From positions 106,874 to 170,873 of the forward strand of contig CAZEGD010000001.1 in NCBI GenBank assembly GCA_964512235.1: DNA of 64,000 bases, written 5' to 3'. This document shows, in pieces, positions 1-64,000 of this stretch. The stretch comes from an uncultured archaeon. GTDB taxonomy: Archaea; Aenigmatarchaeota; Aenigmatarchaeia; CG10238-14; SCSR01. The notes beneath the pieces were generated by a model. It was not told the origin of the DNA, ran no database searches, and saw only the letters and a list, made by a program, of their open reading frames with translations. The position numbers and the translations under genes were made by a program. The number at the start of each line of letters is the position of its first letter. Positions within the stretch are counted from its first letter, which is position 1.

Positions 1-249
1 GCGGAAAAGATGGTAGACAAGGGATATGCACAGGCTATGCTCAAGCCAGGCGTTGCTGGTGTACAAGTGAGGATAATGAAGGAGATGCCGGTTGAAGTGG
101 TGAGAAAGGCGATTGTAGAACCGGAGGGAGAAAAACCAGAAGAGAAGAAAGTCGAAGAAACTACTGAAAAGAAAGAAGAGGAGAAACCAAAGAAAAAGAA
201 GAGGACGGTATCTAAAACCAAAAAGAAGACTGAAAAGGAGAAGGGTTAA
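1..249 (+). CDS. rps3: 30S ribosomal protein uS3, C-terminal fragment (gene continues beyond the left edge)
   Basis: The frame stays open back to nt 1. KGYAQAMLKPGVAGVQVRIM resembles the end of archaeal S3 and is followed by a K/E-rich tail. Lies directly upstream of L29, as in archaeal S10-spc operons. Confidence 0.75.
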   Translation, partial: AEKMVDKGYAQAMLKPGVAGVQVRIMKEMPVEVVRKAIVEPEGEKPEEKKVEETTEKKEEEKPKKKKRTVSKTKKKTEKEKG

Positions 250-316
250 CCATTTATATATTAAAGCGAAAAGTATTTTTGACTCAAAAGAGAGTTAAAC
301 GATAAAGAGGAAAGCG

Positions 317-520
317 ATGAAGACTGTAGAAATAAGGAAGATGAAACCTGAAGATTTGAGTAAGAAACTTTCTGAATTGCGTTTAGAGCTTGCCAAAGAG
401 TTAAGCAATGTTAGAATGGGTAGAGCTGTGAAGAATCCTGGGAAGATAAGAGAGCTGCGCAGGGCTATAGCTCGCATAATGACTGTGCAAAAAGAATCGA
501 AGAGTAAAACGAAAAAATAA
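317..520 (+). CDS. rpl29: 50S ribosomal protein uL29
   Basis: 67 aa. The motifs MKPEDLSKKLSELRLEL and KIRELRRAIARI are typical of L29, and the operon position fits. Confidence 0.9.
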   Translation: MKTVEIRKMKPEDLSKKLSELRLELAKELSNVRMGRAVKNPGKIRELRRAIARIMTVQKESKSKTKK

Positions 521-540
521 AAGAGGTTAGAGATAGTAAA

Positions 541-840
541 ATGCCTGAAATATGTCCGAAGTGCGGATTGCCGAAAGATTTGTGCACGTGTGGAGTAATA
601 GAAAGGGAAATGCAAAAGATAATGGTTCTAGTCGAACGTAGGAGATTCGGCAAATGGACGACTATAGTTGAAGGTGTCACAGAGAATGCAAAAGAGCTTG
701 CCTCTCAGTTGAAGTCGAAGCTTGCTTGCGGCGGCACTGTCAAAAAAGGACGCATAGAACTGCAGGGCGATCACAGAGCAAAGATAAAAGAGCTCTTAGT
801 AAAGGCTGGTTATGAAGAAGGGCAAATAGAGATAATTTAA
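541..840 (+). CDS. sui1: translation initiation factor aSUI1/aIF1
   Basis: 99 aa with an N-terminal CPKCG..C.CG knuckle and a SUI1 core (KLACGGTVKKGRIELQGDHR). Known archaeal position between L29 and Rpp29. Confidence 0.9.
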   Translation: MPEICPKCGLPKDLCTCGVIEREMQKIMVLVERRRFGKWTTIVEGVTENAKELASQLKSKLACGGTVKKGRIELQGDHRAKIKELLVKAGYEEGQIEII

Positions 841-910
841 CCGCTTCCACGCATGTAATAAAAAAGCCGGCGATAGAATAATTTAAATTCCTCTATCCAA
901 AATTAAGTGT

Positions 911-1237
911 ATGTCAATTACAGCGAAGAACTTGCTAAAGCATGAATTGATAGACCTAGAGGTGAAAATAGAGAAGAGTACTTCTCGCAACATGGAAGGA
1001 TTGACTGGTAGAGTTGTAGACGAGAGCTATAACACTTTAACTATAGAAACTGATGCAAAGCCAAGAAAAAGTAAAAAAGTCGTGAAAAAGAAACCTAAGC
1101 TTGTGGAAAAGGTTATACCCAAGAGTAATAGTGTATTTATATTTGGACTCCCTAATGGAGTTAAAGTACAGGTTGTCGGTCAAATGTTGATCGGAAGGCC
1201 AGAAGATAGGATAAAGAAAAGATTTGGAAGATGGTAA
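911..1237 (+). CDS. rnp1: RNase P protein component 1 (Rpp29/Pop4)
   Basis: 108 aa. GLTGRVVDESYNTLTIET matches the G.G.V.DET.NT Sm-like core of Rpp29. Conserved position upstream of S17. Confidence 0.8.
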   Translation: MSITAKNLLKHELIDLEVKIEKSTSRNMEGLTGRVVDESYNTLTIETDAKPRKSKKVVKKKPKLVEKVIPKSNSVFIFGLPNGVKVQVVGQMLIGRPEDRIKKRFGRW

Positions 1238-1240
1238 AGC

Positions 1241-1585
1241 GTGAAGCAAAAAGTTCGTAACATTGGCATAGATGCTAAGTCGCCAAAGAACAGCTGTGAG
1301 GATGTAAAATGCCCGTGGCATGGTTCACTTAGCATACGCGGTAGAGTGATTGAAGGTACTGTAGTCTCTGTGCGTGCGCAAAAGACTACGACTATCGAGA
1401 GAGAATATCTCCACTACATTCCAAAGTATGAGAGGCATGAGCGTAGGCGCAGCCGCATACTCGCATACAAACCGGATTGTATAGACGTAGCTGTAGGTGA
1501 CAGAGTGAAAATCGCAGAGTGCAAACCGCTCAGCAAGACTAAAGCATTTGTAGTCGTTGAGAATGTAACAAAGGGGAAGAAGTGA
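1241..1585 (+). CDS. rps17: 30S ribosomal protein uS17
   Basis: GTG start, 114 aa. [21 protein letters not shown] and the operon order fit. Confidence 0.9.
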
Positions 1586-1595
1586 TAGTGATTTT

Positions 1596-1994
1596 ATGAA
1601 ACCGGTTAAAGCAAGAGTGACAAAAGGGCTGCCTGTCGAATCTTATATCAACTGCGCGGACAATAGCGGAGCAAAGGTACTGAAAATAATTTCAGTCCAA
1701 GGATACCATGGTAGAAGGAGGAGAAGGGCAGCGGCTGGCGTAGGTGATATGATAAAATGCTCAGTAAAAGAGGGTAATGTGAAGATAAGAAAGCAGGTAG
1801 TGACTGCAATTATTGTAAGACAGCGCAAAGAGTATAGACGCGCAGATGGGACTAGGGTTAGATTTGAGGATAATGCAGCAGTTCTTGTGAATGAAAAGGG
1901 AGAGACGCGCGGTAGCCAAATAAAAGGCCCTGTAGCAAAGGAAGCGGTGGAGAGATTTACTGGAATAGGAAAGATCTCGAGCATAGTGGTGTGA
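1596..1994 (+). CDS. rpl14: 50S ribosomal protein uL14
   Basis: 132 aa. The CADNSGAK and AAVLVN motifs are present. Confidence 0.95.
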   Translation: MKPVKARVTKGLPVESYINCADNSGAKVLKIISVQGYHGRRRRRAAAGVGDMIKCSVKEGNVKIRKQVVTAIIVRQRKEYRRADGTRVRFEDNAAVLVNEKGETRGSQIKGPVAKEAVERFTGIGKISSIVV

Positions 1995-1995
1995 T

Positions 1996-2388
1996 ATGAA
2001 AAGACCGAAATCCAAGAAGGCAAAGAAGCAACGCAAGTTTTTGCATACAGCGCCTTTGCACATACGTAGGAAGCTTATGTCTGCGCATCTATCGAAAGAT
2101 CTAAAAAAGAAATATGGTGTACGCAGCATGCCTGTGCGTAAGGGTGATGAAATAGAAGTAATGCGTGGCAAGTTCAAGAAACGGACTGGCCGTGTCACGC
2201 GAATAGACACGAAAAAGTACAGATTATACGTTGATGGTGTAATGATCAAGCGTACGGATGGGACTGAAAGGCAGGCACCGCTACATTCATCAAAACTGAA
2301 GATTACCACTCTGGTTTTAGACGATAAAAAGAGGTTAAATGCTTTGGAGAGGAAGAGTAAAAAGATTGTAAAAGGTGGAAAGAAATGA
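1996..2388 (+). CDS. rpl24: 50S ribosomal protein uL24
   Basis: 130 aa. KOW motif (VRKGDEIEVMRGKFKKRTGRV). Confidence 0.9.
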   Translation: MKRPKSKKAKKQRKFLHTAPLHIRRKLMSAHLSKDLKKKYGVRSMPVRKGDEIEVMRGKFKKRTGRVTRIDTKKYRLYVDGVMIKRTDGTERQAPLHSSKLKITTLVLDDKKRLNALERKSKKIVKGGKK

Positions 2389-3092
2389 AGAGGCATTTGA
2401 AGAGGCTTAGATCGCCTAAGTTTTGGCAGGTAAAAAAGAAGGAGAAGAAGTGGATTGTGAGGCCGAGGCCAGGTCCGCACAAGATGTTTGAAAGCATACC
2501 ATTGCTAGTTTTAGTTAGAGATGTGCTGAAGGTGGTTGATAAAGGAAAGGAAGCAAAGAAGATAATCAAGGCAAGAGAAGTGGTTGTTGATGGTAAAGCT
2601 AGAAGGGACCATAAATATCCGGTTGGGCTTATGGATGTTGTATCCATACCAAAGCTTGGGAAAAACTATCGCATAGTCCCGAGCAAGCGAGGACTGGAAG
2701 TAATAGAGATACCTAAAGCGGAGGCGAACAAAAAGATTTGCAGGATAAACGATAAGAATGTGCTCAAAGGCAACCGCATACAATTGAATTGCCATGACGG
2801 CAGGAATATATTGATTAAGGATAAGGGTTACAAGACTGGTGATTCTTTGCTGATAGAACTTCCATCGCAAAAGATCATAGAACATGTGAAGCTTGACAAA
2901 GGCAGCCTAGTACTTATAACAAAAGGCAAAAATGCCGGAATGCTGGCAAGCGTTAAAAAGATATCTGCAGCTACTGCAAAAGAGCGTACGAAGGCTACAT
3001 GCGTGATTGAAGGGGAGAAGAAAGGGGCAGGTGTGGACAAGAATTATGTCTTTGTTGTTGGTAGAGTAAAGCCATTGATAAAAGTTTCATAA
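2385..3092 (+). CDS. rps4e: 30S ribosomal protein eS4
   Basis: 235 aa. N-terminus is MKRHLKRLRSPKFW. ATGA overlap with the L24 stop. Confidence 0.95.
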   Translation: MKRHLKRLRSPKFWQVKKKEKKWIVRPRPGPHKMFESIPLLVLVRDVLKVVDKGKEAKKIIKAREVVVDGKARRDHKYPVGLMDVVSIPKLGKNYRIVPSKRGLEVIEIPKAEANKKICRINDKNVLKGNRIQLNCHDGRNILIKDKGYKTGDSLLIELPSQKIIEHVKLDKGSLVLITKGKNAGMLASVKKISAATAKERTKATCVIEGEKKGAGVDKNYVFVVGRVKPLIKVS

Positions 3093-3108
3093 ATGACAGG
3101 CGGTCAAA

Positions 3109-3621
3109 ATGTCGGATAAAAAATCTATGCGTGTAATAAAAATAGAGAAAGTCACTCTCAACGTAGGTTGTGGTGGTGACAAGAATAATATCGAACGTGC
3201 GAAGAAGCTTTTGAAAATGCTCACTGATAGAACTGCTGTAGTAACGCTTTCCAAGCGTAGGAGCACTTTTGGAATTGCTAAGGGCAAACCTGTGGGTGTG
3301 AAGGTGACTTTGCGCGGCAAAAATGCAGAACGCATGCTAAAGCTTGCGCTGACAGGTGTGGACAACAAATTGAAAGTACAACAATTTGACAATTCAGGAA
3401 ATTTCAGTTTCGGCGTATCCGAGTACATTGAAATGGCAAATACAAAATACGACCATGAAATCGGTATGCTTGGTTTTGACATTACTGTGACTCTGGAAAG
3501 ACCGGGTTTCCAAGTGAAGAAAAGGAAGATAAAGAGAGGTAAGATAGGCCGTAAGCATAAGATTACTGCAGAAGATGCTATGCAGTGGGCGAGAGAAAAT
3601 TTTAATGTTGAAATAGTCTAG
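3109..3621 (+). CDS. rpl5: 50S ribosomal protein uL5
   Basis: 170 aa. IEKVTLNVG and FGVSEYIE..KYD..IGMLGFD are L5 signatures. Confidence 0.95.
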   Translation: MSDKKSMRVIKIEKVTLNVGCGGDKNNIERAKKLLKMLTDRTAVVTLSKRRSTFGIAKGKPVGVKVTLRGKNAERMLKLALTGVDNKLKVQQFDNSGNFSFGVSEYIEMANTKYDHEIGMLGFDITVTLERPGFQVKKRKIKRGKIGRKHKITAEDAMQWARENFNVEIV

Positions 3622-3662
3622 ATGATGATTTAAAAGGTTGGTTAATAAATTAAGAACAGGAG

Positions 3663-3902
3663 TTGAATATTTTGGACGAGACGGATGAAAAGTTTTTGGA
3701 AAGTGTGCTCAACGGAGTTAAAGTGTTGAATGGAATGGAAATAGCTGACCTTACTGTGAAACTTAGTGGCATAGTGCTGAGGAAGGCTGAATTTGATGGA
3801 AACTTCAGCCGCGTCTATTCAAAAGTCTTTGAACGTATGGTTGAGCTTGAAGTTGTAGGTGACGAAGATGTGACAAATATTCTCGGTAAAAAGGGTGGAT
3901 GA
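3663..3902 (+). CDS. hypothetical acidic 79-aa protein inserted between uL5 and uS14
   Basis: TTG-start ORF. Its TGA overlaps the uS14 ATG (TGATG at 3900-3904). No family recognised. Confidence 0.45.
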   Translation: MNILDETDEKFLESVLNGVKVLNGMEIADLTVKLSGIVLRKAEFDGNFSRVYSKVFERMVELEVVGDEDVTNILGKKGG

Positions 3903-4066
3903 TGATGGGGAAGTATAAGACCGCTGAGCGAAAGTATGGCAAGGCCAAATATAAATGTAGGCGCTGCGGCACTACTCACGGTGTAATCCGTAAATATGGT
4001 TTAAATTATTGTAGAAAGTGTATGCGTGAGATAGGAAAGAGTATAGGATTCAAAAAATACAGTTAA
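3902..4066 (+). CDS. rps14: 30S ribosomal protein uS14 (zinc-binding type)
   Basis: Hand-translated 54-aa ORF, below the track cutoff: MMGKYKTAERKYGKAKYKCRRCGTTHGVIRKYGLNYCRKCMREIGKSIGFKKYS. Contains CxxC...CxxC. Expected position after L5. Confidence 0.85.
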   Translation: MMGKYKTAERKYGKAKYKCRRCGTTHGVIRKYGLNYCRKCMREIGKSIGFKKYS

Positions 4067-4128
4067 TCGATTTTCTTCTTATCATAAGTCTAAACTTTAA
4101 TTCCCTTCAATCCAAAAATATATATAGT

Positions 4129-4992
4129 ATGCTCGAATTTGTAGCGCTTGTTATAGCATTTATTGGCTCGTCCATTGCTGCGGGGTGGGATTTACGCACA
4201 ACTGAAATTCCTGATGAGATTTCTTATGTAATGATTGCAGCTGCCTTACTCATCTATGGCATGCAGTCTCTGCTCACATGGAACTATTGGCCATTGCTCA
4301 ACAGCTGCATAGCTGGACTGAGCTTCTTTGGCTTCGGTTTTCTCATGTACTATCTCGGGCAGTGGGGAGGTGGAGATGCAAAGGTGCTTGCTGCAGTAGG
4401 ATTCCTATTACCAGTCACTCCAGCATTTCTAAGTTTGAATCTTTTATTTCCTTTTTCATTCAGTTATGTAATCAACGTCTTTCTTGTCGGTGCAGCATAT
4501 ATGCTTATCTATGCTGCTGCGCTTGCGGCAATGGATAAAAAAATTATAAAAGAGTTCAAAAGGGATGTGAAGGCAAGTGTAAGGGTTATGCTGGCTGCCT
4601 CGGCTTCACTCTTTGTAGCATTCATCCTAATCGGTCTCTATCTGACCATTACTCTCCATTTGAAAGTGAGTATAGAAGCTATAGCAGTGAATTCATTGAT
4701 GCCATTAGGTCTGACGATTGCGTTGTTTATTGTATGGAAGTTTGCAAAGGCTGTGGAAAACGTAGGATTCAAGAAAAGAATTAGCGTGCGTAAGCTGAAA
4801 GTGGGAGATGTGTTGATGGATAATAAGTTGTGGGAAGGTATAACTGAAAAGGAATTGCATAAAATTAGACGGAAGAAAGGGAATGTATGGATTAAAGAAG
4901 GCGTAAGGTTTGCGCCTGCATTTCCCATTGCTTTGTTAGTGACTATACTATTTGGTGACGCATTAATTCTGTTTGTAAAATTCTTTGTTTAA
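4129..4992 (+). CDS. A24-family prepilin/preflagellin peptidase (PibD/FlaK-like), polytopic membrane protein
   Basis: 287 aa with multiple TM helices. First catalytic Asp context GWDLRTTEIPDE; second is GGGDAKVLAAVG. Confidence 0.75.
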   Translation: MLEFVALVIAFIGSSIAAGWDLRTTEIPDEISYVMIAAALLIYGMQSLLTWNYWPLLNSCIAGLSFFGFGFLMYYLGQWGGGDAKVLAAVGFLLPVTPAFLSLNLLFPFSFSYVINVFLVGAAYMLIYAAALAAMDKKIIKEFKRDVKASVRVMLAASASLFVAFILIGLYLTITLHLKVSIEAIAVNSLMPLGLTIALFIVWKFAKAVENVGFKKRISVRKLKVGDVLMDNKLWEGITEKELHKIRRKKGNVWIKEGVRFAPAFPIALLVTILFGDALILFVKFFV

Positions 4993-6275
4993 CTCTTTTC
5001 TAACTTTTCAATACCGTTCATATACGGCCTAAGCGGCTCTGGTATGATAACGCTGCCATCCTTTTGCTGGAACTGCTCAAGGATTGCAAGTATCGTACGG
5101 CTTGTAGCAAGTGCTGTGTTGTTTAGAGTATGCACAAATCCCATTGGTGGTACTCCAGGTTTGTCCCGGAATTTTATATTTAATCTGCGCGCCTGGTAGT
5201 CAGTGCAGTTGGAGTTCGAACCTATTTCTCGGAACTTGTCATCAGCCATCCACACTTCGGTATCGTACTTCTTAGCTGCTATAGTCCCTATGTCACCCGT
5301 GCAGACATTGACTACGCGGTAGTGCAACTCAAGCGCTTGGTAAAGAGCTTCGCAGTTTTGTTGAAGTTCTTCATGCAGCTTCCAAGACTGGTCTGGTAAG
5401 CAGAAGATAAACTGCTCGACTTTGTTGAACTGGTGCATTCGATAGAGTCCTTTTGTGTACTTGCCGTGAGAACCTACTTCCTTGCGGAAGCATGGACTAA
5501 CGCCGCATAGTTTCATAGGCAATTGCGACTTGTCGAATACTTCGTCCATGAACATCGCGCCCATCGGATGCTCGCTTGTCGCAATTAGATAATAATCTTC
5601 TCCCTCAATCTTGTAAGTGACCATTTCAAAATCCGAAAGGTCAGTCACTCCTTCGTACGGCTTTCTCCTTATCATAAACGGTGGTTCAATCACTGTGAAT
5701 CCTCGCTGCTTAGTCAGAAAGTCTATTGCAAACCTTTGTATCGCTAAGTCAAGCAACACCAAATCTCCCTTGAGATAGACAAAACCAGCGCCTGCAACCT
5801 TTGCAGCGCGTTCCGTGTCTATAAGTCCAAGGTCCAATGCTATATCAAGATGATTCTTCGGCTTAAAGTCAAACTTTGGTGGCTTCCTCCAGCACCTAAT
5901 CTCAACATTCTCCGACTCGTCCTTTCCCACAGGCACGCTATCATGTAAAATATTGGGTATACTCATAAGTGCATCATGTACTTTAGCTTCAAACTTTGCA
6001 GCCTGCTTTTCTACATCCTTTATCTTTTCTGGAATCTCCGCGGCTTCTTTCATCTTCTCTTCTGTTTCTTTTCCCTTCTTCTTCAGTTCAGCTATCTCCT
6101 TGCTGATTTCATTCCTCTTCTTCCTTAACTCATTTGCCTTTGCTTTTAGCTCGCGCCATTTTTTGTCCGCTCCAACGAGCATCTTGAATAGCTCAACTTT
6201 TTCCGGGTCTTTCCTCTTCTTTAGATTCTCCAGTACGAATTTTGGATGCTCCCGAATCAATTTTATGTCTAACAT
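4989..6275 (-). CDS. serS: seryl-tRNA synthetase
   Basis: 428 aa with an N-terminal coiled-coil arm. Class II motifs present (FRKE, GSNSNCTDYQARRL, HTLNNTALATSR). Confidence 0.95.
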   Translation of the reverse strand: MLDIKLIREHPKFVLENLKKRKDPEKVELFKMLVGADKKWRELKAKANELRKKRNEISKEIAELKKKGKETEEKMKEAAEIPEKIKDVEKQAAKFEAKVHDALMSIPNILHDSVPVGKDESENVEIRCWRKPPKFDFKPKNHLDIALDLGLIDTERAAKVAGAGFVYLKGDLVLLDLAIQRFAIDFLTKQRGFTVIEPPFMIRRKPYEGVTDLSDFEMVTYKIEGEDYYLIATSEHPMGAMFMDEVFDKSQLPMKLCGVSPCFRKEVGSHGKYTKGLYRMHQFNKVEQFIFCLPDQSWKLHEELQQNCEALYQALELHYRVVNVCTGDIGTIAAKKYDTEVWMADDKFREIGSNSNCTDYQARRLNIKFRDKPGVPPMGFVHTLNNTALATSRTILAILEQFQQKDGSVIIPEPLRPYMNGIEKLEKS

Positions 6276-6364
6276 ACCTTCTCCCTTTTTATTATTTTGT
6301 TTGTTTTTAATTAAATTCTAGCATTTAGGAATTTTTAAACCACTGGAAAACCAATAGTATTTTA

Positions 6365-7660
6365 ATGGTTCACTCAAGACGAAAGAAAAAGCCTAGGTTG
6401 AAGAGAGTTGTGAATCTTTTCACACTCATAATGTACGGTATAGGAATAATACTTGGTGCAGGTATTTATGCACTTGTGGGCAAGGCAGCCGCCCTTACGG
6501 GCAATTCTGTATGGCTGTCATTCCTCATTGCAGCAGCTATTGGCTCATTGACTGGTTTGAGCTATGCAGAGCTTACTTCGATTTTTCCAAAGACTGCGGC
6601 AGAGTATCTGTACGTAAAGAAGGCAACGGACAGCAAAACGATGGCATTTAGCGTCGGTTGGCTTGAGATAGTTGCTGACATTGTTGCGGCTTCTGCCGTA
6701 GCTCTGGGCTTTGCAGGCTATTTCCATGCGATATTCGGTGCGCCTATTGTGCTTACTGCCATAGGATTGGTTGCAGTCCTATCGTTCATAAACTTCTGGG
6801 GCATTGTCGAGTCTACAAGATTTAACGTATTGTTTTCTATTGTGGAGATTGTAGGTCTACTGCTCATAATCATCTTTGGCGCCAATTCAATCGGCAGCGT
6901 TAACTATATGGAATTCGTGGGCGGCGTGGGTGGGACCATAGGGGCGGCTGCACTCATCTTCTTTGCGTACATAGGATTTGAGGACCTTGCAAACATATCT
7001 GAGGAAGCCAAGTCCGCGCGGAAGAATATGCCCAAGGCTTTGTTAGTCTCCATACTCATAACCAGCGTAATCTACATGCTCGTCTCAATAGTCGCCGTGA
7101 GTGTCGTCAATTGGCAGGACCTTGCCGCATCTTCAGCACCGCTCGCTACCGTAGCTTCAGTTATATTGGGACCGCAAGGATTCTTGATTATGTCGGTCAT
7201 AGCACTCTTTGCTACAGCAAACACTGTACTCGTGCTGCTCATAGTCGGCTCGAGGGAGATGTATGGAGTCAGCCGTGACGGTTCGTTGCCCAAAATACTT
7301 TCGAAGATACATCCCAAGCGCAGCACACCATGGGTTGCAGTATTGGTAACAGCAATATTTGCAATTCTTTTCATACTGCTAGAGCGCATAGAGATTGTTG
7401 CGAGCATCACGGACTTCGGTACTCTGGCCGTGTTTGTGTTTGTCAACATCGCTGTAATCATGCTGAGATTCAGAATGCCCAAGGCAAAGCGTTACTTTAA
7501 AGTGCCGCTGAACATAGGAAAGGTCCCGATACTCCCAGTGGTTGGCATGTTCACGTCTGCATTCATGATATTCTACCTAGAGCCTATCACTATCTGGATA
7601 GGTCTAGCAACTACTATAGGCGGAGTTATTATATACGTGCTTTATAAGAGAAAATTCTAG
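6365..7660 (+). CDS. APC-superfamily amino acid permease
   Basis: 431 aa, about 12 TM helices. The motifs GAGIYALVG and AELTSIFP are typical of APC transporters. Confidence 0.85.
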   Translation: MVHSRRKKKPRLKRVVNLFTLIMYGIGIILGAGIYALVGKAAALTGNSVWLSFLIAAAIGSLTGLSYAELTSIFPKTAAEYLYVKKATDSKTMAFSVGWLEIVADIVAASAVALGFAGYFHAIFGAPIVLTAIGLVAVLSFINFWGIVESTRFNVLFSIVEIVGLLLIIIFGANSIGSVNYMEFVGGVGGTIGAAALIFFAYIGFEDLANISEEAKSARKNMPKALLVSILITSVIYMLVSIVAVSVVNWQDLAASSAPLATVASVILGPQGFLIMSVIALFATANTVLVLLIVGSREMYGVSRDGSLPKILSKIHPKRSTPWVAVLVTAIFAILFILLERIEIVASITDFGTLAVFVFVNIAVIMLRFRMPKAKRYFKVPLNIGKVPILPVVGMFTSAFMIFYLEPITIWIGLATTIGGVIIYVLYKRKF

Positions 7661-7666
7661 AAATTC

Positions 7667-8740
7667 CTATCTTGTGATTTTTACCTCTTTGTATACTTCT
7701 AACAATTTCTTATTTGCTGGTTTTTCAAAATATTCTCTTACAGGTTTCACTATTTTGTTGAGTTCTCTTGCAACATTTAGCTTCAAATCCTGCGGGTGTA
7801 TCTTTCCAGCTACATATGCCTTCTCGAGCTTATCGTAGCTTGTGAACTTTTCTGTTCCGCCATACTTTGCCGGTCGTTCAATCTTCACACCCTTCTGATT
7901 CTTGAAGATTATATACCTCGCTATTTCGAGAACTGGATTCATCTCCGCTGTCTTTTCAGGGCACCATGCCTTCTGCAACTTAGCTTTAATTTCTTCTTCA
8001 GAGTCGTGTATGAATATTGCCGTCCAAGGTTTGCTCTTGCTCATCTTCGCCGCTACGACTCTATCCAGTTTATCCTTTAACTTAACCTGTGGCGGTTGAG
8101 CCAATCCCATCAGTAGATGGTGATGGAGCGGTACAGGTTTTGGCCAGCCAAGTTTTGGAAAAACTTCTCTGCTCAGCACATGTGCGTTGCGCTGGTCCAT
8201 ACCACCATGTGGTATATCTTTACCCAGATACCACACATCCACAGATTGCATAGGCGGGTAGATGTATTGCGATAGACTCAGCTTTTCCTTTTCACTTCTG
8301 CCCATTATCGTAAGGCATCGAGCGGCTCTTGCAAGAGTGATCTTAGAAGAGAATTTTATGACATCCTTCCAGTATTCATCATTATTGTGATAAATATCAG
8401 AGCCAAGCACGATTTTCGCCTTTGGGCAGAACATCTTAAACGCTTTTTCATAATACTTCGCAGCGCGCAATATATTCTCCCAGACACCGCCAAGTTTCTT
8501 ATTAATAAAGCTGTGCCAATCGGCTAAGTAGACTGTGCAGTCAACACCAGCCTTTGCCAGCTCGTTAATCTTATTGCCAGAGAGTATCAACGTCCCTAGA
8601 TGCAACAACCCACTTATCTCAAACCCTTGGTAATGCTTAGGATGCTCTTTTGTCTCTAGAAGCTCCTGCAATTCTTTTTCAGTTATTATCTCTTCTGTCG
8701 GCTCACGCTTAATGAGCTCAAGCTTGGTTTCTAAGTCCAT
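7667..8740 (-). CDS. tyrS: tyrosyl-tRNA synthetase (archaeal type)
   Basis: 357 aa. Shares motifs throughout with remembered archaeal TyrRS: GFEISGLLHLG (HIGH), LADWHSFINKK, YPPMQSVD, GGMDQRNAH, KMSKSKP, EEIKAKLQKAWCP. Confidence 0.9.
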   Translation of the reverse strand: MDLETKLELIKREPTEEIITEKELQELLETKEHPKHYQGFEISGLLHLGTLILSGNKINELAKAGVDCTVYLADWHSFINKKLGGVWENILRAAKYYEKAFKMFCPKAKIVLGSDIYHNNDEYWKDVIKFSSKITLARAARCLTIMGRSEKEKLSLSQYIYPPMQSVDVWYLGKDIPHGGMDQRNAHVLSREVFPKLGWPKPVPLHHHLLMGLAQPPQVKLKDKLDRVVAAKMSKSKPWTAIFIHDSEEEIKAKLQKAWCPEKTAEMNPVLEIARYIIFKNQKGVKIERPAKYGGTEKFTSYDKLEKAYVAGKIHPQDLKLNVARELNKIVKPVREYFEKPANKKLLEVYKEVKITR

Positions 8741-8929
8741 TCAAACACCATACCTTATATTGATTATTAGTTAGATAGTCTAAAAAACTATATTCTCTTC
8801 CAGTATTATCGCTTCACCACCATTTTGTTTTATCAGCTCCGCTATATCTTTCATTTCTTCATTTGCTTAAAGGTAGGGATTTAACGATAGAAGTTTAAAA
8901 TCTTTAGTAAATGGATTGAAGATGATTCA

Positions 8930-10207
8930 ATGATTCAACTAAGCTTTCTAGGTGCAATGTCAGCGGTAGGTGCTAGCGGTGTGCTTGTGGATACCGGCTC
9001 GGAGAAGATAGTGCTAGACTATGGAGCAAAGATACAGAATGAGGGTTCTGGGAGGAAAGGACAGCCTCAGTTCCCGCTGCATGTAGATGGCAAAGTGGAT
9101 GCAATCTGCCTAAGCCATTGCCATCTAGACCATAGTGGCGGTCTGCCAATACTTTTCAAGGACAACAGATGTCCCATATATGCTGTAGATGTGGCAAAGC
9201 CACTGACTCAGATGTTGCTGCACGACTCGTTGAAGATTAGCAAAATGGAGGGCACGACACTGCCGTTCAATAAAGTCGATGTAAGAAAGACTGTCAAAAA
9301 CTTCTTTCCTGTAGAATATAAAAAGGTGGTGAAAGTACATAATGCAAAGATTGTCAATTATGATGCAGGTCATATACCTGGAAGTATGATGACTTCGATT
9401 AGAGCCAATGGGAAGAATATACTCTATACTGGTGACATGAATATAGAAGCAACTATGCTCGTTAAAGGCGCCGACACAAAGTTGCCGAAGGTAGATGCCC
9501 TGATAACAGAATGCACATACAGCAACCGCGACCATATAGACAGGAAAAGGGAGGAGAAGACGCTCGTCAGGCTTGTAAACAGTACGCTTGCCAATGATGG
9601 TATAGCCGTGGTTTCATGTTTTGCAATCGGCCGTACGCAAGAGATTTTGCTCATACTTGACAAATATGGAATTGACTATTCACTGTATATGGACGGCATG
9701 TCCAGAAAGGCAACTACAATCATCAACCGTTTCAACAACAGATTGAACAATCCAAAATCTCTGGACAAAGCCCTGAAAAAAGTAAAATATGTCAATTCGC
9801 AGCGTGAGCGCAAGAAGATAATAAAGCAGCCATGCGTAATCCTCACGACAAGCGGTATGCTGAATGGCGGACCTGTGGCATGGTACATTAAACAGTTGCA
9901 CAACAATCGCGACAGTTCATTGCTGTTGACTGGATATCAAGTGGAGGGGACGCCTGGCAGGATATTGATGGAGACTGGTAAATACATAAACGAGGAAGTT
10001 GACCTTGATCTGCGTATGCTCGTCCGTAGGTTGGACTTTAGTAGCCACGTTGGCCGTACGCAACTTTTAGATTTTATCAATAGGTTGCAGCCTAAACAGA
10101 TATTCTGCGTCCATGGCGACCATACGGAAGAGTTTGCACGCGAGTTGCAAGACAAAGGATTCAATGCCGTAGCACCAGTCGCAAACAACAGGATATTTAG
10201 AATATAA
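8930..10207 (+). CDS. beta-CASP / metallo-beta-lactamase-fold ribonuclease (aCPSF2-like)
   Basis: 425 aa. Has HCHLDHSG (HxHxDH), the later DAGH and ECTY motifs, and a C-terminal VHGD. Confidence 0.8.
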   Translation: MIQLSFLGAMSAVGASGVLVDTGSEKIVLDYGAKIQNEGSGRKGQPQFPLHVDGKVDAICLSHCHLDHSGGLPILFKDNRCPIYAVDVAKPLTQMLLHDSLKISKMEGTTLPFNKVDVRKTVKNFFPVEYKKVVKVHNAKIVNYDAGHIPGSMMTSIRANGKNILYTGDMNIEATMLVKGADTKLPKVDALITECTYSNRDHIDRKREEKTLVRLVNSTLANDGIAVVSCFAIGRTQEILLILDKYGIDYSLYMDGMSRKATTIINRFNNRLNNPKSLDKALKKVKYVNSQRERKKIIKQPCVILTTSGMLNGGPVAWYIKQLHNNRDSSLLLTGYQVEGTPGRILMETGKYINEEVDLDLRMLVRRLDFSSHVGRTQLLDFINRLQPKQIFCVHGDHTEEFARELQDKGFNAVAPVANNRIFRI

Positions 10208-10290
10208 AATAGTAGATTATAATTCTTTCGCTACTTTATGATAGTAACAGATGGAAATCTTTAAATACTGTAATCACTCACTAGTAACAT

Positions 10291-10560
10291 ATGTCAATAA
10301 ATCGGCAAATGAATCTTTGCGGTAAGCAGTACAATCAATGGAAAGTGCTGGCTTTAGGTGCGAAAGACATAGGTGAAGTCAAGCAGTACCTAGGCAAAGC
10401 GCTTTTCTGGCTGGAGCTACAGTCAGCTTTCTTAGCTCTGTGGAGCGTAGAACAGGTTCGAGGTAAAGAACCGGCTATGCGAGACACGCTAATCAAAGCC
10501 AGGGCCAATCTGTCTAAAAGACTTGCCGATTACGCTAAAGAGACTCTAAATGAGCTCTAA
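10291..10560 (+). CDS. hypothetical 89-aa protein; the same DNA may instead be a miniaturised RNase P RNA (see findings)
   Basis: ATG ORF about 25 nt downstream of a TTTAAATA box. No family recognised. The region also carries RNase P RNA CR-I/CR-V-like motifs. Confidence 0.35.
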   Translation: MSINRQMNLCGKQYNQWKVLALGAKDIGEVKQYLGKALFWLELQSAFLALWSVEQVRGKEPAMRDTLIKARANLSKRLADYAKETLNEL

Positions 10561-10614
10561 TTGGCGATTCTTTTTCTAAAACTACATATTCTTCAAAAAC
10601 TAATAATATAATTA

Positions 10615-11892
10615 ATGGTTGGTAGAAGGAAGAAAAAAACGAGTAGAGGGGACTCTAGACAGCGCAAGAAGACATCTAGCAAAAAGAGGAAGGCTAAAGG
10701 TCTGAAAAAGAAAGTGGTACTTCTAGTTATAGATGGATTGGCGGACACACCGCAAATGCGAGGAGGCAAGGAGCAGACGCCTCTATCTGGAGCCAATAAG
10801 CCAAATATGGACTGGCTTGCTGAGAACGGTTCAGTGGGTGAGCTTGTACTTACGCCTGCAAAGAGCTATCCCTCTAGCAACATAGCAAATGTTGCATTGT
10901 TGGGTTATAATCCTAAGCGATATTATCTGCAGAGGGGGCCATTAGAGGCCGTAGGCGTGGGCATACCCTACAGAGAGGGGCATCTAGCGCTTAGATGCAA
11001 CTTTGCCACTGTCAATAAAGCTTTTACAGTCGTGGATAGACGCGCTGGTAGAGACTCTTATGGGTTGAATAGTATAGCACGCTACATAAATGAGCATGTA
11101 AAGCTACCCACAGACTTTGTTTTCATACGGACATACGGGCATCGTGCAGTGCTCGTCATCAAAGAGCGTCTTAGCGATCAAATAAGCAGTAATGATTCGC
11201 ATGTAAACGGTAAGGGTGCTAAACGGCTAGAAGCACTTGACAAATCTGGGCTTGCCAAGCGGTCAGTCGAAATCGTACAAGAGTTCATAGATTCGAGCCA
11301 TAACCTCATAGAATACCATCCGAGGAATGCCGAGCGCATTGATCGTGGTCTGCCACCAGCAAATTACATAATCGTGCGCCAGCCTGGCAACAAATTGGTT
11401 GCTTTGCCAAATTTCCCACGGAAATGGAAGTTTAACCGTGCTGTTTGCATAGCCGAGAATGGTGTAATGAAGGCTACATGCATGCTTGCAGGCTTCAATT
11501 CTATTACTATACCGGAGTTGGACAATGATGCTACGCTGGATTTCATTTTTGACAATATAGAATCGTTGCTGCCGGAATACGACTTCATATACGCGCACAT
11601 AAAGGCTGCGGATGAAGCTGCACATGATGGCAACTTCGAGCGTAAGAAGAGTGTAATAGAGGCGCTAGACAAAAAGCTTGAGAGCTTTAAGGGTTTCAAC
11701 GGCATAGTTGTGGTGACATGCGACCACATTACATCATGCGAGCATAAGAAGCATATGCCTGGCTCAGTACCTGTTCTCGTGTACGGAAGAAAAAAGGATA
11801 GAGTTAAAGCGTTTGATGAATTTGCTGCAAAGAAGGGTTCGCTCAAGAAGCTAACTGGCAGGCAGCTATGGAAGTTTGTATTTAGAAGATAG
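10615..11892 (+). CDS. apgM: 2,3-bisphosphoglycerate-independent phosphoglycerate mutase, archaeal ApgM type
   Basis: 425 aa. LLVIDGLADTP, ANKPNMDWLAENG, CDHITSCEHKKH. Carries a roughly 34-aa K/R-rich N-terminal extension. Confidence 0.9.
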   Translation: MVGRRKKKTSRGDSRQRKKTSSKKRKAKGLKKKVVLLVIDGLADTPQMRGGKEQTPLSGANKPNMDWLAENGSVGELVLTPAKSYPSSNIANVALLGYNPKRYYLQRGPLEAVGVGIPYREGHLALRCNFATVNKAFTVVDRRAGRDSYGLNSIARYINEHVKLPTDFVFIRTYGHRAVLVIKERLSDQISSNDSHVNGKGAKRLEALDKSGLAKRSVEIVQEFIDSSHNLIEYHPRNAERIDRGLPPANYIIVRQPGNKLVALPNFPRKWKFNRAVCIAENGVMKATCMLAGFNSITIPELDNDATLDFIFDNIESLLPEYDFIYAHIKAADEAAHDGNFERKKSVIEALDKKLESFKGFNGIVVVTCDHITSCEHKKHMPGSVPVLVYGRKKDRVKAFDEFAAKKGSLKKLTGRQLWKFVFRR

Positions 11893-11943
11893 TTGACTGT
11901 TTAGTGGTTAAAATAAAGTCCTAGCATGTGCATATTTTAATTA

Positions 11944-13131
11944 ATGATTGTCCGCAACCTCAACATCCGTGAGATTTTTTCAACTACTTCCGTGAAGACT
12001 ATAGAGATAGAACTAAAGACAGACAAAACAACTGTGCGCAGTTCTGTTCCCATAGGCACGAGCATAGGCAAGCATGAAGCGCGGTACGTACCTACGGATA
12101 TTGCAATAGGGCAATTTGCAGTCCTCCGTCGCACTTTCCGAACAAGCCAATTCGGCAGCCAGAGAGAAGTGGATGGTTACTTGCATTCAATTGACAAGAG
12201 TGTAAACTTCCGTGAAATTGGCGGTAATTTTGCGCTTGCAATCTCGTCTGTATTTTTGAAAGCCTTTGCTGCTGAAGCCGGAGTTAATCTATTCGAGTAT
12301 GTAGCAAGCATAAGACCGAAGAAAAGGAAGTCTCAAGCAAACTTGGATATGCCAAAGCCACTATGTAATGTTATTGGAGGCTGGAGGAGAAAGGACATAC
12401 AAGAATTCTTGCTGATGCCAGTACATCAAGAGAGCTTTCTAAGTTCGATAGAAAAAATCACTGAAGCCTATAAAGAAGTGGGTGAAAAGCTTGAGCAGAC
12501 TGACAAAAACTTTGCGTATGGCAAGAACATAGAGTCTGCATGGATTACTTCTCTGGCAGCTGAGGAGATTTTAAAGATTTTGAAAGCTGTAGCTAATGAA
12601 AAGATGCTGAAAATAGGGATGGATGTCGCAGCTTCGCAGCTTTGGGATGGAAAATGCTATGCTTATGACAGTGGAAGGATGATTAGACCTGAGCAGGTGT
12701 CTTTTCTTTCCAGTCTATCTGAGCAATATCCCATCTCGTACATAGAGGATCCATTTCATGAGGATGATTTCATAGGATTTGGTGTCCTCACTCAACGTCT
12801 AGGCCTTAAAGGCAAGCTCATTTGCGGTGATGACCTCTACGCCACAAATCTTAACCGTCTTTTAGAGGGAATAAAGCATAGATCAACTAACGCGGTCATA
12901 GTCAAGCCGAACCAAGTCGGCACAATAATTGATACGATAAACTTTGTGGCAGAAGCGCAGAAGCATAAATGGAGGACTGTAATGTCGCATCGTAGCGGTG
13001 AGACAGAGGATATGATGGTATGTCACCTGGCAGTCGGCCTAGGCTGTGACTATGTAAAGTTTGGTCTTAGTGGTGACCGTACAGCAAAGATAAACGAGAT
13101 GATTAGAATAGAAGAGAAATTGAAAGGATAA
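11944..13131 (+). CDS. eno: enolase (divergent, short)
   Basis: 395 aa. GMDVAAS, YIEDPF, CGDDLY, VKPNQVGT, SHRSGETED and RIEEKL are present. The GG.HA segment is replaced (GGWRRKDIQEF). Confidence 0.85.
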   Translation: MIVRNLNIREIFSTTSVKTIEIELKTDKTTVRSSVPIGTSIGKHEARYVPTDIAIGQFAVLRRTFRTSQFGSQREVDGYLHSIDKSVNFREIGGNFALAISSVFLKAFAAEAGVNLFEYVASIRPKKRKSQANLDMPKPLCNVIGGWRRKDIQEFLLMPVHQESFLSSIEKITEAYKEVGEKLEQTDKNFAYGKNIESAWITSLAAEEILKILKAVANEKMLKIGMDVAASQLWDGKCYAYDSGRMIRPEQVSFLSSLSEQYPISYIEDPFHEDDFIGFGVLTQRLGLKGKLICGDDLYATNLNRLLEGIKHRSTNAVIVKPNQVGTIIDTINFVAEAQKHKWRTVMSHRSGETEDMMVCHLAVGLGCDYVKFGLSGDRTAKINEMIRIEEKLKG

Positions 13132-13177
13132 AATATACTTAAATATCTTTTTCTATCAACTGATAATTAGTGGTTAT

Positions 13178-13318
13178 ATGCAGTGGACGCTATTTGGTCT
13201 GGGATTAATAGACACGGTTGCAGGGAGCATACTATTCCTAAACGAAGGTATGGTAAAATACATAGGGATAATAATCCTCGGTAAAGGCATACTTACGATA
13301 CTAAAAAGTTTGAGATAA
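13178..13318 (+). CDS. possible 46-aa membrane peptide
   Basis: Hand-found ORF MQWTLFGLGLIDTVAGSILFLNEGMVKYIGIIILGKGILTILKSLR with two hydrophobic stretches. No other support. Confidence 0.2.
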   Translation: MQWTLFGLGLIDTVAGSILFLNEGMVKYIGIIILGKGILTILKSLR

Positions 13319-13321
13319 ACA

Positions 13322-13654
13322 TTAACCTAGAACTCTTACAACTCTAGCGTTTATTATCGATTCTCCGCCTGTTGGTATTACAATCTCTTCATTGCACTTT
13401 TGGCAATGTACAACTGTAGCGGATTTGCTGAAAACCGTCTGTTGGTTCTTGCACTTCTTGCACACAACGACAAGGAATTTGCTTCTTGGCGATGGTACGA
13501 TGGTGCTTTCCGGCCTCCTACCGTAACCTGTAAAAGTCGTTGTGACTTTCTCTTCCATCTCGTCTTCTTCCTCTTCAAAATCTTCCTCATCTTCAGGCTC
13601 TTCCATATCCTCTTCTTCCGTTTCATCTTCCACTATATCATCCACTTCTTCCAT
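13322..13654 (-). CDS. rps27e: 30S ribosomal protein eS27 with an acidic N-terminal extension
   Basis: The C-terminal 55 aa (FLVVVCKKCKNQQTVFSKSATVVHCQKCNEEIV) form the eS27 zinc ribbon. The first roughly 35 aa are nearly all D/E. Start lies 4 nt after the eL42 stop. Confidence 0.85.
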   Translation of the reverse strand: MEEVDDIVEDETEEEDMEEPEDEEDFEEEEDEMEEKVTTTFTGYGRRPESTIVPSPRSKFLVVVCKKCKNQQTVFSKSATVVHCQKCNEEIVIPTGGESIINARVVRVLG

Positions 13655-13658
13655 ACAA

Positions 13659-13946
13659 TCAACTCTTAGTTTTAAGTTCGAACTTCTTCACTCTAAAGCC
13701 TTTCCCTTTGCCATGCTTCTTATTACACACGGTGCATTTGAATAGCAAGTTTGTTTTGCGCGTTGGCTTTTCTCTTCCAGTTGGTTTCTCCTTCGGGAAG
13801 CTACCATATCCACGAAGCTTCCGCTTGAATCTCCTATTACCATGGGTCATACTGCCCCTAGTTCTCCTCTTTGCCTGACTGACGATATGTTCTGTATGCT
13901 TCTTGCAAAACGGACAAAATATGCGGACTTTTTTCGGATATTTCAT
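13659..13946 (-). CDS. rpl44e: 50S ribosomal protein eL42 (L44e)
   Basis: 95 aa. CPFCKKHTEH ... KCTVCNKKH and a basic composition. Conserved L44e-S27e pair. Confidence 0.9.
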   Translation of the reverse strand: MKYPKKVRIFCPFCKKHTEHIVSQAKRRTRGSMTHGNRRFKRKLRGYGSFPKEKPTGREKPTRKTNLLFKCTVCNKKHGKGKGFRVKKFELKTKS

Positions 13947-14000
13947 TTAATTCACCTTAATATTAAGAAATCTTTGTCAAGAATACTTATAAACCTATTT

Positions 14001-14528
14001 TCACTTCTCAACTTTGAATTCCTCAGCCACTCCTTGTTTAATCATCAGTTGCATATTCTCTTTAGGTAGCTTTGCTATATCACCCTTCTTGAACGGCCCA
14101 TAGTTCTTTTCATCAGCTGCAACAAACTCTGGGACATCTTCCTTGAATATTATGAGCGTCTGTAGTTGCTCCTTTTCTTTTCCCTTCAGACTCGGAAGCA
14201 AACTATGCCTGTCCTTAACGACTGAAAGCATAGAATCGAAGAATTGCTTTTCTTCTTCTCTCAAGTTTTCTGGCTGTATACCTGTCCTTGCCGCTATTAG
14301 TACGTTATTGAGGATTTTGCGCTCCCTTCGATTGAATATGTCTTCTACAAGTCTCTCGGCATTCTTCACCTCAAGAGCAGTCTTCCTGCTGTCCATCTCT
14401 CGTTTCGCTTCCAGATACCTCTGTACGCTCTCGTAAAATCCAGCAGGCATCTTAGTGAGCTTTTGCACTCTCTGTTCCTCTCTTTGGATGCGGCGTATAA
14501 GCTCGAATGTTATCGTTTCTTCTTCCAT
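14001..14528 (-). CDS. GINS subunit (Gins51/Gins15-like)
   Basis: 175 aa. The N-terminus (ELIRRIQREEQ...L.K.PAGFYESVQRYL) resembles the archaeal GINS A-domain. Neighbourhood with primase is the known Gins15-PriS linkage. Confidence 0.6.
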   Translation of the reverse strand: MEEETITFELIRRIQREEQRVQKLTKMPAGFYESVQRYLEAKREMDSRKTALEVKNAERLVEDIFNRRERKILNNVLIAARTGIQPENLREEEKQFFDSMLSVVKDRHSLLPSLKGKEKEQLQTLIIFKEDVPEFVAADEKNYGPFKKGDIAKLPKENMQLMIKQGVAEEFKVEK

Positions 14529-14576
14529 TGCATCACTACAGTTAATTATACAGACGAGAAGATTAAAAAGGTTTAT

Positions 14577-14951
14577 CTATATTCTATAGTCCTTTTCGAC
14601 TAGATTTCTCTTGTGGGACCACTCTGTATCCCTACATTTGAAAAGTACAGCATATGTATCGTCTTTTGTTTCTTCTGCAGACCTACAAACTCTTATTGCA
14701 TCTCTTATTGGATCCTTTTCTGGATCTCTTTTTCTACATATTCTGAGCCTTAGAGTAATTTCGAACTCTTCTTTGCCCTTGTAAATCGGTTCTTTACCTG
14801 GCTCATTATAAGTCGAAGGTTGTACAATTAATCTCTTCATTAACCTTTCTGCAATCAAGTGTTCGCAATTTTCACATACCTTAGAGCGTCCAGATTTTTC
14901 GAGAAACTGGAATTCTTTCCGTTTTAATCCGTAGATGCATGTTTTTTTCAT
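14577..14951 (-). CDS. hypothetical Cys-containing 124-aa protein
   Basis: Trimmed to the internal ATG (MKKTCIYG...) so that it no longer overlaps the primase stop. Contains C..CENC. No family recognised. Confidence 0.4.
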   Translation of the reverse strand: MKKTCIYGLKRKEFQFLEKSGRSKVCENCEHLIAERLMKRLIVQPSTYNEPGKEPIYKGKEEFEITLRLRICRKRDPEKDPIRDAIRVCRSAEETKDDTYAVLFKCRDTEWSHKRNLVEKDYRI

Positions 14952-14976
14952 GATTCTGCTACATGAATTAAGATAT

Positions 14977-16320
14977 TTATCTTCGTGCTTTTTTTCTCGT
15001 TTTCCTGCCTCTTTTTGCAGTTCCCAGTTTTTTCTGCTCACGCTTGAGCTTGCGGAAGGGATAGTTTATAGGATTCTTTATTGTGATTTTGTCAGTACCG
15101 CCCTTGCATATCTTGTCAGGCAGGCACACACCAAAGCTGCAATAGAAGTTTGCATTGCTGCAGTTTGGTGGAAGGAGGTTGCGCTGCTGCCGGAGATGCC
15201 ATCTCATCTGCGACCGTAAGTAGTTCCTGCGCAATGGTGGATAGTTCTTCTCGTTCCAGTCCGTAATGGTTTTATCAATTTCCTCGGAGCTCCATCCCAT
15301 GTTGCGGAGGAAGTTCATCAATATGAATGCCGAACGTTTGCGTCCGTCTGCAAGGCCATTAAGTATGGCACCGACACAAGGCGGGAAGTGTACCATTGGA
15401 ATCTTTCTAAACTCCTTTTTGAACTTGGGTTTCGGCAGCGGTTTTTCACTCTCTTTCATGTACTTGCTTGCCCAATCCATTGCCTCCACTAGCAAGGCCT
15501 GGGCTTCGCGTGATTTTTCTATAGGGACTAAAAATTTGTTCTTGGTTTTCACATTTTCTATTTCAGCATGTTGCTTTTCAAATCTATCTATGTCTTTGAG
15601 CTGCAAAGGCAGGCTTACAAGCAAACTCTTCTCATGCAAGCTGTATGGGAGACGGAATAGGTGTCTAGAGCCAAAGATGTCCATGTTGATGAGTTTGAAC
15701 GGGTCTATCCCTTCCGTACCTGCAACTTCACCTATCCCCTTTCCAGTGCGCTCTGCAAGCTCTATTGGCGTTGCTAATTCAAGCAACTCTTCCTTCAGCG
15801 GCTCGCTTACATACCATTTGATGTATCCGATTATTTTTTCAAGCAGCTTCGGATATTGGAGGGCAGTGGATTGCATATTGATCCTTTCTGGCAGTGCTTC
15901 AAATGGCACTCCTATGTGGAAGCTCTTGCCGCCTGTGAACTTTATGCTGTAATTCTTTATGCCATGTTCAATCAAAGCTCTTGTGACTTGCTTTACAGCG
16001 ACTTTTGCAATCTCAAAGTCCTTTACATCCAAGTCGATAAATATTTCCCATCCGCTGCGCAGCTCATCGAGCTGCGGTTTAGTCATGCCAACATCAAGAT
16101 TCATTGGCTGCTGCCAACGCTCGACTGAACCATGAAAAGCTACTGTGCCTGACTTAACAGCTTGTAAAATATCCGTAGGATATTGTAGTATGTCCGGCCG
16201 CTTGCCAAAGTTTCCATCTTTGAAGACTGATACTACTTCCCTATTTTTTGCAACTTCTAGAATCGCTTGCTGCACATCTGGACGAGAATAATACCCCTTT
16301 ACTTTTTTCATATCTACCAT
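14977..16320 (-). CDS. priS: DNA primase, fused small-subunit (PriS) catalytic domain plus large-subunit (PriL) Fe-S C-terminal domain
   Basis: 447 aa. AEP motifs IFIDLD, TGGKSFHI and RLPYSLHEKS. Then FPPCVGAILNGL..GRKRSAFILMNFL..GWS.EEI and a PPNC..YC..GVC..KIC cysteine cluster like the PriL CTD. Confidence 0.85.
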   Translation of the reverse strand: MVDMKKVKGYYSRPDVQQAILEVAKNREVVSVFKDGNFGKRPDILQYPTDILQAVKSGTVAFHGSVERWQQPMNLDVGMTKPQLDELRSGWEIFIDLDVKDFEIAKVAVKQVTRALIEHGIKNYSIKFTGGKSFHIGVPFEALPERINMQSTALQYPKLLEKIIGYIKWYVSEPLKEELLELATPIELAERTGKGIGEVAGTEGIDPFKLINMDIFGSRHLFRLPYSLHEKSLLVSLPLQLKDIDRFEKQHAEIENVKTKNKFLVPIEKSREAQALLVEAMDWASKYMKESEKPLPKPKFKKEFRKIPMVHFPPCVGAILNGLADGRKRSAFILMNFLRNMGWSSEEIDKTITDWNEKNYPPLRRNYLRSQMRWHLRQQRNLLPPNCSNANFYCSFGVCLPDKICKGGTDKITIKNPINYPFRKLKREQKKLGTAKRGRKTRKKARR

Positions 16321-16392
16321 GCTGTCACCGGATTGAGAGCTAAGAACGAAAAGCCCTTGAAATATAATAAGGAGGTTATATTTAAATCAGAA

Positions 16393-17823
16393 TCATTTCT
16401 TCTTTTTCCACTTCACTCCCTTTTGAGTGTCTTCTAAGATTATGTTGAATTTCTTTTCTAGCTGTTTTCTTATTTTGTCAGATTTTGCAAAATCTTTTTG
16501 TTTTCTAGCTTTCTCTCTTTCTGCAATTAGTTTTTTGGCAACTGTAGACAGTTTAATCTTTTCAGCTTTCACTTCTCTCAATCTCAATCCAAGGACTTTG
16601 TCAAATTCCAGAATCAGTTTGCGCTTGTCTCTGTTGCTGATATTCTTTTCTTGCCGTATTAATTTCCACAGAACCTTTAACGCTTCTGACGTGTTCAAAT
16701 CGTCATTAAGTGCCTTCAAAAATTCTTTTTTGTAAGATTCTACTCTATTCTTTTTGGTCTTTGTCTTGCCCGATTTTTTCAGAAGCAACATGTGTTCGTG
16801 CAAAGTTAATAATGTACGCTGCGCAGCATTTAGACTCTTCCATGTGAAATTCACTTTGGATCGGTAGTGTGTTGTAAGGAAGAGATATCTGAGTGCTAAT
16901 GGATCGAAACCTTTTCCTTCTATATCTTTCATAGTGAAGAAGTTGCGCTTTGATTTTGACATCTTTTCTCCATTTACCATTACAAAATTGTTGTGCAGCC
17001 AAAAATTAGCCGAGTTCTTACCAGTTGCGGCTTCAGACTGTGCGATTTCATTTGTATGATGTATGGCTATGTGATCTATTCCACCAGTGTGAATGTCGAA
17101 TTTTTCGCCGAGGTATTTTATGCCCATCACCGAGCATTCTATATGCCATCCTGGAAAACCTAGACCCCATGGCGATTTCCATTCCATCTGCCTCTTCGCC
17201 CCTTTGGGTGAGAATTTCCAGAGCGCAAAGTCAGTCACATTTTTCTTTTCTTTGCTAAACCTTATTCTAGCTCCCGGTTTGAGCTCTTCAATCTTTTTCT
17301 TATCCAATCCGGCGAGCTTGCCATAGCTAGAGAGTTTGGAAGTGTCAAAATATATGCCATCACTCGTTCTATAGGTATAACTATTCGATTCAATCTTCTT
17401 TACAAATTTGATCATATCGTTTATGTGGTCTGTGGCCTTGCATATTTTATCCGCATCTTGGACATTCAACTTGTGCATAGCTTCAAAGAAGTCCTTAGTG
17501 TAGAAAACTGCGATATCCCATGCGCTCTTCTTCTCTTCTCTTGCTTTTTTCTCTACTTTATCCTCACCAGTGTCTGCGTCTGAAGTGAGATGGCCAACGT
17601 CTGTTATGTTCATCACATGCTTGACGCGGAAGCCGTTGAATTTCAAAGCACGCTTCAGGACATCTACAAAAACGTAAGCACGAAAATGGCCGAGATGCGC
17701 ATAGTCATAAACAGTCGGACCACAGCTGTACATTCTGACCAAGCCTGGCTTAAGTGGCTTGAATATGTGCTTCTTCCTTCCCATCGTATTGAAAAGCTTT
17801 ATAGGAATCTTTTGTTTTTTCAT
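16393..17823 (-). CDS. cysS: cysteinyl-tRNA synthetase
   Basis: YSCGPTVYDYAHLGHFR (HIGH), GWHIECS, KMSKSKRNF. The ATG at 17823 is preferred over the TTG at 17835, which would abut the tRNA. Confidence 0.95.
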   Translation of the reverse strand: MKKQKIPIKLFNTMGRKKHIFKPLKPGLVRMYSCGPTVYDYAHLGHFRAYVFVDVLKRALKFNGFRVKHVMNITDVGHLTSDADTGEDKVEKKAREEKKSAWDIAVFYTKDFFEAMHKLNVQDADKICKATDHINDMIKFVKKIESNSYTYRTSDGIYFDTSKLSSYGKLAGLDKKKIEELKPGARIRFSKEKKNVTDFALWKFSPKGAKRQMEWKSPWGLGFPGWHIECSVMGIKYLGEKFDIHTGGIDHIAIHHTNEIAQSEAATGKNSANFWLHNNFVMVNGEKMSKSKRNFFTMKDIEGKGFDPLALRYLFLTTHYRSKVNFTWKSLNAAQRTLLTLHEHMLLLKKSGKTKTKKNRVESYKKEFLKALNDDLNTSEALKVLWKLIRQEKNISNRDKRKLILEFDKVLGLRLREVKAEKIKLSTVAKKLIAEREKARKQKDFAKSDKIRKQLEKKFNIILEDTQKGVKWKKKK

Positions 17824-17836
17824 TTTCTGCACCAAA

Positions 17837-17931
17837 AGCTCGGGAGGGGATTTGAACCCCTAATCTCTCGCTCTGCAGGCGATTCTGCTCAGATTTCTCT
17901 GATGCGCATTGCCAGATTCTGCCACCCGAGC
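17837..17931 (-). tRNA. tRNA-Cys(GCA) with a putative 21-nt non-canonical intron in the 5' side of the anticodon stem
   Basis: Read on the minus strand. Acceptor GCTCGGG/CCCGAGC, T-arm AGGGG-TTCAAAT-CCCCT, anticodon loop CTGCAGA. Removing ATCAGAGAAATCTGAGCAGAA restores the stem CTCGC/GCGAG and a 74-nt tRNA. Confidence 0.75.
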
Positions 17932-18049
17932 GTAATGCTTATTTATATAATTCTTTATTTTTATCCTTTTTCTAGGTATCATAATAAAGGTAAAATAGAA
18001 ACTAGAAGATATTTTTATAGTCGAAAATGACTAATTCCAAATTAGGAGG

Positions 18050-18361
18050 ATGTTCATGGGAATAATAAAGGAATTTAAAGAATTTCTGAAGGAGTACAAA
18101 GTCATGGCGTTGGCGATTGCATTCATTGTGGGCATAGCAATCACATCATTAGTACAGTCGCTTGTAAATGACATAGTCATGCCAATGATTACACCGTTTA
18201 TACCTGGTGGTGAGTGGCAAACAGCGACATTTGCAATCGGTCCGATAGTGATCAAATGGGGCTCATTCTTGAGCGCATTGATAAACTTTGTAATTATTGT
18301 ATTCGTAATATTCATGATTGCAAAGATTGTACTCAAAGAAGAGAAGGTTAAAAAGAAGTAA
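18050..18361 (+). CDS. mscL: large-conductance mechanosensitive channel MscL
   Basis: 103 aa. IKEFKEFL..YKVMALAIAFIVG.A and two TM helices fit the MscL pattern. Confidence 0.85.
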   Translation: MFMGIIKEFKEFLKEYKVMALAIAFIVGIAITSLVQSLVNDIVMPMITPFIPGGEWQTATFAIGPIVIKWGSFLSALINFVIIVFVIFMIAKIVLKEEKVKKK

Positions 18362-18372
18362 ATTTTTACTTC

Positions 18373-19323
18373 TTAATCAAATATCTTTGTGCCTAGGTAT
18401 CTCTGTCCGCTGTCAGGCAGCACTGTTGCAACGATTTTGCCATTGCCTAGCCGCTTTGCCTCTTTCAATGCAACATAGATGTTAGCACCTGAACTGGGAC
18501 CTACAAACAGACCTTCCTTCTTAGCCAGCTGCTTGGCTGTGCGAATCGCATCTTTGTCGCTTACTAAGACAACTTCATCTATTAGACGCATATTATCTTC
18601 AAGCAGTTTTGGTACAAACCCCTCGCCAATTCCTTCTATCTTATGTCCGATGCCTTTGACTTTTGGAGCTGGCTTACCATAGAATTTACAATACAGCGTC
18701 GGTGACTTCTCAGGCTCTACCGCAACAATCTTAGCTCTTATCCTTGCCTTCTTCAAGGTCCTTGTCACTCCTATCAATGTACCGCCCGTGCCTATGCTTG
18801 CGACAAATGAATCCACGCGGTTGTGCATAGCTTTCAAAATATCCCCACCGGTTATGAGTTCATGTGCCCGTATGTTATCCGGATTCTCAAATTGGTTTAC
18901 AAAGAAAGCACGTTTTATTTTGGCAATTTTCTTGCCTCTCTTAACTACTCCCTTTATGCCCATCTTTTCAGGTACTAGAATCACTCTCGCACCCAGCAGT
19001 TCGAGCATCTTCTTTTTGTTCTTCTTAATCGTTGTCTTCGGCATTACGATTACTGCCTTATAACCCTTTATCGCAGCAATCATTGCAACTGATATACCAG
19101 TATTGCCGGTGGTTGCTTCAACAATTGTCTGGCCTTTTTTCAGCTTGCCTCTATGTTCAGCCTGTTCGATGATATAATAGACCATCTCATCCTTTATGCT
19201 GCCACTCGGGTTTAGAAACTCTGCGCTTGCGTATATGTCAGCATAGCCCTTCTTCACGAGTCTGTTGATTTTTACCAGAGGGGTGCTGCCTATAAGGCCT
19301 GAAGCATCCTTTACAATCCTCAT
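18373..19323 (-). CDS. cysK: PLP-dependent cysteine synthase / O-acetylserine sulfhydrylase family
   Basis: 316 aa. NPSGSIKD (Lys-PLP site), TTGNTGISVA, GTGGTL, SSGAN. Confidence 0.85.
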   Translation of the reverse strand: MRIVKDASGLIGSTPLVKINRLVKKGYADIYASAEFLNPSGSIKDEMVYYIIEQAEHRGKLKKGQTIVEATTGNTGISVAMIAAIKGYKAVIVMPKTTIKKNKKKMLELLGARVILVPEKMGIKGVVKRGKKIAKIKRAFFVNQFENPDNIRAHELITGGDILKAMHNRVDSFVASIGTGGTLIGVTRTLKKARIRAKIVAVEPEKSPTLYCKFYGKPAPKVKGIGHKIEGIGEGFVPKLLEDNMRLIDEVVLVSDKDAIRTAKQLAKKEGLFVGPSSGANIYVALKEAKRLGNGKIVATVLPDSGQRYLGTKIFD

Positions 19324-19361
19324 ATTTAGAATTTGTGAAAGGTTAGATTTAATTATCGGAT

Positions 19362-19610
19362 TTACTTCTTCTTTTTCTTCTTCAGTTTCAGCAGCTTAAT
19401 CCCATAACCGCAATTGCTGCACTTGACTAGAAACTTTTTCTTCGTGCCTTTTCCCGTCACTAATGGTTCTTGCCACGCTTCCTTTCTGCGCTCATTAAAG
19501 CCGCACTTAGGGCATGTATATTCCACAAGCGCATCAGACTCTTCCTTCAATTTTACAATTCTTACTTTCCCAGGATCCAGCTCTCGTGTAGTTATGAATT
19601 CAATTGCCAT
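19362..19610 (-). CDS. zinc-ribbon protein, 82 aa, K-rich tail
   Basis: CPKCG...CSNCG. Its ATG overlaps the eL40 stop (TAATG). Confidence 0.5.
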   Translation of the reverse strand: MAIEFITTRELDPGKVRIVKLKEESDALVEYTCPKCGFNERRKEAWQEPLVTGKGTKKKFLVKCSNCGYGIKLLKLKKKKKK

Positions 19611-19786
19611 TACTTAGCACCAGGTCTCTTCTTCGGTCTTAGTGCACGGCTACCACATTTCCTACACTTCACCTTCCCCTCTCTCACTTTTCTAGGATCG
19701 GCACGTATTTTGCTCTTACATACTTTGCAGACAAATACTCGATTGAACAGCCTCTGCATCGCTTCTGGAAATGTTTTCTTTGCCAT
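19610..19786 (-). CDS. rpl40e: 50S ribosomal protein eL40
   Basis: Hand-translated 58-aa ORF, below the track cutoff: MAKKTFPEAMQRLFNRVFVCKVCKSKIRADPRKVREGKVKCRKCGSRALRPKKRPGAK. Confidence 0.85.
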   Translation of the reverse strand: MAKKTFPEAMQRLFNRVFVCKVCKSKIRADPRKVREGKVKCRKCGSRALRPKKRPGAK

Positions 19787-19878
19787 AACCTACACCTTCT
19801 GACTGCAACCTTCAGTATTATTTTTCTATTGGTTAAACTTAAATATTAACTTCAGGCTCAAATTAATTGTTGGTAATT

Positions 19879-20466
19879 ATGAAGAAGGAAGTCCGCATAG
19901 TTGGATTTGACGATGGTCCTTTTGAATTTGGTGATGGAAGTAAGAATAAGACTGTTCCTTTAATTGGCGTAATCTACCGGGGTGGTGAATTCATAGACGG
20001 GGCGTTGAGAACGGATGTAATAGTAGATGGTATGGATGCGACTGACAAGATTGTCAAGCTTATCAATCAATCCAGGCACAAAAGGCAGCTAAGGGTGATT
20101 ATGTTCGATGGCATCACAGTTGGCGGCTTCAATGTCATTGATATCAAAAAAGTGCATGAGCTTACTAATCTGCCTGTGATTGCAATAAATAGGAAGATGC
20201 CTGACATTGCTTCTGTGAAAGCTGCGCTGAGAAAGTTCAAGGATTTTCGCAAGCGTTGGAAAGTAGTTAAGAAAGCTGGAGAGATAAAAAAGAGTAAGCT
20301 TAAAAAGGGTGAAATTGTATACTATCAAAACATAGGAATGGAGGATGAGGATGCAGAGGATGTGATAAGTCTCAGCTGCACGCATGGCTTCATACCAGAG
20401 CCGTTACGTGTAGCGCATCTGATTGCAACAGCAATAGTAAAGGGTGAGAGTGTTGGCAGGGCGTAG
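19879..20466 (+). CDS. DUF99/UPF0215 family protein (EndoV-like fold)
   Basis: VRIVGFDDGPF..., IGVIYRGG.FIDG, GGFNVID. ATG at 19879 preferred over the upstream TTG. Confidence 0.7.
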   Translation: MKKEVRIVGFDDGPFEFGDGSKNKTVPLIGVIYRGGEFIDGALRTDVIVDGMDATDKIVKLINQSRHKRQLRVIMFDGITVGGFNVIDIKKVHELTNLPVIAINRKMPDIASVKAALRKFKDFRKRWKVVKKAGEIKKSKLKKGEIVYYQNIGMEDEDAEDVISLSCTHGFIPEPLRVAHLIATAIVKGESVGRA

Positions 20467-21049
20467 AAAAGAAGAGAAGTATAGAACTGTTAGACTTAGA
20501 GCTAAGACTCGAAGCAAGCGTACGGATTTTGATAGAATAAAGAAATTGCTCAACGAGGGTTGGACGGGCATGCTCTTCTATTCTGTTCTCGGCATAGCTT
20601 TTGCATTTTTATTCAGTCAGGGACTGGCATTTGCACTAAGCACGGACACTCCAGTAGTTGCAGTGTTGACATCGTCGATGCAACACAACAATGCTGAGCA
20701 GACCTACTATGGATGGCTTGAAAGCAGAGGATATGAAAGATCAGACATAAACTCGTGGTCAATACCTACGGGATTTCTTATAGGTGACATGCCCATTGTT
20801 GTCGGGGATGACAACTATAAAGTTGGTGATGTAATCGTCTATTCAGTTCCGCAAGAAAGCTATCCAATAATCCATAGGATAATAAAGATCAATCCCGATG
20901 GTACATACCAGACAAAAGGAGATAACAATCTGCAGCAATATAGATATGAGCTCAGCGTAAAAAAAGAGCAGATACATGGCAAAGTGGTCTTTGTCTTTCC
21001 GAAGCTTGGATACTTTAAAGTCTTTGCCACACAGGTCTTTGGAATTTAA
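20444..21049 (+). CDS. signal peptidase I, archaeal Sec11/S26B type
   Basis: One TM helix, then VLTSSM (Ser), GDVIVY, IIHRII (His) and TKGDNN. Start uncertain: the GTG at 20444 overlaps the upstream gene. Confidence 0.7.
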   Translation: MRVLAGRRKEEKYRTVRLRAKTRSKRTDFDRIKKLLNEGWTGMLFYSVLGIAFAFLFSQGLAFALSTDTPVVAVLTSSMQHNNAEQTYYGWLESRGYERSDINSWSIPTGFLIGDMPIVVGDDNYKVGDVIVYSVPQESYPIIHRIIKINPDGTYQTKGDNNLQQYRYELSVKKEQIHGKVVFVFPKLGYFKVFATQVFGI

Positions 21050-21128
21050 AGGATTTTAAGTTCAATTTCCCAAAAATGAAAGCTTTAAAGGCTGCAGGGT
21101 TCAATATATTTGGTAAAGTTTGTGGGTA

Positions 21129-21464
21129 ATGAAAATGGAATTCTGTAACAAATGTGGAAACATTATGATTGTTAAGAAAGGTCGTAAGGTCACTTATCTC
21201 GTATGCAGGAAATGCGGTAGGAAGAAGAAAGTTAAAAAAGAGGAGGTTCTTCTCAGCGAGAAGCTTGCGGATAAGAAGAAAGAAATAGTCGTAATGGGCA
21301 AGGGGGAGGAACTTGCAGAGCTGCCGAAGACGAAGATAATGTGCCCGAAATGTGAGAATGTGGAAGCATACTGGTGGATGCAACAGACGCGTGCAGCTGA
21401 CGAACCGCCTACTCTATTCTACAGATGCACAAAATGCAGTTACAGCTGGAGAAGCTACGGTTGA
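21129..21464 (+). CDS. tfs: transcription factor S (TFS / RpoM-like)
   Basis: N-terminal CNKCG..CRKCG ribbon. C-terminal CPKC...QTRAADEPPTLFYRC.KC..SW TFIIS-type ribbon. Confidence 0.9.
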   Translation: MKMEFCNKCGNIMIVKKGRKVTYLVCRKCGRKKKVKKEEVLLSEKLADKKKEIVVMGKGEELAELPKTKIMCPKCENVEAYWWMQQTRAADEPPTLFYRCTKCSYSWRSYG

Positions 21465-21514
21465 CTGAGAGTGCAGACTTAAATTCCTTTAACCTCAATT
21501 TATTTTGAAGGTCT

Positions 21515-21835
21515 ATGCCAGCTATTCACTATATACCAAGGAAGATTTCTCAAATAGAGAAAACAGATACAAATATTGCTGTAACTGGCAAAGTCATAGA
21601 GAGCAAGGAAAACTCGTTCATACTGGACGATGATACAGGGAAAATAGAGATACTCATGCAAATGGAAGGTATGGAAAGCTTGAAGGATGTAAATGTAGAC
21701 GAAGATGACTTTGTGCGTGCTTTTTGTACCATAATTGGTACGCAGCTTAAAGCAGATGTGGTGCAGAGTCTGAAAGGCTTGGACGTAGAGCAGCTTAAAA
21801 AGATTGAAGAGTTATATAATAAAGCAGGTGTGTAA
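21515..21835 (+). CDS. OB-fold protein (small RPA-like / nucleic-acid-binding)
   Basis: 106 aa. IAVTGKVIESKENSFILDDDTGKIEI is a typical OB-fold start. Its stop lies 1 nt before the PCNA ATG. Confidence 0.45.
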   Translation: MPAIHYIPRKISQIEKTDTNIAVTGKVIESKENSFILDDDTGKIEILMQMEGMESLKDVNVDEDDFVRAFCTIIGTQLKADVVQSLKGLDVEQLKKIEELYNKAGV

Positions 21836-21836
21836 G

Positions 21837-22589
21837 ATGTTCACAGCAACGCTAAGTGACGTATCGCTATTGAGAGATTCTATATCATCAATTGGCGAGC
21901 TCATAGACGAAGCGCAATTCAAGATAACTAAAGACGGTATAAGTCTGCTCGCGTCAGACCGTGCGATGGTTGCTGTTGTAGATTTCCATATTTCTTCAAA
22001 GGCTTTTGAAAAATACGAAGTTGATGCTGACCAGACAGTGGGTTTGAACATAACGAATTTGATGATCGTTTTGAAGCGTGCCGGTGGAAGCGATAAGCTG
22101 ACGTTGAACCTGAAGGGGAGCAAACTTGAAGTGATAATAGAAGGTGAATCGCGCCGTCGATTTGTAGTGCCGATTATAGAGATGAGGAAAGAGGAAATAC
22201 CGCCGATAGACCAATTGGAGTTCACATCCAAAGTGAAGATTAAACCGCGCATACTGCAAGATGGCATAGATGATGCGGAGATAATCGGTGATTCTGTAAT
22301 TTTTGATGTCAGTCAGAACCGGTTTGGCATGCTTGCTGAAGGCGATGTGAGCATGGCCGAGCTTGAGTTGGAGAGGGGTAATGAAGCTTTGATGGAGCTT
22401 TCTACAGGAGACGGTAATGTACGTGCGCGCTATGCACTTGACTATCTGAAGAAGATGGTGAAAGCTGCAAAGATTGCAGATACCGTAAGCATAGAATACG
22501 GGCAAGACTATCCGATGAGGATGAGCTTTACTGCAGGTGACAAACTTAAGCTGAACTTTGTTATCGCACCGCGCGTAACTGAGGATTAA
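21837..22589 (+). CDS. pcn: DNA polymerase sliding clamp PCNA
   Basis: 250 aa from MFTATLSDVSLLRDSISSIGELIDEA. Has the typical PCNA N-terminus and length. Internal ATG chosen over the track start. Confidence 0.9.
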   Translation: MFTATLSDVSLLRDSISSIGELIDEAQFKITKDGISLLASDRAMVAVVDFHISSKAFEKYEVDADQTVGLNITNLMIVLKRAGGSDKLTLNLKGSKLEVIIEGESRRRFVVPIIEMRKEEIPPIDQLEFTSKVKIKPRILQDGIDDAEIIGDSVIFDVSQNRFGMLAEGDVSMAELELERGNEALMELSTGDGNVRARYALDYLKKMVKAAKIADTVSIEYGQDYPMRMSFTAGDKLKLNFVIAPRVTED

Positions 22590-22635
22590 ATAAAGAAAAA
22601 TAAAAAAGGTGGAAAGTCTTCCTTTTACTTGTTTT

Positions 22636-22965
22636 CTATTTCTTTCCCATTTGCCATACGGCTTTCAGCGCTACTATCACCGCGGCTGGAGCAACGAAGG
22701 TTGAAATGTTACCCAGTGTCAACCCCACAGTGTCTCCTATCATTGGAAGCCTTTCAAGACCCGCAGCTCCTACCATCAGTAGTGCTATTACCGCTAGCAA
22801 GAAAGCTGAGACTTCTTTTTGAGTGATATTCAATAGGCCTACTACGATGCCCATGAGCACCAGCAAGAATGTAACCATATCTGCATATGTACCTACAAAT
22901 GCACCTACTATTGCTATTACTATTCCTAGCATGAAAGCCCATTGGCCCATCTTATTTCTTTTCAT
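22636..22965 (-). CDS. small polytopic membrane protein
   Basis: 109 aa with three or four hydrophobic helices. No family recognised. Confidence 0.5.
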   Translation of the reverse strand: MKRNKMGQWAFMLGIVIAIVGAFVGTYADMVTFLLVLMGIVVGLLNITQKEVSAFLLAVIALLMVGAAGLERLPMIGDTVGLTLGNISTFVAPAAVIVALKAVWQMGKK

Positions 22966-23030
22966 TTTTACACCTTTAATTAAAAATTTGCAGAAGTTGG
23001 CTTATAAATTTCGATTTATGTCCGTTAATC

Positions 23031-23198
23031 TTAGAATTTGAAAATGAAAAACACTATGGAGAGTCCTATGAATGCAGCAGATAGGATGATTGCAATCTCT
23101 GACAAAGGAACGCCCATGATTACATCGCGAAGAACTTCTATTGATAGTGCCAGACCGATGAAGAATCGTATATAGCTCCCTATCCTTGCCATATCCAT
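23031..23198 (-). CDS. possible 55-aa membrane peptide
   Basis: Hand-found ORF MDMARIGSYIRFFIGLALSIEVLRDVIMGVPLSEIAIILSAAFIGLSIVFFIFKF. Confidence 0.2.
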   Translation of the reverse strand: MDMARIGSYIRFFIGLALSIEVLRDVIMGVPLSEIAIILSAAFIGLSIVFFIFKF

Positions 23199-23240
23199 TT
23201 ATTTAATTCTTTAGTATAATAAATCCATTAATAGAATGTA

Positions 23241-23344
23241 GCCGAGGTGGCAGAATCTGGTTAATGCGCACGGCTGGAAACTATTTACTTAGACAAGAAC
23301 CGTGTGGGCTTCGGCCCGTCTGGGTTCAAATCCCAGCCTCGGCG
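23241..23344 (+). tRNA. tRNA-Ser(GGA) with a canonical 37/38 intron (about 19 nt, 23280-23298)
   Basis: Acceptor GCCGAGG/CCTCGGC, anticodon stem CACGG/CCGTG, loop CTGGAA..A, long variable arm TGGGCTTCGGCCCGT, T-arm CTGGG-TTCAAAT-CCCAG. Confidence 0.85.
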
Positions 23345-23351
23345 TAAGGAT

Positions 23352-24059
23352 TTAGACAACTGTTGAGAAGTATAAAATCCCGACTATTCCCACAAAGTTG
23401 CACAGGAATGAGAAGATGATGAATTTCCTCGTCTTCTGGTTCGTCATACCCAGCAAAGCAATCCCGAGCTCGTCCGGCAACGGCGATGCAATCATCAGGC
23501 CGGTTATAACCCATATTGCCGCTCTCCAAATCTTTGAACGCCTGGCTTTAATCATGAATATCCTGAACCTCTTTGAAAGCACCAGATTGGAGAACGGGAA
23601 CAGCTTGTAAAAGATTGAATTTTCGAAGATGTAGCTGGTCTTGCTGTTAATCTGGCCCAAGAGTAGCCTTATCTCCTTTGCCAACTTTTCCTTTGCAAAC
23701 TTGAAAATTGCATAATCGCCGATGACTGTCCCGACCGCTCCTATCAGCCCTATGGTGATTGGGCTGTATTTCTTGCTGAGTGCGTAGAAGATTGCCATGG
23801 AAGGCGCGACTGACAGGCTAAACGGGTAAAGCATCCCTGCAAAGAAAGGCCCGAATATGCCAAAATTGCCAATGCTTGAAATCAAACTTTCCAAATATGC
23901 TGTCCTCAGCATAAAGTAGGCAATTAGGAGGCTGACCAAGAGTAGCATCAAATTCCTGTACTTCCACTGTGCTTCCCTGAGCGGCTTCATCAGCCTTCTC
24001 ATCTGCCTTTCCCTCTGCCTTTCTACATAGGAATACTTTTTCATTCTCCACCTTCCCAA
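23352..24059 (-). CDS. polytopic membrane protein, function unknown
   Basis: 235 aa with several TM helices. SPLPDELGIALLG is a re-entrant-like motif, weakly VTT/DedA-like. Confidence 0.5.
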   Translation of the reverse strand: MGRWRMKKYSYVERQRERQMRRLMKPLREAQWKYRNLMLLLVSLLIAYFMLRTAYLESLISSIGNFGIFGPFFAGMLYPFSLSVAPSMAIFYALSKKYSPITIGLIGAVGTVIGDYAIFKFAKEKLAKEIRLLLGQINSKTSYIFENSIFYKLFPFSNLVLSKRFRIFMIKARRSKIWRAAIWVITGLMIASPLPDELGIALLGMTNQKTRKFIIFSFLCNFVGIVGILYFSTVV

Positions 24060-24206
24060 AAGAGTTGATTATCTTTTTGGTTAATCTGGAATTTATATCC
24101 AATTCACGCGAAATTTTTGCACTAAAGCGAGCGTATGCTCGTTACTACTTAATTAAAATAATAAATTCACATCGTTTTTAAGCCACTAAAAATCAATATT
24201 TAATCT

Positions 24207-24833
24207 ATGGTGGGAGAAGAACTATTACAACCGTTAATGATCTTCCTAAATTCAGCAATGACTTTTCTACCTAACCTAATAGCTGCAGTAATACTGCTAG
24301 TAATAGGATGGATAGTAGGTACAGTGGTCGGAAGGATAGCAAAAGAGATTCTAGTGAGATTCAAAGTCGACAAATACATATCAAAGGGTAAAACTTCGGT
24401 CAAACTAAGCGACATATTCCCGTTGATATTCGAGTGGCTAATATATCTCGTCTTCATCCAAGCAGCAGTAGACAGTCTTGGGATCACTGCCCTAGCAGAA
24501 TTCGTCAGTACACTAGTGAGTTTCATTCCAGGGCTGATTGAAGCAGTGATAGTAGTCGTAGTTGGCTACGTCCTTGCTGGGTATGTCAGGGATAATGTTG
24601 CACGCGCCAAGCTCGTATACGCTGACCTAATGAGCAAAGTGCTCTTCTGGCTAATAGTATACGTAGCTGTCGCTCTTGCTCTGCCCCTAGTTGGCATCAA
24701 CCCAACTCTAATAAACAACATCCTATTGATAGCTGTAGGGTCTGTTGGTATTGGAATAGCAATAGCACTAGGTTTGGGGCTAAAAGACGCAGTATCAGTG
24801 ATTGCAAAGAAATACGTGAAAAAAGCGAAGTAA
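24207..24833 (+). CDS. membrane protein with repeated TM-helix units (MscS-N-terminal-like)
   Basis: 208 aa. Repeated pattern LPNLIAAVILLVIGWIVG..VGRI / IPGLIEAVIVVVVGYVLAGYV. Confidence 0.5.
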   Translation: MVGEELLQPLMIFLNSAMTFLPNLIAAVILLVIGWIVGTVVGRIAKEILVRFKVDKYISKGKTSVKLSDIFPLIFEWLIYLVFIQAAVDSLGITALAEFVSTLVSFIPGLIEAVIVVVVGYVLAGYVRDNVARAKLVYADLMSKVLFWLIVYVAVALALPLVGINPTLINNILLIAVGSVGIGIAIALGLGLKDAVSVIAKKYVKKAK

Positions 24834-24949
24834 AGATCATGTTGGAAAAAGAAGAATTGGAAGATTCTTCTAGATTTTTTTATTTCTTTTTATCTTCATT
24901 TCTAGAGATTAATTTTTATTTAGTGGTAAATGATTATTAGTTATGGGGT

Positions 24950-25023
24950 GCGACTGTGGTCCAGTCTGGTTAAGACACGGGCTTCCCAAGCCCGCAACGC
25001 GGGTTCAAATCCCGCCAGTCGCA
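24950..25023 (+). tRNA. tRNA-Gly(CCC)
   Basis: Acceptor GCGACTG/CAGTCGC, anticodon arm CGGGC-TTCCCAA-GCCCG, T-arm GCGGG-TTCAAAT-CCCGC. 74 nt, no intron. Confidence 0.9.
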
Positions 25024-25101
25024 TAGTGGTAAAAAATAATATTTAAGAATATAAGAATACTACAATTCTTAATATTGTTTGGCGGTTGAGAGTGAGTAAA
25101 G

Positions 25102-25467
25102 ATGGTAAAAAGGACAGGACCTACAAATATCCATTTACGGAAGCTGATAGTGGGTCTAAAGAAGGCTGCTAAAGCGAACAAGGCATCTATATGGAAAGAT
25201 GTTGCTGAAGCGCTAGAGAGGCCTAGGAGGAAGAAGGTAGAGGTGAATCTCATAGACATAGATAGATGCGTAGAGAAAGGCAGTACAGTTGTAGTTCCGG
25301 GGACAGTACTTGCCAAAGGCAAACTCACAAAAAATGTGATAGTTGCAGCATGGCATTTCAGCTCTGCTGCAAAGGAAAAAATCAAGAAGGCTAAGAGTGA
25401 TGCTTTATCCATTGAAGAGCTGTTGAATAAGAATCCCAAAGGCAAGAAAGTAAAAATAATGGTGTGA
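25102..25467 (+). CDS. rpl18e: 50S ribosomal protein eL18
   Basis: 121 aa. N-terminus TGPTN..LRKLI. Conserved L18e-L13-S9-RpoN-RpoK block. Confidence 0.9.
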   Translation: MVKRTGPTNIHLRKLIVGLKKAAKANKASIWKDVAEALERPRRKKVEVNLIDIDRCVEKGSTVVVPGTVLAKGKLTKNVIVAAWHFSSAAKEKIKKAKSDALSIEELLNKNPKGKKVKIMV

Positions 25468-25892
25468 ATATGATAGTCTACGATGCTGATGGGCAGATAC
25501 TAGGAAGGTTATGCTCAGTCATTGCTAAGCAACTGATCAAAGGCGAGAGTGTGACAGTTGTAAACGCAGAAAAGGCTGTGATCAGTGGCAAGCCGAAGAC
25601 TACAAAAGAACAATATCTGGAAAGGGTCAGTAGAGGTGACCCGTACAAGGGACCGTTCTTTCCGAAAATGCCTGACGCTATATTCCGACGCACTGTCCGT
25701 GGCATGCTGCCTTGGCATAAGCCACGCGGGAGGGAATTTTATAGAAAATTGAAAGTTTTTATTGGTATACCTGAAGAATTAACTAAAGGGAAATTTGAAA
25801 AAGTCAGTGTAGCTGATGCGAGCAGGCTGAAGACGAAGAGTATGACGCTTGGCGAGTTGGCGCTGGCAATAGGTGCAAAGAAAAGATGGTGA
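25464..25892 (+). CDS. rpl13: 50S ribosomal protein uL13
   Basis: GTG start overlapping the L18e stop. DADGQILGRL.S.IAK.L..G. Confidence 0.95.
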   Translation: MNMIVYDADGQILGRLCSVIAKQLIKGESVTVVNAEKAVISGKPKTTKEQYLERVSRGDPYKGPFFPKMPDAIFRRTVRGMLPWHKPRGREFYRKLKVFIGIPEELTKGKFEKVSVADASRLKTKSMTLGELALAIGAKKRW

Positions 25893-26331
25893 AAGATTGG
25901 TAAAGGAAAAAAAGAAAAAACAAAAGAAGAAGTCTTTCGTGACTACGGGCAAGAGGAAGACAGCAGTGGCTCGTGTGCATATTAAAGAAGGTAGAGGTAG
26001 AGTTGCAATAAATTCCAAACCTCTAAAATTATGGGGTAATGAAGTTTTACGTTTGTGGATAAAGGAGCCGATTGTACTTGCTGGAGATGCTGTAGAAGGT
26101 CTGAACATATCTGTAAATGTCAGAGGCGGTGGGCTTGCTGGACAGGCAGAAGCTGTAAGGGTTGCAATTGCCCGCGGGCTTGTAAGATTTCTGAAGGACA
26201 AAAAGCTTAGAGAGCGTTATATTGCTTATAATAGGAATCTGCTCGTGTACGACTCTAGGCGTACGGAGCCGCATAAGCCTTCGCGCAGCCGAAAAGGTGC
26301 AAGACGGCACAAACAAAGAAGTAAGAGGTAA
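25873..26331 (+). CDS. rps9: 30S ribosomal protein uS9
   Basis: GKRKTAVARV, GGGLAGQAEAVR.AIARGL, and C-terminal KARR..QRSKR. Confidence 0.95.
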   Translation: MQRKDGERLVKEKKKKQKKKSFVTTGKRKTAVARVHIKEGRGRVAINSKPLKLWGNEVLRLWIKEPIVLAGDAVEGLNISVNVRGGGLAGQAEAVRVAIARGLVRFLKDKKLRERYIAYNRNLLVYDSRRTEPHKPSRSRKGARRHKQRSKR

Positions 26332-26392
26332 TCTCGAATAGCAAACAATAAATACAAAGGAATATTAAATTAAATCTACGGTTGGTGGTTGG

Positions 26393-26587
26393 TTGATAAT
26401 TCCAGTGCGTTGTTTTAGTTGCGGCAAAGTAATTGGTCATCTATGGGAAGATTATAAAAGAAGGATAGATAGTGGAGAGGATAGCGGAAAGGTGCTTGGT
26501 GAATTGGGTGTCAAGCGTTTCTGCTGCAGACAAACATTTTTAGGTACTTTACCACTGCTGAAAGAAGTCAGCCAGTTTAAACCGTAA
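26393..26587 (+). CDS. rpoN: DNA-directed RNA polymerase subunit N (Rpo10)
   Basis: MIIPVRCFSCGKVIG..WE.Y and RFCCR. Confidence 0.9.
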   Translation: MIIPVRCFSCGKVIGHLWEDYKRRIDSGEDSGKVLGELGVKRFCCRQTFLGTLPLLKEVSQFKP

Positions 26588-26605
26588 TTGATTAAAGGTG
26601 GAAAA

Positions 26606-26866
26606 ATGATTTGGTCGAAAGATGTGTTGACTAGATTTGAAGTCGCTAGGTTGGTTGGGGCAAGGACTCTACAGATTACTTTAGGTGCGCCTTTACTTGT
26701 GGAAGAAAGAAATATGATTTCTCCTACAGAATATGCAAAACTGGAATTCAAAAAGAGAATAATGCCTATAACGGTAAAAAGAAAGATGCCTGATGGCTCG
26801 GAAATTGTGATAAACTCCAAGCAGGCAATAGGCGACTGGCTGAAAAGACATGGGGATGAAATCTAA
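26606..26866 (+). CDS. rpoK: DNA-directed RNA polymerase subunit K (Rpo6)
   Basis: LTRFEVARLVGARTLQITLGAPLLV. The ATG at 26606 is preceded by AGGTGG. Confidence 0.8.
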   Translation: MIWSKDVLTRFEVARLVGARTLQITLGAPLLVEERNMISPTEYAKLEFKKRIMPITVKRKMPDGSEIVINSKQAIGDWLKRHGDEI

Positions 26867-26868
26867 AA

Positions 26869-27684
26869 TTAATGTTTATGAAAGATGAATTCTCTTAATG
26901 GTTCTGTCCAATACCTCAGATAAGTTCTATAATTGTCTACTGCTTTTCTATCCAATAATCCATTTATTACATAATCTGGGTGACTGGTACATTTGAGGTT
27001 TCGATTTAAAATGTACTCTATAACTTGATTAGACATGTTTGTTGTTCTCTTGGCATGAATCCCAAAAAATCTGAAATTTGCTCCACCATTGAAAGTGGTG
27101 ATCCAGTCCATACCAACAAGCGTATGCTTGCAGAACACACTATCAACAAACGGACCTGGTACATCTCCGCCCCCTCTACCGTCATTGAATATGTCCCTTT
27201 GAAATGTAGCTGTTCTACAAGAACGTTCGAAAGCGCTTCTGATACAAGGACATACGACTTTTATGTTCATAATAGAATCTTTCTTTCTTTCAGTTGTTTC
27301 GTCTTCACCCACAAGGTTGTTTATCGATACTTGGTTGTAATTTTCTTTTTCCCATGTTTTCTTGCCTAGCGACCTTACAAATACCACTGCTTCTATATTT
27401 GAGTAACAAGACTTGTCTTCATCAACTAGCTCCACGCCTTCTGTGTTGGGAAGTCTGCGCAATTTCAAGTATCTCTTAATCCTTCTCTTCGAGATGTTGG
27501 GAAAATTTACATCATATAAACCGTATGAGAGGTTGAATAAAAGTGCAGAATTTACCCTGCTCATCAAGTCAACTGAAGCATAGCATCCATCGTATTTCTT
27601 CCACGCAAAAGACGAGTCTATCTCTTTCCTAGGCACGGACCTGCTATCAGTTGGCATTCTGTAAGAGAGTATGGGTTCTTCCAT
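26869..27684 (-). CDS. hypothetical 271-aa protein with a CxC...CxH (SWIM-like) cysteine/histidine pattern
   Basis: VVCPCIRS...SVFCKH. No family recognised. Confidence 0.5.
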   Translation of the reverse strand: MEEPILSYRMPTDSRSVPRKEIDSSFAWKKYDGCYASVDLMSRVNSALLFNLSYGLYDVNFPNISKRRIKRYLKLRRLPNTEGVELVDEDKSCYSNIEAVVFVRSLGKKTWEKENYNQVSINNLVGEDETTERKKDSIMNIKVVCPCIRSAFERSCRTATFQRDIFNDGRGGGDVPGPFVDSVFCKHTLVGMDWITTFNGGANFRFFGIHAKRTTNMSNQVIEYILNRNLKCTSHPDYVINGLLDRKAVDNYRTYLRYWTEPLREFIFHKH

Positions 27685-27755
27685 ACCTTTGAGATTAACA
27701 CTTAAACCTTAAAAATGTATTTTTACCACTCTTGGTTGCAAATTAGAAGATATGA

Positions 27756-28688
27756 TTACTCTAAGAATTCCACATCATCCACTATTCCGTCCGCATCTTT
27801 GTCTATTCCCCTGACTACGCGCGCTATGCCATTCTCTACTTTATTGCCTTTTTGCAACTCCCTCATCTTTTTGACAATCGAAAGTATTGCAGACCGTGTC
27901 CCTTTGAAGCGCTTGCCGGATATCACAAGTATGTATTTGTCCCCTTTTTTCGCAAATGGGTTCTTCATCTTCACGACAATACCGATTTCATCGCCCGCAT
28001 ACGTTGATTTACTCAGGCTTGAGACGATGTTAAAATCATGCTTAGTATCGAAATAAATTGGCAATCTCTTGTTCACTTTATCGATTATTATGTTCGCCTT
28101 CGGCCCACCTATGAGAATCAAATTGTTTGCAAGGTCTCTCTCGCGCACTTCCGTGTCTAGCTTATAGTTTGGTGAAGCCTTGTTGAGCAGACTGCCAAGG
28201 TACAATGCAAAATCAATTGCACCGTAGCCATCGGATGCCTGTGCGCTGTACTTCCCGTGCGGGTCTGGTGATCCGACAATTATTGTTGCATTCAGTTTGC
28301 CATTCTCTATGAACGGTTTGAAGAAATCAAGCTCCCTTGCCTTTGTCTTCACATCAGTCAGGTGGTCGCCATCGAAGAGTTTAACCGCTAAATACGGGTG
28401 AGCGACACCATAAATCTTTGCTGTCGCACCTACACGCTCTTCCTTTCTGAGCAGCTTAATCACGCCCGCTGACTCTAGCCTACGCAAATGATAGTATATC
28501 TTCTGCTCATGTTCCTTCAACCGCCTTGCTACGTCCATTGCACAGCTTGGTCGCTTAGAAAGCTCTTGCAAAATCTTTAGCGCAAGTTCGCTATTCAGTA
28601 CGTTCAGCTTTTTAGGCTTAAGTTGTAAAACACTGTAAGCCTTTTGCCCTTCGTCTGTCTCTTCTATGAAATACGGCATCGATTGCAC
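27756..28688 (-). CDS. ArsR/TrmB-like winged-helix regulator fused to an uncharacterised C-terminal alpha/beta domain
   Basis: 310 aa. The N-terminus ALKILQELSKRPSCAMDVARRLKEHEQKIYYHLRRLESAGVI is a classic ArsR-type wHTH. Confidence 0.65.
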   Translation of the reverse strand: MQSMPYFIEETDEGQKAYSVLQLKPKKLNVLNSELALKILQELSKRPSCAMDVARRLKEHEQKIYYHLRRLESAGVIKLLRKEERVGATAKIYGVAHPYLAVKLFDGDHLTDVKTKARELDFFKPFIENGKLNATIIVGSPDPHGKYSAQASDGYGAIDFALYLGSLLNKASPNYKLDTEVRERDLANNLILIGGPKANIIIDKVNKRLPIYFDTKHDFNIVSSLSKSTYAGDEIGIVVKMKNPFAKKGDKYILVISGKRFKGTRSAILSIVKKMRELQKGNKVENGIARVVRGIDKDADGIVDDVEFLE

Positions 28689-28851
28689 CTTCCCTATAAT
28701 CTAAATCTTACTATTATGAATATTCTTTTAGTAGTTTAACCTTTTAAAGCTTTCTTTTTACACATTTTTAAGCAGTACTAAACAAATCCTTTTAGAATTT
28801 TTTTAAGTCTCTTTAAAACGAATTTGAATGATAGATAATTGGTGAATTAAA

Positions 28852-28986
28852 ATGGTGCGTACAGAATGTCCTAAGTGCAGTTCAGAAAATCTAGAGCGTC
28901 TATCGGGCAGCTATCCAATAGCGTATGAATGCAAAGACTGCAAACATGTATTCGTCGAGGGCAAGAAGTCCCTAGTCGACGACTAG
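28852..28986 (+). CDS. possible 44-aa zinc-ribbon protein
   Basis: Hand-found ORF MVRTECPKCSSENLERLSGSYPIAYECKDCKHVFVEGKKSLVDD, immediately upstream of glmS. Confidence 0.35.
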   Translation: MVRTECPKCSSENLERLSGSYPIAYECKDCKHVFVEGKKSLVDD

Positions 28987-29018
28987 TACAATGGAAAAAA
29001 CGAGGCTTAGTGTCAAAA

Positions 29019-30797
29019 ATGTGCGGAATATGCGGTTACATCGGTGATAAAACAGCTGCACCTGTACTTTTCCAAGCTTTAAAGAGATTGGAATATAGAG
29101 GATATGATTCTGCGGGTATGGCAACGATTTCTGACGGCAAGATAAGTATGAAGAAAGATGTTGGCAAAGTGGATGAAATAAATTCCAAGATAAACCTGAA
29201 TAGCATGGCAGGCGACATGGGAATAGCTCACACTAGATGGGCGACACATGGCAGTGTAACAAAGGACAATACCCATCCGCACGTGTCCAACAACAAAAAG
29301 ATTGTAGTCGTGCATAATGGCATCATAGAAAATTATCAAGAATTGAAGACATTCTTAAAATCGAAAGGTTTCAGCTTCTACAGCGATACTGACACGGAAG
29401 TCATACCGAACCTTGTAGAATTTGAAATGAGGAGTGGAAAGGACTTTGAGGATGCGGTCATTGCAACATTGAGAAGGCTTGAAGGGTATTATGCTATTTT
29501 AGCGATGAATGAAGATGAGAAAAAAATAATTGGAGCGAGAAGGGGTTCGCCTCTGGTCGTTGGCATAGGCAATGGATGCAAGTTTGCCGCCAGTGATATT
29601 CCGGCTTTTATAGAATATACAAAAAAGGTGATGTACCTCTATGACGATGACGTCATTATACTTGATTCGCTGGATAATTCTGTTAAAGTCTTCAGTATGG
29701 TTGATGATAAATTTGTACATAGGCACATAGACTCTATCGAATGGGATTTGGAGCAGGCAATGAAGGGAGACTTCAACCATTTCATGCTCAAAGAGATATC
29801 TGAGCAGGTCGATACTGTGAAGGGGGCCATGTTTCAGAGCAAAGGCATTCTGGATAAGGTCACAAGTGAGATAAAAAAGGCTAAAGGCGTTTTCTTTGTA
29901 GGTTGCGGGACTGCCTATCACGCATGCCTAGCAGGCAGCTACATCTTCTCAAAAATCGCGAATATGCATATCAATGTAGTCCTAGCATCAGAATTCCCGA
30001 ACTATGAGCACTTCCTCACAAAGGACACTCTAGTAATTGCAGTTTCGCAAAGCGGCGAAACTATAGACACCATAGATGCAGTCAGGGCAGCAAAGGCAAA
30101 GGGCAGCAAAGTAATATCAATTGTAAATGTGATGGGCTCTTCATTGATGAGGCATTCCGACGATTCATTATTGACTCATGCAGGACCGGAGATATGCGTT
30201 GTCGCAACAAAGAGTTACACGTCGCAAGTTGCATTGTTGACATTGCTGGCTTATTCTATTGCTGGTGATCTAGACAAAATAAAAGATAAATTCAATTATC
30301 TCTGGAATGTGATTTACCATCTGACTTCAGCAACGACAAGGAATAAAATAAAGGAACTTGCTGAAAAGTTGAAGGACAGCGAGCATATTTTTGCAATAGG
30401 TCGTGGACTGCAGTATACTACGGCTTTGGAGGCTGTGCTAAAGATAAAAGAAGTCTCGTACATCCATGCAGAGGCTTTTGCCGGTGGCGAACTCAAGCAC
30501 GGTACGATGGCCCTCATAGAGAAAGGTACGCCATGCATAGTCTTTGTCTCAGAAGATAATGAAAAGGAGATTCTATCCAATGCAATGGAAATAAAGGCTA
30601 GGGGAGGCTACATAGTCGGTGTCTCACCCAAGAACAATGAAGTATTCGATTTCTGGATTAAAGTGCCAGAGGCAAACAACCTAAACCCACTTGTCCAAAT
30701 CATACCCATTCAGTTATTGGCATATCAACTAGCAATTTTACGTGGCTGTGATCCAGACAAACCAAGAAATCTAGCGAAGAGTGTGACGGTGAAATAA
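29019..30797 (+). CDS. glmS: glutamine--fructose-6-phosphate aminotransferase
   Basis: Start set at MCGICGYIG (catalytic Cys2). Two SIS domains and a C-terminal KSVTVK-type end. Confidence 0.95.
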   Translation: MCGICGYIGDKTAAPVLFQALKRLEYRGYDSAGMATISDGKISMKKDVGKVDEINSKINLNSMAGDMGIAHTRWATHGSVTKDNTHPHVSNNKKIVVVHNGIIENYQELKTFLKSKGFSFYSDTDTEVIPNLVEFEMRSGKDFEDAVIATLRRLEGYYAILAMNEDEKKIIGARRGSPLVVGIGNGCKFAASDIPAFIEYTKKVMYLYDDDVIILDSLDNSVKVFSMVDDKFVHRHIDSIEWDLEQAMKGDFNHFMLKEISEQVDTVKGAMFQSKGILDKVTSEIKKAKGVFFVGCGTAYHACLAGSYIFSKIANMHINVVLASEFPNYEHFLTKDTLVIAVSQSGETIDTIDAVRAAKAKGSKVISIVNVMGSSLMRHSDDSLLTHAGPEICVVATKSYTSQVALLTLLAYSIAGDLDKIKDKFNYLWNVIYHLTSATTRNKIKELAEKLKDSEHIFAIGRGLQYTTALEAVLKIKEVSYIHAEAFAGGELKHGTMALIEKGTPCIVFVSEDNEKEILSNAMEIKARGGYIVGVSPKNNEVFDFWIKVPEANNLNPLVQIIPIQLLAYQLAILRGCDPDKPRNLAKSVTVK

Positions 30798-32159
30798 ATG
30801 TTCAATCAAAACATCTTCAGATCTTACGACATACGCGGCGTATACAAGAAAGAATTTGATGAAGAATTTGCGGAGAATCTTGGCAGAGCATTTGCCACTT
30901 TTATTGGCAAAGATAAAGAAGTAGTAGTCGGCCATGATGTAAGACTCAGCTCTGATAGCCTAAGCAAAGCTTTGATCAGAGGTCTGGTGTCTGCCGGATG
31001 CGATGTAATTGATGTCGGCCTTGTGACTACGCCATTACTATACTTTTCCGTGGCACACTTGAATAAAGCGGGGGGTATAATGATTACTGCGAGTCATAAC
31101 CCCCCAGAGTTTAACGGTTTTAAGATGGTGGGGAAGATGGGCGAGCCTATAGCCGAAGGGTCTGGTATGGGTAAAATCAAAGACATTGTCGTGAATAGCA
31201 AATATACAAAACCAGTAAAGAATGGTAAAGTTGAGAGGTATGAAAAAATATTTGACGATTATGCAAGCTTCGTCTTGAGAAAGATAAAGGTGAAAAATAA
31301 GTTGAAAGTAGTTCTGGATACATGCAACAGCACAGCCGGCCTAATTGCACCCAGACTGTTTGAGCAAGCTGGCTGTGAAGTCATAACAATAAACAAAGAG
31401 TTGGATGGTAGCTTTCCGTCTAGACCACCAGAACCAAAGGTAGAGAATCTGCAGGCTCTGCAGGAAGCTGTAAAAGCGAGCAATGCTGACTTGGGTGTGG
31501 CCTATGATGGTGACGGTGATAGGGCAGTTTTTGTAGATGAGAATGGCAATGTAATCGATTCTGGCAGTTTAATAATAATGATGTTTGCTGAACATTATCT
31601 GAAGGGTAGGAAGCAAGCTAAAATTGTTTTTGATTTGAGTTGTTCTATTGCAGTGGAAGATATGATTAAAAATTTTGGCGGCATTCCGGTGATTACTGCT
31701 GTTGGGACGTCAAACATAAAGAAAAGTATGGCTGAGGAAAATGCAATATTTGGCGGTGAATCGAGCAATCATATGTACTTTGCGGATACGTTCAACTTCG
31801 ACGATGCAGTCTTTGCAAGCTTGAAAATGGCTGAAATAGTCTCTGAAGTTGGCAGTCTGTCAGAAAAGATCAAATCAATGCCACAGTATCCGTACATAGC
31901 CGAGTGGGAGTTCGAATGCCCGGATGATAAGAAGTTCGAAGTCATAAACAATATGAAGGATAAGTTTAGGCAATCTGGTAAAAAGTTATCAGACTTGGAT
32001 GGTGTAAAGCTGATGTGGAATGATGGTTGGGTTCTTTGGCGTGTATCCAACACTAGACCGCAAATAAAAGTCTATGCCGAAGCTAAAAACGATGAGAGGT
32101 TTGAAGAACTGAAAAATTTTGCAAGGGATGAACTGACAAATGCCATGGTGATGAAATGA
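30798..32159 (+). CDS. glmM: phosphoglucosamine/phosphomannomutase
   Basis: TASHNPPEFNGFK phosphoserine loop and the YDGDGDR metal site. Confidence 0.9.
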   Translation: MFNQNIFRSYDIRGVYKKEFDEEFAENLGRAFATFIGKDKEVVVGHDVRLSSDSLSKALIRGLVSAGCDVIDVGLVTTPLLYFSVAHLNKAGGIMITASHNPPEFNGFKMVGKMGEPIAEGSGMGKIKDIVVNSKYTKPVKNGKVERYEKIFDDYASFVLRKIKVKNKLKVVLDTCNSTAGLIAPRLFEQAGCEVITINKELDGSFPSRPPEPKVENLQALQEAVKASNADLGVAYDGDGDRAVFVDENGNVIDSGSLIIMMFAEHYLKGRKQAKIVFDLSCSIAVEDMIKNFGGIPVITAVGTSNIKKSMAEENAIFGGESSNHMYFADTFNFDDAVFASLKMAEIVSEVGSLSEKIKSMPQYPYIAEWEFECPDDKKFEVINNMKDKFRQSGKKLSDLDGVKLMWNDGWVLWRVSNTRPQIKVYAEAKNDERFEELKNFARDELTNAMVMK

Positions 32160-33436
32160 AAACTGTAATTCTTGCAGCAGGTGTTGGTAATCGAGTGAAG
32201 CCTCTATCCATCAATAAGTCGAAAGTGATGATCAAAATCATGGGAAAGCCATTGATGCAATATGTCATTGAGAATGTAGCTGCAGCAGGCTTCAAAGATA
32301 TGGTAGTTGTGATTGGACAAAATGATGAAGATATAAAATCATATTTCGGCGATGGGAGTAAGTTTGGCGTCAATATCCAATACGTGAATCAAAAAGAGGC
32401 ATTGGGTATGGCCAACGCTGTGACGACTGCTGAGCATTTGGTGGGTGACAGTTTTTTTGTAGTCAACGGGGGTGACATATTCGAGCCAAGTCTGCTTAAA
32501 GCGATGGTGAGTGAATTTGAGAGTAGCAAAGCTGACATAGTGCTCTCCTGCAAGCCAGTAAAAGAAACTTGGAAGTTTGGAATAATTGCCAAGAATGAAA
32601 ATGGAGACGTGACAAAGTTTGTAGAGAAGCCTGAAAAGGGGAAAGAGCCTAGCAATCTGGCAGTAATAGGCGTATACATACTCAACAAGAAGATTTTTGA
32701 TCATTATAAGAAGGTTGCAGTGTCTGACCAACAATATGAAGATGCAATCCAGTCGTTCATAGACGATGGTGGTAAAGTACGGGCGGTGAGCTACAACGGT
32801 TTCTTTGGCTCTTTCAAGTATCCATGGGACTTGCTCACACTCAACAAATATTTTATGGACAAGTTTTTAACAGAAAGAAAAATCTCAGATAGTGCAAGCA
32901 TATCCGACAAAGCTGTCATAGACGGTAACGTCTTCATTGGGGATAATGTAAGAGTCTTGGAGGGTGCTGTGATAAAGGGTCCTTGCTATATTGGTGCTGG
33001 GAGCTTAATAGGCACGAATGCTTGCGTACGCGACTATTCCAACATAGGGAATGGTTGCTTGATTGGAGTTTCAAGCGAAGTTACACGCAGCATAATCGGT
33101 GATGGTTGTTGGTTGCATACAAACTATATCGGTGACTCGGTTCTTTCAGATAACTGCAAATTCGGAGCCGGTACAAAGACTGCCAATTTGCGGTTTGACG
33201 AGAAGGATGTAAAGGTGAATGTAAAGGGCAAGGCATTAGATACGGGGATGAAAAAATTCGGAGTTATAGCTGCAGAGAATTGCAGGACAGGCATAAACTC
33301 TTCGTTAATGCCAGGTGTGAAGATGGGTCCAAACAGTATAGTTGGCGCTGGTGTGTGCCTGCAGGAAGACCTTGAACCTAACAAGATAATACTCCTTGAC
33401 AAGAGAAGCTATGTAATTAAAGAAAACAAAATCTAA
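32156..33436 (+). CDS. glmU: bifunctional sugar-1-phosphate nucleotidylyltransferase / acetyltransferase (archaeal GlmU-like)
   Basis: N-terminal ILAAGVGNR.KPLS nucleotidyltransferase fold. C-terminal left-handed beta-helix hexapeptide repeats. Confidence 0.85.
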   Translation: MKTVILAAGVGNRVKPLSINKSKVMIKIMGKPLMQYVIENVAAAGFKDMVVVIGQNDEDIKSYFGDGSKFGVNIQYVNQKEALGMANAVTTAEHLVGDSFFVVNGGDIFEPSLLKAMVSEFESSKADIVLSCKPVKETWKFGIIAKNENGDVTKFVEKPEKGKEPSNLAVIGVYILNKKIFDHYKKVAVSDQQYEDAIQSFIDDGGKVRAVSYNGFFGSFKYPWDLLTLNKYFMDKFLTERKISDSASISDKAVIDGNVFIGDNVRVLEGAVIKGPCYIGAGSLIGTNACVRDYSNIGNGCLIGVSSEVTRSIIGDGCWLHTNYIGDSVLSDNCKFGAGTKTANLRFDEKDVKVNVKGKALDTGMKKFGVIAAENCRTGINSSLMPGVKMGPNSIVGAGVCLQEDLEPNKIILLDKRSYVIKENKI

Positions 33437-33490
33437 TTAAGTAATATTTTAGTTTTGGGCTACAGTCCGCTGCATATGAAGAGGGTAAAA

Positions 33491-35134
33491 ATGGAGAAAT
33501 TGATTTTAATCGGTGGGGAGGCGGGACAAGGAACTTCTAGAACGTCAACTCTGCTTGGTAAAATTCTCAGCGGAATGGGTTACTATGTCTTCAACTATCG
33601 CGATTATCCGTCTCTCATAAGAGGAGGCCACAACTTTAATGTCTTAAAAATATCTGACAAGCCGGTTTATTCGCATGAAAATTCTTATGATGTCATTGTT
33701 GCCCTGGACCAGAAGACTATAGACAAGCATGAAAGGGGTTTAAACAAAGGTGGGTTTGTACTGGCTAGCAAAGAATTGAAGTCTAAGAGATTGGTTGGTG
33801 TAGACATAAAATCCATGCTCAAAAAGTTGGGAGTGCCTCCGATATTCGGCAACAACATCCTTCTCGGTGCACTCTTCAAGACATTAGGTTTGCCATTGCC
33901 GGATTTGCTAAAAAGTCTGAAAGAAGAATTTCCTAAGAAGGCTGATGCGATAGAAAAAGCCGTAAAGGAAGGCCACAGTGCAGTAAAAGAAAAGATGAAA
34001 TTATCAAAACCTAAGCAAGGCAAAAAATACTTTTTAACTGGAAATGAAGCTGTGAGCGCAGGTGCGATATCTGCTGGATTGGATATCTATTTAGGATATC
34101 CCATGACACCAGCTACGCCGGTGTTGCACTTTTTGGCATCCAAGCAGCTGAAGCATAACATCACTGTAGTCCAACCAGAGAATGAAATAGCTGTTGTCAA
34201 TGCTTCTCTTGGTGCAAACTATGCAGGAGCCATGTCAATGGTTGGTACTTCTGGTGGTGGCTTTGCGCTTATGGTGGAGGCTTTAAGTCTGCAAGGCATG
34301 TCCGAAGTTCCATTAGTTGTCTACTTGGCATCAAGACCTGCACCTAGCACTGGCGTGCCTACCTACACTGGCCAAGGCGATCTCAAGTTTGCTGTCAATG
34401 CCGGCCACGGAGAATTTCCGCGTGTAGTTGTCGCACCCGGGGATGCAAAGGAGTCTTTCTACAGAACAATGGAAGCCCTCTATCTAGCTTACAAGTATAG
34501 AGTGCTGTCAATAATACTTGCCGATAAACATCTAGGCGAAAGCAATTACACTTTTGATAGTTTTGATGCTCCGTCTGTTAAACCTGAAAGATCCATAATC
34601 AAACCGTCAGCCAATTACAAGAGCTATGCGATTACGAATACTGGTGTCTCTCCACGTGCAGTCCCAGGTGAAGGCCCTTTTGTTCTTGCCAGCAGCTACG
34701 AGCATGATGATTATGGACATACTATAGAGGGTCCGGAATGGACTGTAAAGATGAATGATAAGAGACTGAAAAAGAAGAAGTACCTTGGACAGGAAGTCAG
34801 CAAGCTCCAGCCAATCTCTGTGTATGGAAATGGCAAAAATCTAATTGTAAGCTGGGGTTCGACAAAGGGGGCTATAATCGATGCTCTAAACGAGCTAAAA
34901 GACTTCAGATTTATGCAGATTTCATACATAGTGCCATTCCCTGCTGCAAAAGTGAAAAAGGAAATCGAAAAATCTAAAGATGTAGTACTTGTGGAAAATA
35001 ATGCAACCGGCCTACTCGGCCAGATAATAACAGAACAGACTGGTCATTTCATCGATAAGAAACTGCTAAAGTATGATGCTAGACCTTTTACATGCAGAGA
35101 TGTCGTTGATGGGATAAAGAGAGTGGTCAAATGA
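33491..35134 (+). CDS. 2-oxoacid:ferredoxin oxidoreductase, fused gamma-alpha subunit
   Basis: GGEAGQG gamma-type N-terminus, then the alpha domain (GNEA...GYPMTPAT). ATG preceded by GAGGGT. Confidence 0.85.
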   Translation: MEKLILIGGEAGQGTSRTSTLLGKILSGMGYYVFNYRDYPSLIRGGHNFNVLKISDKPVYSHENSYDVIVALDQKTIDKHERGLNKGGFVLASKELKSKRLVGVDIKSMLKKLGVPPIFGNNILLGALFKTLGLPLPDLLKSLKEEFPKKADAIEKAVKEGHSAVKEKMKLSKPKQGKKYFLTGNEAVSAGAISAGLDIYLGYPMTPATPVLHFLASKQLKHNITVVQPENEIAVVNASLGANYAGAMSMVGTSGGGFALMVEALSLQGMSEVPLVVYLASRPAPSTGVPTYTGQGDLKFAVNAGHGEFPRVVVAPGDAKESFYRTMEALYLAYKYRVLSIILADKHLGESNYTFDSFDAPSVKPERSIIKPSANYKSYAITNTGVSPRAVPGEGPFVLASSYEHDDYGHTIEGPEWTVKMNDKRLKKKKYLGQEVSKLQPISVYGNGKNLIVSWGSTKGAIIDALNELKDFRFMQISYIVPFPAAKVKKEIEKSKDVVLVENNATGLLGQIITEQTGHFIDKKLLKYDARPFTCRDVVDGIKRVVK

Positions 35135-36015
35135 AGATACAAGAACTTAATACAAAGGAAGAAATGACATGGTGTCCGGGCTGCCCGAATAATGGAATCC
35201 TGTCAGCTGTAAAGCAGGCAATAGTGGATTTAGTCGATAAAGGTAGCATAGAGCTGAAGGATGTAGTCGATGTCACTGGCATAGGCTGCCATGCAAAGAT
35301 TTATGATTACTTGAATGTCAATGGCTTTTATTCAATCCATGGCAGAGTCATACCAACGGCGTGGGGTATAAAACTCGCCAACCCGCAGCTTACTGTCATA
35401 GGGTTTGGCGGTGATGGTGATACGTATGCAGAAGGTATAGGCCATTTTGTGCATGCATGCCGCTATAATGCCAATGTCACAATGATAGTGCATAATAATC
35501 AAGTATTTGCTTTAACAACCGGTCAGGCAACACCAACTACAGAAAAGGGGTTCAAGGGGAAGTCAACACCATTGGGTGTGGGAGAAAAGCCGCTAAACCC
35601 GATTGCCTTGGCATTAATCAATAACGCAACCTTTGTAGCAAGGGGATTTGCCCTGGATGTAAAGCATCTTACAAATCTCATAGAGCAAGCAATAGAGCAT
35701 AAGGGATTTGGATTCATAGATGTCTTACAGCCTTGCTTGATATACCACGATCATAAGACAGTCTCTTACTTCAAGCAGCATACGTACAAGCTAGAGGAAA
35801 ATAATCATGATGCGAATAGCTATGAAGATGCGTTGAAAAAGTCTTTGGAATGGGATTATTGCATTGATGGTAAAACGAAGATTCCCATTGGTGTCTTCTA
35901 CAAAATCGAAAGACCAACTTATGAAGAGCAGTGGAAATTAAAGAAGCCGTTGCATATAGTTGAAAGAAAGGTGGATTGGAAGAAAATCATAAGTGAGTTT
36001 AAGTTGAATGAATAG
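35131..36015 (+). CDS. 2-oxoacid:ferredoxin oxidoreductase, beta (TPP-binding) subunit
   Basis: WCPGCPN, TGIGCH, GGDGDTYAEG. Confidence 0.9.
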   Translation: MKIQELNTKEEMTWCPGCPNNGILSAVKQAIVDLVDKGSIELKDVVDVTGIGCHAKIYDYLNVNGFYSIHGRVIPTAWGIKLANPQLTVIGFGGDGDTYAEGIGHFVHACRYNANVTMIVHNNQVFALTTGQATPTTEKGFKGKSTPLGVGEKPLNPIALALINNATFVARGFALDVKHLTNLIEQAIEHKGFGFIDVLQPCLIYHDHKTVSYFKQHTYKLEENNHDANSYEDALKKSLEWDYCIDGKTKIPIGVFYKIERPTYEEQWKLKKPLHIVERKVDWKKIISEFKLNE

Positions 36016-36445
36016 ACTTATTCAAATATCAGCAGTTAGGAATTTTCTGTCGAAGAAATTAGAAGAATTGGCAACGGCCAATTAGACGAAAGATATCGAC
36101 ACCATTTTTCAAGAAGATTAAGAAAGCTTTAGAGAAGAGAGAAATTTAGTCATATTCCCTCATACATCCACCTCTTTGATTTTTTCTTTTTTCTTTTTGC
36201 AATTTCATCAAGTGCTTTCAAAATACCAACTTTTTTTCTGGCAGCTTTTCTCATATGCTTAGATATTGTCATAAATCATATTTTACTAAGAAACTTAAAA
36301 AACTTTCTCAAATCACCGATTTTGGGCAAACAAGCACTATAGAGTTTTTACTTACTTAGCAAAAATTAGCGTTCAATCCAGCTCATTCGGCAAACATTAT
36401 TTCACAGAAGCGAAGTTTTAAGAAAATTAAAAAGTAGTTCTAATT

Positions 36446-37045
36446 ATGAAAATTTGGAAAAAGACTGCTTCTATTTTTAGAAGAAGAGAGCAGATTGTAT
36501 GGACTAAAAAACCCGATGAGACAGAAGAACATTTCTTTGAAAGATGTTTTTGGGGGAAAAAACCAGAAAAACCAGTGTATGAATATTATCCAATTAAAAT
36601 AATTGACCCGAAAACAAAAAAGCCAGTGTATTTTAGCATGATGTATAAAGAAGAAACTAGGGAATATTCAGTTCCAGTAAGAAAATTAAATCCAACATTG
36701 GTTTTGAGGGATGAGTCTGGCAAAACCGAGAAAGTTAAATGGAATAAAATTAAAAAGAAACTTGATAAGGAACAAAGAATAAGATTAGAAGAAAGACTTA
36801 AGTTTGAACATGAGAAAGATGAAAAACACTCAGTTGTAACATTCAAATATTGGGATAATGTAAAAGAATGGTTTGATAAAAAAAGTCAAAAAACTATTGA
36901 AAAAAGTCTTGGAATAAAAATATCAAATAAAGTTAAAAGAACAATAAAACGATTTGGCCATTTTGTGGGTTCAAATCCCACCTCCCGCACAAATTATAAT
37001 AACCTCAACCAAACAGGATTTTATGGCTTCATTAAACCAATTTGA
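36446..37045 (+). CDS. hypothetical K-rich 199-aa protein in an AT-rich island
   Basis: ORF only. The composition is atypical, and the 3' end contains a tRNA 3'-half-like sequence. Confidence 0.35.
   Translation: MKIWKKTASIFRRREQIVWTKKPDETEEHFFERCFWGKKPEKPVYEYYPIKIIDPKTKKPVYFSMMYKEETREYSVPVRKLNPTLVLRDESGKTEKVKWNKIKKKLDKEQRIRLEERLKFEHEKDEKHSVVTFKYWDNVKEWFDKKSQKTIEKSLGIKISNKVKRTIKRFGHFVGSNPTSRTNYNNLNQTGFYGFIKPI
36965..36989 (+). other. orphan tRNA 3'-end-like fragment (T-arm plus acceptor 3' strand)
   Basis: GTGGG-TTCAAAT-CCCAC-CTCCCGC-A. No matching 5' half (GCGGGAG...) is present in the window. Confidence 0.45.
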
Positions 37046-38213
37046 CTTTAGCTATTCTCTCTATGTCTGAATTCAAGGCACGCAGGTGGTTCTTGTTTAA
37101 TTTGTGGATATCCCTTTCTCCGCAAGCTCCAGCGATCATCTTTATCTCTTCCGTGCAGTTTTTTATATAATTGGCAACATTCTGAGCTGCTTCTTCAACA
37201 TTTAATTTCTTCCTTAATTCCGGGTCTTGAGTGCAGATTCCCTTTGCACATAGCCCTCTCCAGCAGAGCCTACAGTAATTACAACCCATAGCAACTAGCA
37301 TGGGGAATGCGCAGAATACCACGTCAGCACCCAATGCTAAAGCCTTTGCAAAGTCTGCCCCTTTGTTCAGTCCTCCACCAATCCACAACTCCTGCTTTGC
37401 CCCGTTCTTATCTAAGACTTCCCTTGCCTTAACCAAACAAGCTAAAGTAGGAATCCCGACATTGTTTAAAATCGCTTCAGGGGCCGCTCCAGTTCCTCCC
37501 TCCATTCCATCAATGGCTATTATATCTGGGTTTGCTTTGATTGCAAGTTCAATGTCTTCCTTTTCCGGAGCTCCCAGTTTTAGAATAATCGGCACGCCCC
37601 CCGTAATCTCTCTCAGCCATTCTATCCTTTTCTTCAAATCAGATATGTTTATTATATCTGGGTGGTAAGGTGGAGAATGGATACTACTATCTCTTTCAAC
37701 ATTTCTAAACTGTGCAATCTCATCAGTAACTTTTTCCTTCGGCAACAGTCCACCCTGCCCGGGCTTGGCACCTTGCCCGATTTTTATTTCTATAGCATCT
37801 GCCTTCTTTAGGACTTCTTCAGTAATCCCGAACCTTCCGGTGCTGTATTGTACTATCAAGAATTTTGAAAATTTCCTCTCTTCCGGAAGCACTCCACCTT
37901 CTCCAGTATTTTCAATTGTACCTGCTAGAGTGGATGCCTTTGCCAATACAGTCTTGGCTTCCCGGCTAAGCGCTCCAAAACTCATTGCCCCAATAATTAT
38001 AGGGGTTTCGAGCTCAATCGGTCTCTTGCTTCTCTTTCCAATAACCGTCTTCGAGCTAATTTTCTCCCTAAAATAGTCTACCGGTCTCCTTACAAGCTGT
38101 GCAGGAACAAATATCAAATTGTCAAAATTGACTTTTTCCAATTTATCGCATCTGCCGCTTGCGATAGGAACCCCTTTAGTTCTATTTTGGATGTCTTTAA
38201 CCCAATCATTCAT
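37032..38213 (-). CDS. FMN-dependent glutamate synthase-related protein (GltB domain 2-like)
   Basis: 393 aa. IKIGQGAKPGQGGLLP, and an FMN-barrel glycine-rich segment DGMEGGTGAAP. Confidence 0.8.
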   Translation of the reverse strand: MNDWVKDIQNRTKGVPIASGRCDKLEKVNFDNLIFVPAQLVRRPVDYFREKISSKTVIGKRSKRPIELETPIIIGAMSFGALSREAKTVLAKASTLAGTIENTGEGGVLPEERKFSKFLIVQYSTGRFGITEEVLKKADAIEIKIGQGAKPGQGGLLPKEKVTDEIAQFRNVERDSSIHSPPYHPDIINISDLKKRIEWLREITGGVPIILKLGAPEKEDIELAIKANPDIIAIDGMEGGTGAAPEAILNNVGIPTLACLVKAREVLDKNGAKQELWIGGGLNKGADFAKALALGADVVFCAFPMLVAMGCNYCRLCWRGLCAKGICTQDPELRKKLNVEEAAQNVANYIKNCTEEIKMIAGACGERDIHKLNKNHLRALNSDIERIAKVKLV

Positions 38214-38257
38214 ATAAAATCTAAATGGTGTTAGTACTTTTAAATGCTTTTACTTGG

Positions 38258-39961
38258 TCACATCCTCTTTGGAGCTTCCATTATCATAAGATTTAGAGAA
38301 TTAGCCAGCGCGACTTTAGTCGCTGCAACCAGCAACAATCTTAGCTCCCTTTGTTGCTCCCTCTCGGCTTTGAGCACAGGGCATTGCTGATAGAAATTGT
38401 TAAAAATCGTAGCAAGCTCGTAGGCATAATTACATACATAGTGCGGTCGCAGGTCTTTTGCTGCATGCGACACAACTTCTGGGAATTGCAATAGCTTTTG
38501 CATAAGGAACTTTTCAACAGTCAGCATTTTGTCTATGTTCAAATCGGAGTTAAAGTCAGGCTTCCATCCCTCTGCTTTATCGAGTATGCTACAGCATCTG
38601 GTATGTGCATATTGTACGTACGGCCCGGTGTTGCCTTCCAACTGCAGCACTTCATCCCATTTGAATGTCACTTGCTTGTTTGGCTCGACTCTGAGTATTG
38701 AGAATATGGATGCGCCAACTCCTACGGCTTTAGCTATTTTTTCATCTTTGGTATACTTCTCCTTCACGCGCTTTATCGCCTCTTCAAATACATCATCTAT
38801 CAGGATTACATTTCCCAGCCGGGAACTCATCTTCCCCTCGGGGAGTACTACATAACCATAGCCCAGATGGATGCAGCTCTTTGCAAACTTCTCATGTCCC
38901 AATAGTTCAAGGATTTTAAATTCTTGCCTGAAGTGTAGGTTCTGGTCTTCAGCAACTACAAGAATATTCAAGCTTGGTTTATACTTCTTCTTTTTATACA
39001 AGTTCGCTGCAACGTCTCTTGCCAAGTACAGCCCAGTACCGTTTGAGCGTAGGATGATGGTATTTGGCAGGCCATGTTTTTCAAGTTCTACGAGGACAGC
39101 TCCGTCTTCAAGCTTCTTGGCAACTCCCTTCTTAAGCAGGCTGCGTACATATCTCTTTGAACTGTCTATGAATTTCCGTTCCCACAGGTATTCGTCAAAC
39201 TTTATGCCCGTTGTAGCGTACGTGCCTTTAAATCCCTTTATGCACCAATTCACAATCCTCTTGGACAGGGGCAATATCTTCTTGTCTCCAGCCTCTGATT
39301 TATTCAAAATCTCGTCCACTTCCTTCTGCACAGCTTCATCAATCTCCTTGTTTGCACGTACATAGATGTCCAATAACCAATGGTCGGGCTTCTTGTCTGG
39401 CTTCTTCCCCTTTGCGAATTTCAAATAACCCCACAACAGCTTTGCTACCTGCTTGCCAAGGTCGTTTATGTAGCAAATCCTCTTCACTCTGTAGCCGGTT
39501 AATGTGAGGATTCTGCACAGTGACTCGCCTATAAAAGTCGTCCTAGCCGAGCCTATGTGAATTGGGTGTGCAGGATTTGGCGAGGAGTAGTCAACTACAG
39601 CTGTCTTCCCGCGGAAGCTGTTTGACTTGCCAAACTTCTCACCGTCTTTCAAAACTTTTTTTAGAAGGTCTACGGAGACATTCTCCCAATCTACAAAAAA
39701 ATTGACATAGCCGCCTATGGACGCGATGCGGTTGAACGGTGACTTGTCGGGTATCATTGCGTGCTCGGCAATCTCTTGAGCTATCTCCTGCGGAGAATGA
39801 TGCCGCTGCTTGGCCAAATCAAAGCATGGAAAAGACAAGTCGCCAAACTTTTGTTGTGACGGCACTTCCATCTTCTCTTCTAACTCTTTTGATTCAATCT
39901 CCATTTTCTTCAGAGCTTTTGCTAGAATCTTTGCCGCATCCTTTTCAAACATCGCCATCAC
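38258..39961 (-). CDS. argS: arginyl-tRNA synthetase
   Basis: 567 aa. SSPNPAHPIHIGSARTT (HIGH region) and a C-terminal DALR anticodon-binding domain ending in M. Confidence 0.95.
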   Translation of the reverse strand: MMAMFEKDAAKILAKALKKMEIESKELEEKMEVPSQQKFGDLSFPCFDLAKQRHHSPQEIAQEIAEHAMIPDKSPFNRIASIGGYVNFFVDWENVSVDLLKKVLKDGEKFGKSNSFRGKTAVVDYSSPNPAHPIHIGSARTTFIGESLCRILTLTGYRVKRICYINDLGKQVAKLLWGYLKFAKGKKPDKKPDHWLLDIYVRANKEIDEAVQKEVDEILNKSEAGDKKILPLSKRIVNWCIKGFKGTYATTGIKFDEYLWERKFIDSSKRYVRSLLKKGVAKKLEDGAVLVELEKHGLPNTIILRSNGTGLYLARDVAANLYKKKKYKPSLNILVVAEDQNLHFRQEFKILELLGHEKFAKSCIHLGYGYVVLPEGKMSSRLGNVILIDDVFEEAIKRVKEKYTKDEKIAKAVGVGASIFSILRVEPNKQVTFKWDEVLQLEGNTGPYVQYAHTRCCSILDKAEGWKPDFNSDLNIDKMLTVEKFLMQKLLQFPEVVSHAAKDLRPHYVCNYAYELATIFNNFYQQCPVLKAEREQQRELRLLLVAATKVALANSLNLMIMEAPKRM

Positions 39962-39995
39962 TAATATTATTTAATTTTATTATGTATGAAAATAT

Positions 39996-40967
39996 ATGGA
40001 TAATATGGATAATAACAGCGAGAAAAGAGGTGGATGGGCCGGTGCTGGAGATTTTCTAACGCATGCTAAAGTGCGTGAAAAAATGACAGTCAATGAAATT
40101 GTGAAAGAATTGGGTAATGCAGGATTCCAGGCTAGAAAGGTTGCTGAAGCTGTGAATGTATTAGAGGAAATGATAAAAGACAAGAAGTGCGTGAAATTTT
40201 TGGCTTTGTCCGGCTCGCTTGTCCCTGGCGGTATGAGGAATGTCATTGGCGATATGCTGAAGAGTAATTTCTTTGATGTAATCGTATCCAACGGCTCGAA
40301 TATAACCCATGACTTAATAGAGGCTTTTGGAGAGAAGCATAGGTTCTTAGACTCTGAATTCACGGACGTGGAACTCCGGGAGAAGAGTTTGAATAGGATC
40401 TATAACGTAGTCCTTCCGAACAGGGGTTATATGGCGCTTGAAGACAATCTGCAAGAGTTGCTGCCTAAGCTTCCGCAGAAAGAGATGAGCTCTCGCGAGT
40501 TCTTGGCAGAACTTGGGAAGGAAATAAAAGACAAGGATTCCATCCTGAAGATAGCTACGGATAAAGGCATCCCTATATTTATACCGGCAATCTCCGACTG
40601 TGTCTTGGGATTTCACGTATGGATGTATTCCCAAGATCATAAGCTGACTGTGAATACCACAAAGGACCAAGGCGAAATACTGGACATAACATTCAATGCC
40701 GAGCGTACGGGTGCTCTGATTACGCAAGGCGGTGTACCTAAGCATTACGTAGCAATGGCTATGCAAGTGAGTCCGAAAGCACTCAACTATGCTATACAGA
40801 TAACGATGGTGAGGGCAGAAGATGGGAGTGTGTCAGGTGCGAAACTGGAAGAGGCTAAGTCGTGGCGTAAAGTTGCAGCTGATGCAAAGACTGTAGATTT
40901 GGTATGTGATCCAACTATTGCTCTGCCTATAATTGTTTGTGCGTTGAAAGAGAGGTTGAAAAAATAA
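39996..40967 (+). CDS. dys: deoxyhypusine synthase
   Basis: 323 aa. LALSGSLVPGGMR, VSNGSNITHD, GGVPKHY. Confidence 0.9.
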   Translation: MDNMDNNSEKRGGWAGAGDFLTHAKVREKMTVNEIVKELGNAGFQARKVAEAVNVLEEMIKDKKCVKFLALSGSLVPGGMRNVIGDMLKSNFFDVIVSNGSNITHDLIEAFGEKHRFLDSEFTDVELREKSLNRIYNVVLPNRGYMALEDNLQELLPKLPQKEMSSREFLAELGKEIKDKDSILKIATDKGIPIFIPAISDCVLGFHVWMYSQDHKLTVNTTKDQGEILDITFNAERTGALITQGGVPKHYVAMAMQVSPKALNYAIQITMVRAEDGSVSGAKLEEAKSWRKVAADAKTVDLVCDPTIALPIIVCALKERLKK

Positions 40968-40970
40968 AAA

Positions 40971-41678
40971 TCACTCTACAAGATTGGCTTCCTTCAGCAT
41001 ATCGATTATCTTGTCCACCATTACTTCTGGTCCGCGAGTGACTTTCACGTTCACGAATGGTACTTTGTCCTTGTAGAATTCTATTACGGGAAGCGACTGT
41101 CTCTTGTAGACATCAAGCCTGTTCTTGACTGCTTCAGGTTTGTCATCTTCCCTCTGTATTATTTCGCCTCCGCATTTGTCGCACTTGTCCTCTTCTTTGG
41201 GCGACATCGGCGGCAGTATGTATCTGATTCCATCTACTTCTTTGTCTATATCTGCAACATTGTAGATGTCACCACAGTCCTTGCAAATCCTTCGTGCAGA
41301 TAACTTTTCTATCAAAATCTCTTCAGGTACTATCAAGTTGATTATTGCATCTGTCTTAGTGATGCCTTCAAGGGCTTGAGCCTGTTCTATCGTACGCGGG
41401 AACCCATCCAGTATAAAACCTTTCTCAGCTTCAGGTTTTTCCAGTTCTTCTTTCAAAAGTTGGTTTGTCAAGTCATCCCTCTGCAGACCGCCTGCGTTGT
41501 AGATCTCTTTTACTTCTCTCCCGATCGGGGTATCTTCTTTAATAATCCTTCTAAAGATATCGCCTGTGGAAATCTTCACTATACCCAGCTTTGGTGCAAT
41601 CCTTGAAGAGTACGTGCCTTTGCCGGCGCCTGGCGGCCCGAACATTATGAAATTCATCGTCATCTCATCGTCCTCCAA
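40971..41678 (-). CDS. adk: adenylate kinase (long form with Zn lid)
   Basis: GPPGAGKGT P-loop. The lid has CKDCG...CDKCGG. Exact start among the first Met codons is uncertain. Confidence 0.9.
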   Translation of the reverse strand: MEDDEMTMNFIMFGPPGAGKGTYSSRIAPKLGIVKISTGDIFRRIIKEDTPIGREVKEIYNAGGLQRDDLTNQLLKEELEKPEAEKGFILDGFPRTIEQAQALEGITKTDAIINLIVPEEILIEKLSARRICKDCGDIYNVADIDKEVDGIRYILPPMSPKEEDKCDKCGGEIIQREDDKPEAVKNRLDVYKRQSLPVIEFYKDKVPFVNVKVTRGPEVMVDKIIDMLKEANLVE

Positions 41679-41744
41679 CCGAGTCTTTTTAAATTATTTA
41701 TTCATAATTCAATAGTTAAATATTGAATTGTTGAATAAAATTAT

Positions 41745-41869
41745 GCTGGTGTAGATCAGTCTGGTTAGATCGCCGTGCTCATAAACTTTTATGAGCGTTG
41801 ATAGCGAGTGCTAAATGAGATACGAAAGGTGATACGCGGAAGTCGCGAGTTCAAATCTCGCCACCAGCA
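41745..41869 (+). tRNA. tRNA-Met(CAT), elongator-like (or Ile2), with a canonical-position intron of about 50 nt
   Basis: Acceptor GCTGGTG/CACCAGC, stem CCGTG/CGCGG, loop CTCATA. The intron begins near 41784 and contains TATGAG, complementary to the anticodon loop. T-arm GCGAG-TTCAAAT-CTCGC. Confidence 0.85.
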
Positions 41870-41878
41870 CTCACATTT

Positions 41879-42178
41879 TTATAACCAACTTCCCTTGAAT
41901 CCTCTATGTGCAATTATGTAACCTAAGAAAGCGATAGAAAGCCCTATGAATACACCGACTAAACCCCAGAAAGTGAGGGTTTCATGTTTGAAAACGTCGA
42001 CGGAAGCTGTATATACTATAATTACGCCTCCTATAGCCAATGTCAATATACCCAGTATTGCCAATACTGGATTTATTTTATTATACTTTGACTCGTACAA
42101 CTTTCTCAGATTCTTCAGAGTCTCGTCCAATAGCTGTCTGTATTTTTCCAACTCGTCTCTTCTCTTCTTCAAAGCCAA
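41879..42178 (-). CDS. small membrane protein (coiled N-terminus plus 2 TM), paralogue A
   Basis: 99 aa. Same architecture and same C-terminal WL as the adjacent ORF. Confidence 0.5.
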   Translation of the reverse strand: MALKKRRDELEKYRQLLDETLKNLRKLYESKYNKINPVLAILGILTLAIGGVIIVYTASVDVFKHETLTFWGLVGVFIGLSIAFLGYIIAHRGFKGSWL

Positions 42179-42459
42179 TCACGTTCCATGGATTTATGTA
42201 TCAACATATATCCGAAGAATGAAATTATGTAGCAGAAAAAGGATATGACGAGGGAAAATGACGATATCACATGAACAAATACGGCTCCATTGATTATAAT
42301 AGCAAAAATGGGCACCATACCTAACACAGTAAGCAAGAATCCAACAATTGCCATCGGGATATCGACTCTAGGTTTTAAATCATTTATCAACTTCTCTATA
42401 TTCTTCCTATATTCCTCTATGCTCTTCTCGTATTTCTCCTGGTATTTCTTGAACTTCAT
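42169..42459 (-). CDS. small membrane protein (coiled N-terminus plus 2 TM), paralogue B
   Basis: 96 aa. 10-nt overlap with paralogue A. Confidence 0.5.
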   Translation of the reverse strand: MKFKKYQEKYEKSIEEYRKNIEKLINDLKPRVDIPMAIVGFLLTVLGMVPIFAIIINGAVFVHVISSFSLVISFFCYIISFFGYMLIHKSMERDWL

Positions 42460-42577
42460 TCCCGATACCGCCTATATTCTTCCTAAGATAATTTTGGTTT
42501 ATTAAAAGAATAATTTATCGCTATCTTAAATAATATTTATATAAGTAGCAATTGAAAGATTAACTGAATTCAGGCAT

Positions 42578-42649
42578 GGCCTGTGTAGCTTAATGGTAGA
42601 GTAGGGGGTTGTGGACCCCTTGGCGCGGGTTCGATTCCCGCCACGGGCC
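42578..42649 (+). tRNA. tRNA-His(GTG) with genome-encoded G-1
   Basis: G-1 then GCCTGTG/CACGGGC, discriminator C. Anticodon arm GGGGG-TTGTGGA-CCCCT, T-arm GCGGG-TTCGATT-CCCGC. Confidence 0.9.
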
Positions 42650-42685
42650 CTTTGGTTTAAAAGTCTTACTTTCTATACATTTCCT

Positions 42686-43327
42686 ATGAAAAAATATGAA
42701 GACGTGACGGATGTTGTCATAGTCCTGGAAGGCACACCCACAGGAAAGGTGCTTTACAATGGAGTATACAGAGGTATACCAAAAACTAGGATAGACACGT
42801 TCATTTCACAATATCACAATCTCCTAAAACAAGGTAGGAAACCTTTAGGTATAATAACCGGAGATATGCAGAAGGACCCGATCGATTTTTATATAAATGC
42901 TGTGATGAAAGGGCGTGGTTTATCAGAAGATTCTATAAATCTGTACAAGTGTGAAAATACCAGGATAACGCTGGACGATGCCATAGAGGTCAAGAAGTTC
43001 ATTTTAGAAGAAGAATTAGAGAATTTGCCATGCTATCTAGTGACTACGGAAGAACATATGAGACACAGAGCTCGTAATGCTTTTGAAAAAACCTTTGGGG
43101 AGGAAATTGAATTCATCCCAATAAAGGCACCTTGGGGTGTGGAGGGGCTTGAGAGGATAAAAGTGGAGCTACATGAAGTAATCGGAAGATATCTTGACTG
43201 GCTTTCTATGATGAATGTCAGAAAGGGTGACCATAAAATGCTCAATTATAACATAGAAAAGTTCTGGCCACTGAGAAAATTGGTCAGGAAAAGCCAAAAG
43301 ATTGAAAGTATTGGAAGAAGACATTAA
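42686..43327 (+). CDS. DUF218/YdcF-like protein
   Basis: 213 aa from MKKYEDV; the track start lies inside tRNA-His. CENTRITLDDA...YLVTTEEHMRHRA resembles the DUF218 pattern. Confidence 0.5.
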   Translation: MKKYEDVTDVVIVLEGTPTGKVLYNGVYRGIPKTRIDTFISQYHNLLKQGRKPLGIITGDMQKDPIDFYINAVMKGRGLSEDSINLYKCENTRITLDDAIEVKKFILEEELENLPCYLVTTEEHMRHRARNAFEKTFGEEIEFIPIKAPWGVEGLERIKVELHEVIGRYLDWLSMMNVRKGDHKMLNYNIEKFWPLRKLVRKSQKIESIGRRH

Positions 43328-43328
43328 C

Positions 43329-43337
43329 TTTTAAATA
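43329..43337 (+). promoter_or_regulatory. candidate TATA box of the 16S transcription unit
   Basis: TTTTAAATA, followed by a roughly 200-nt structured leader and the processing helix. Confidence 0.3.
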
Positions 43338-43534
43338 CTAGCATACCGAATATTAGTTTTGCGTAAACGGCGTTGAAGTTGGATTGTGCCTTCAGGCACG
43401 GGCTGTGACTTGGCGGTCGCGGCTGCAGTAGGTGGTGATGACATCTATTGTAAAAATGACAAACTTCTTTCAGTTTACGGTATATAGCTTTAGCCCAGAG
43501 TAGCGTTCTGGGTAGGTTTCAATTGCTACTTTTA

Positions 43535-43567
43535 TGCAGCAGTCGATGAAACCTAGAGGCAGAACCG
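43535..43567 (+). other. 16S processing helix, 5' strand (bulge-helix-bulge)
   Basis: TGCAGCAGT-C-GATG-AAA-CCTAGAGGCAGAACC pairs with 45345-45377. This gives 9 bp, a 3-nt bulge, 4 bp, a 3-nt bulge and 15 bp. Confidence 0.85.
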
Positions 43568-44232
43568 CCAATTCTGGTTGATCCTGCCAGAGGCCATTGC
43601 TATCCGAGTTCGACTAAGCCATGCGAGCCGTGAGGGGTTAAGCCCTCGGCGGACTGCTCCGTAATGCACAGATAACCTACCCTAAGGTGGGAGATAATCT
43701 CGAGAAATTGAGGCTAATATCCCATAGGTATCCGAGGCTGGAATGCACGGATACTCAAAGCTCCGGCGCCTTAGGATGGGACTGTGTCCTATCAGGCTGT
43801 TGCCGGTGTAAAGAACCAGCAAACCTATAACGGGTACGGGCTATGGAAGTAGGAGCCCGGAGATGGATTCTGAGACATGAATCCAGGTACTACGGTACGC
43901 AGCAGGCGCGAAACCTTTACAATGCATTAACGTGCGATAAGGGGACTCGGAGTGCTCCAGCACTGCTGGAGCTTTTGCCTACTGAAAACGGGTAAGCGAA
44001 TAAGGGCTGGGTAATACAGGTGCCAGCCGCCGCGGTAATACCTGAGGCCCGAGTGATGGCCAGCTTTATTGGGTCTAAAGCGTCCGTAGCCGGTTTGGTA
44101 AGTTCTTGCTGAAATCCTCCGGTAAACTGGAGGGCGTGGTGAGAATACTACCAGACTTGAGACCGGGAGAGGGTGGGGGTACTCGTAGGGGAGGGGTTAA
44201 ATCCTGTAATCCTGCGGGGACCACCTGTGGCG

Positions 44233-44262
44233 TTGGTTGCTCGTCGCGAGCGACTGCTACAA
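44233..44262 (+). other. 30-nt hairpin insertion inside the conserved GTGGCG|AAGGCG motif of the 16S
   Basis: TTGGTTGCTCGTCGCGAGCGACTGCTACAA. Contains an 8-bp stem GTTGCTCG/CGAGCGAC. Confidence 0.6.
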
Positions 44263-44273
44263 AAGGCGCCCAC

Positions 44274-44305
<32 letters not shown>

Positions 44306-44896
44306 GTGGGTAGCGATTGGGATTAGATACCCCAGTAGTCCACGCCGTAAACGATGCCCGCTTGGTGTAGCATGCTTCTTGGGAGTATGCTGTGCCGGAG
44401 CGTAGGTGTTAAGCGGGCCACCTGGGAACTACGACCGCAAGGTTGAAACTTAAGGGAATTGGCGGGGGAGCACACAAGGGGTGTGCACTGCGGTTCAATT
44501 GGATTCAACGCCGGAAATCTCACCAGGGCCGACGGCAGGATGATGGTCAGTCTGAAGGGCTTACCTGACAAGCCGAGAGGTGGTGCATGGCCATCGCCAG
44601 CTCGTACCGTGAGGCGTGCGCTTAAGTGCGTTAACGAGCGAGACCCACATCTTATGTTGCAATCTTGATTTCCGAATCAGGAGCACTCATAAGAGACCGC
44701 TGGTGATAAATCAGAGGAAGGAGTGGGCGACGGTAGGTCTGTATGCCCTGAATGTCCTGGGCTACACGCGGTGCACAATGTATGCCACAGTGGGATGCTA
44801 CCGCGAAAGCGGACGCGAACCCCTTAAAAGCATACTCAGTTCAGATCGAAGGCTGTAACTCGCCTTCGTGAAGCCGGAATCCCTAGTAAGCGAACG

Positions 44897-45017
44897 TCAT
44901 CAAGCCAAAGCTTTGTTGATGACGATAATGCACCACTCTGATGTATTGACGAAGCTTGTCTTCGTCTTTGCAATAATGATGAGTAAAAAATAAAGAATCA
45001 GAGCTTTAGCGTGAAAT
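44897..45017 (+). other. AT-rich insertion of roughly 113 nt in the apical loop of the GCGAACG/CGTTCGC hairpin of the 16S (E. coli position about 1360)
   Basis: The canonical loop is 7-9 nt; here it is 121 nt. Contains the C/D-box-like strings TTGATGA, CTGA, ATGATGA and CAGA. Confidence 0.6.
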
Positions 45018-45024
45018 CGTTCGC

Positions 45025-45062
<38 letters not shown>

Positions 45063-45152
45063 GCCAATCGAGTGGAGTTTAAACGAGACTTGCTTTGCTG
45101 CTTCGGCAGTAAAAGTGGGCCGAGTTTCGGTTCCGCGAGAAGGGCTAAGTCG

Positions 45153-45285
45153 CCACTTCAAGAGTTGTGCGAGTTTTAAGATGAAAAAATGGCTTGACTC
45201 TGACATTGCTTTGACGCACTTCGTGCGTCGGTGCAATGATTGATGAGTCGGAGGTGAATTGATTAAACATCATCTCTTGGAGCGA
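45153..45285 (+). other. insertion of roughly 133 nt between AAGTCG and TAA(A)CAAGGTAGCCGTA near the 16S 3' end
   Basis: It interrupts the conserved AAGTCGTAACAAGG string. The ends can pair (CAAGAG/CTCTTG). Confidence 0.6.
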
Positions 45286-45344
45286 TAAACAAGGTAGCCG
45301 TACGGGAACGTGCGGCTGGATCACCTCCTTAAGATCCAAGTGTG

Positions 45345-45377
45345 CTGGTTCTGCCTCTAGGCATCAAAACTGCTGCA
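45345..45377 (+). other. 16S processing helix, 3' strand
   Basis: CTGGTTCTGCCTCTAGG-CATC-AAA-ACTGCTGCA, complementary to 43535-43567. Confidence 0.85.
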
Positions 45378-45465
45378 AAAATATTTTATTTTGACATGAA
45401 CCAGCGTGAGCTGTATACCACAGAACCGCAATATTTATATAGTGTCACTAGTCAATAGTAACGTT

Positions 45466-46092
45466 ATGTCTAAACTAATTGTACTGCCTGAAAACCATCC
45501 AGAAAGAATATTGAAGGAAATAGAGATTATTGAAAATATTCGTCAAAATGCAGATACTAGAGATCCAACAAATGTGAAAGATATTAAAAATTATCGTTTG
45601 ATAGAGGAAAAATTGTTTGGTTATGCAACTGATATAGTGGCACTGGAAGCCGAAACACTTGGACGGAAAGATGTCAGTACAATCTATTCAGAGATGGAAA
45701 ATGATACTATACTTCAATTGTATGGAGAATTGGTGCAGGGGAAGAAGTTAATCTATTTGAGCGAAGGGTTTTACGGAAATAATGCTTTAAAGTCAAAAGC
45801 TGAGAGTGGACGTCTTGACCCTACATACGACTGGCTCCAAGGAGAGATGGAAAAATACTGGGTAGATAGAATAATCGAAAAACCTCCGGTGGAAGGAACT
45901 CTAGGAGTTCTAAAAATTGGGGGACACCATATAGAAAAGAGTGAATATATGGGGGATGTCCCAAAAATGTTGAGGGAAAAAGGTTTTGAAGTTGAGATTG
46001 TAAAAAGTCCGAATTATCAATCCCTGATAGATGATTGTTTCAAAGAGGCAGGATTAGACGTAGACCGGATAAGAGCATCTGCATTGATTTGA
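45466..46092 (+). CDS. hypothetical 208-aa protein encoded inside the 16S-23S spacer
   Basis: ATG about 25 nt downstream of ATATTTATATAG (leaderless geometry). No family recognised. Confidence 0.55.
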   Translation: MSKLIVLPENHPERILKEIEIIENIRQNADTRDPTNVKDIKNYRLIEEKLFGYATDIVALEAETLGRKDVSTIYSEMENDTILQLYGELVQGKKLIYLSEGFYGNNALKSKAESGRLDPTYDWLQGEMEKYWVDRIIEKPPVEGTLGVLKIGGHHIEKSEYMGDVPKMLREKGFEVEIVKSPNYQSLIDDCFKEAGLDVDRIRASALI

Positions 46093-46148
46093 TTTGCGTA
46101 AAATTAGTAATCTTTAAATTTAACTTCTCATAACAAATATTAGTTCAC

Positions 46149-46221
46149 GGGCCGATAGTTCAATGGCTAGAATGCCGTCCCTGCAAGGCGGAGGTTCCGG
46201 GTTCGAGTCCCGGTCGGTCCA
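46149..46221 (+). tRNA. tRNA-Ala(TGC), the classical archaeal rRNA-spacer tRNA
   Basis: Acceptor GGGCCGA/TCGGTCC with the G3:U70 Ala identity pair. Anticodon arm CCGTC-CCTGCAA-GGCGG (C at position 33). T-arm CCGGG-TTCGAGT-CCCGG. Confidence 0.8.
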
Positions 46222-46232
46222 CTCACAATGTT

Positions 46233-46268
46233 TTGACTTTATGTGCAAGATTGACTTTAAGTGCAAAG
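46233..46268. repeat. two tandem copies of the 18-nt motif TTGACTTTAAGTGCAAGA (dyad core ACTT-T-AAGT)
   Basis: TTGACTTTATGTGCAAGA followed by TTGACTTTAAGTGCAAAG. Confidence 0.85.
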
Positions 46269-46308
46269 CTACACTACATATTAAAAATTTCTGAACGCCA
46301 AGGCTGAG

Positions 46309-46920
46309 CTATTTAGTTTGAATCTTAGGTTCTTTAATAGGATAGCACAGTTCCCTTACTATTCTTACAGAAAAGTCTTCCAACTCATTTTTGGTATGTA
46401 CAACACAACCATTGCGGACTTCGTCTTCAGAATAAAACAAAGAATAAAGCAACCTTTGAAAAGGAGGTGTGTCAAATACACCTCGCTTTTTTAATTCATA
46501 AAAATCTAAATCTCCATTTTTATCCAACAACTCATTTATTATCGCTCTCTTCTCCTTAGGCAAGACTCTGGTCACTTCCCTTATTTCTTCAAGTTGAACA
46601 CTTCTACCATACCACCATAGAAACTCACCACAGATATCAACTGTGGTTACTCCCTTAGTTTTTAACTTCTCAATAAGTTCTTCACTTTCTCTGATTTTGT
46701 ATCTCATAATTTCTGCTTCTTCCGGAACATCGAAGGGCAGTTCATCATCTCTATTTAGTAACATTATGCAATTTTTTCTTCTCCAGACTGCTTCGTACAG
46801 TCTTTTAAGATAGACATCATACTCTCCATATTTTTCTTCCATTGCACCATCTATCCAGCGTGCACTATTAACGCGGGATCCTGGATGCACTACTACAAGC
46901 AACGGCTCTTGATTTTTCAT
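46309..46920 (-). CDS. hypothetical 203-aa protein (spacer cassette 1)
   Basis: ORF only. No family recognised. Confidence 0.55.
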   Translation of the reverse strand: MKNQEPLLVVVHPGSRVNSARWIDGAMEEKYGEYDVYLKRLYEAVWRRKNCIMLLNRDDELPFDVPEEAEIMRYKIRESEELIEKLKTKGVTTVDICGEFLWWYGRSVQLEEIREVTRVLPKEKRAIINELLDKNGDLDFYELKKRGVFDTPPFQRLLYSLFYSEDEVRNGCVVHTKNELEDFSVRIVRELCYPIKEPKIQTK

Positions 46921-46993
46921 AAAAGGATAATCAAAAAATTAAAGATTTAAGTCCTTTGACAATGTTGGGATTTGAAACCACTGAAAAAAGATT

Positions 46994-47377
46994 TCACTCC
47001 CTTCGTTTCCTTTCGTCTTTAAGTTTTGTGATAAGAGAGGTCATTATTCCCAAATCAATTTCAGAAATTTTAAATTCATCTCTATGCGGGCAATCTTCAT
47101 CTAATGTAGTACAATTTTTATCTTCATCATAGATTATGGGATATAGCTTACATCCTTTTGGTCTATTTTCGTAAATCAAGCATTGTTTGCCATCATTAAA
47201 AACACATCTTCCATCGCAATTCTTTAATTGTAACCAACCATCTCTATTGACAACAAAATAATCATAGTCGAAACCCAATCCTTTTATCCGTTCAATATCT
47301 TCCTTCAATAAAGGCATTTCAGTTTCTAAGCAACACTTGATGCATTTGTGACGTATACAACATTTTTTCATATCCAT
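46994..47377 (-). CDS. YkgJ-family cysteine-cluster (CxxCxxCC-type) protein
   Basis: 127 aa. KCCIRHKCIKCC and CVFNDGKQCLIYENRPKGCKLYP match the UPF0153/YkgJ pattern. Confidence 0.7.
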   Translation of the reverse strand: MDMKKCCIRHKCIKCCLETEMPLLKEDIERIKGLGFDYDYFVVNRDGWLQLKNCDGRCVFNDGKQCLIYENRPKGCKLYPIIYDEDKNCTTLDEDCPHRDEFKISEIDLGIMTSLITKLKDERKRRE

Positions 47378-47390
47378 TCACCTGAAGGAA

Positions 47391-47408
47391 CTATGTTTAA
47401 GTGCAGAA
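47391..47408. repeat. single degenerate copy of the 18-nt motif
   Basis: CTATGTTTAAGTGCAGAA. Lies between the YkgJ start codon and its putative TATA box (TTTTTAAATT on the minus strand). Confidence 0.7.
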
Positions 47409-47482
47409 TTTAAAAAGTCAGCCAAAAATAACTTTATCTTTCAGGGTATTTATTCCTCAAAACAATGCTTACTATCAATCCT
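47396..47482. repeat. 87-nt direct repeat, copy A
   Basis: 85 of 87 nt identical to 48104-48190 by manual alignment. Covers the 3' end of the 47450-47764 ORF. Confidence 0.9.
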
Positions 47483-47764
47483 TTCCTTTACAAGCACATC
47501 AAGCAACTTTACAATCCATCTAGCCTTGCCTTTCTTCGTCAAGGCGTACAAATGCTCCTTCCTCTCTATCAACCCACAGGATTCCAGCCTCTGTAGCGTC
47601 TCTGTTAGTGTGGATGTGGACTTGAACCTTATGCCAGTCAACGCCTGCAACTGATTCCCTATGTCTACCGCCCGCAAAGGCTCTGACTTGGACAGTATCC
47701 TGAGTATGTTCCTGTTCGTCCGCTCCGCCACTACCGCCACTATATCCTTCTTGTACCTAGCCAT
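47450..47764 (-). CDS. small winged-helix DNA-binding protein (spacer cassette 2)
   Basis: 104 aa from MARYKKD. NILRILSKSEPLRAVDIGNQL...LQRLESCGLIERK is wHTH-like. Confidence 0.55.
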   Translation of the reverse strand: MARYKKDIVAVVAERTNRNILRILSKSEPLRAVDIGNQLQALTGIRFKSTSTLTETLQRLESCGLIERKEHLYALTKKGKARWIVKLLDVLVKERIDSKHCFEE

Positions 47765-47852
47765 TAACAATAATTCGGTCTCGCAAATAACGAGTTTTAT
47801 CTCGTTTAAACCGATAATAATATAACCAATCAAGAGAAAACTATAATGACAG

Positions 47853-48065
47853 GTGCATCTGGATATGGTAGACGGAGTTACCAAAGACTTCAAGAAAAGA
47901 CTTCTCAAGGATATAAGTACAAATCCTGTGTCAATTAGCGAACTTTCCAGAAAGCTGAAGGTTCGCAGAGATTTTGTGACTGGTTATTTGCAGGCACTAG
48001 AAGATATGGGAGATATTAGGCTAGTCGTGGTTGGCAGGTCTAAAGTATATCTATCGAGGAAGTGA
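47853..48065 (+). CDS. small winged-helix DNA-binding protein, divergent partner
   Basis: 70 aa. ISTNPVSISELSRKLKVRRDFVTGYLQALEDMGDI. Confidence 0.5.
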   Translation: MHLDMVDGVTKDFKKRLLKDISTNPVSISELSRKLKVRRDFVTGYLQALEDMGDIRLVVVGRSKVYLSRK

Positions 48066-48080
48066 AAAAGGCATTATTTT

Positions 48081-48116
48081 CAGATTAAAAGTGCAAGACG
48101 GACTTTAAGTGTAGAA
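48081..48116. repeat. two degenerate tandem copies of the 18-nt motif
   Basis: CAGATTAAAAGTGCAAGA followed by CGGACTTTAAGTGTAGAA. Confidence 0.65.
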
Positions 48117-48190
48117 TTTAAAAAGTCAGCCAAAAATGACTTTATCTTTCAGGGTATTTATTCCTCAAAACAATGCTTACTATCAATCCT
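48104..48190. repeat. 87-nt direct repeat, copy B
   Basis: See copy A. Covers the 3' end of the 48142-48327 ORF in a different reading frame. Confidence 0.9.
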
Positions 48191-48327
48191 GCAATAACAC
48201 CAATAGCACATGCTACTAATACCCTTTCTGGTAAAGAAAGACCCAAATTTGATAACATCCCTATCGATCCCCCAGTAACACCACCGACAACTCCTCCAAT
48301 AATACCTCCTTTTTTATTTATTTTCAT
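48142..48327 (-). CDS. glycine-zipper membrane peptide, 61 aa (spacer cassette 3)
   Basis: MKINKKGGIIGGVVGGVTGGSIGM... Trimmed to the internal ATG. Confidence 0.4.
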   Translation of the reverse strand: MKINKKGGIIGGVVGGVTGGSIGMLSNLGLSLPERVLVACAIGVIAGLIVSIVLRNKYPER

Positions 48328-48383
48328 ATTCAAACCTCTCCAAATAATAATTAAAAACCAGTGTTTAAAACTGATTGTAATTT

Positions 48384-48419
48384 TTGACTTTAAGTGCAAG
48401 ATGGAGTTTAAGTGCAAAG
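48384..48419. repeat. two tandem copies of the 18-nt motif
   Basis: TTGACTTTAAGTGCAAGA followed by TGGAGTTTAAGTGCAAAG. Confidence 0.85.
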
Positions 48420-48436
48420 CCACATTATACGAAATC

Positions 48437-48446
48437 TTTATAAATA
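48437..48446 (+). promoter_or_regulatory. candidate TATA box of an independent 23S transcription unit
   Basis: TTTATAAATA, about 390 nt upstream of the 23S processing helix. Minus-strand genes lie immediately upstream. Confidence 0.3.
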
Positions 48447-48827
48447 AGTAGGACCATTATATTTTTTACTTCGGTGTCGCTATGCAAGAGTAGAAACGCT
48501 CATTTACCCTCTGTTTAGCGATGAGCATGTGCCTTTTTCTGATGCCTTCTGTTGCATTTCGTATGCGACATGGCTGTGATGAGAGTGGACACCTTGCTAT
48601 GCTTGTAGAGGTGTGCGGTCAAACGCACGAGCGTGCTAATACTACATTCAATAGCGTATAGTTACGTTGAAGTGTAGATGCAAATCCCGATTGAACATCG
48701 TGGGTTGAAGAGTGGAAGTTGATGATTGTAGAGAAGTATCCGAGCAACCATCCCGTGGGCAATAGGATGGATTGCAGATGAGGTGCGAGCTGTCTCATAT
48801 GAAACTGTAAATAATGATACTACCATA

Positions 48828-48853
48828 GGATCAAACTGGCAATAGAGGTCTGC
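48828..48853 (+). other. 23S processing helix, 5' strand (bulge-helix-bulge)
   Basis: GGATCAAAC-TGGC-AAT-AGAGGTCTGC pairs with 51993-52018. This gives 9 bp, an AAA bulge, 4 bp, an AAT bulge and 10 bp. Confidence 0.8.
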
Positions 48854-51245
48854 TGCGCCAGCCACTTGGTGGATGGCTTGGTTCCAGACGCCGAAGAAGG
48901 TCGTAGCAAGCTGCGATAAGCCTGGGTTAGCCGCATGCGGGCTTAGACCCCAGGATCGCCGAATGCAACTAGTAGCTTTGGCTGATGCGAGAGCATTGGG
49001 AACGCGGCGAATTGAAGCATCTTAGTAGCCGCAGGAAAAGAAAACAATTGTGATACCGTGAGTAACGGCGAGTAAAAGCGGTATAGGGCAAACCGAATCT
49101 ATGCCGAAAGGCAATAGAGTTGTGGTGTTTGGACTTGTGTCTTTCCCAACCAGTTGACCGGAAATCCGCTGGGACGCGGTGCGGTAAAGGGTGATAGCCC
49201 CGTACGGGAAGACTGGGAGGAAAATGGCAAGTATCCAGAGTACTGCTCCTCGATTATGGAGTAGGAATATGCCGGGCATTAACCGGCAACCCTAAACACG
49301 TCTGGAGACCGATAGTGAAGTAGTATGATGACAGAAGGCTGAAAAGTACCGCGAAAGCGGGGTGAAAAGAATCTGAAACCAAGTTGGCAATAGTCTGGTA
49401 CGGCGCGGAAGGTGCTGCCTGGAAGGAAATGTGCGCAAGCACGAAGTACGACGGGTAGCTTACAGTGTCGTGCCATCCGTTTTGAAGAACGGGACAGGGA
49501 GTTTATTTCAGTAGTGAGGTTAAGCTGTTAAGCAGTGTAGCCGTAGCGAAAGCGACAGGTCCGTATGCGCAAGCAGTGGGACGTGGTGTGAAAGCGCCAG
49601 AAATTACTGGGATAGGACCCGAAACCAGTCGATCTAACCCTGGGTAGGATGAAGTTGCGCGAAAGCGCAATGGAGGTCCGTTACCGTTGCTGAGTCACAT
49701 ATCGCTCGGGTGACCTGGGGATAGGGGTGAAAAGCCTAACGAGACTGGTGATAGCTGGTTCCTCTCGAAATGCATCTAAGTGCAGCCTGGTCCGAGGTGT
49801 GACATGGGGTAGAGCTACTGATTGGATTGTCAAGGCCCGAAAGGGTCAGCTTTCCTGTCAAACTCCGAATCCATGCCTACCGTAGACGACCGGAGTGAGG
49901 GCTCTTGGGTTAAGCCCGAGACCCAAAAGGGAAACAACCCCAACTGAGGTTAAGGTCTCTAAATGCCGGCTAAACGAGAAAGGGAGTCTAAACTCTCAGA
50001 CAGTAGGACTGTAGGCTCAGAAGCAGCCACCAGTCAAAAAGTGCGTAACAGCTTACCTACCGAGGGTTTGGGCCCTGAAAATGGAAGAGACTAAGCCGGC
50101 TACCGATACCCCAGACTATTCTGTTGAGCAGAATAGTGGTAGAGAGGCGTCCTGCGCGGACAGAAGCTTGGGCGTAAGCTCTAGTAGACCGCGTAGGATT
50201 GAAAATCCTGCCGAAAGTAGCAGCATAGCTGGGCGAGAATCCCAGTCGCCTAAAGGATGCGGGTTTGCCAGCAATGGTTATCAACTGGCAGTTAGTCGGT
50301 CCTAACCTAAATCTTAACCGAACTTAGGGAATGGCAAAGACGTTAATATTCGTCTACCATGAAGGTACACGCGGCAACGCAAGTTAAGCGTCTGACGCTT
50401 CGGGATAAGTCAACGTAAGTCAACTATTGAAATCTGTGGAGTCTTATAACGAGGAGAAACAGATGAATGTGGAAGTAGCTCCGTGTATGCGGAGTTTGGC
50501 TGGTTCCTGGAGCCCATGAAAAGGATGCTTATCGGATCCTTCATGACCGTACCAAGAACCGACACAGGTATCCATGCTGAGAAGGCAATGGTGTGTTGGG
50601 AGAACCCAGTCTAGGGAACTCGGCAAATTAGTGGTGTACGTTCGCAAGAAACCATGCCTGTAATCTTGAACCGGGCGTCCGCATAAGCGAGGCAATCGGG
50701 AAGGGATTGCAGGTTGCAATAACTAGGGGAAAGCGTCTGTTTAACAAAAACGTAGGAGAGCGCTAATGCGAAAGCACTTGTACGCTCTCTGATGCCTGCC
50801 CAGTATCGGTGTGTTAAAACCTGTTTCAACAGGTCGAAGCCCCGGTAAACGGCGGCGGTAACTCTGACCGTCATAAAGTAGCGTAATCCCTTGTCGTTTA
50901 ATTGACGACCCGTCTGAATGGCTTAACGACTTTTCCACTGTCCCAGGCTGGGACCCAGCGAACTTGCTATTCTGGTGAATAGGCCAGAGACCTCCAGTGG
51001 GAAACGTAGACCCCGTGGAACTTTACTGCAGTTTGATGTTGTGATCCGGCTGCGATCGTATAGAGTAGATAGGACTCGTTATCAGGCTGATCCGTCAGGT
51101 GAAAGCTGAGAGGAAAGTGTAACACTATCCCTTTGTTGCTGTATCACTTACTCCTCGGAGGACAGCATTTAATGGGCAGTTCGGCTGGGGTGGTACTCCC
51201 TTGAGAATGCATCAAGGGAGCCCAAAGATCAGCTCATCGAGGTCA

Positions 51246-51337
51246 CAATAAGAGTCATAAATGATTAAACCACTCCAGATTGAGCGCTTAGGCGCTATGA
51301 TAATTGGGTGTAGCTAATGATGGGCTCTTATTGCCCC
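51246..51337 (+). other. candidate insertion of roughly 90 nt in a 23S hairpin loop about 150 nt upstream of the GGGGATAA motif
   Basis: The stem TCGAG/CTCGA normally closes a short GTCGGAAAT-type loop. Here the loop holds an AT-rich element closed by AATAAGAG/CTCTTATT. Confidence 0.45.
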
Positions 51338-51588
51338 AAAGAAATCTCGAGTAGAATGCAAGCGTAAAAGCTGGTCTGACCGTATTTCGCAAAGCGAGAA
51401 ATTCGGCTGCGAAAGCATGGGCTAGCGAGACGTCGATTGGCTTTAATGGCCGCCGATGGTATCAGAAAAGCTACCCCGGGGATAATGGAGTCGTGGCCCC
51501 CGAAAGCCCACATTGACGGGGCGCGTTGCTTCATCGTTGTCGCCTCCCCCCTTCCTGGCCGTGCACAAGCGGCCAAGGGTACAGGTGT

Positions 51589-51630
51589 CCAACATTTGCT
51601 TTGGTGCTTTGCACTGATGCATTGTACACA
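51589..51630 (+). other. candidate 42-nt insertion within the 23S A-loop (helix 92) hairpin
   Basis: CAAGGGTACAGGTGT[42 nt]TACTGGTTAAAG. Removing the 42 nt gives GGGTA-CAGG-TGTTA-CTGG-TTAAAG. The consensus is GGGTA-TGGC-TGTTC-GCCA-TTTAAAG. Confidence 0.5.
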
Positions 51631-51992
51631 TACTGGTTAAAGGGGGACGCTAGGTGGGTTCAGAACGTTGTGAGACAGTTCGGTCGCTATCTACTGGAGG
51701 TGTCGGTTGTCTGACCGGAAGGAAGGGAAAGTACGAAAGGAACACCCTCCCGTGGCCTCTAGTCTATCGGTTGTTCGAAGCATGGCCGAGCAGCCACGCC
51801 ATAGCGGATAAGAGCTGAAAGCATCTAAGCTCGAAACCGCCCGGAAAAATAGACAACCATTCACAAAGCTGACTGGCAACAGCCGGCGGAGTGACGAAGG
51901 CACTCGTAGACTACGAGTTTGATAGAACAGGGGTGTAAGCATCAAGCGTTCGCGCGAGGTGTTCAGCCCGCTGTTACTAATCGCCTGAGGTG

Positions 51993-52018
51993 GCAGACCT
52001 CTGCTAAAAGTTTGATCC
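51993..52018 (+). other. 23S processing helix, 3' strand
   Basis: GCAGACCTCT-GCTA-AAA-GTTTGATCC. Confidence 0.8.
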
Positions 52019-52111
52019 AAAAATCGGTAGTAACAAATCTCATATTTAAGGGAGGAGTTCCATTATAGTAGGATGTGAATTCTCCTTGAATTCGAAACCG
52101 CGATAGAGATA

Positions 52112-52297
52112 TTGCGTTATTTCAGGTTGGTTGGCATGGTCGAAAAGGAAGATGGAAAAATAGAAGTGCTTAAGTTCAGGAAAGGTTTTGGTACTGGTAA
52201 GAATAAGGAACTGAAACATAAAGGCAGGAAGAGGAGAAAAGACAAGCTCAAAGAGCAACTTATGAAGCATTACGGATTTACTCTGAAAGATAACTGA
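52112..52297 (+). CDS. possible small basic protein (61 aa)
   Basis: ORF only, K/R-rich. Weak call. Confidence 0.25.
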   Translation: MRYFRLVGMVEKEDGKIEVLKFRKGFGTGKNKELKHKGRKRRKDKLKEQLMKHYGFTLKDN

Positions 52298-52354
52298 AAC
52301 TAGAATTTCTAAAAAGGATTTAAGCTTAACTATTGTTAGTAGTTAGTGATAACT

Positions 52355-52834
52355 ATGAAGATACAGAAAGCGAAGGACTTGAAAGAAATCATAGAAAATA
52401 AAGGTAGGAAGATTATTTTACCGTATATTCTAACAACTAGCGAATGTGATAATGGAGACGAATCTTTGGTTGTGTATGGTGGAATAGAGATTTCAAGCGA
52501 AAGTATGAATTATGATAAGCTTCTTTCAAGTGAAAGTTTGGATTCTTTAATGTCCAACCTACCTTCTGGACATAGACGCCCAGGAAATCAAATTGAGGCT
52601 CTAACGATTGTAAAGAATGGGATGAAAAAATATGTGGGTGAAATTGGAGAAGACATTTATCATCATATGTCAGAAGAGCATCCCAAAGAGAAAATAGACT
52701 TAAAGAAAGTCCAAGAAGTTTCAAAACCTGATTTCAATGCAGATGATGCAGATTTTATCGATGATGAAGACATAGAAATTTTATTCAAGCTTGGGCATTA
52801 TAAGGTAGTCTTATCTCAGGCTCTCAAGAAATGA
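52355..52834 (+). CDS. hypothetical acidic 159-aa protein
   Basis: ATG at 52355 (MKIQKAKD). No family recognised. Confidence 0.5.
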   Translation: MKIQKAKDLKEIIENKGRKIILPYILTTSECDNGDESLVVYGGIEISSESMNYDKLLSSESLDSLMSNLPSGHRRPGNQIEALTIVKNGMKKYVGEIGEDIYHHMSEEHPKEKIDLKKVQEVSKPDFNADDADFIDDEDIEILFKLGHYKVVLSQALKK

Positions 52835-52869
52835 ATTATTTTATTAAAGACAGAAAATAAAGTGAATTA

Positions 52870-52962
52870 ATGAAGTACTGCAATAAATGCAACCAGAACT
52901 TTAGTGACAAGAACAAGAAATGTCCGAATTGCGGAACTAAGCTAGTAAGACTGAGCTACTAA
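52870..52962 (+). CDS. possible 30-aa zinc-ribbon peptide
   Basis: Hand-found ORF MKYCNKCNQNFSDKNKKCPNCGTKLVRLSY. Confidence 0.3.
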   Translation: MKYCNKCNQNFSDKNKKCPNCGTKLVRLSY

Positions 52963-53043
52963 AGACTATTTGTTGAGCCATTCCTCTAGGATTATCAGTT
53001 TATATTGTCCAGAATTCAAAATTATTATTAGTAACAATCAATA

Positions 53044-53298
53044 GTGGTTATCATTAATAGTAAGACCGATGTAAAAAATAAGATTGTAAAGATTCTTTCT
53101 CAGCATCCGGAAGGTTTGACTATACAGTACTTAGCCGATGATATTGGTGTTAGCAGGCAGACTGTGCGCGCGTATATTCTAGAGCTTAAAGGATCGGGCA
53201 TAGTTCTCAGACGACGCGTGGGCTCGGCTACTTTGCATTATCTAAAGAGTCTGATGGAGAAATTTAGTAAAAATTTTGGTAGAGGTTTTAAGAGCTGA
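53044..53298 (+). CDS. small winged-helix transcription regulator heading the surface island
   Basis: 84 aa, GTG start. ILSQHPEGLTIQYLADDIGVSRQTVRAYILELKGSGIV. Confidence 0.6.
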   Translation: MVIINSKTDVKNKIVKILSQHPEGLTIQYLADDIGVSRQTVRAYILELKGSGIVLRRRVGSATLHYLKSLMEKFSKNFGRGFKS

Positions 53299-53303
53299 CA
53301 AAA

Positions 53304-56300
53304 ATGAAAGTTGAAGAGGCATTAAAAGAAACCATAGCAGAAAGGAAAGAAAGGGAGAAGCGAAAGCAGAGAATTAAAGCCGTTGCATTATCCATTCTAT
53401 TGATAACTTTAACTCTGATTGTTTTCAGGTATACCACAATAACAGGGATGATTACAAGATTAATAACAAAGCCTGAGCATGTGCAAGATTTGTCTATTTT
53501 GATTAATGAAAATCAAACCTATGATTGGATCTTAAGTGAAGTGTGCACAGATGCAAATTGCTATATCAACTCTGTCAGAATATCTGGAAAGATTATTGGA
53601 AATGATGGTTATGCAAAAGTGTATTTGGAAGATATTGGGGGAAACCGCTATCTCATTTTTGACAAAAGCATTGAAGAAAGTGGAAAATCTCCACTTACAG
53701 GAATGGGTGGGTTGCTGGAAATTCCAGAGCATATCAATCAAACCGTAAATGAAACTACAACTACTACTATCCCGAATCAAACAACTACGACTATAGTGCC
53801 TAATCAAACAACCACGACAACCACACCAAACGAGACCACAATGACAACGATTGAAACTACAACTACGACAACAACTTCTACAACTACTATTCCGAATCAA
53901 ACAACTACTACTTCAACCACATCTACTACCACTTCCACAACTACAACTTCTATGACAACTACTACGACACTACCAATAGAAATTGATTTTAATAATGAAT
54001 GTATAGAAACTTGCGATTTATCTGGAAAGAGTTTGAATGAAAGTTCCTTTATTTTAATTTTTGAACTGAGTGAAGGAGTTACTATTAACATCGATACCAT
54101 CAGTTACAGTTGGCAGTTGGAAAAAGAGATAGCTCTTCCTAAGAAAGCCAAAATAGAAAAGTCTGTAGTGAAAGATTCCAAGGGAAGAACGATTAATTCC
54201 ATACTTATATTGAAGGATTCGCGAACTAAGGATTTGATAGAAAGTATCTCCACAGATTCTGAGGCAACAATTGATATGGGTGAATATGACATTGAAATGT
54301 TACCTGAGCAGCATCCTGTCAAAAAACTAAGTTTAAAAAATGTCAGGGTGAACAAGAAACTCGAAAAGTTAGTTGATTTGGATGATGTGCCCGAGAGCAT
54401 CCCGACACCTGAAGATGTCAATGAATGGACGGAAGTCTATGCTATCGATCCCACAGAGCTCGATTTTGCAGAAGCGGAAGTGACTGTGACAGCCAAAGGT
54501 AATGCTTTGTATAAGTGTAAAGACTGGGATTTTGCTGCGCAAAGCTGCTACGGAGAATGGGTTAAAATAATGGAAATGACTCCAGGAGAAAATTATACAT
54601 TTACTTTAACACAGGAAGACCCTGGGTTTGGTGAAGCTAACATCACAATAATCAATGTCCGGAGCTATCCTACACTTTATGGGAATTGGACTGTCAGGTT
54701 TAACACTATTGGTACTGCTGATTTAACTGTTACAGCTGTCAATGGCACTGGATTTGGAAGAGATATAGAATTTTTGGAGCTGAGATGCGGAGATAATGTT
54801 TTAACGACTGAACTTACTGATGGTGTGGCTTTTGTTGAAAATTACAGCTGCAACGAAACTGGTCATGAAATCAGTAAAGTTCTGATAGCTGGCAAACATA
54901 CGCTAGAGTTTAGATTTGGAGATGATGTTGAATATGCTTACAATGATGTTGTAGTATACGAGACTGGTATAGTCCAAAATGTCAACGGCTGGACTCTAGT
55001 AGCTCTAGACACAAGTTACACAAATCCTGTTGTTATAGTTACAGGTCAAGAAGGTGCAGATATAAGTATGGATGTTGAGGCGTCTAGGCCAATGATAAGG
55101 AATGTCAGCTCCAATAGTTTTGAGGTGCAGGTTGTAAATGACGGTACTAATGTTGTGGAAGAAGATGTTGGCTATATAGTAATGGAAGAAGGTCATTGGA
55201 CAGTAGATGGAGTTGAAGTTGAGGCAGGAACTTATAGTGTAAGCTCAGCTGCTAGTACTCAAACAGTTACTTATGCTGAAACTTTCCCTGGGAACACTGT
55301 TGTGATTGATACTCTTCAAACAGAATGTTCAGAGACAGTTTCTTCAAGATATATAGAGAATAGTATGGGTTCAAGCTCTTTTCAAGTTTGGTGGGAAGAC
55401 TTCTCTGGTCTTACTAGCGAAACCAATTCTTGGAGTTGTGGAGCTGCAACAGCAGGATACATAGCAGTAGAATTAGGAAACTCAAGCAGTATATTCGAAA
55501 GTGGAATATATGATGAGTGTACTGCTGATCCTGGAAGTAGCGATTGGTGCAGTATCACCTTTAGCAATTCATATGCTTCAACACCCATCTTATTTGTTAA
55601 TCCTCATGATGTAGCAGGAAGTGATTCAGCAATTGTGGGAAGAAGAAGTTTAAGCACTACTGGGGTTGACTTAAGATCGACTGAATCAAGAACAGCAGAT
55701 GCTGAGCAAGATCACGCAACAGACGACATGCCTTGGATAGTTTGGACAGATGTGGATGTAGGCGCTCCGCCGACCTATTTTAATAATTCCACAAATACGA
55801 CAGTCGCAGGTCAGCCGACTTTATTCAGCTTGAATTGGACGAGCGAGAAGGGATTGAGTGGATATATTTTCAGCTTATATAATGGAAGTGATTACCAACA
55901 AGAAAGTTGTTCTGGAACGGCAAAAGACTGTAGTGAACACGACAATGAAGACGATTGTGAGTTATGTGGTTGTACTTGGTCAGGCTCAGATTATAACCAA
56001 ACAGTTATGGATTTGAACCCAGAAGCAAGATGGCTATTGAATGGAGATGGGACTGACTCTTCTGGTAATGGACATAATAGTGATGCTGAAACAACTCCAG
56101 TTTTTGTAGATAATATAATTCCAAACAACGATACAGCACAGTGTGGAGATTTTGTTCCAAATGATGAATACCAAATCCCAGACAGTCCTAGAATTAACAC
56201 TGGAACTGGCTACGCAGGAACAGAAAGGGCATTATCTGTGTGGATTATAGCTGACACGATAGATACGACAGGAAATGGGAGAGCAATCTGGACAGAAGGT

Positions 56301-58643
56301 GGTGGAAGTAACTCATTGAATATGTATACTTTTAATAATGGAACTCATGATAACATATACTGCAACGCAGTAGAAAGTGCTAATTATGATTATGTGTATA
56401 CACAAATAAATGAGGGAGAGTTATTACATGTCGGATGTATGTTTAATTTTGCTGGTGGAAGAATAGACATGTATATCAATGGAACATTAGTAAGTTCTGA
56501 TACATCATTGGTAGTTGGAACATCTTTAGCTTCTCACAGTGGAGATTGTGCAATAGGTGGTCAAGACTCCAATACAGACAATCATTTAGGAGCTTCAATG
56601 AGTGCTAATTTTGATGGTAGGATAGCAGATTTAGTATATTGGAGTGATGGTTCTGTCATAACACAACAAAACTTCTCAGGCATCTATCAAGCAGGTATAG
56701 ATACAGCTGGAGGCTGCTCGGGGACTCAAGATTCATGCGCTATAGGAACTTGTAATGCAACTTGTAGCTGTACGCATACTCCATATCTAGAATTTCACAA
56801 TGATACTTGGACAGCTTTTTCTGGAACAACTTGGTCTAACGTAACAAAGATAGTCAATTCAACAACAGGAGCAACTATAAAGTGGTGTGTTTATGCGAAT
56901 GACACGAATGATAGATGGAATGGAACTTCTTGCCAAAATCCATTCAGCTATATTACAACAGCTGGTGTTTCAAACAATGCACCTGTCCTTACTTCTGTAG
57001 ACGTAACAACGTCTTCACCAAACACTACAGAAACTTTGGATTGTGGAGCAAAAGGGTATGATGTTGACGCAGGTGAAGTGCTGAAAACGAATTTCACATG
57101 GTATCGTGATACTGGAACAGACTATGTTGCATGGACATCGGACGATGAGACAGAAGTAGCGACGACTAATGACACATATGTGAATACATCTGCAACTGGT
57201 GACATTGAATCAGCAGATACTGCTAAAACTTACAAATTCATCTGTCAGGCCACGCTTTACGACGATGGAGGAGCTTCAGATATTATGAACTCCAGTGCAG
57301 TAACCGTTGTCAACTCTCCTCCAAATCCAGACTCGAGTTGGAGCCCAGGGACTACACATGATCCCAATCAGGACTTTACGTGGTCGGAAGGGAGTGATGA
57401 TGACGGTGATGGAGTGACTTCTTATCTATGCATAGATGATGATTCGAGTGGAAGGGATAATGAAGTCTGTGATGCCTACTCCAACAGTGGTTTAGATTCT
57501 CCTGTCGAAGATGTTACTTTAACCTACGATGGAGCGAGTAAAACATATTATGGAAGATTGACAGCAACTGATGGTCAGGCCAACTCCACAGATTATGATT
57601 TCACATTCACTTTGACAAACGCTCAGCCATCCGCACCTTCTGCTGCTTACCTCGACGGGCAGACTACAAACGATACAACGCCTACTATAACTTTCACTAA
57701 AGGTACAGATAGTGATACAAGCCCGGTAGACACAGTAACACAGTATATTTCAGTAGACAGTTCAGGCTATACCGATTCAGGCGACACTTATACAACATCG
57801 GGCGACATAAATCAATTCACAATTGACCCTGATTTGAGCGATGGTACTTATTATGTCAGAGAATGGACAGACGATGGGACAGGCTCATCTAACACACGCT
57901 CGGACAATTACGAATATACTTTCACAGTTACATCGGTGATAAGAATATATTCCATAACAATCGAGCCAGATGAAGGCGATCCAGGCATAGTAGTTGACCC
58001 GCTAGCAGATTTGAACAAGACTGTCAACGTAACTGTAGTTGTTGCGAACTCGACCACTATTGATACATGTGAAATAAGAATTTTCAATGCAACATCAAGC
58101 TATGCTAATCCCGTATTTCAGTATATTGATGGGACTGTGCAAAACTGTGGTACAATGTGTGAATGTTTTAAAGAATGGGGTATGGAATATTGGAGGAATG
58201 ATGGATCTTGGAATGTGTCTGTTGATATCAATGTAACCAATGGACCTAGCAACTTCACCTCTCAGAATTTCACATACAATGCATTAACGTCGTTTGATAT
58301 AAACACTTCTACTATTACATTCGGCGGCATCCCGGGACAGACTGTGAACTCGAGCGACGCATATCCGTTACAAATCAAAAATACTGGGAACCAGATACTT
58401 GACTTTAGCTTGAATGGCTCTGACTTCATTGGGTTGGGCGATGCCAGCTATGTGGTGAGGGTAAATAATGCAACTTATAACGAAAGTGTTACCGGGGAAT
58501 TTAGGCAACTTACAGACGACTACTATCTGGCATATTCCAATACTGTTGGTAGTGGTTTTGTAAATGTGTGGTTCCGTGCATATTTGCCAGTGGGTTTCAT
58601 AGAGCAAGGTTACCAAGACGTTATAGAAGTTAAAGGTGAATAG
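53304..58643 (+). CDS. giant (1779-aa) membrane-anchored surface protein: Thr-rich stalk, Ig/PKD-like beta-sandwich repeats, LamG/ConA-like lectin domain
   Basis: N-terminal signal-anchor helix (IKAVALSILLITLTLIVF) and IPNQTTTT repeats. LNGDGTDSSGNGHN...DGRIADLVYWS is LamG_3-like. FTWSEGSDDDGDGVTSY is PKD-like. Very many N-x-S/T sequons. Confidence 0.85.
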   Translation: MKVEEALKETIAERKEREKRKQRIKAVALSILLITLTLIVFRYTTITGMITRLITKPEHVQDLSILINENQTYDWILSEVCTDANCYINSVRISGKIIGNDGYAKVYLEDIGGNRYLIFDKSIEESGKSPLTGMGGLLEIPEHINQTVNETTTTTIPNQTTTTIVPNQTTTTTTPNETTMTTIETTTTTTTSTTTIPNQTTTTSTTSTTTSTTTTSMTTTTTLPIEIDFNNECIETCDLSGKSLNESSFILIFELSEGVTINIDTISYSWQLEKEIALPKKAKIEKSVVKDSKGRTINSILILKDSRTKDLIESISTDSEATIDMGEYDIEMLPEQHPVKKLSLKNVRVNKKLEKLVDLDDVPESIPTPEDVNEWTEVYAIDPTELDFAEAEVTVTAKGNALYKCKDWDFAAQSCYGEWVKIMEMTPGENYTFTLTQEDPGFGEANITIINVRSYPTLYGNWTVRFNTIGTADLTVTAVNGTGFGRDIEFLELRCGDNVLTTELTDGVAFVENYSCNETGHEISKVLIAGKHTLEFRFGDDVEYAYNDVVVYETGIVQNVNGWTLVALDTSYTNPVVIVTGQEGADISMDVEASRPMIRNVSSNSFEVQVVNDGTNVVEEDVGYIVMEEGHWTVDGVEVEAGTYSVSSAASTQTVTYAETFPGNTVVIDTLQTECSETVSSRYIENSMGSSSFQVWWEDFSGLTSETNSWSCGAATAGYIAVELGNSSSIFESGIYDECTADPGSSDWCSITFSNSYASTPILFVNPHDVAGSDSAIVGRRSLSTTGVDLRSTESRTADAEQDHATDDMPWIVWTDVDVGAPPTYFNNSTNTTVAGQPTLFSLNWTSEKGLSGYIFSLYNGSDYQQESCSGTAKDCSEHDNEDDCELCGCTWSGSDYNQTVMDLNPEARWLLNGDGTDSSGNGHNSDAETTPVFVDNIIPNNDTAQCGDFVPNDEYQIPDSPRINTGTGYAGTERALSVWIIADTIDTTGNGRAIWTEGGGSNSLNMYTFNNGTHDNIYCNAVESANYDYVYTQINEGELLHVGCMFNFAGGRIDMYINGTLVSSDTSLVVGTSLASHSGDCAIGGQDSNTDNHLGASMSANFDGRIADLVYWSDGSVITQQNFSGIYQAGIDTAGGCSGTQDSCAIGTCNATCSCTHTPYLEFHNDTWTAFSGTTWSNVTKIVNSTTGATIKWCVYANDTNDRWNGTSCQNPFSYITTAGVSNNAPVLTSVDVTTSSPNTTETLDCGAKGYDVDAGEVLKTNFTWYRDTGTDYVAWTSDDETEVATTNDTYVNTSATGDIESADTAKTYKFICQATLYDDGGASDIMNSSAVTVVNSPPNPDSSWSPGTTHDPNQDFTWSEGSDDDGDGVTSYLCIDDDSSGRDNEVCDAYSNSGLDSPVEDVTLTYDGASKTYYGRLTATDGQANSTDYDFTFTLTNAQPSAPSAAYLDGQTTNDTTPTITFTKGTDSDTSPVDTVTQYISVDSSGYTDSGDTYTTSGDINQFTIDPDLSDGTYYVREWTDDGTGSSNTRSDNYEYTFTVTSVIRIYSITIEPDEGDPGIVVDPLADLNKTVNVTVVVANSTTIDTCEIRIFNATSSYANPVFQYIDGTVQNCGTMCECFKEWGMEYWRNDGSWNVSVDINVTNGPSNFTSQNFTYNALTSFDINTSTITFGGIPGQTVNSSDAYPLQIKNTGNQILDFSLNGSDFIGLGDASYVVRVNNATYNESVTGEFRQLTDDYYLAYSNTVGSGFVNVWFRAYLPVGFIEQGYQDVIEVKGE
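53748..53969 (+). repeat. in-frame Thr-rich low-complexity repeat (IPNQTTTT units) encoding the stalk
   Basis: Repeated ATCCCGAATCAAACAACTAC-like units, roughly aa 149-222 of the giant protein. Confidence 0.85.
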
Positions 58644-58700
58644 GATAAATGCACTTATACTTTAAAATCCAATTTAGATTGAGGAGCTGAGTGATATAAA

Positions 58701-59708
58701 ATGAAACCGCTCTTATTGTTGGGGATGATTGCCCTTTGCGTACTTGCAGTCTATGGAGTTACAACTTATTTTGGACCGATGTCAGAATTTTTAAGCGGTC
58801 TGGCAATCGCATCAAAGACTGGTACATTGGCCATCGGGAATGCAGCACCGGTTATAAACAACATATACATTAATGGAAGCATAACTACTGCTACGCCTAC
58901 AGATGTTGTAATAGACCCAACGTCAAATACGTCAATTACATTGGATGTAACCGCTCAGGTAACTGATAACAACGGTGATTGTGATACATTTAAAATAAAT
59001 AATGGTACTGCATATCTATGCGAAGGTGTAAGTGTGAGGTGTGACGCTAACACTGCCAACCACACTATTTATATGAATTACAGCTCAGATGCAGGGTTGT
59101 GGGGCACAGGTAACAAAGAGTGCAATATTACAAGCAATATAACATCAACTACAATTGCCGAAAAGGTGTGGTTCTTTGAAAGGAATGGTTCTTGGACAAT
59201 AAATATCAGTGTGACAGATGGTACGGACACTGTCGTGCTTACTAAGAATTTTACCGTCAATGAATTAAGATCTATTACTTATCCGAGTTCGGGGAGTACG
59301 GTAGATTTCGGTAATCCAACAGTTAATCAATGGAATGAGGGACTTGGTTCAAGTATATTGCAGAATTCTGGGAACATAATATCTGACGTCAGATGGAATG
59401 CATCAAACTTCACATCGGGTTCAAATGTGATCCATGTGAATGGCACAACTCTTGTAATCGACGATGACGGGACACGTGCAAGTGATGTTGGTAGTGAGAC
59501 CGAGGTAGAGCTAAGTGGTGGTGACCATTCGTCTCAAGTCTACTTTAATTACACCACTGGGGTGGTAAGATGTCCTAATTCACATTGTGGAGGCACTACT
59601 AATGCCACCATAGACATATATTGGCATCTTTACATTCCGGCTGGAACACCAGTAGGTACTTATACAAATGTGATCCAAATGGAAAATATAGATCACTATC
59701 CGGGTTGA
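58701..59708 (+). CDS. secreted two-beta-sandwich protein, paralogue of the giant protein's C-terminal module
   Basis: Signal peptide MKPLLLLGMIALCVLAVYG. Shares the patterns ..NGSW.(I/V).(I/V)S(V).. and ..N(S/T)GN.I.D.. with 57934-58640, and both end in YLP(A/V)G..(V/Q)G(T/Y). Confidence 0.75.
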   Translation: MKPLLLLGMIALCVLAVYGVTTYFGPMSEFLSGLAIASKTGTLAIGNAAPVINNIYINGSITTATPTDVVIDPTSNTSITLDVTAQVTDNNGDCDTFKINNGTAYLCEGVSVRCDANTANHTIYMNYSSDAGLWGTGNKECNITSNITSTTIAEKVWFFERNGSWTINISVTDGTDTVVLTKNFTVNELRSITYPSSGSTVDFGNPTVNQWNEGLGSSILQNSGNIISDVRWNASNFTSGSNVIHVNGTTLVIDDDGTRASDVGSETEVELSGGDHSSQVYFNYTTGVVRCPNSHCGGTTNATIDIYWHLYIPAGTPVGTYTNVIQMENIDHYPG

Positions 59709-59728
59709 TTTGAAAGGAGTAAGATAAA

Positions 59729-60325
59729 ATGAAAATGAAGTATGCGGGAACAACAATTCTGATATTTTTAATTGCAAATATGATGCTTGTGTCCTTAGTA
59801 CAAGCTATAGGGGTGACAAGGCCGGTACCGTTGGCTGTAGAACTGCTCCGTGGCGAGTCACAGGTCTTCAGATTCCAGGTACAGGCCACGACTTCAACAC
59901 TAGACCAGTTATGTAGTTACTCCATTAGCGGAGTCAGTCCACTTGTAGTAGACTTTGAAGAAGAAAGTGGCGTAACTGTAAAAGCCGGTGGAAAGGAAAA
60001 TGTCTACTTTACGATTATTGTACCAGAAGACGCTCCAATAAGAGGGTATCTGGGTAAATTAGCTGTTAGATGTGGTGATAAAAGAGAAGCTAAGGGAATT
60101 ACCGGATCTGCGGTCTATTCGACAATCAATTCACCGTTTAGCGTAGATGTTGTCTCCTTTAGAGAAGGTGAGAAACCAGAAATGGAAATTCCAGAGGGAC
60201 CTGCCGGTATATCAACAGAAATAGTAATTGTTATCATAATAGCTGCTGTAATATTAATTGCTGGTGTCTATTATTGGAGCAAAAAAAGTAGAAAGAAAAG
60301 GGTTAAGAGAAGGCCTAAGAAATAG
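59729..60325 (+). CDS. surface protein with signal peptide, one beta-sandwich and a C-terminal TM anchor
   Basis: MKMKYAGTTILIFLIANMMLVSLVQA. C-terminal IVIVIIIAAVILIAGVYYW followed by KKSRKKRVKRRPKK. Confidence 0.7.
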   Translation: MKMKYAGTTILIFLIANMMLVSLVQAIGVTRPVPLAVELLRGESQVFRFQVQATTSTLDQLCSYSISGVSPLVVDFEEESGVTVKAGGKENVYFTIIVPEDAPIRGYLGKLAVRCGDKREAKGITGSAVYSTINSPFSVDVVSFREGEKPEMEIPEGPAGISTEIVIVIIIAAVILIAGVYYWSKKSRKKRVKRRPKK

Positions 60326-61736
60326 GAATATAGTTCTAGTTGTAGCTGTAATTTTCATAGTTTTTGTTTTTACCTATTTTGTACGTATTGAGAGAAGCAT
60401 TACTTCTATGGTATTCCAAGGCTTTTTTATAACAGTTGGGAGACTGACTCAGAGTATACAGGTGTCCCTAACTATTCTTACGAACTATTTATACGATTTA
60501 GTAGTGGACTGCGATCAGGGAAGTGTTTATGTGGGAAATAGCGTATCTGCAGATATAACAATTAAGAATAATGGGAATTATGAGGGGGATATGACTGTCG
60601 AATGGTGGATTGAAGATACGGGTGCTACAAGATATACTTCTGCATCAACTGTGGTAAATATAAGTTCAGGGTACATGTGGAGAGCTACAAAAAGTCTAAT
60701 TGTGCCATCTACTACCGATGTAGGTATATACTATTTTAAAACAAACATTTCTACGGACGACTATTCTCTATCTGCACATGACAGTTTTGAAGTGTTGAAC
60801 GGTGTGACAACTACACCTCCACCAGTTGGAGGAGGTGGGATAGGATCACCTTCTGTAGAGACGACTACTACTATACCCGAAGATGTAGCCGAGGAAGTCG
60901 GATCAATTGAGATATTTTATCCACCGCATGTCATAGTAGTGACCAATTCGACAAAAGAAGTTAATATTCTAGTTAAAAATTCCGGTACTTTGGTTCTAGA
61001 CAAATTAAAATTACTTCTTCGAGGTATAGAACTTGACTGGGTTTCCGTCTATCCAGAAGAGATGATTCTCCGAGAGGGGGAGTCAAACAGCTTTAGAATT
61101 AATTTCTCCGTTCCCATAGATGTGACTTTGAGAGAGTACTCTATCAATGTAATTATAGAAAGTGAAGAGTTAGAGGAAAGACTCGACTTGACTTTTAGTG
61201 TAATAGAAACTCTTAAGAGGGAAGAATTTGAAGAAAAGAAGTCGGAACTAAGAAAAACGATTCAAACGCTTTCAGAGCAATTGGAATCTTTTGATGAGGA
61301 AAGGGAGGATGTAAGATCGGTTAAAGATTTATTGACATCTGCCAGTGAGAGAATATTGCTTGCTGAAATATATGTGGAAGATGAAAATCTGGAAATATGT
61401 AGTGAATTGATATATGAGGCTGAAGGTCTTGTAGTTCTATCCGAAAATGCTTTTAACAATATTAAAAACGTAAAGTCTAAGTCATTCTTGCCAGTAATGC
61501 TTCTTTCATTTACAGTGGCATCAACATCATTAGTTTCAATATTAATCATTAGGAAAGTCGGAGCGGGTAAGCTATACAAAAGACTGATGCTTTCTGTAAA
61601 GATTAAAAAGAGTAAAAGGGAAGAGGTAGCTACTATAATGAAGCTATTAAAAACTCTGGAAAGAGAAGTGGAGAACGATAAAATTAAACTGAAGGGTCTG
61701 AAAAGAAAGATATCAAAATCTCTAAAGTCTGGTTAG
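60258..61736 (+). CDS. membrane protein with CARDB-like and NEW3-like beta-sandwich domains, an acidic coiled coil and a C-terminal TM helix
   Basis: ADITIKNNGNYEGDMTVEWW is CARDB-like. VNILVKNSGTLVLDKLKL...DWVSVYP...REYSINVIIES is NEW3-like. The TTG/GTG start overlaps the upstream gene by more than 60 nt. Confidence 0.65.
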   Translation: MLVSIIGAKKVERKGLREGLRNRNIVLVVAVIFIVFVFTYFVRIERSITSMVFQGFFITVGRLTQSIQVSLTILTNYLYDLVVDCDQGSVYVGNSVSADITIKNNGNYEGDMTVEWWIEDTGATRYTSASTVVNISSGYMWRATKSLIVPSTTDVGIYYFKTNISTDDYSLSAHDSFEVLNGVTTTPPPVGGGGIGSPSVETTTTIPEDVAEEVGSIEIFYPPHVIVVTNSTKEVNILVKNSGTLVLDKLKLLLRGIELDWVSVYPEEMILREGESNSFRINFSVPIDVTLREYSINVIIESEELEERLDLTFSVIETLKREEFEEKKSELRKTIQTLSEQLESFDEEREDVRSVKDLLTSASERILLAEIYVEDENLEICSELIYEAEGLVVLSENAFNNIKNVKSKSFLPVMLLSFTVASTSLVSILIIRKVGAGKLYKRLMLSVKIKKSKREEVATIMKLLKTLEREVENDKIKLKGLKRKISKSLKSG

Positions 61737-61774
61737 AGACTATTGAAAGACTTGAATACTTTATTCTTTACAAC

Positions 61775-62173
61775 ATGGGTATGAAAACAGAACCCATTAC
61801 ACTGAGTATGACACGTAAATTGTATAAGGTTAGAGATTATTTGGAAGCTAATTATGTGTCTAGAGTTATAGAATACATGCGTTTGAATAGTGAGCATAGG
61901 GCGCTTTCAAAGGCTACAAATATTGAATTGAATGAACCGAAAACCAACGACTTAAGCTATTTCTCTTCTGAACTGATTGGAGATTTTGCGACAATTGTAC
62001 CTCTATTTGTAAGTGCTGCGAATGATTCACTACTTATGAAACTCATTGATGGTTCCATAGCTCTAATTTTTCAGCTGTATTTGGCAAATACATTTAGGAA
62101 ATACAAAAAGAAGCTCTTCGATGACGAATTCGGTAGAATGAAGAGTCTAGCGAACCGTATTACAATGCCATGA
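61775..62173 (+). CDS. hypothetical 132-aa protein
   Basis: ORF only, with one or two hydrophobic segments. Confidence 0.4.
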   Translation: MGMKTEPITLSMTRKLYKVRDYLEANYVSRVIEYMRLNSEHRALSKATNIELNEPKTNDLSYFSSELIGDFATIVPLFVSAANDSLLMKLIDGSIALIFQLYLANTFRKYKKKLFDDEFGRMKSLANRITMP

Positions 62174-62181
62174 TTAAATAA

Positions 62182-62571
62182 TTATTTTATCTGTTTCAGC
62201 GTCCTCTGACCGACGACTTCAAAGTATGTAACTTCTTTTCCCGCTTCCAAACTGTCTTTAAGCTCTTCTGGAATCTGCAATTCAAAGACTTCATAGCTCT
62301 CCATATCCATCAACTGGGCATTATCACCAGTTATGGCAAGCACTTGAGCAATATTCTTGTTGACTATAGGTATGCTTACGTTCTCATGCGCCGGCTTTAC
62401 AATGCTTCTCCTTGTCCCATCCAGAAGTCCTATGGCATCCACTCTCACTTTTGCATGACCATGCTTGCCAGTACTGCTAGTCTGTACTTTGTCGATTCTG
62501 CAGGGCGCATCATTAATTAGGACGAACCCTCCTCGTTTAAGTTGTTTAATCACAGCAGTAGTTTTTGCCAA
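62182..62571 (-). CDS. eif5a: translation initiation factor 5A (aIF5A)
   Basis: STGKHGHAKVRVDAIG hypusine loop. The TTG at 62571 gives a typical N-terminus (MAKTTAVIKQLKRGGFV). The TTG at 62604 would overlap the histone gene. Confidence 0.9.
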   Translation of the reverse strand: MAKTTAVIKQLKRGGFVLINDAPCRIDKVQTSSTGKHGHAKVRVDAIGLLDGTRRSIVKPAHENVSIPIVNKNIAQVLAITGDNAQLMDMESYEVFELQIPEELKDSLEAGKEVTYFEVVGQRTLKQIK

Positions 62572-62584
62572 GAAATCACCTTTG

Positions 62585-62794
62585 TCAATCCAACCTTGTT
62601 GCAAGCTTTATATCTTCAGCTTTTATCGTCACTCTTTTTGCATGCCTGCATGCAGCAATGGCTTCGCGCGCAATCTGCTCTGAAATCTCTAGCAAAGCCG
62701 TATGCAGCTCTTCTACTGCAGACATGGATACACGCTCGCCTCCCGCCTGCCTAGCTACACGCTCGAGTGGGCTCATGGGAAAATCCTTTACCAT
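62585..62794 (-). CDS. archaeal histone (HMf-type histone fold)
   Basis: 69 aa. PMSPLERVARQAGGERVS...LEISEQIAREAIAACRHAKRVTIKAEDIKLA. Confidence 0.9.
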   Translation of the reverse strand: MVKDFPMSPLERVARQAGGERVSMSAVEELHTALLEISEQIAREAIAACRHAKRVTIKAEDIKLATRLD

Positions 62795-62912
62795 ACAATT
62801 CTACCTCTATCTAATTTTAATTATTTAACCACCAACAAACCGATAATGTTATTTGTATTTAGAAAGTTTTATCTTTTATTGCAATATTTTATTATAAATC
62901 TATTATCTATGA

Positions 62913-63401
62913 ATGGTGGAAAAGATGAAAGTTGTGCTAGATACGTCTGCTCTCATCTACTTGAACGACTTTCGGGAATTTGATGAGATGTTGACTGTGC
63001 AGGAAGTTATTGAAGAAGCTAAAGACAGTGTCACTGCGATAAAGCTATCCAGTATTGATGTAAAGATATTGGAACCGGCTGCGGGGATTGTGGAAAAAAT
63101 ACAGCAGGTTGCAAGAGAGACTGGCGACATTGATAGGTTGTCTAAAACGGATTTAAAGCTAATAGCTTTAGCTAAGCAGAGTAATGCCACAATAATATCG
63201 GACGATCGTAATGTGCAGAATGTTGCAGAGCGTATGCAAATACCGTACATCTCAATTTTCAACGAAAAGATAACTAAACTCATAACTTGGAAGAAATACT
63301 GCAGCAGTTGTAAGAAATATTTCAATTCTGGCCGTATTTGCGAACGCTGTGGCAGTGAGCTGAAGCGTGTGCCTTTTGTTTCTAAGAATGTGAAAAACTG
63401 A
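62913..63401 (+). CDS. nob1: Nob1-like endonuclease (PIN domain plus C-terminal zinc ribbon)
   Basis: VVLDTSALI, TDLKLIALA and ISDDRNVQNV form the PIN acidic residues. C-terminal CSSC...CERCG. Confidence 0.75.
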   Translation: MVEKMKVVLDTSALIYLNDFREFDEMLTVQEVIEEAKDSVTAIKLSSIDVKILEPAAGIVEKIQQVARETGDIDRLSKTDLKLIALAKQSNATIISDDRNVQNVAERMQIPYISIFNEKITKLITWKKYCSSCKKYFNSGRICERCGSELKRVPFVSKNVKN

Positions 63402-63459
63402 ACTCCAGTAGTTCCGAAAGTTAAAAAGATATAAAAATTAACTAATCCTAGGTGAATAT

Positions 63460-63657
63460 ATGAACAAACAATACGAAGATGGAGACCCATGTCCATTTTG
63501 TAAGAAAGGCATTTTGCATCCTTCTGGTTTGAGATGGGATGTAGAAAAGCCTAAGATTGAAAGTGGAGAAGCTAGAAGAGAGCGAACAAAATTCGTGTGC
63601 GATACTTGCGGCAAAGACCCTTCTAACTTTAAGCTCGTTCTTAAGGACAAAATTTAA
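63460..63657 (+). CDS. zinc-ribbon protein, 65 aa
   Basis: CPFCKKG...CDTCGK. No family recognised. Confidence 0.45.
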   Translation: MNKQYEDGDPCPFCKKGILHPSGLRWDVEKPKIESGEARRERTKFVCDTCGKDPSNFKLVLKDKI

Positions 63658-64000
63658 GTTCCACCAGGATCAACAAAAGTATACAAAACAGTTCCGAAAA
63701 ACTTAGCCGTAATTATCGGCACTTCTTTTATTCTTGTAAAGAGAGATTTGCTTACTACAGCATTGATGATAACCCATAGATTATATAGGAGGGCAGAAAA
63801 CACAAAATAGAACAGTCTGACGGTATAGTTCTTTGATGTTGTTTTGGCTCTAAAACTATTTTTCATTCTATAACTTGTCTCAATACCCCATCTCTGACTA
63901 TAGAGTCTGAAAAGGTTCTGAGCATTATCGTCTCTTAACAGTCCAAAATTAGAAGCGAAAACTCGCTTTTTACCCTCTCGGTCTTCAACTATAGCTAGCT
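63654..64000 (-). mobile_element. C-terminal part of an IS4/IS5-superfamily DDE transposase (ORF open to the right edge)
   Basis: Hand translation upstream of the track ORF gives ...LFRLYSQRWGIETSYRMKNSFRAK..., the Y-x2-R-x3-E...K signature around the third catalytic residue. Confidence 0.7.

Follow-up and report, generated by a model that had tools for sequence, protein, structure and literature searches.

A conserved DPANN gene cassette as a candidate operon for a modular, non-covalently assembled surface adhesion complex

Five co-directional genes (g1 to g5) occupy positions 53044-61736 on the plus strand of the 64,000-nucleotide stretch of DNA from an uncultured archaeon analyzed here, referred to below as the window. 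The question they raise is whether a small DNA-binding protein, a giant mosaic protein and three smaller exported or membrane proteins form one functional unit and, if so, what that unit might do. We give about the same weight for as against the proposal that the window holds one copy of a conserved DPANN operon for a modular, non-covalently assembled surface adhesion complex; the function of the complex, its surface location, its glycosylation and the co-transcription of the cassette are what we infer.

Gene content of the five-gene locus

An ORF check found all five genes as originally predicted, on the plus strand with short gaps and one overlap (Table 1). The spacing was 5 nt between g1 and g2, 57 nt between g2 and g3 and 20 nt between g3 and g4, while g4 and g5 overlapped by 62-68 nt. 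A TTTATAT box upstream of g1 may be an archaeal TATA element serving the entire unit, and between positions 52000 and 62300 there was no intergenic T-run of at least six, the single such run (60423) falling within g5. Domain searches of the five proteins gave no enzyme domain, in agreement with the original prediction, and g3, g4, g5 and the C-terminal module of the giant (Cmod) had no match in Pfam, NCBIfam or PDB sequences apart from a CARDB match below cut-off in g5. The combination had been said to map to no named system, and none was found in Pfam, NCBIfam, PADLOC, PHROGs or the literature searched.

Table 1. Coordinates of the features of the five-gene locus within the window
Feature	Position	Strand	Description	Basis or remark
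TTTATAT box	52999..53005	+	45 nt before g1 start	read from sequence
g1	53044..53298	+	84-aa stand-alone winged-helix DNA-binding protein	HTH_11, HTH_24
g2	53304..58643	+	1779-aa mosaic giant, putative surface protein	ORF
g2 aa 26-41	53379..53426	+	hydrophobic helix after 25-aa charged N-terminus	read from sequence
g2 aa 145-225 (approx.)	53736..53978	+	Thr-rich N-Q-T/N-E-T stalk	read from sequence
g2 aa 226-549	53979..54950	+	two modules common to many other giants	BLASTP map
g2 aa 550-814	54951..55745	+	module also in 5478-aa giant of L007	28% identity, E 3e-13
g2 aa 822-1263	55767..57092	+	Ig-like domain in two halves (822-919, 1164-1263)	BLASTP map
g2 aa 976-1114	56229..56645	+	LamG / concanavalin-A-like lectin domain	Laminin_G_3
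g2 aa 1537-1779 (Cmod)	57912..58640	+	constant C-terminal two-domain module	homology among giants
g3	58701..59708	+	335-aa sequon-rich protein, predicted to be exported	conserved N-terminal segment plus Cmod-type two-domain module
g4	59729..60325	+	198-aa protein	signal peptide, PapD/ASH-type Ig, Pro-rich linker, TM helix, Lys/Arg tail
g5	60264..61736	+	protein of about 490 aa	start overlaps g4 end; 492 aa from 60258, 490 aa from GTG 60264 (public call)

The winged-helix assignment of g1 is borne out by a profile search, with hits above cut-off to HTH_11 (E 4.6e-11) and HTH_24 (E 8e-7). The protein is the presumed regulator of the cassette, and its homologues (phmmer E 1e-31 to 3e-6) lie next to, or overlap with, g3 or the gene of a large surface protein in loci L029, L030, L027, L023 and L003.

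The giant, g2, contains 52 N-x-S/T sequons versus 27 expected from shuffles, and a BLASTP map showed that its modules are common piecewise to 26 other proteins of 1000-3000 aa. Its hydrophobic helix may be a signal peptide or a signal anchor. The two modules at aa 226-549 had no Pfam match, and the second of them (aa 444-549) is found at 60-80% identity in more than 15 proteins; the module that follows gave only a sub-threshold hint of H_lectin. The halves of the Ig-like domain are separated by a nested Cys-rich segment and the LamG domain, and the same map placed both halves next to each other in P0026 and P0007. The Laminin_G_3 hit (31.8 bits, cut-off 27.6; E 1.9e-7) passes only when aa 960-1145 are scanned alone, and the LamG region aligns with the Laminin_G_3 region of a homologue, P0003. 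Of the features first ascribed to the giant, the N-terminal hydrophobic helix, the Thr-rich stalk, the LamG domain and the many sequons stand, but the PKD-like label is not established; a Pfam scan gave no PKD match and only a sub-threshold Big_13 hit (E 0.011). The searches also matched the giant to no characterised S-layer or adhesin family; such a match was what the original prediction had named as counter-evidence.

The C-terminal module and its small partners

Cmod comprises about 240 aa and is 46-73% identical to the extreme C-termini of the giants in loci L007, L015, L016, L018, L019 and L021-L030. The giants that lie upstream of a cassette are unrelated along most of their length, and all end in Cmod. 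Of the roughly 26-27 further giants with modules in common with g2, P0002 alone carries it. The early view of g3 as a paralogue of this module is upheld by BLASTP of g3 against the C-terminus of the giant (E 2e-4), a g3 HMM (E 1.5e-8) and an hhalign comparison with Cmod (96.8%, E 2.2e-10 over 207 columns). Seven homologues of g3 were found, at 34-89% identity. The protein has 15 sequons versus 7 expected, and g3 and Cmod carry 2-3 times the expected number. Its most conserved part is an N-terminal segment, T-G-Q-L-x-I-G-N, with invariant G41, G46 and N47. The AlphaFold2 model of g3 is poor (pLDDT 52.7) and unreliable; its structural matches to pilins and TasA were not significant (E > 0.01), and in a comparison with PDB chains neither a solved pilin nor the thread subunit resembled g3 in sequence.

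The model of g4 has a pLDDT of 90.8 and displays the predicted architecture, with a signal helix at residues 4-20, a single beta-sandwich at 36-141 and, ahead of a basic tail, a TM helix at 163-189. The g4 family, which has no Pfam entry, comprises 125 representatives at E<=1e-3, nearly all of 180-200 aa, and its alignment shows two invariant Cys in the Ig domain. No sequon occurs in g4, and the family is depleted of them (0.3 versus 0.95 expected). Sequon-rich g3 and Cmod versus a depleted g4 family is the pattern expected if the former are exposed and the latter lies near the membrane or at an interface. A Foldseek search with the g4 model found the pilus chaperones FimC, FaeE, Caf1M and PapD at E values of 5e-5 to 1e-4; the best match was CEP192, the N-terminal domains of GH123 scored as high, and TM-scores were 0.34-0.43. 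Judged from the model, what g4 shares with these proteins is the generic PapD/ASH/MSP Ig fold.

In g5, an N-terminal TM helix precedes two E-set-type Ig domains, which are connected by a Pro/Gly/Thr linker; an acidic helical segment comes next, and then a second TM helix with a basic tail. Both hydrophobic helices and the acidic helical stretch were read from the sequence. The originally predicted CARDB-like and NEW3-like domains were not confirmed at Pfam thresholds; CARDB fell below cut-off (21.0 versus 22.7 bits, E 4e-4) and NEW3 was sub-threshold and seen only in the g5 homologue P0030. That protein is the only close homologue (39%) and does not adjoin g3 or g4. Most proteins in the g5 position of other loci gave only weak profile matches to g5 of the window, and profile comparison detected g4-type domains in them.

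Recurrence of the arrangement in DPANN archaea

Loci were gathered by two independent routes, via g3 and via the C-terminal module of the giant. The order g3-like gene, g4-like gene, g5-position gene was found in 13 divergent archaeal lineages (the window, L007, L011, L014-L019, L021, L022, L029 and L030) that include Aenigmatarchaeota, "Micrarchaeota", Pacearchaeota and further MAGs. Contrary to the original proposal of a lineage-specific apparatus, the cassette is spread over several DPANN phyla. A Cmod giant lies directly upstream of the triad in 10 of the 13, as it does in three short contigs (L023, L025 and L028), and the genes flanking the cassette differ among loci. By sequence comparison, what is constant and defines the cassette is Cmod together with g3, g4 and g5. 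The giant's LamG and Ig parts, shuffled modules that also occur in giants with no cassette, do not define it. There are exceptions: in two Cmod-giant lineages (P0002/L001 and L026) the giant is followed by an HTH-like and a ParA-like gene and no cassette, L017 has the triad with no adjacent giant, and in L012 a g3-like gene stands by itself. Recurrence in 13 divergent lineages shows that the homologues are syntenic well beyond the window, and the claim that the five genes are one functional unit and not a chance adjacency is sustained.

In 9 of 10 complete loci, there are as many g4 and g5 genes taken together as there are g3 genes plus Cmod. Duplications come as g3-g4 pairs, and the order giant-g4-g3-g4 is also found. 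The overlap of g4 and g5 is kept across phyla, which suggests translational coupling. These observations bear on a reading that we regard as unlikely, in which the products are co-regulated but physically independent envelope proteins of a surface or pseudo-periplasmic island, such as S-layer-associated or cell-wall scaffold proteins, kept together only by a shared regulator and promoter. The giant, g3, g4 and g5 are all either exported or in the membrane and have Ig-like domains of a generic kind, which is consistent with it, as are the exceptions to synteny. However, a shared promoter fails to explain why only Cmod giants are linked to g3 and g4, and the reading leaves unexplained that g3 is a copy of exactly Cmod, that g3-g4 pairs are duplicated and that the g4/g5 overlap extends across phyla; nor was any S-layer family matched.

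A putative docking complex and its relation to known systems

Under the non-covalent docking that we favor, the giant, g3, g4 and g5 would be exported by Sec. Both g4 and g5 would be membrane-resident, and their unglycosylated Ig domains, lying near the membrane, would serve as the receptors on which the giant and g3 dock through their Cmod-type modules. Docking of Cmod on g4/g5 would keep the giant on the cell, and its variable, heavily N-glycosylated part would point outward and bind glycans or other surfaces. The g3 protein, serving as adaptor, spacer or competitor, would fill a site of this kind, and g1 would act at the promoter region that precedes its own gene, repressing or activating the operon. 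The N-terminus of g2 may be an uncleaved anchor, in which case the giant would already be membrane-bound and C-terminal docking would need another rationale. The cassette is a testable candidate for the attachment of small symbiotic (DPANN) archaea to surfaces or hosts.

A fibre assembled by strand complementation, as in chaperone-usher pili or the archaeal thread, seems slightly less probable than a set of independent proteins. In such a fibre, g3 would be chained head to tail via its conserved N-terminal segment, g5 would be the assembly platform, g4 a membrane-tethered PapD-like chaperone or terminator, and the giant a tip adhesin whose g3-like C-terminal module accepts a strand and cannot donate one. 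The C-terminal module of FimH is paralogous to the small subunits FimG and FimF, and the giant likewise joins a variable part to a module paralogous to the small subunit. The conserved N-terminal segment of g3 is missing from Cmod and unplaced in the g3 monomer model, which also suits a fibre, as do the chaperone matches of the g4 model and the abundance of sequons in g3, a likeness to the glycosylated thread subunit (PMC9715654). On the other hand, those chaperone matches reflect a generic Ig fold with CEP192 ranking first, g4 is single-domain and TM-anchored versus two domains in chaperone-usher chaperones, no usher-like protein is present, the pilin and TasA matches of the unreliable g3 model are not significant, g3 is similar in sequence neither to solved pilins nor to the thread subunit, and the duplicated g3-g4 pairs suit 1:1 complexes no less well than a polymer. 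Least probable is a sorting role for Cmod, like that of the C-terminal domain of the T9SS, with g4 and g5 as transient extracytoplasmic folding or sorting factors and not permanent anchors; the constancy of this C-terminal domain on cargo that is otherwise unrelated, the PapD-like fold of g4 and the membrane tethers of g4 and g5 would fit, but no locus examined contained a protease, sortase-like enzyme, ATPase or channel, and g3 would be cargo made of the sorting domain alone.

The docking logic favored here would be that of Gram-positive WxL clusters, reached with unrelated proteins. WxL (Csc) clusters encode a small WxL protein, a large WxL protein and a WxLIP composed of DUF916, DUF3324 and a TM helix (PMC10599100, PMC1534035), and both they and the cassette combine a large protein bearing a C-terminal module, a small module-only protein and a TM-anchored Ig protein (PMC10599100). 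A WxL gene regulated by an HTH-only protein is on record (PMC13522541), and P0129, a multi-domain relative of g4, carries a WxLIP_PGBD match. In contrast, g3, g4 and g5 had no WxL, WxLIP_PGBD or WxLIP_HBD match at E<=1, WxL binds peptidoglycan, which is not expected in the cassette-bearing archaea, and Cmod and g3 represent a two-domain, Cys-containing, sequon-rich module. The cassette also has an extra two-TM protein, g5, and far larger giants (1200-5478 aa).

Chaperone-usher pili (FimH/FimG/FimC/FimD) share with the cassette a two-part adhesin with a C-terminal domain paralogous to small subunits and a co-encoded protein of PapD-like Ig fold, here g4; the cassette differs in having no usher and no outer membrane, in its single-domain, TM-anchored g4 and in showing no sequence similarity to these systems. 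The Sulfolobus acidocaldarius thread (Saci_0406, with its paralogue Saci_0405) is built from a Sec-exported, heavily N-glycosylated beta-sandwich subunit whose gene adjoins the paralogue and small membrane proteins (PMC9715654). Its locus, however, has no giant adhesin, and g3 matched no PDB chain in sequence.

Nanohaloarchaeal SPEARE-type proteins are an example of giant LamG-bearing DPANN surface proteins, and g2 resembles such giants in being very large, mosaic, exported and equipped with lectin-type domains in a small-genome archaeon. Its modules occur in many giants, several of which carry Laminin_G_3. Unlike these, which lack Cmod except for P0002, g2 ends in the constant module, and domain searches found no protease or nuclease domain in it; the cassette is defined by Cmod and the three partner genes and not by the giant.

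Gene order and conserved linkage

Sequence comparisons indicate that the five plus-strand genes g1 to g5 are a real and conserved multi-gene surface system that had not been annotated before in DPANN archaea, and whose function we infer. The SSU and LSU rRNA genes in the window are archaeal, as is the window itself. The five genes start just past the LSU gene and lie at exactly the coordinates of the original prediction; 5, 57 and 20 nt separate the first four in turn, and g4 and g5 overlap by 62-68 nt. As had been proposed, g1 is a stand-alone winged helix (HTH_11, 42.9 bits against a cut-off of 25, E value 4.6e-11; HTH_24, 29.0 bits against 21.9), and profile searches with Pfam, NCBIfam, PHROGs and PADLOC found no enzyme domain in any of the five. 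The PHROGs and PADLOC scans likewise returned no phage or defence family for g1-g5, apart from generic HTH matches of g1 and a weak match to KwaA (E value 6e-4) on the N-terminal hydrophobic region of g5; a phage or defence origin was rejected because neither collection supports it. The two flanking ORFs (see table) were rejected as members of the unit since their homologues are absent from every related locus. Between the upstream 162-aa ORF and g1 lies a 30-aa mini-ORF with a CxxC...CxxC zinc-ribbon pattern (MKYCNKCNQNFSDKNKKCPNCGTKLVRLSY).

Related loci (L001-L030) were taken from the contexts of g3 homologues, from a g3-seeded genome scan, and from an independent metagenome scan seeded with Cmod, the constant two-domain module at the C terminus of the giants (aa 1537-1779 of g2), and our own profiles were applied to all of them. 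The g3-seeded genome scan yielded three Aenigmatarchaeota, one "Micrarchaeota", one Pacearchaeota and two other MAGs. Relatives put the source of the window within DPANN, and near-identical contigs occur in the samples JGI 3300031651 and SRR9705735. The adjacency predicted to be meaningful is not fortuitous: g3-like, g4-like and g5-position genes (the last encoding whatever larger Ig/TM protein follows the g4-like gene) form an adjacent triad in 13 lineages (window, L007, L011, L014-L019, L021, L022, L029 and L030). A Cmod giant lies directly upstream of the triad in 10 of the 13, and likewise in the short contigs L023, L025 and L028, while the flanking genes vary from locus to locus. Two g3-g4 pairs are present in L007 and L029, and the order giant-g4-g3(-g4) is found in L025, L028 and L030. 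The out-of-frame g4/g5 overlap recurs in L007, L014-L017, L021, L022, L029 and L030, at about 41 nt in most loci; in the window the Lys/Arg tail of g4 and the basic N terminus of g5 are encoded by the same DNA.

Exceptions to this arrangement were also found. The Cmod giants of L001/L002 and L026, representing two lineages, are followed by an HTH-like and a ParA-like gene, L017 has a triad with no adjacent giant, and in L012 a g3-like gene stands alone. P0030, the sole close homologue of the window g5, does not adjoin g3 or g4. In L027, L029 and L030 a homologue of g1 overlaps the start of the giant; in L023 one lies between the giant and g3, and in L003 one precedes a 616-aa protein. At the position of g1 before the giant, L019 has an unrelated 83-aa ORF with a wHTH-like pattern recognized by eye only. 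Near P0030, L003 carries a 419-aa NEW3/g4-like protein, a 67-aa g1-type wHTH and the 616-aa protein, a small cluster that could represent a reduced form related to the cassette. In L007 the g5-position gene is followed by one for a 396-aa, extremely Glu/Arg/Lys-rich predicted coiled coil that has no counterpart in the window.

Several other features of the window were noted. The SSU rRNA match spans 1759 nt and thus exceeds the 1478-position model, so this gene probably has insertions. SSU and LSU lie 3.5 kb apart, with tRNA-Ala and minus-strand ORFs between them. Two long Rfam tRNA matches without an ARAGORN call are probably intron-bearing tRNAs. The end of the window truncates an ORF containing ...RWGIETSYRMKNSFR, which by eye resembles a transposase motif, so this ORF may be a transposase-like fragment.

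Coordinates of features in the window and in related loci
Sequence	Coordinates	Strand	Feature
Window	23241-23344		Rfam tRNA match, 104 nt
Window	41745-41869		Rfam tRNA match, 125 nt
Window	43571-52000		Region of the SSU and LSU rRNA genes
Window	46149-46222		tRNA-Ala
Window	46309-47908	minus	ORFs between SSU and LSU
Window	52346-52834		Flanking ORF
Window	52870-52962		Zinc-ribbon mini-ORF
Window	53044-61736	plus	Genes g1-g5
Window	53379-53460, 58701-58850, 60330-60440		(I/L)-(T/S)-G-(F/M/H/L) motif regions
Window	54633-54950		Domain at g2 aa 444-549
Window	55767-57092		Ig-like domain of g2 with its nested insertion
Window	60258-60325		DNA encoding both g4 tail and g5 N terminus
Window	61775-62173		Flanking ORF
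Window	63654-63998	minus	ORF cut by window end
L003	15339-18724	minus	Small cluster near P0030
L007	13085-14275		Gene for Glu/Arg/Lys-rich coiled coil
L016	1910-2866		g3-like gene in two ORFs

The mosaic giant and its constant C-terminal module

The 1779-aa protein encoded by g2 has a charged N terminus followed by a hydrophobic helix, as well as a Thr-rich N-Q-T stalk, and contains 52 N-x-S/T sequons where 27 were expected from shuffled sequences. Whole-length Pfam and NCBIfam scans of g2 reported nothing, and the LamG domain was recovered only by a segment-wise scan, in which aa 960-1145 scanned alone matched Laminin_G_3 (PF13385) with 31.8 bits (cut-off 27.6, E value 1.9e-7); this stretch aligns with the Laminin_G_3 region of the homologue P0003. 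The PKD-like repeats also claimed for g2 gave no PKD match with either the whole protein or ten segments, the only hit being a sub-threshold one to Big_13 (E value 0.011). No curated archaeal S-layer family of Pfam or NCBIfam was matched by g2-g5, and a search of g2 against PDB sequences gave no significant match.

Homologues cover g2 piecewise, with aa 226-444 and aa 444-549 common to many proteins of 1000-3000 aa. The latter segment is a domain of about 105 aa, without a Pfam family, that recurs with 60-80% identity in more than 15 giants unrelated elsewhere; for a domain inside hypervariable proteins this conservation is unusually strong. Residues 822-919 and 1164-1263 each make up half of a single Ig-like domain. 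Since the halves are contiguous in the homologues P0026 and P0007, the Cys-rich segment and LamG domain form a nested insertion.

Among 27 other proteins returned by the g2 search, P0002 alone has the last ~240 residues in common with g2. Cmod was found at the extreme C terminus of the giants of other loci, with 46-73% identity in proteins of 1204 to 5478 aa whose remaining sequence is mostly unrelated to g2. These comparisons point to Cmod as the part of the giant that matters. The 335-aa g3 protein is, as suggested, a free-standing paralogue, and it corresponds to the whole two-domain module (BLASTP E value 2e-4; g3 HMM against giants, 3e-9 to 7e-7; hhalign of g3 with Cmod, 96.8%, E value 2.2e-10 over 207 columns). 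Both g3 and Cmod have 2-3 times the expected number of sequons. A strongly conserved T-G-Q-L-x-I-G-N, located between the signal helix and the first domain, is present in g3 and absent from Cmod. The predicted structure of g3 was poor (pLDDT 52.7), and Foldseek with this model gave nothing below an E value of 0.014, in a list that includes CU pilins, TasA and the CFA/I tip adhesin; the g3 profile found nothing below 0.29 among PDB sequences. We considered whether a conserved Y-W-H-L made g3 a WxL protein and rejected this, as there was no profile match (E≤1) and Cmod has Y-F-R-A-Y-L at that place.

An (I/L)-(T/S)-G-(F/M/H/L) motif follows the N-terminal hydrophobic helix of giants, g3 and g5-type proteins in the window and L007-L030, where g4 has a plain A-x-G|V-T-R-P site; the motif may signal a distinct kind of processing or anchoring. 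L016 carries its g3-like gene as separate ORFs of 79 aa and 217 aa, owing to a frameshift, pseudogene formation or an assembly error.

The membrane-anchored Ig proteins

The predicted structure of the 198-aa g4 protein (pLDDT 90.8) reproduced exactly the layout first read from its sequence, namely a signal helix, one beta-sandwich, a TM helix and a basic tail. Its family comprises 125 representatives at 50% clustering, nearly all of which are 180-200 aa long, share this layout and have two invariant Cys. None of 56 family members matched any Pfam family consistently, the g4 profile had no significant match among PDB sequences, and a profile-to-profile comparison found g4 and g3 unrelated. Against the sequon excess of g3 and Cmod, the g4 family is depleted (0.3 versus 0.95 expected). 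The best Foldseek matches of the g4 model were to PapD-like/ASH (CEP192, E value 1e-6), GH123 N-terminal and MSP domains; those to the pilus chaperones FimC, FaeE, Caf1M and PapD had E values of 5e-5 to 1e-4 and TM scores of 0.34-0.43. The model shows a generic PapD/E-set Ig fold, which alone is no evidence of chaperone function.

The domains named for g5 in the original prediction were not confirmed. CARDB (PF07705) scored 21.0 bits on aa 80-150 (E value 4e-4), below the cut-off of 22.7, a score suggestive of an E-set Ig fold and no more. NPCBM_assoc/NEW3 (PF10633) had no match on g5 and scored 21.0 bits, below its cut-off of 24.4, on the homologue P0030, which matched Ig_VWA7 above cut-off (28.3 versus 27). 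The g5-position proteins are a loose modular family: an N-terminal helix and 2-4 Ig domains, some with detectable similarity to g4, are combined with a second TM helix and a basic tail. The window g5 lacks an N-terminal domain common to most of these proteins and has an acidic helical insert in common with P0030. Its kinship to them appears only at the profile level, mostly via the N-terminal domain that it lacks. BLASTP found no similarity between g5 and the proteins at its position in L007 and L011, a genome scan seeded with the g5 alignment found no relatives, and the g5 profile had no significant match among PDB sequences.

Proposed mechanism and comparison with known systems

DPANN archaea live attached to other cells. 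Their attachment structures have been seen by cryo-ET, and the proteins of these structures are stated to be unknown (PMC11420986). The cassette is in kind a modular surface adhesin cluster, and its g3/Cmod, g4 and g5-type families are not represented in Pfam, NCBIfam or the PDB. Rather than one more giant hypothetical protein, it offers a defined set of parts conserved across several DPANN phyla: a regulator, a lectin-bearing giant that is variable except for its constant tail, the module-only paralogue of that tail, and two membrane-anchored Ig proteins. Cmod and the g4 family could serve as genome markers and can be targeted directly in interaction assays, with antibodies and in structural studies.

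We propose, with the chances about evenly balanced, a docking model in which the presumably exported g4 and g5 would be membrane-anchored receptors for Cmod-type modules and would keep the giant, and g3, on the cell surface. The giant would bind through its variable glycosylated part, which includes the LamG lectin, and g1 would regulate the unit. In 9 of 10 complete loci, the g4 and g5 genes taken together are as numerous as the g3 genes and Cmod taken together. It is unlikely that the products are co-regulated but independent envelope proteins.

Quite unlikely, too, is an usher-less archaeal counterpart of chaperone-assisted strand-complementation fibres, in which a membrane-tethered PapD-like g4 would prime g3 subunits, the subunits would chain via their conserved N-terminal strand, and the giant would join the chain by its g3-like C-terminal module as a lectin-bearing tip adhesin. 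Such a fibre would be a molecular candidate for the tethers and filaments observed between DPANN cells and hosts. The subunits of chaperone-usher pili have an incomplete Ig fold and a donor N-terminal strand; in g3, whose model is of low confidence (pLDDT 52.7), a conserved N-terminal segment absent from Cmod may or may not be such a strand. The chaperones of these pili are two-domain PapD-type proteins, whereas g4 has one PapD-like domain and is TM-anchored, and no candidate usher pore was found in the window or any related locus. That g4 and g5 are a transient sorting or folding aid, rather than the lasting anchors of the docking model, seems improbable.

Our literature search found no description of a DPANN surface cluster matching this cassette. 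For the archaeal thread (Saci_0406 family; PMC9715654), neither the g3 profile against PDB sequences nor Foldseek with the low-confidence g3 model revealed similarity of g3 to the subunit; the thread, like chaperone-usher pili, has single features in common with the cassette, which fails the tests that define either system. The Gram-positive WxL cluster comes closest in its logic. It has three parts, including a small module-only protein and a TM-helix Ig-fold protein that binds the module (PMC10599100), and one WxL gene is known to have an HTH-only regulator (PMC13522541). The cassette resembles this cluster, by analogy only, in combining a large protein that ends in a module, a small protein made of the module alone and an Ig protein anchored by a TM helix. 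Like the WxLIP protein (DUF916, DUF3324 and a C-terminal TM helix), g4 combines an Ig domain with a C-terminal TM helix, but it has one domain, not two, and neither g4 nor 55 family members matched a WxLIP profile. Because g2 and g3 also had no WxL profile match at E≤1, and because the peptidoglycan that WxL proteins target is not expected in these archaea, the cassette is not a WxL cluster. If the analogy holds, archaea and Firmicutes would have reached the same WxL-type cluster logic with unrelated proteins.
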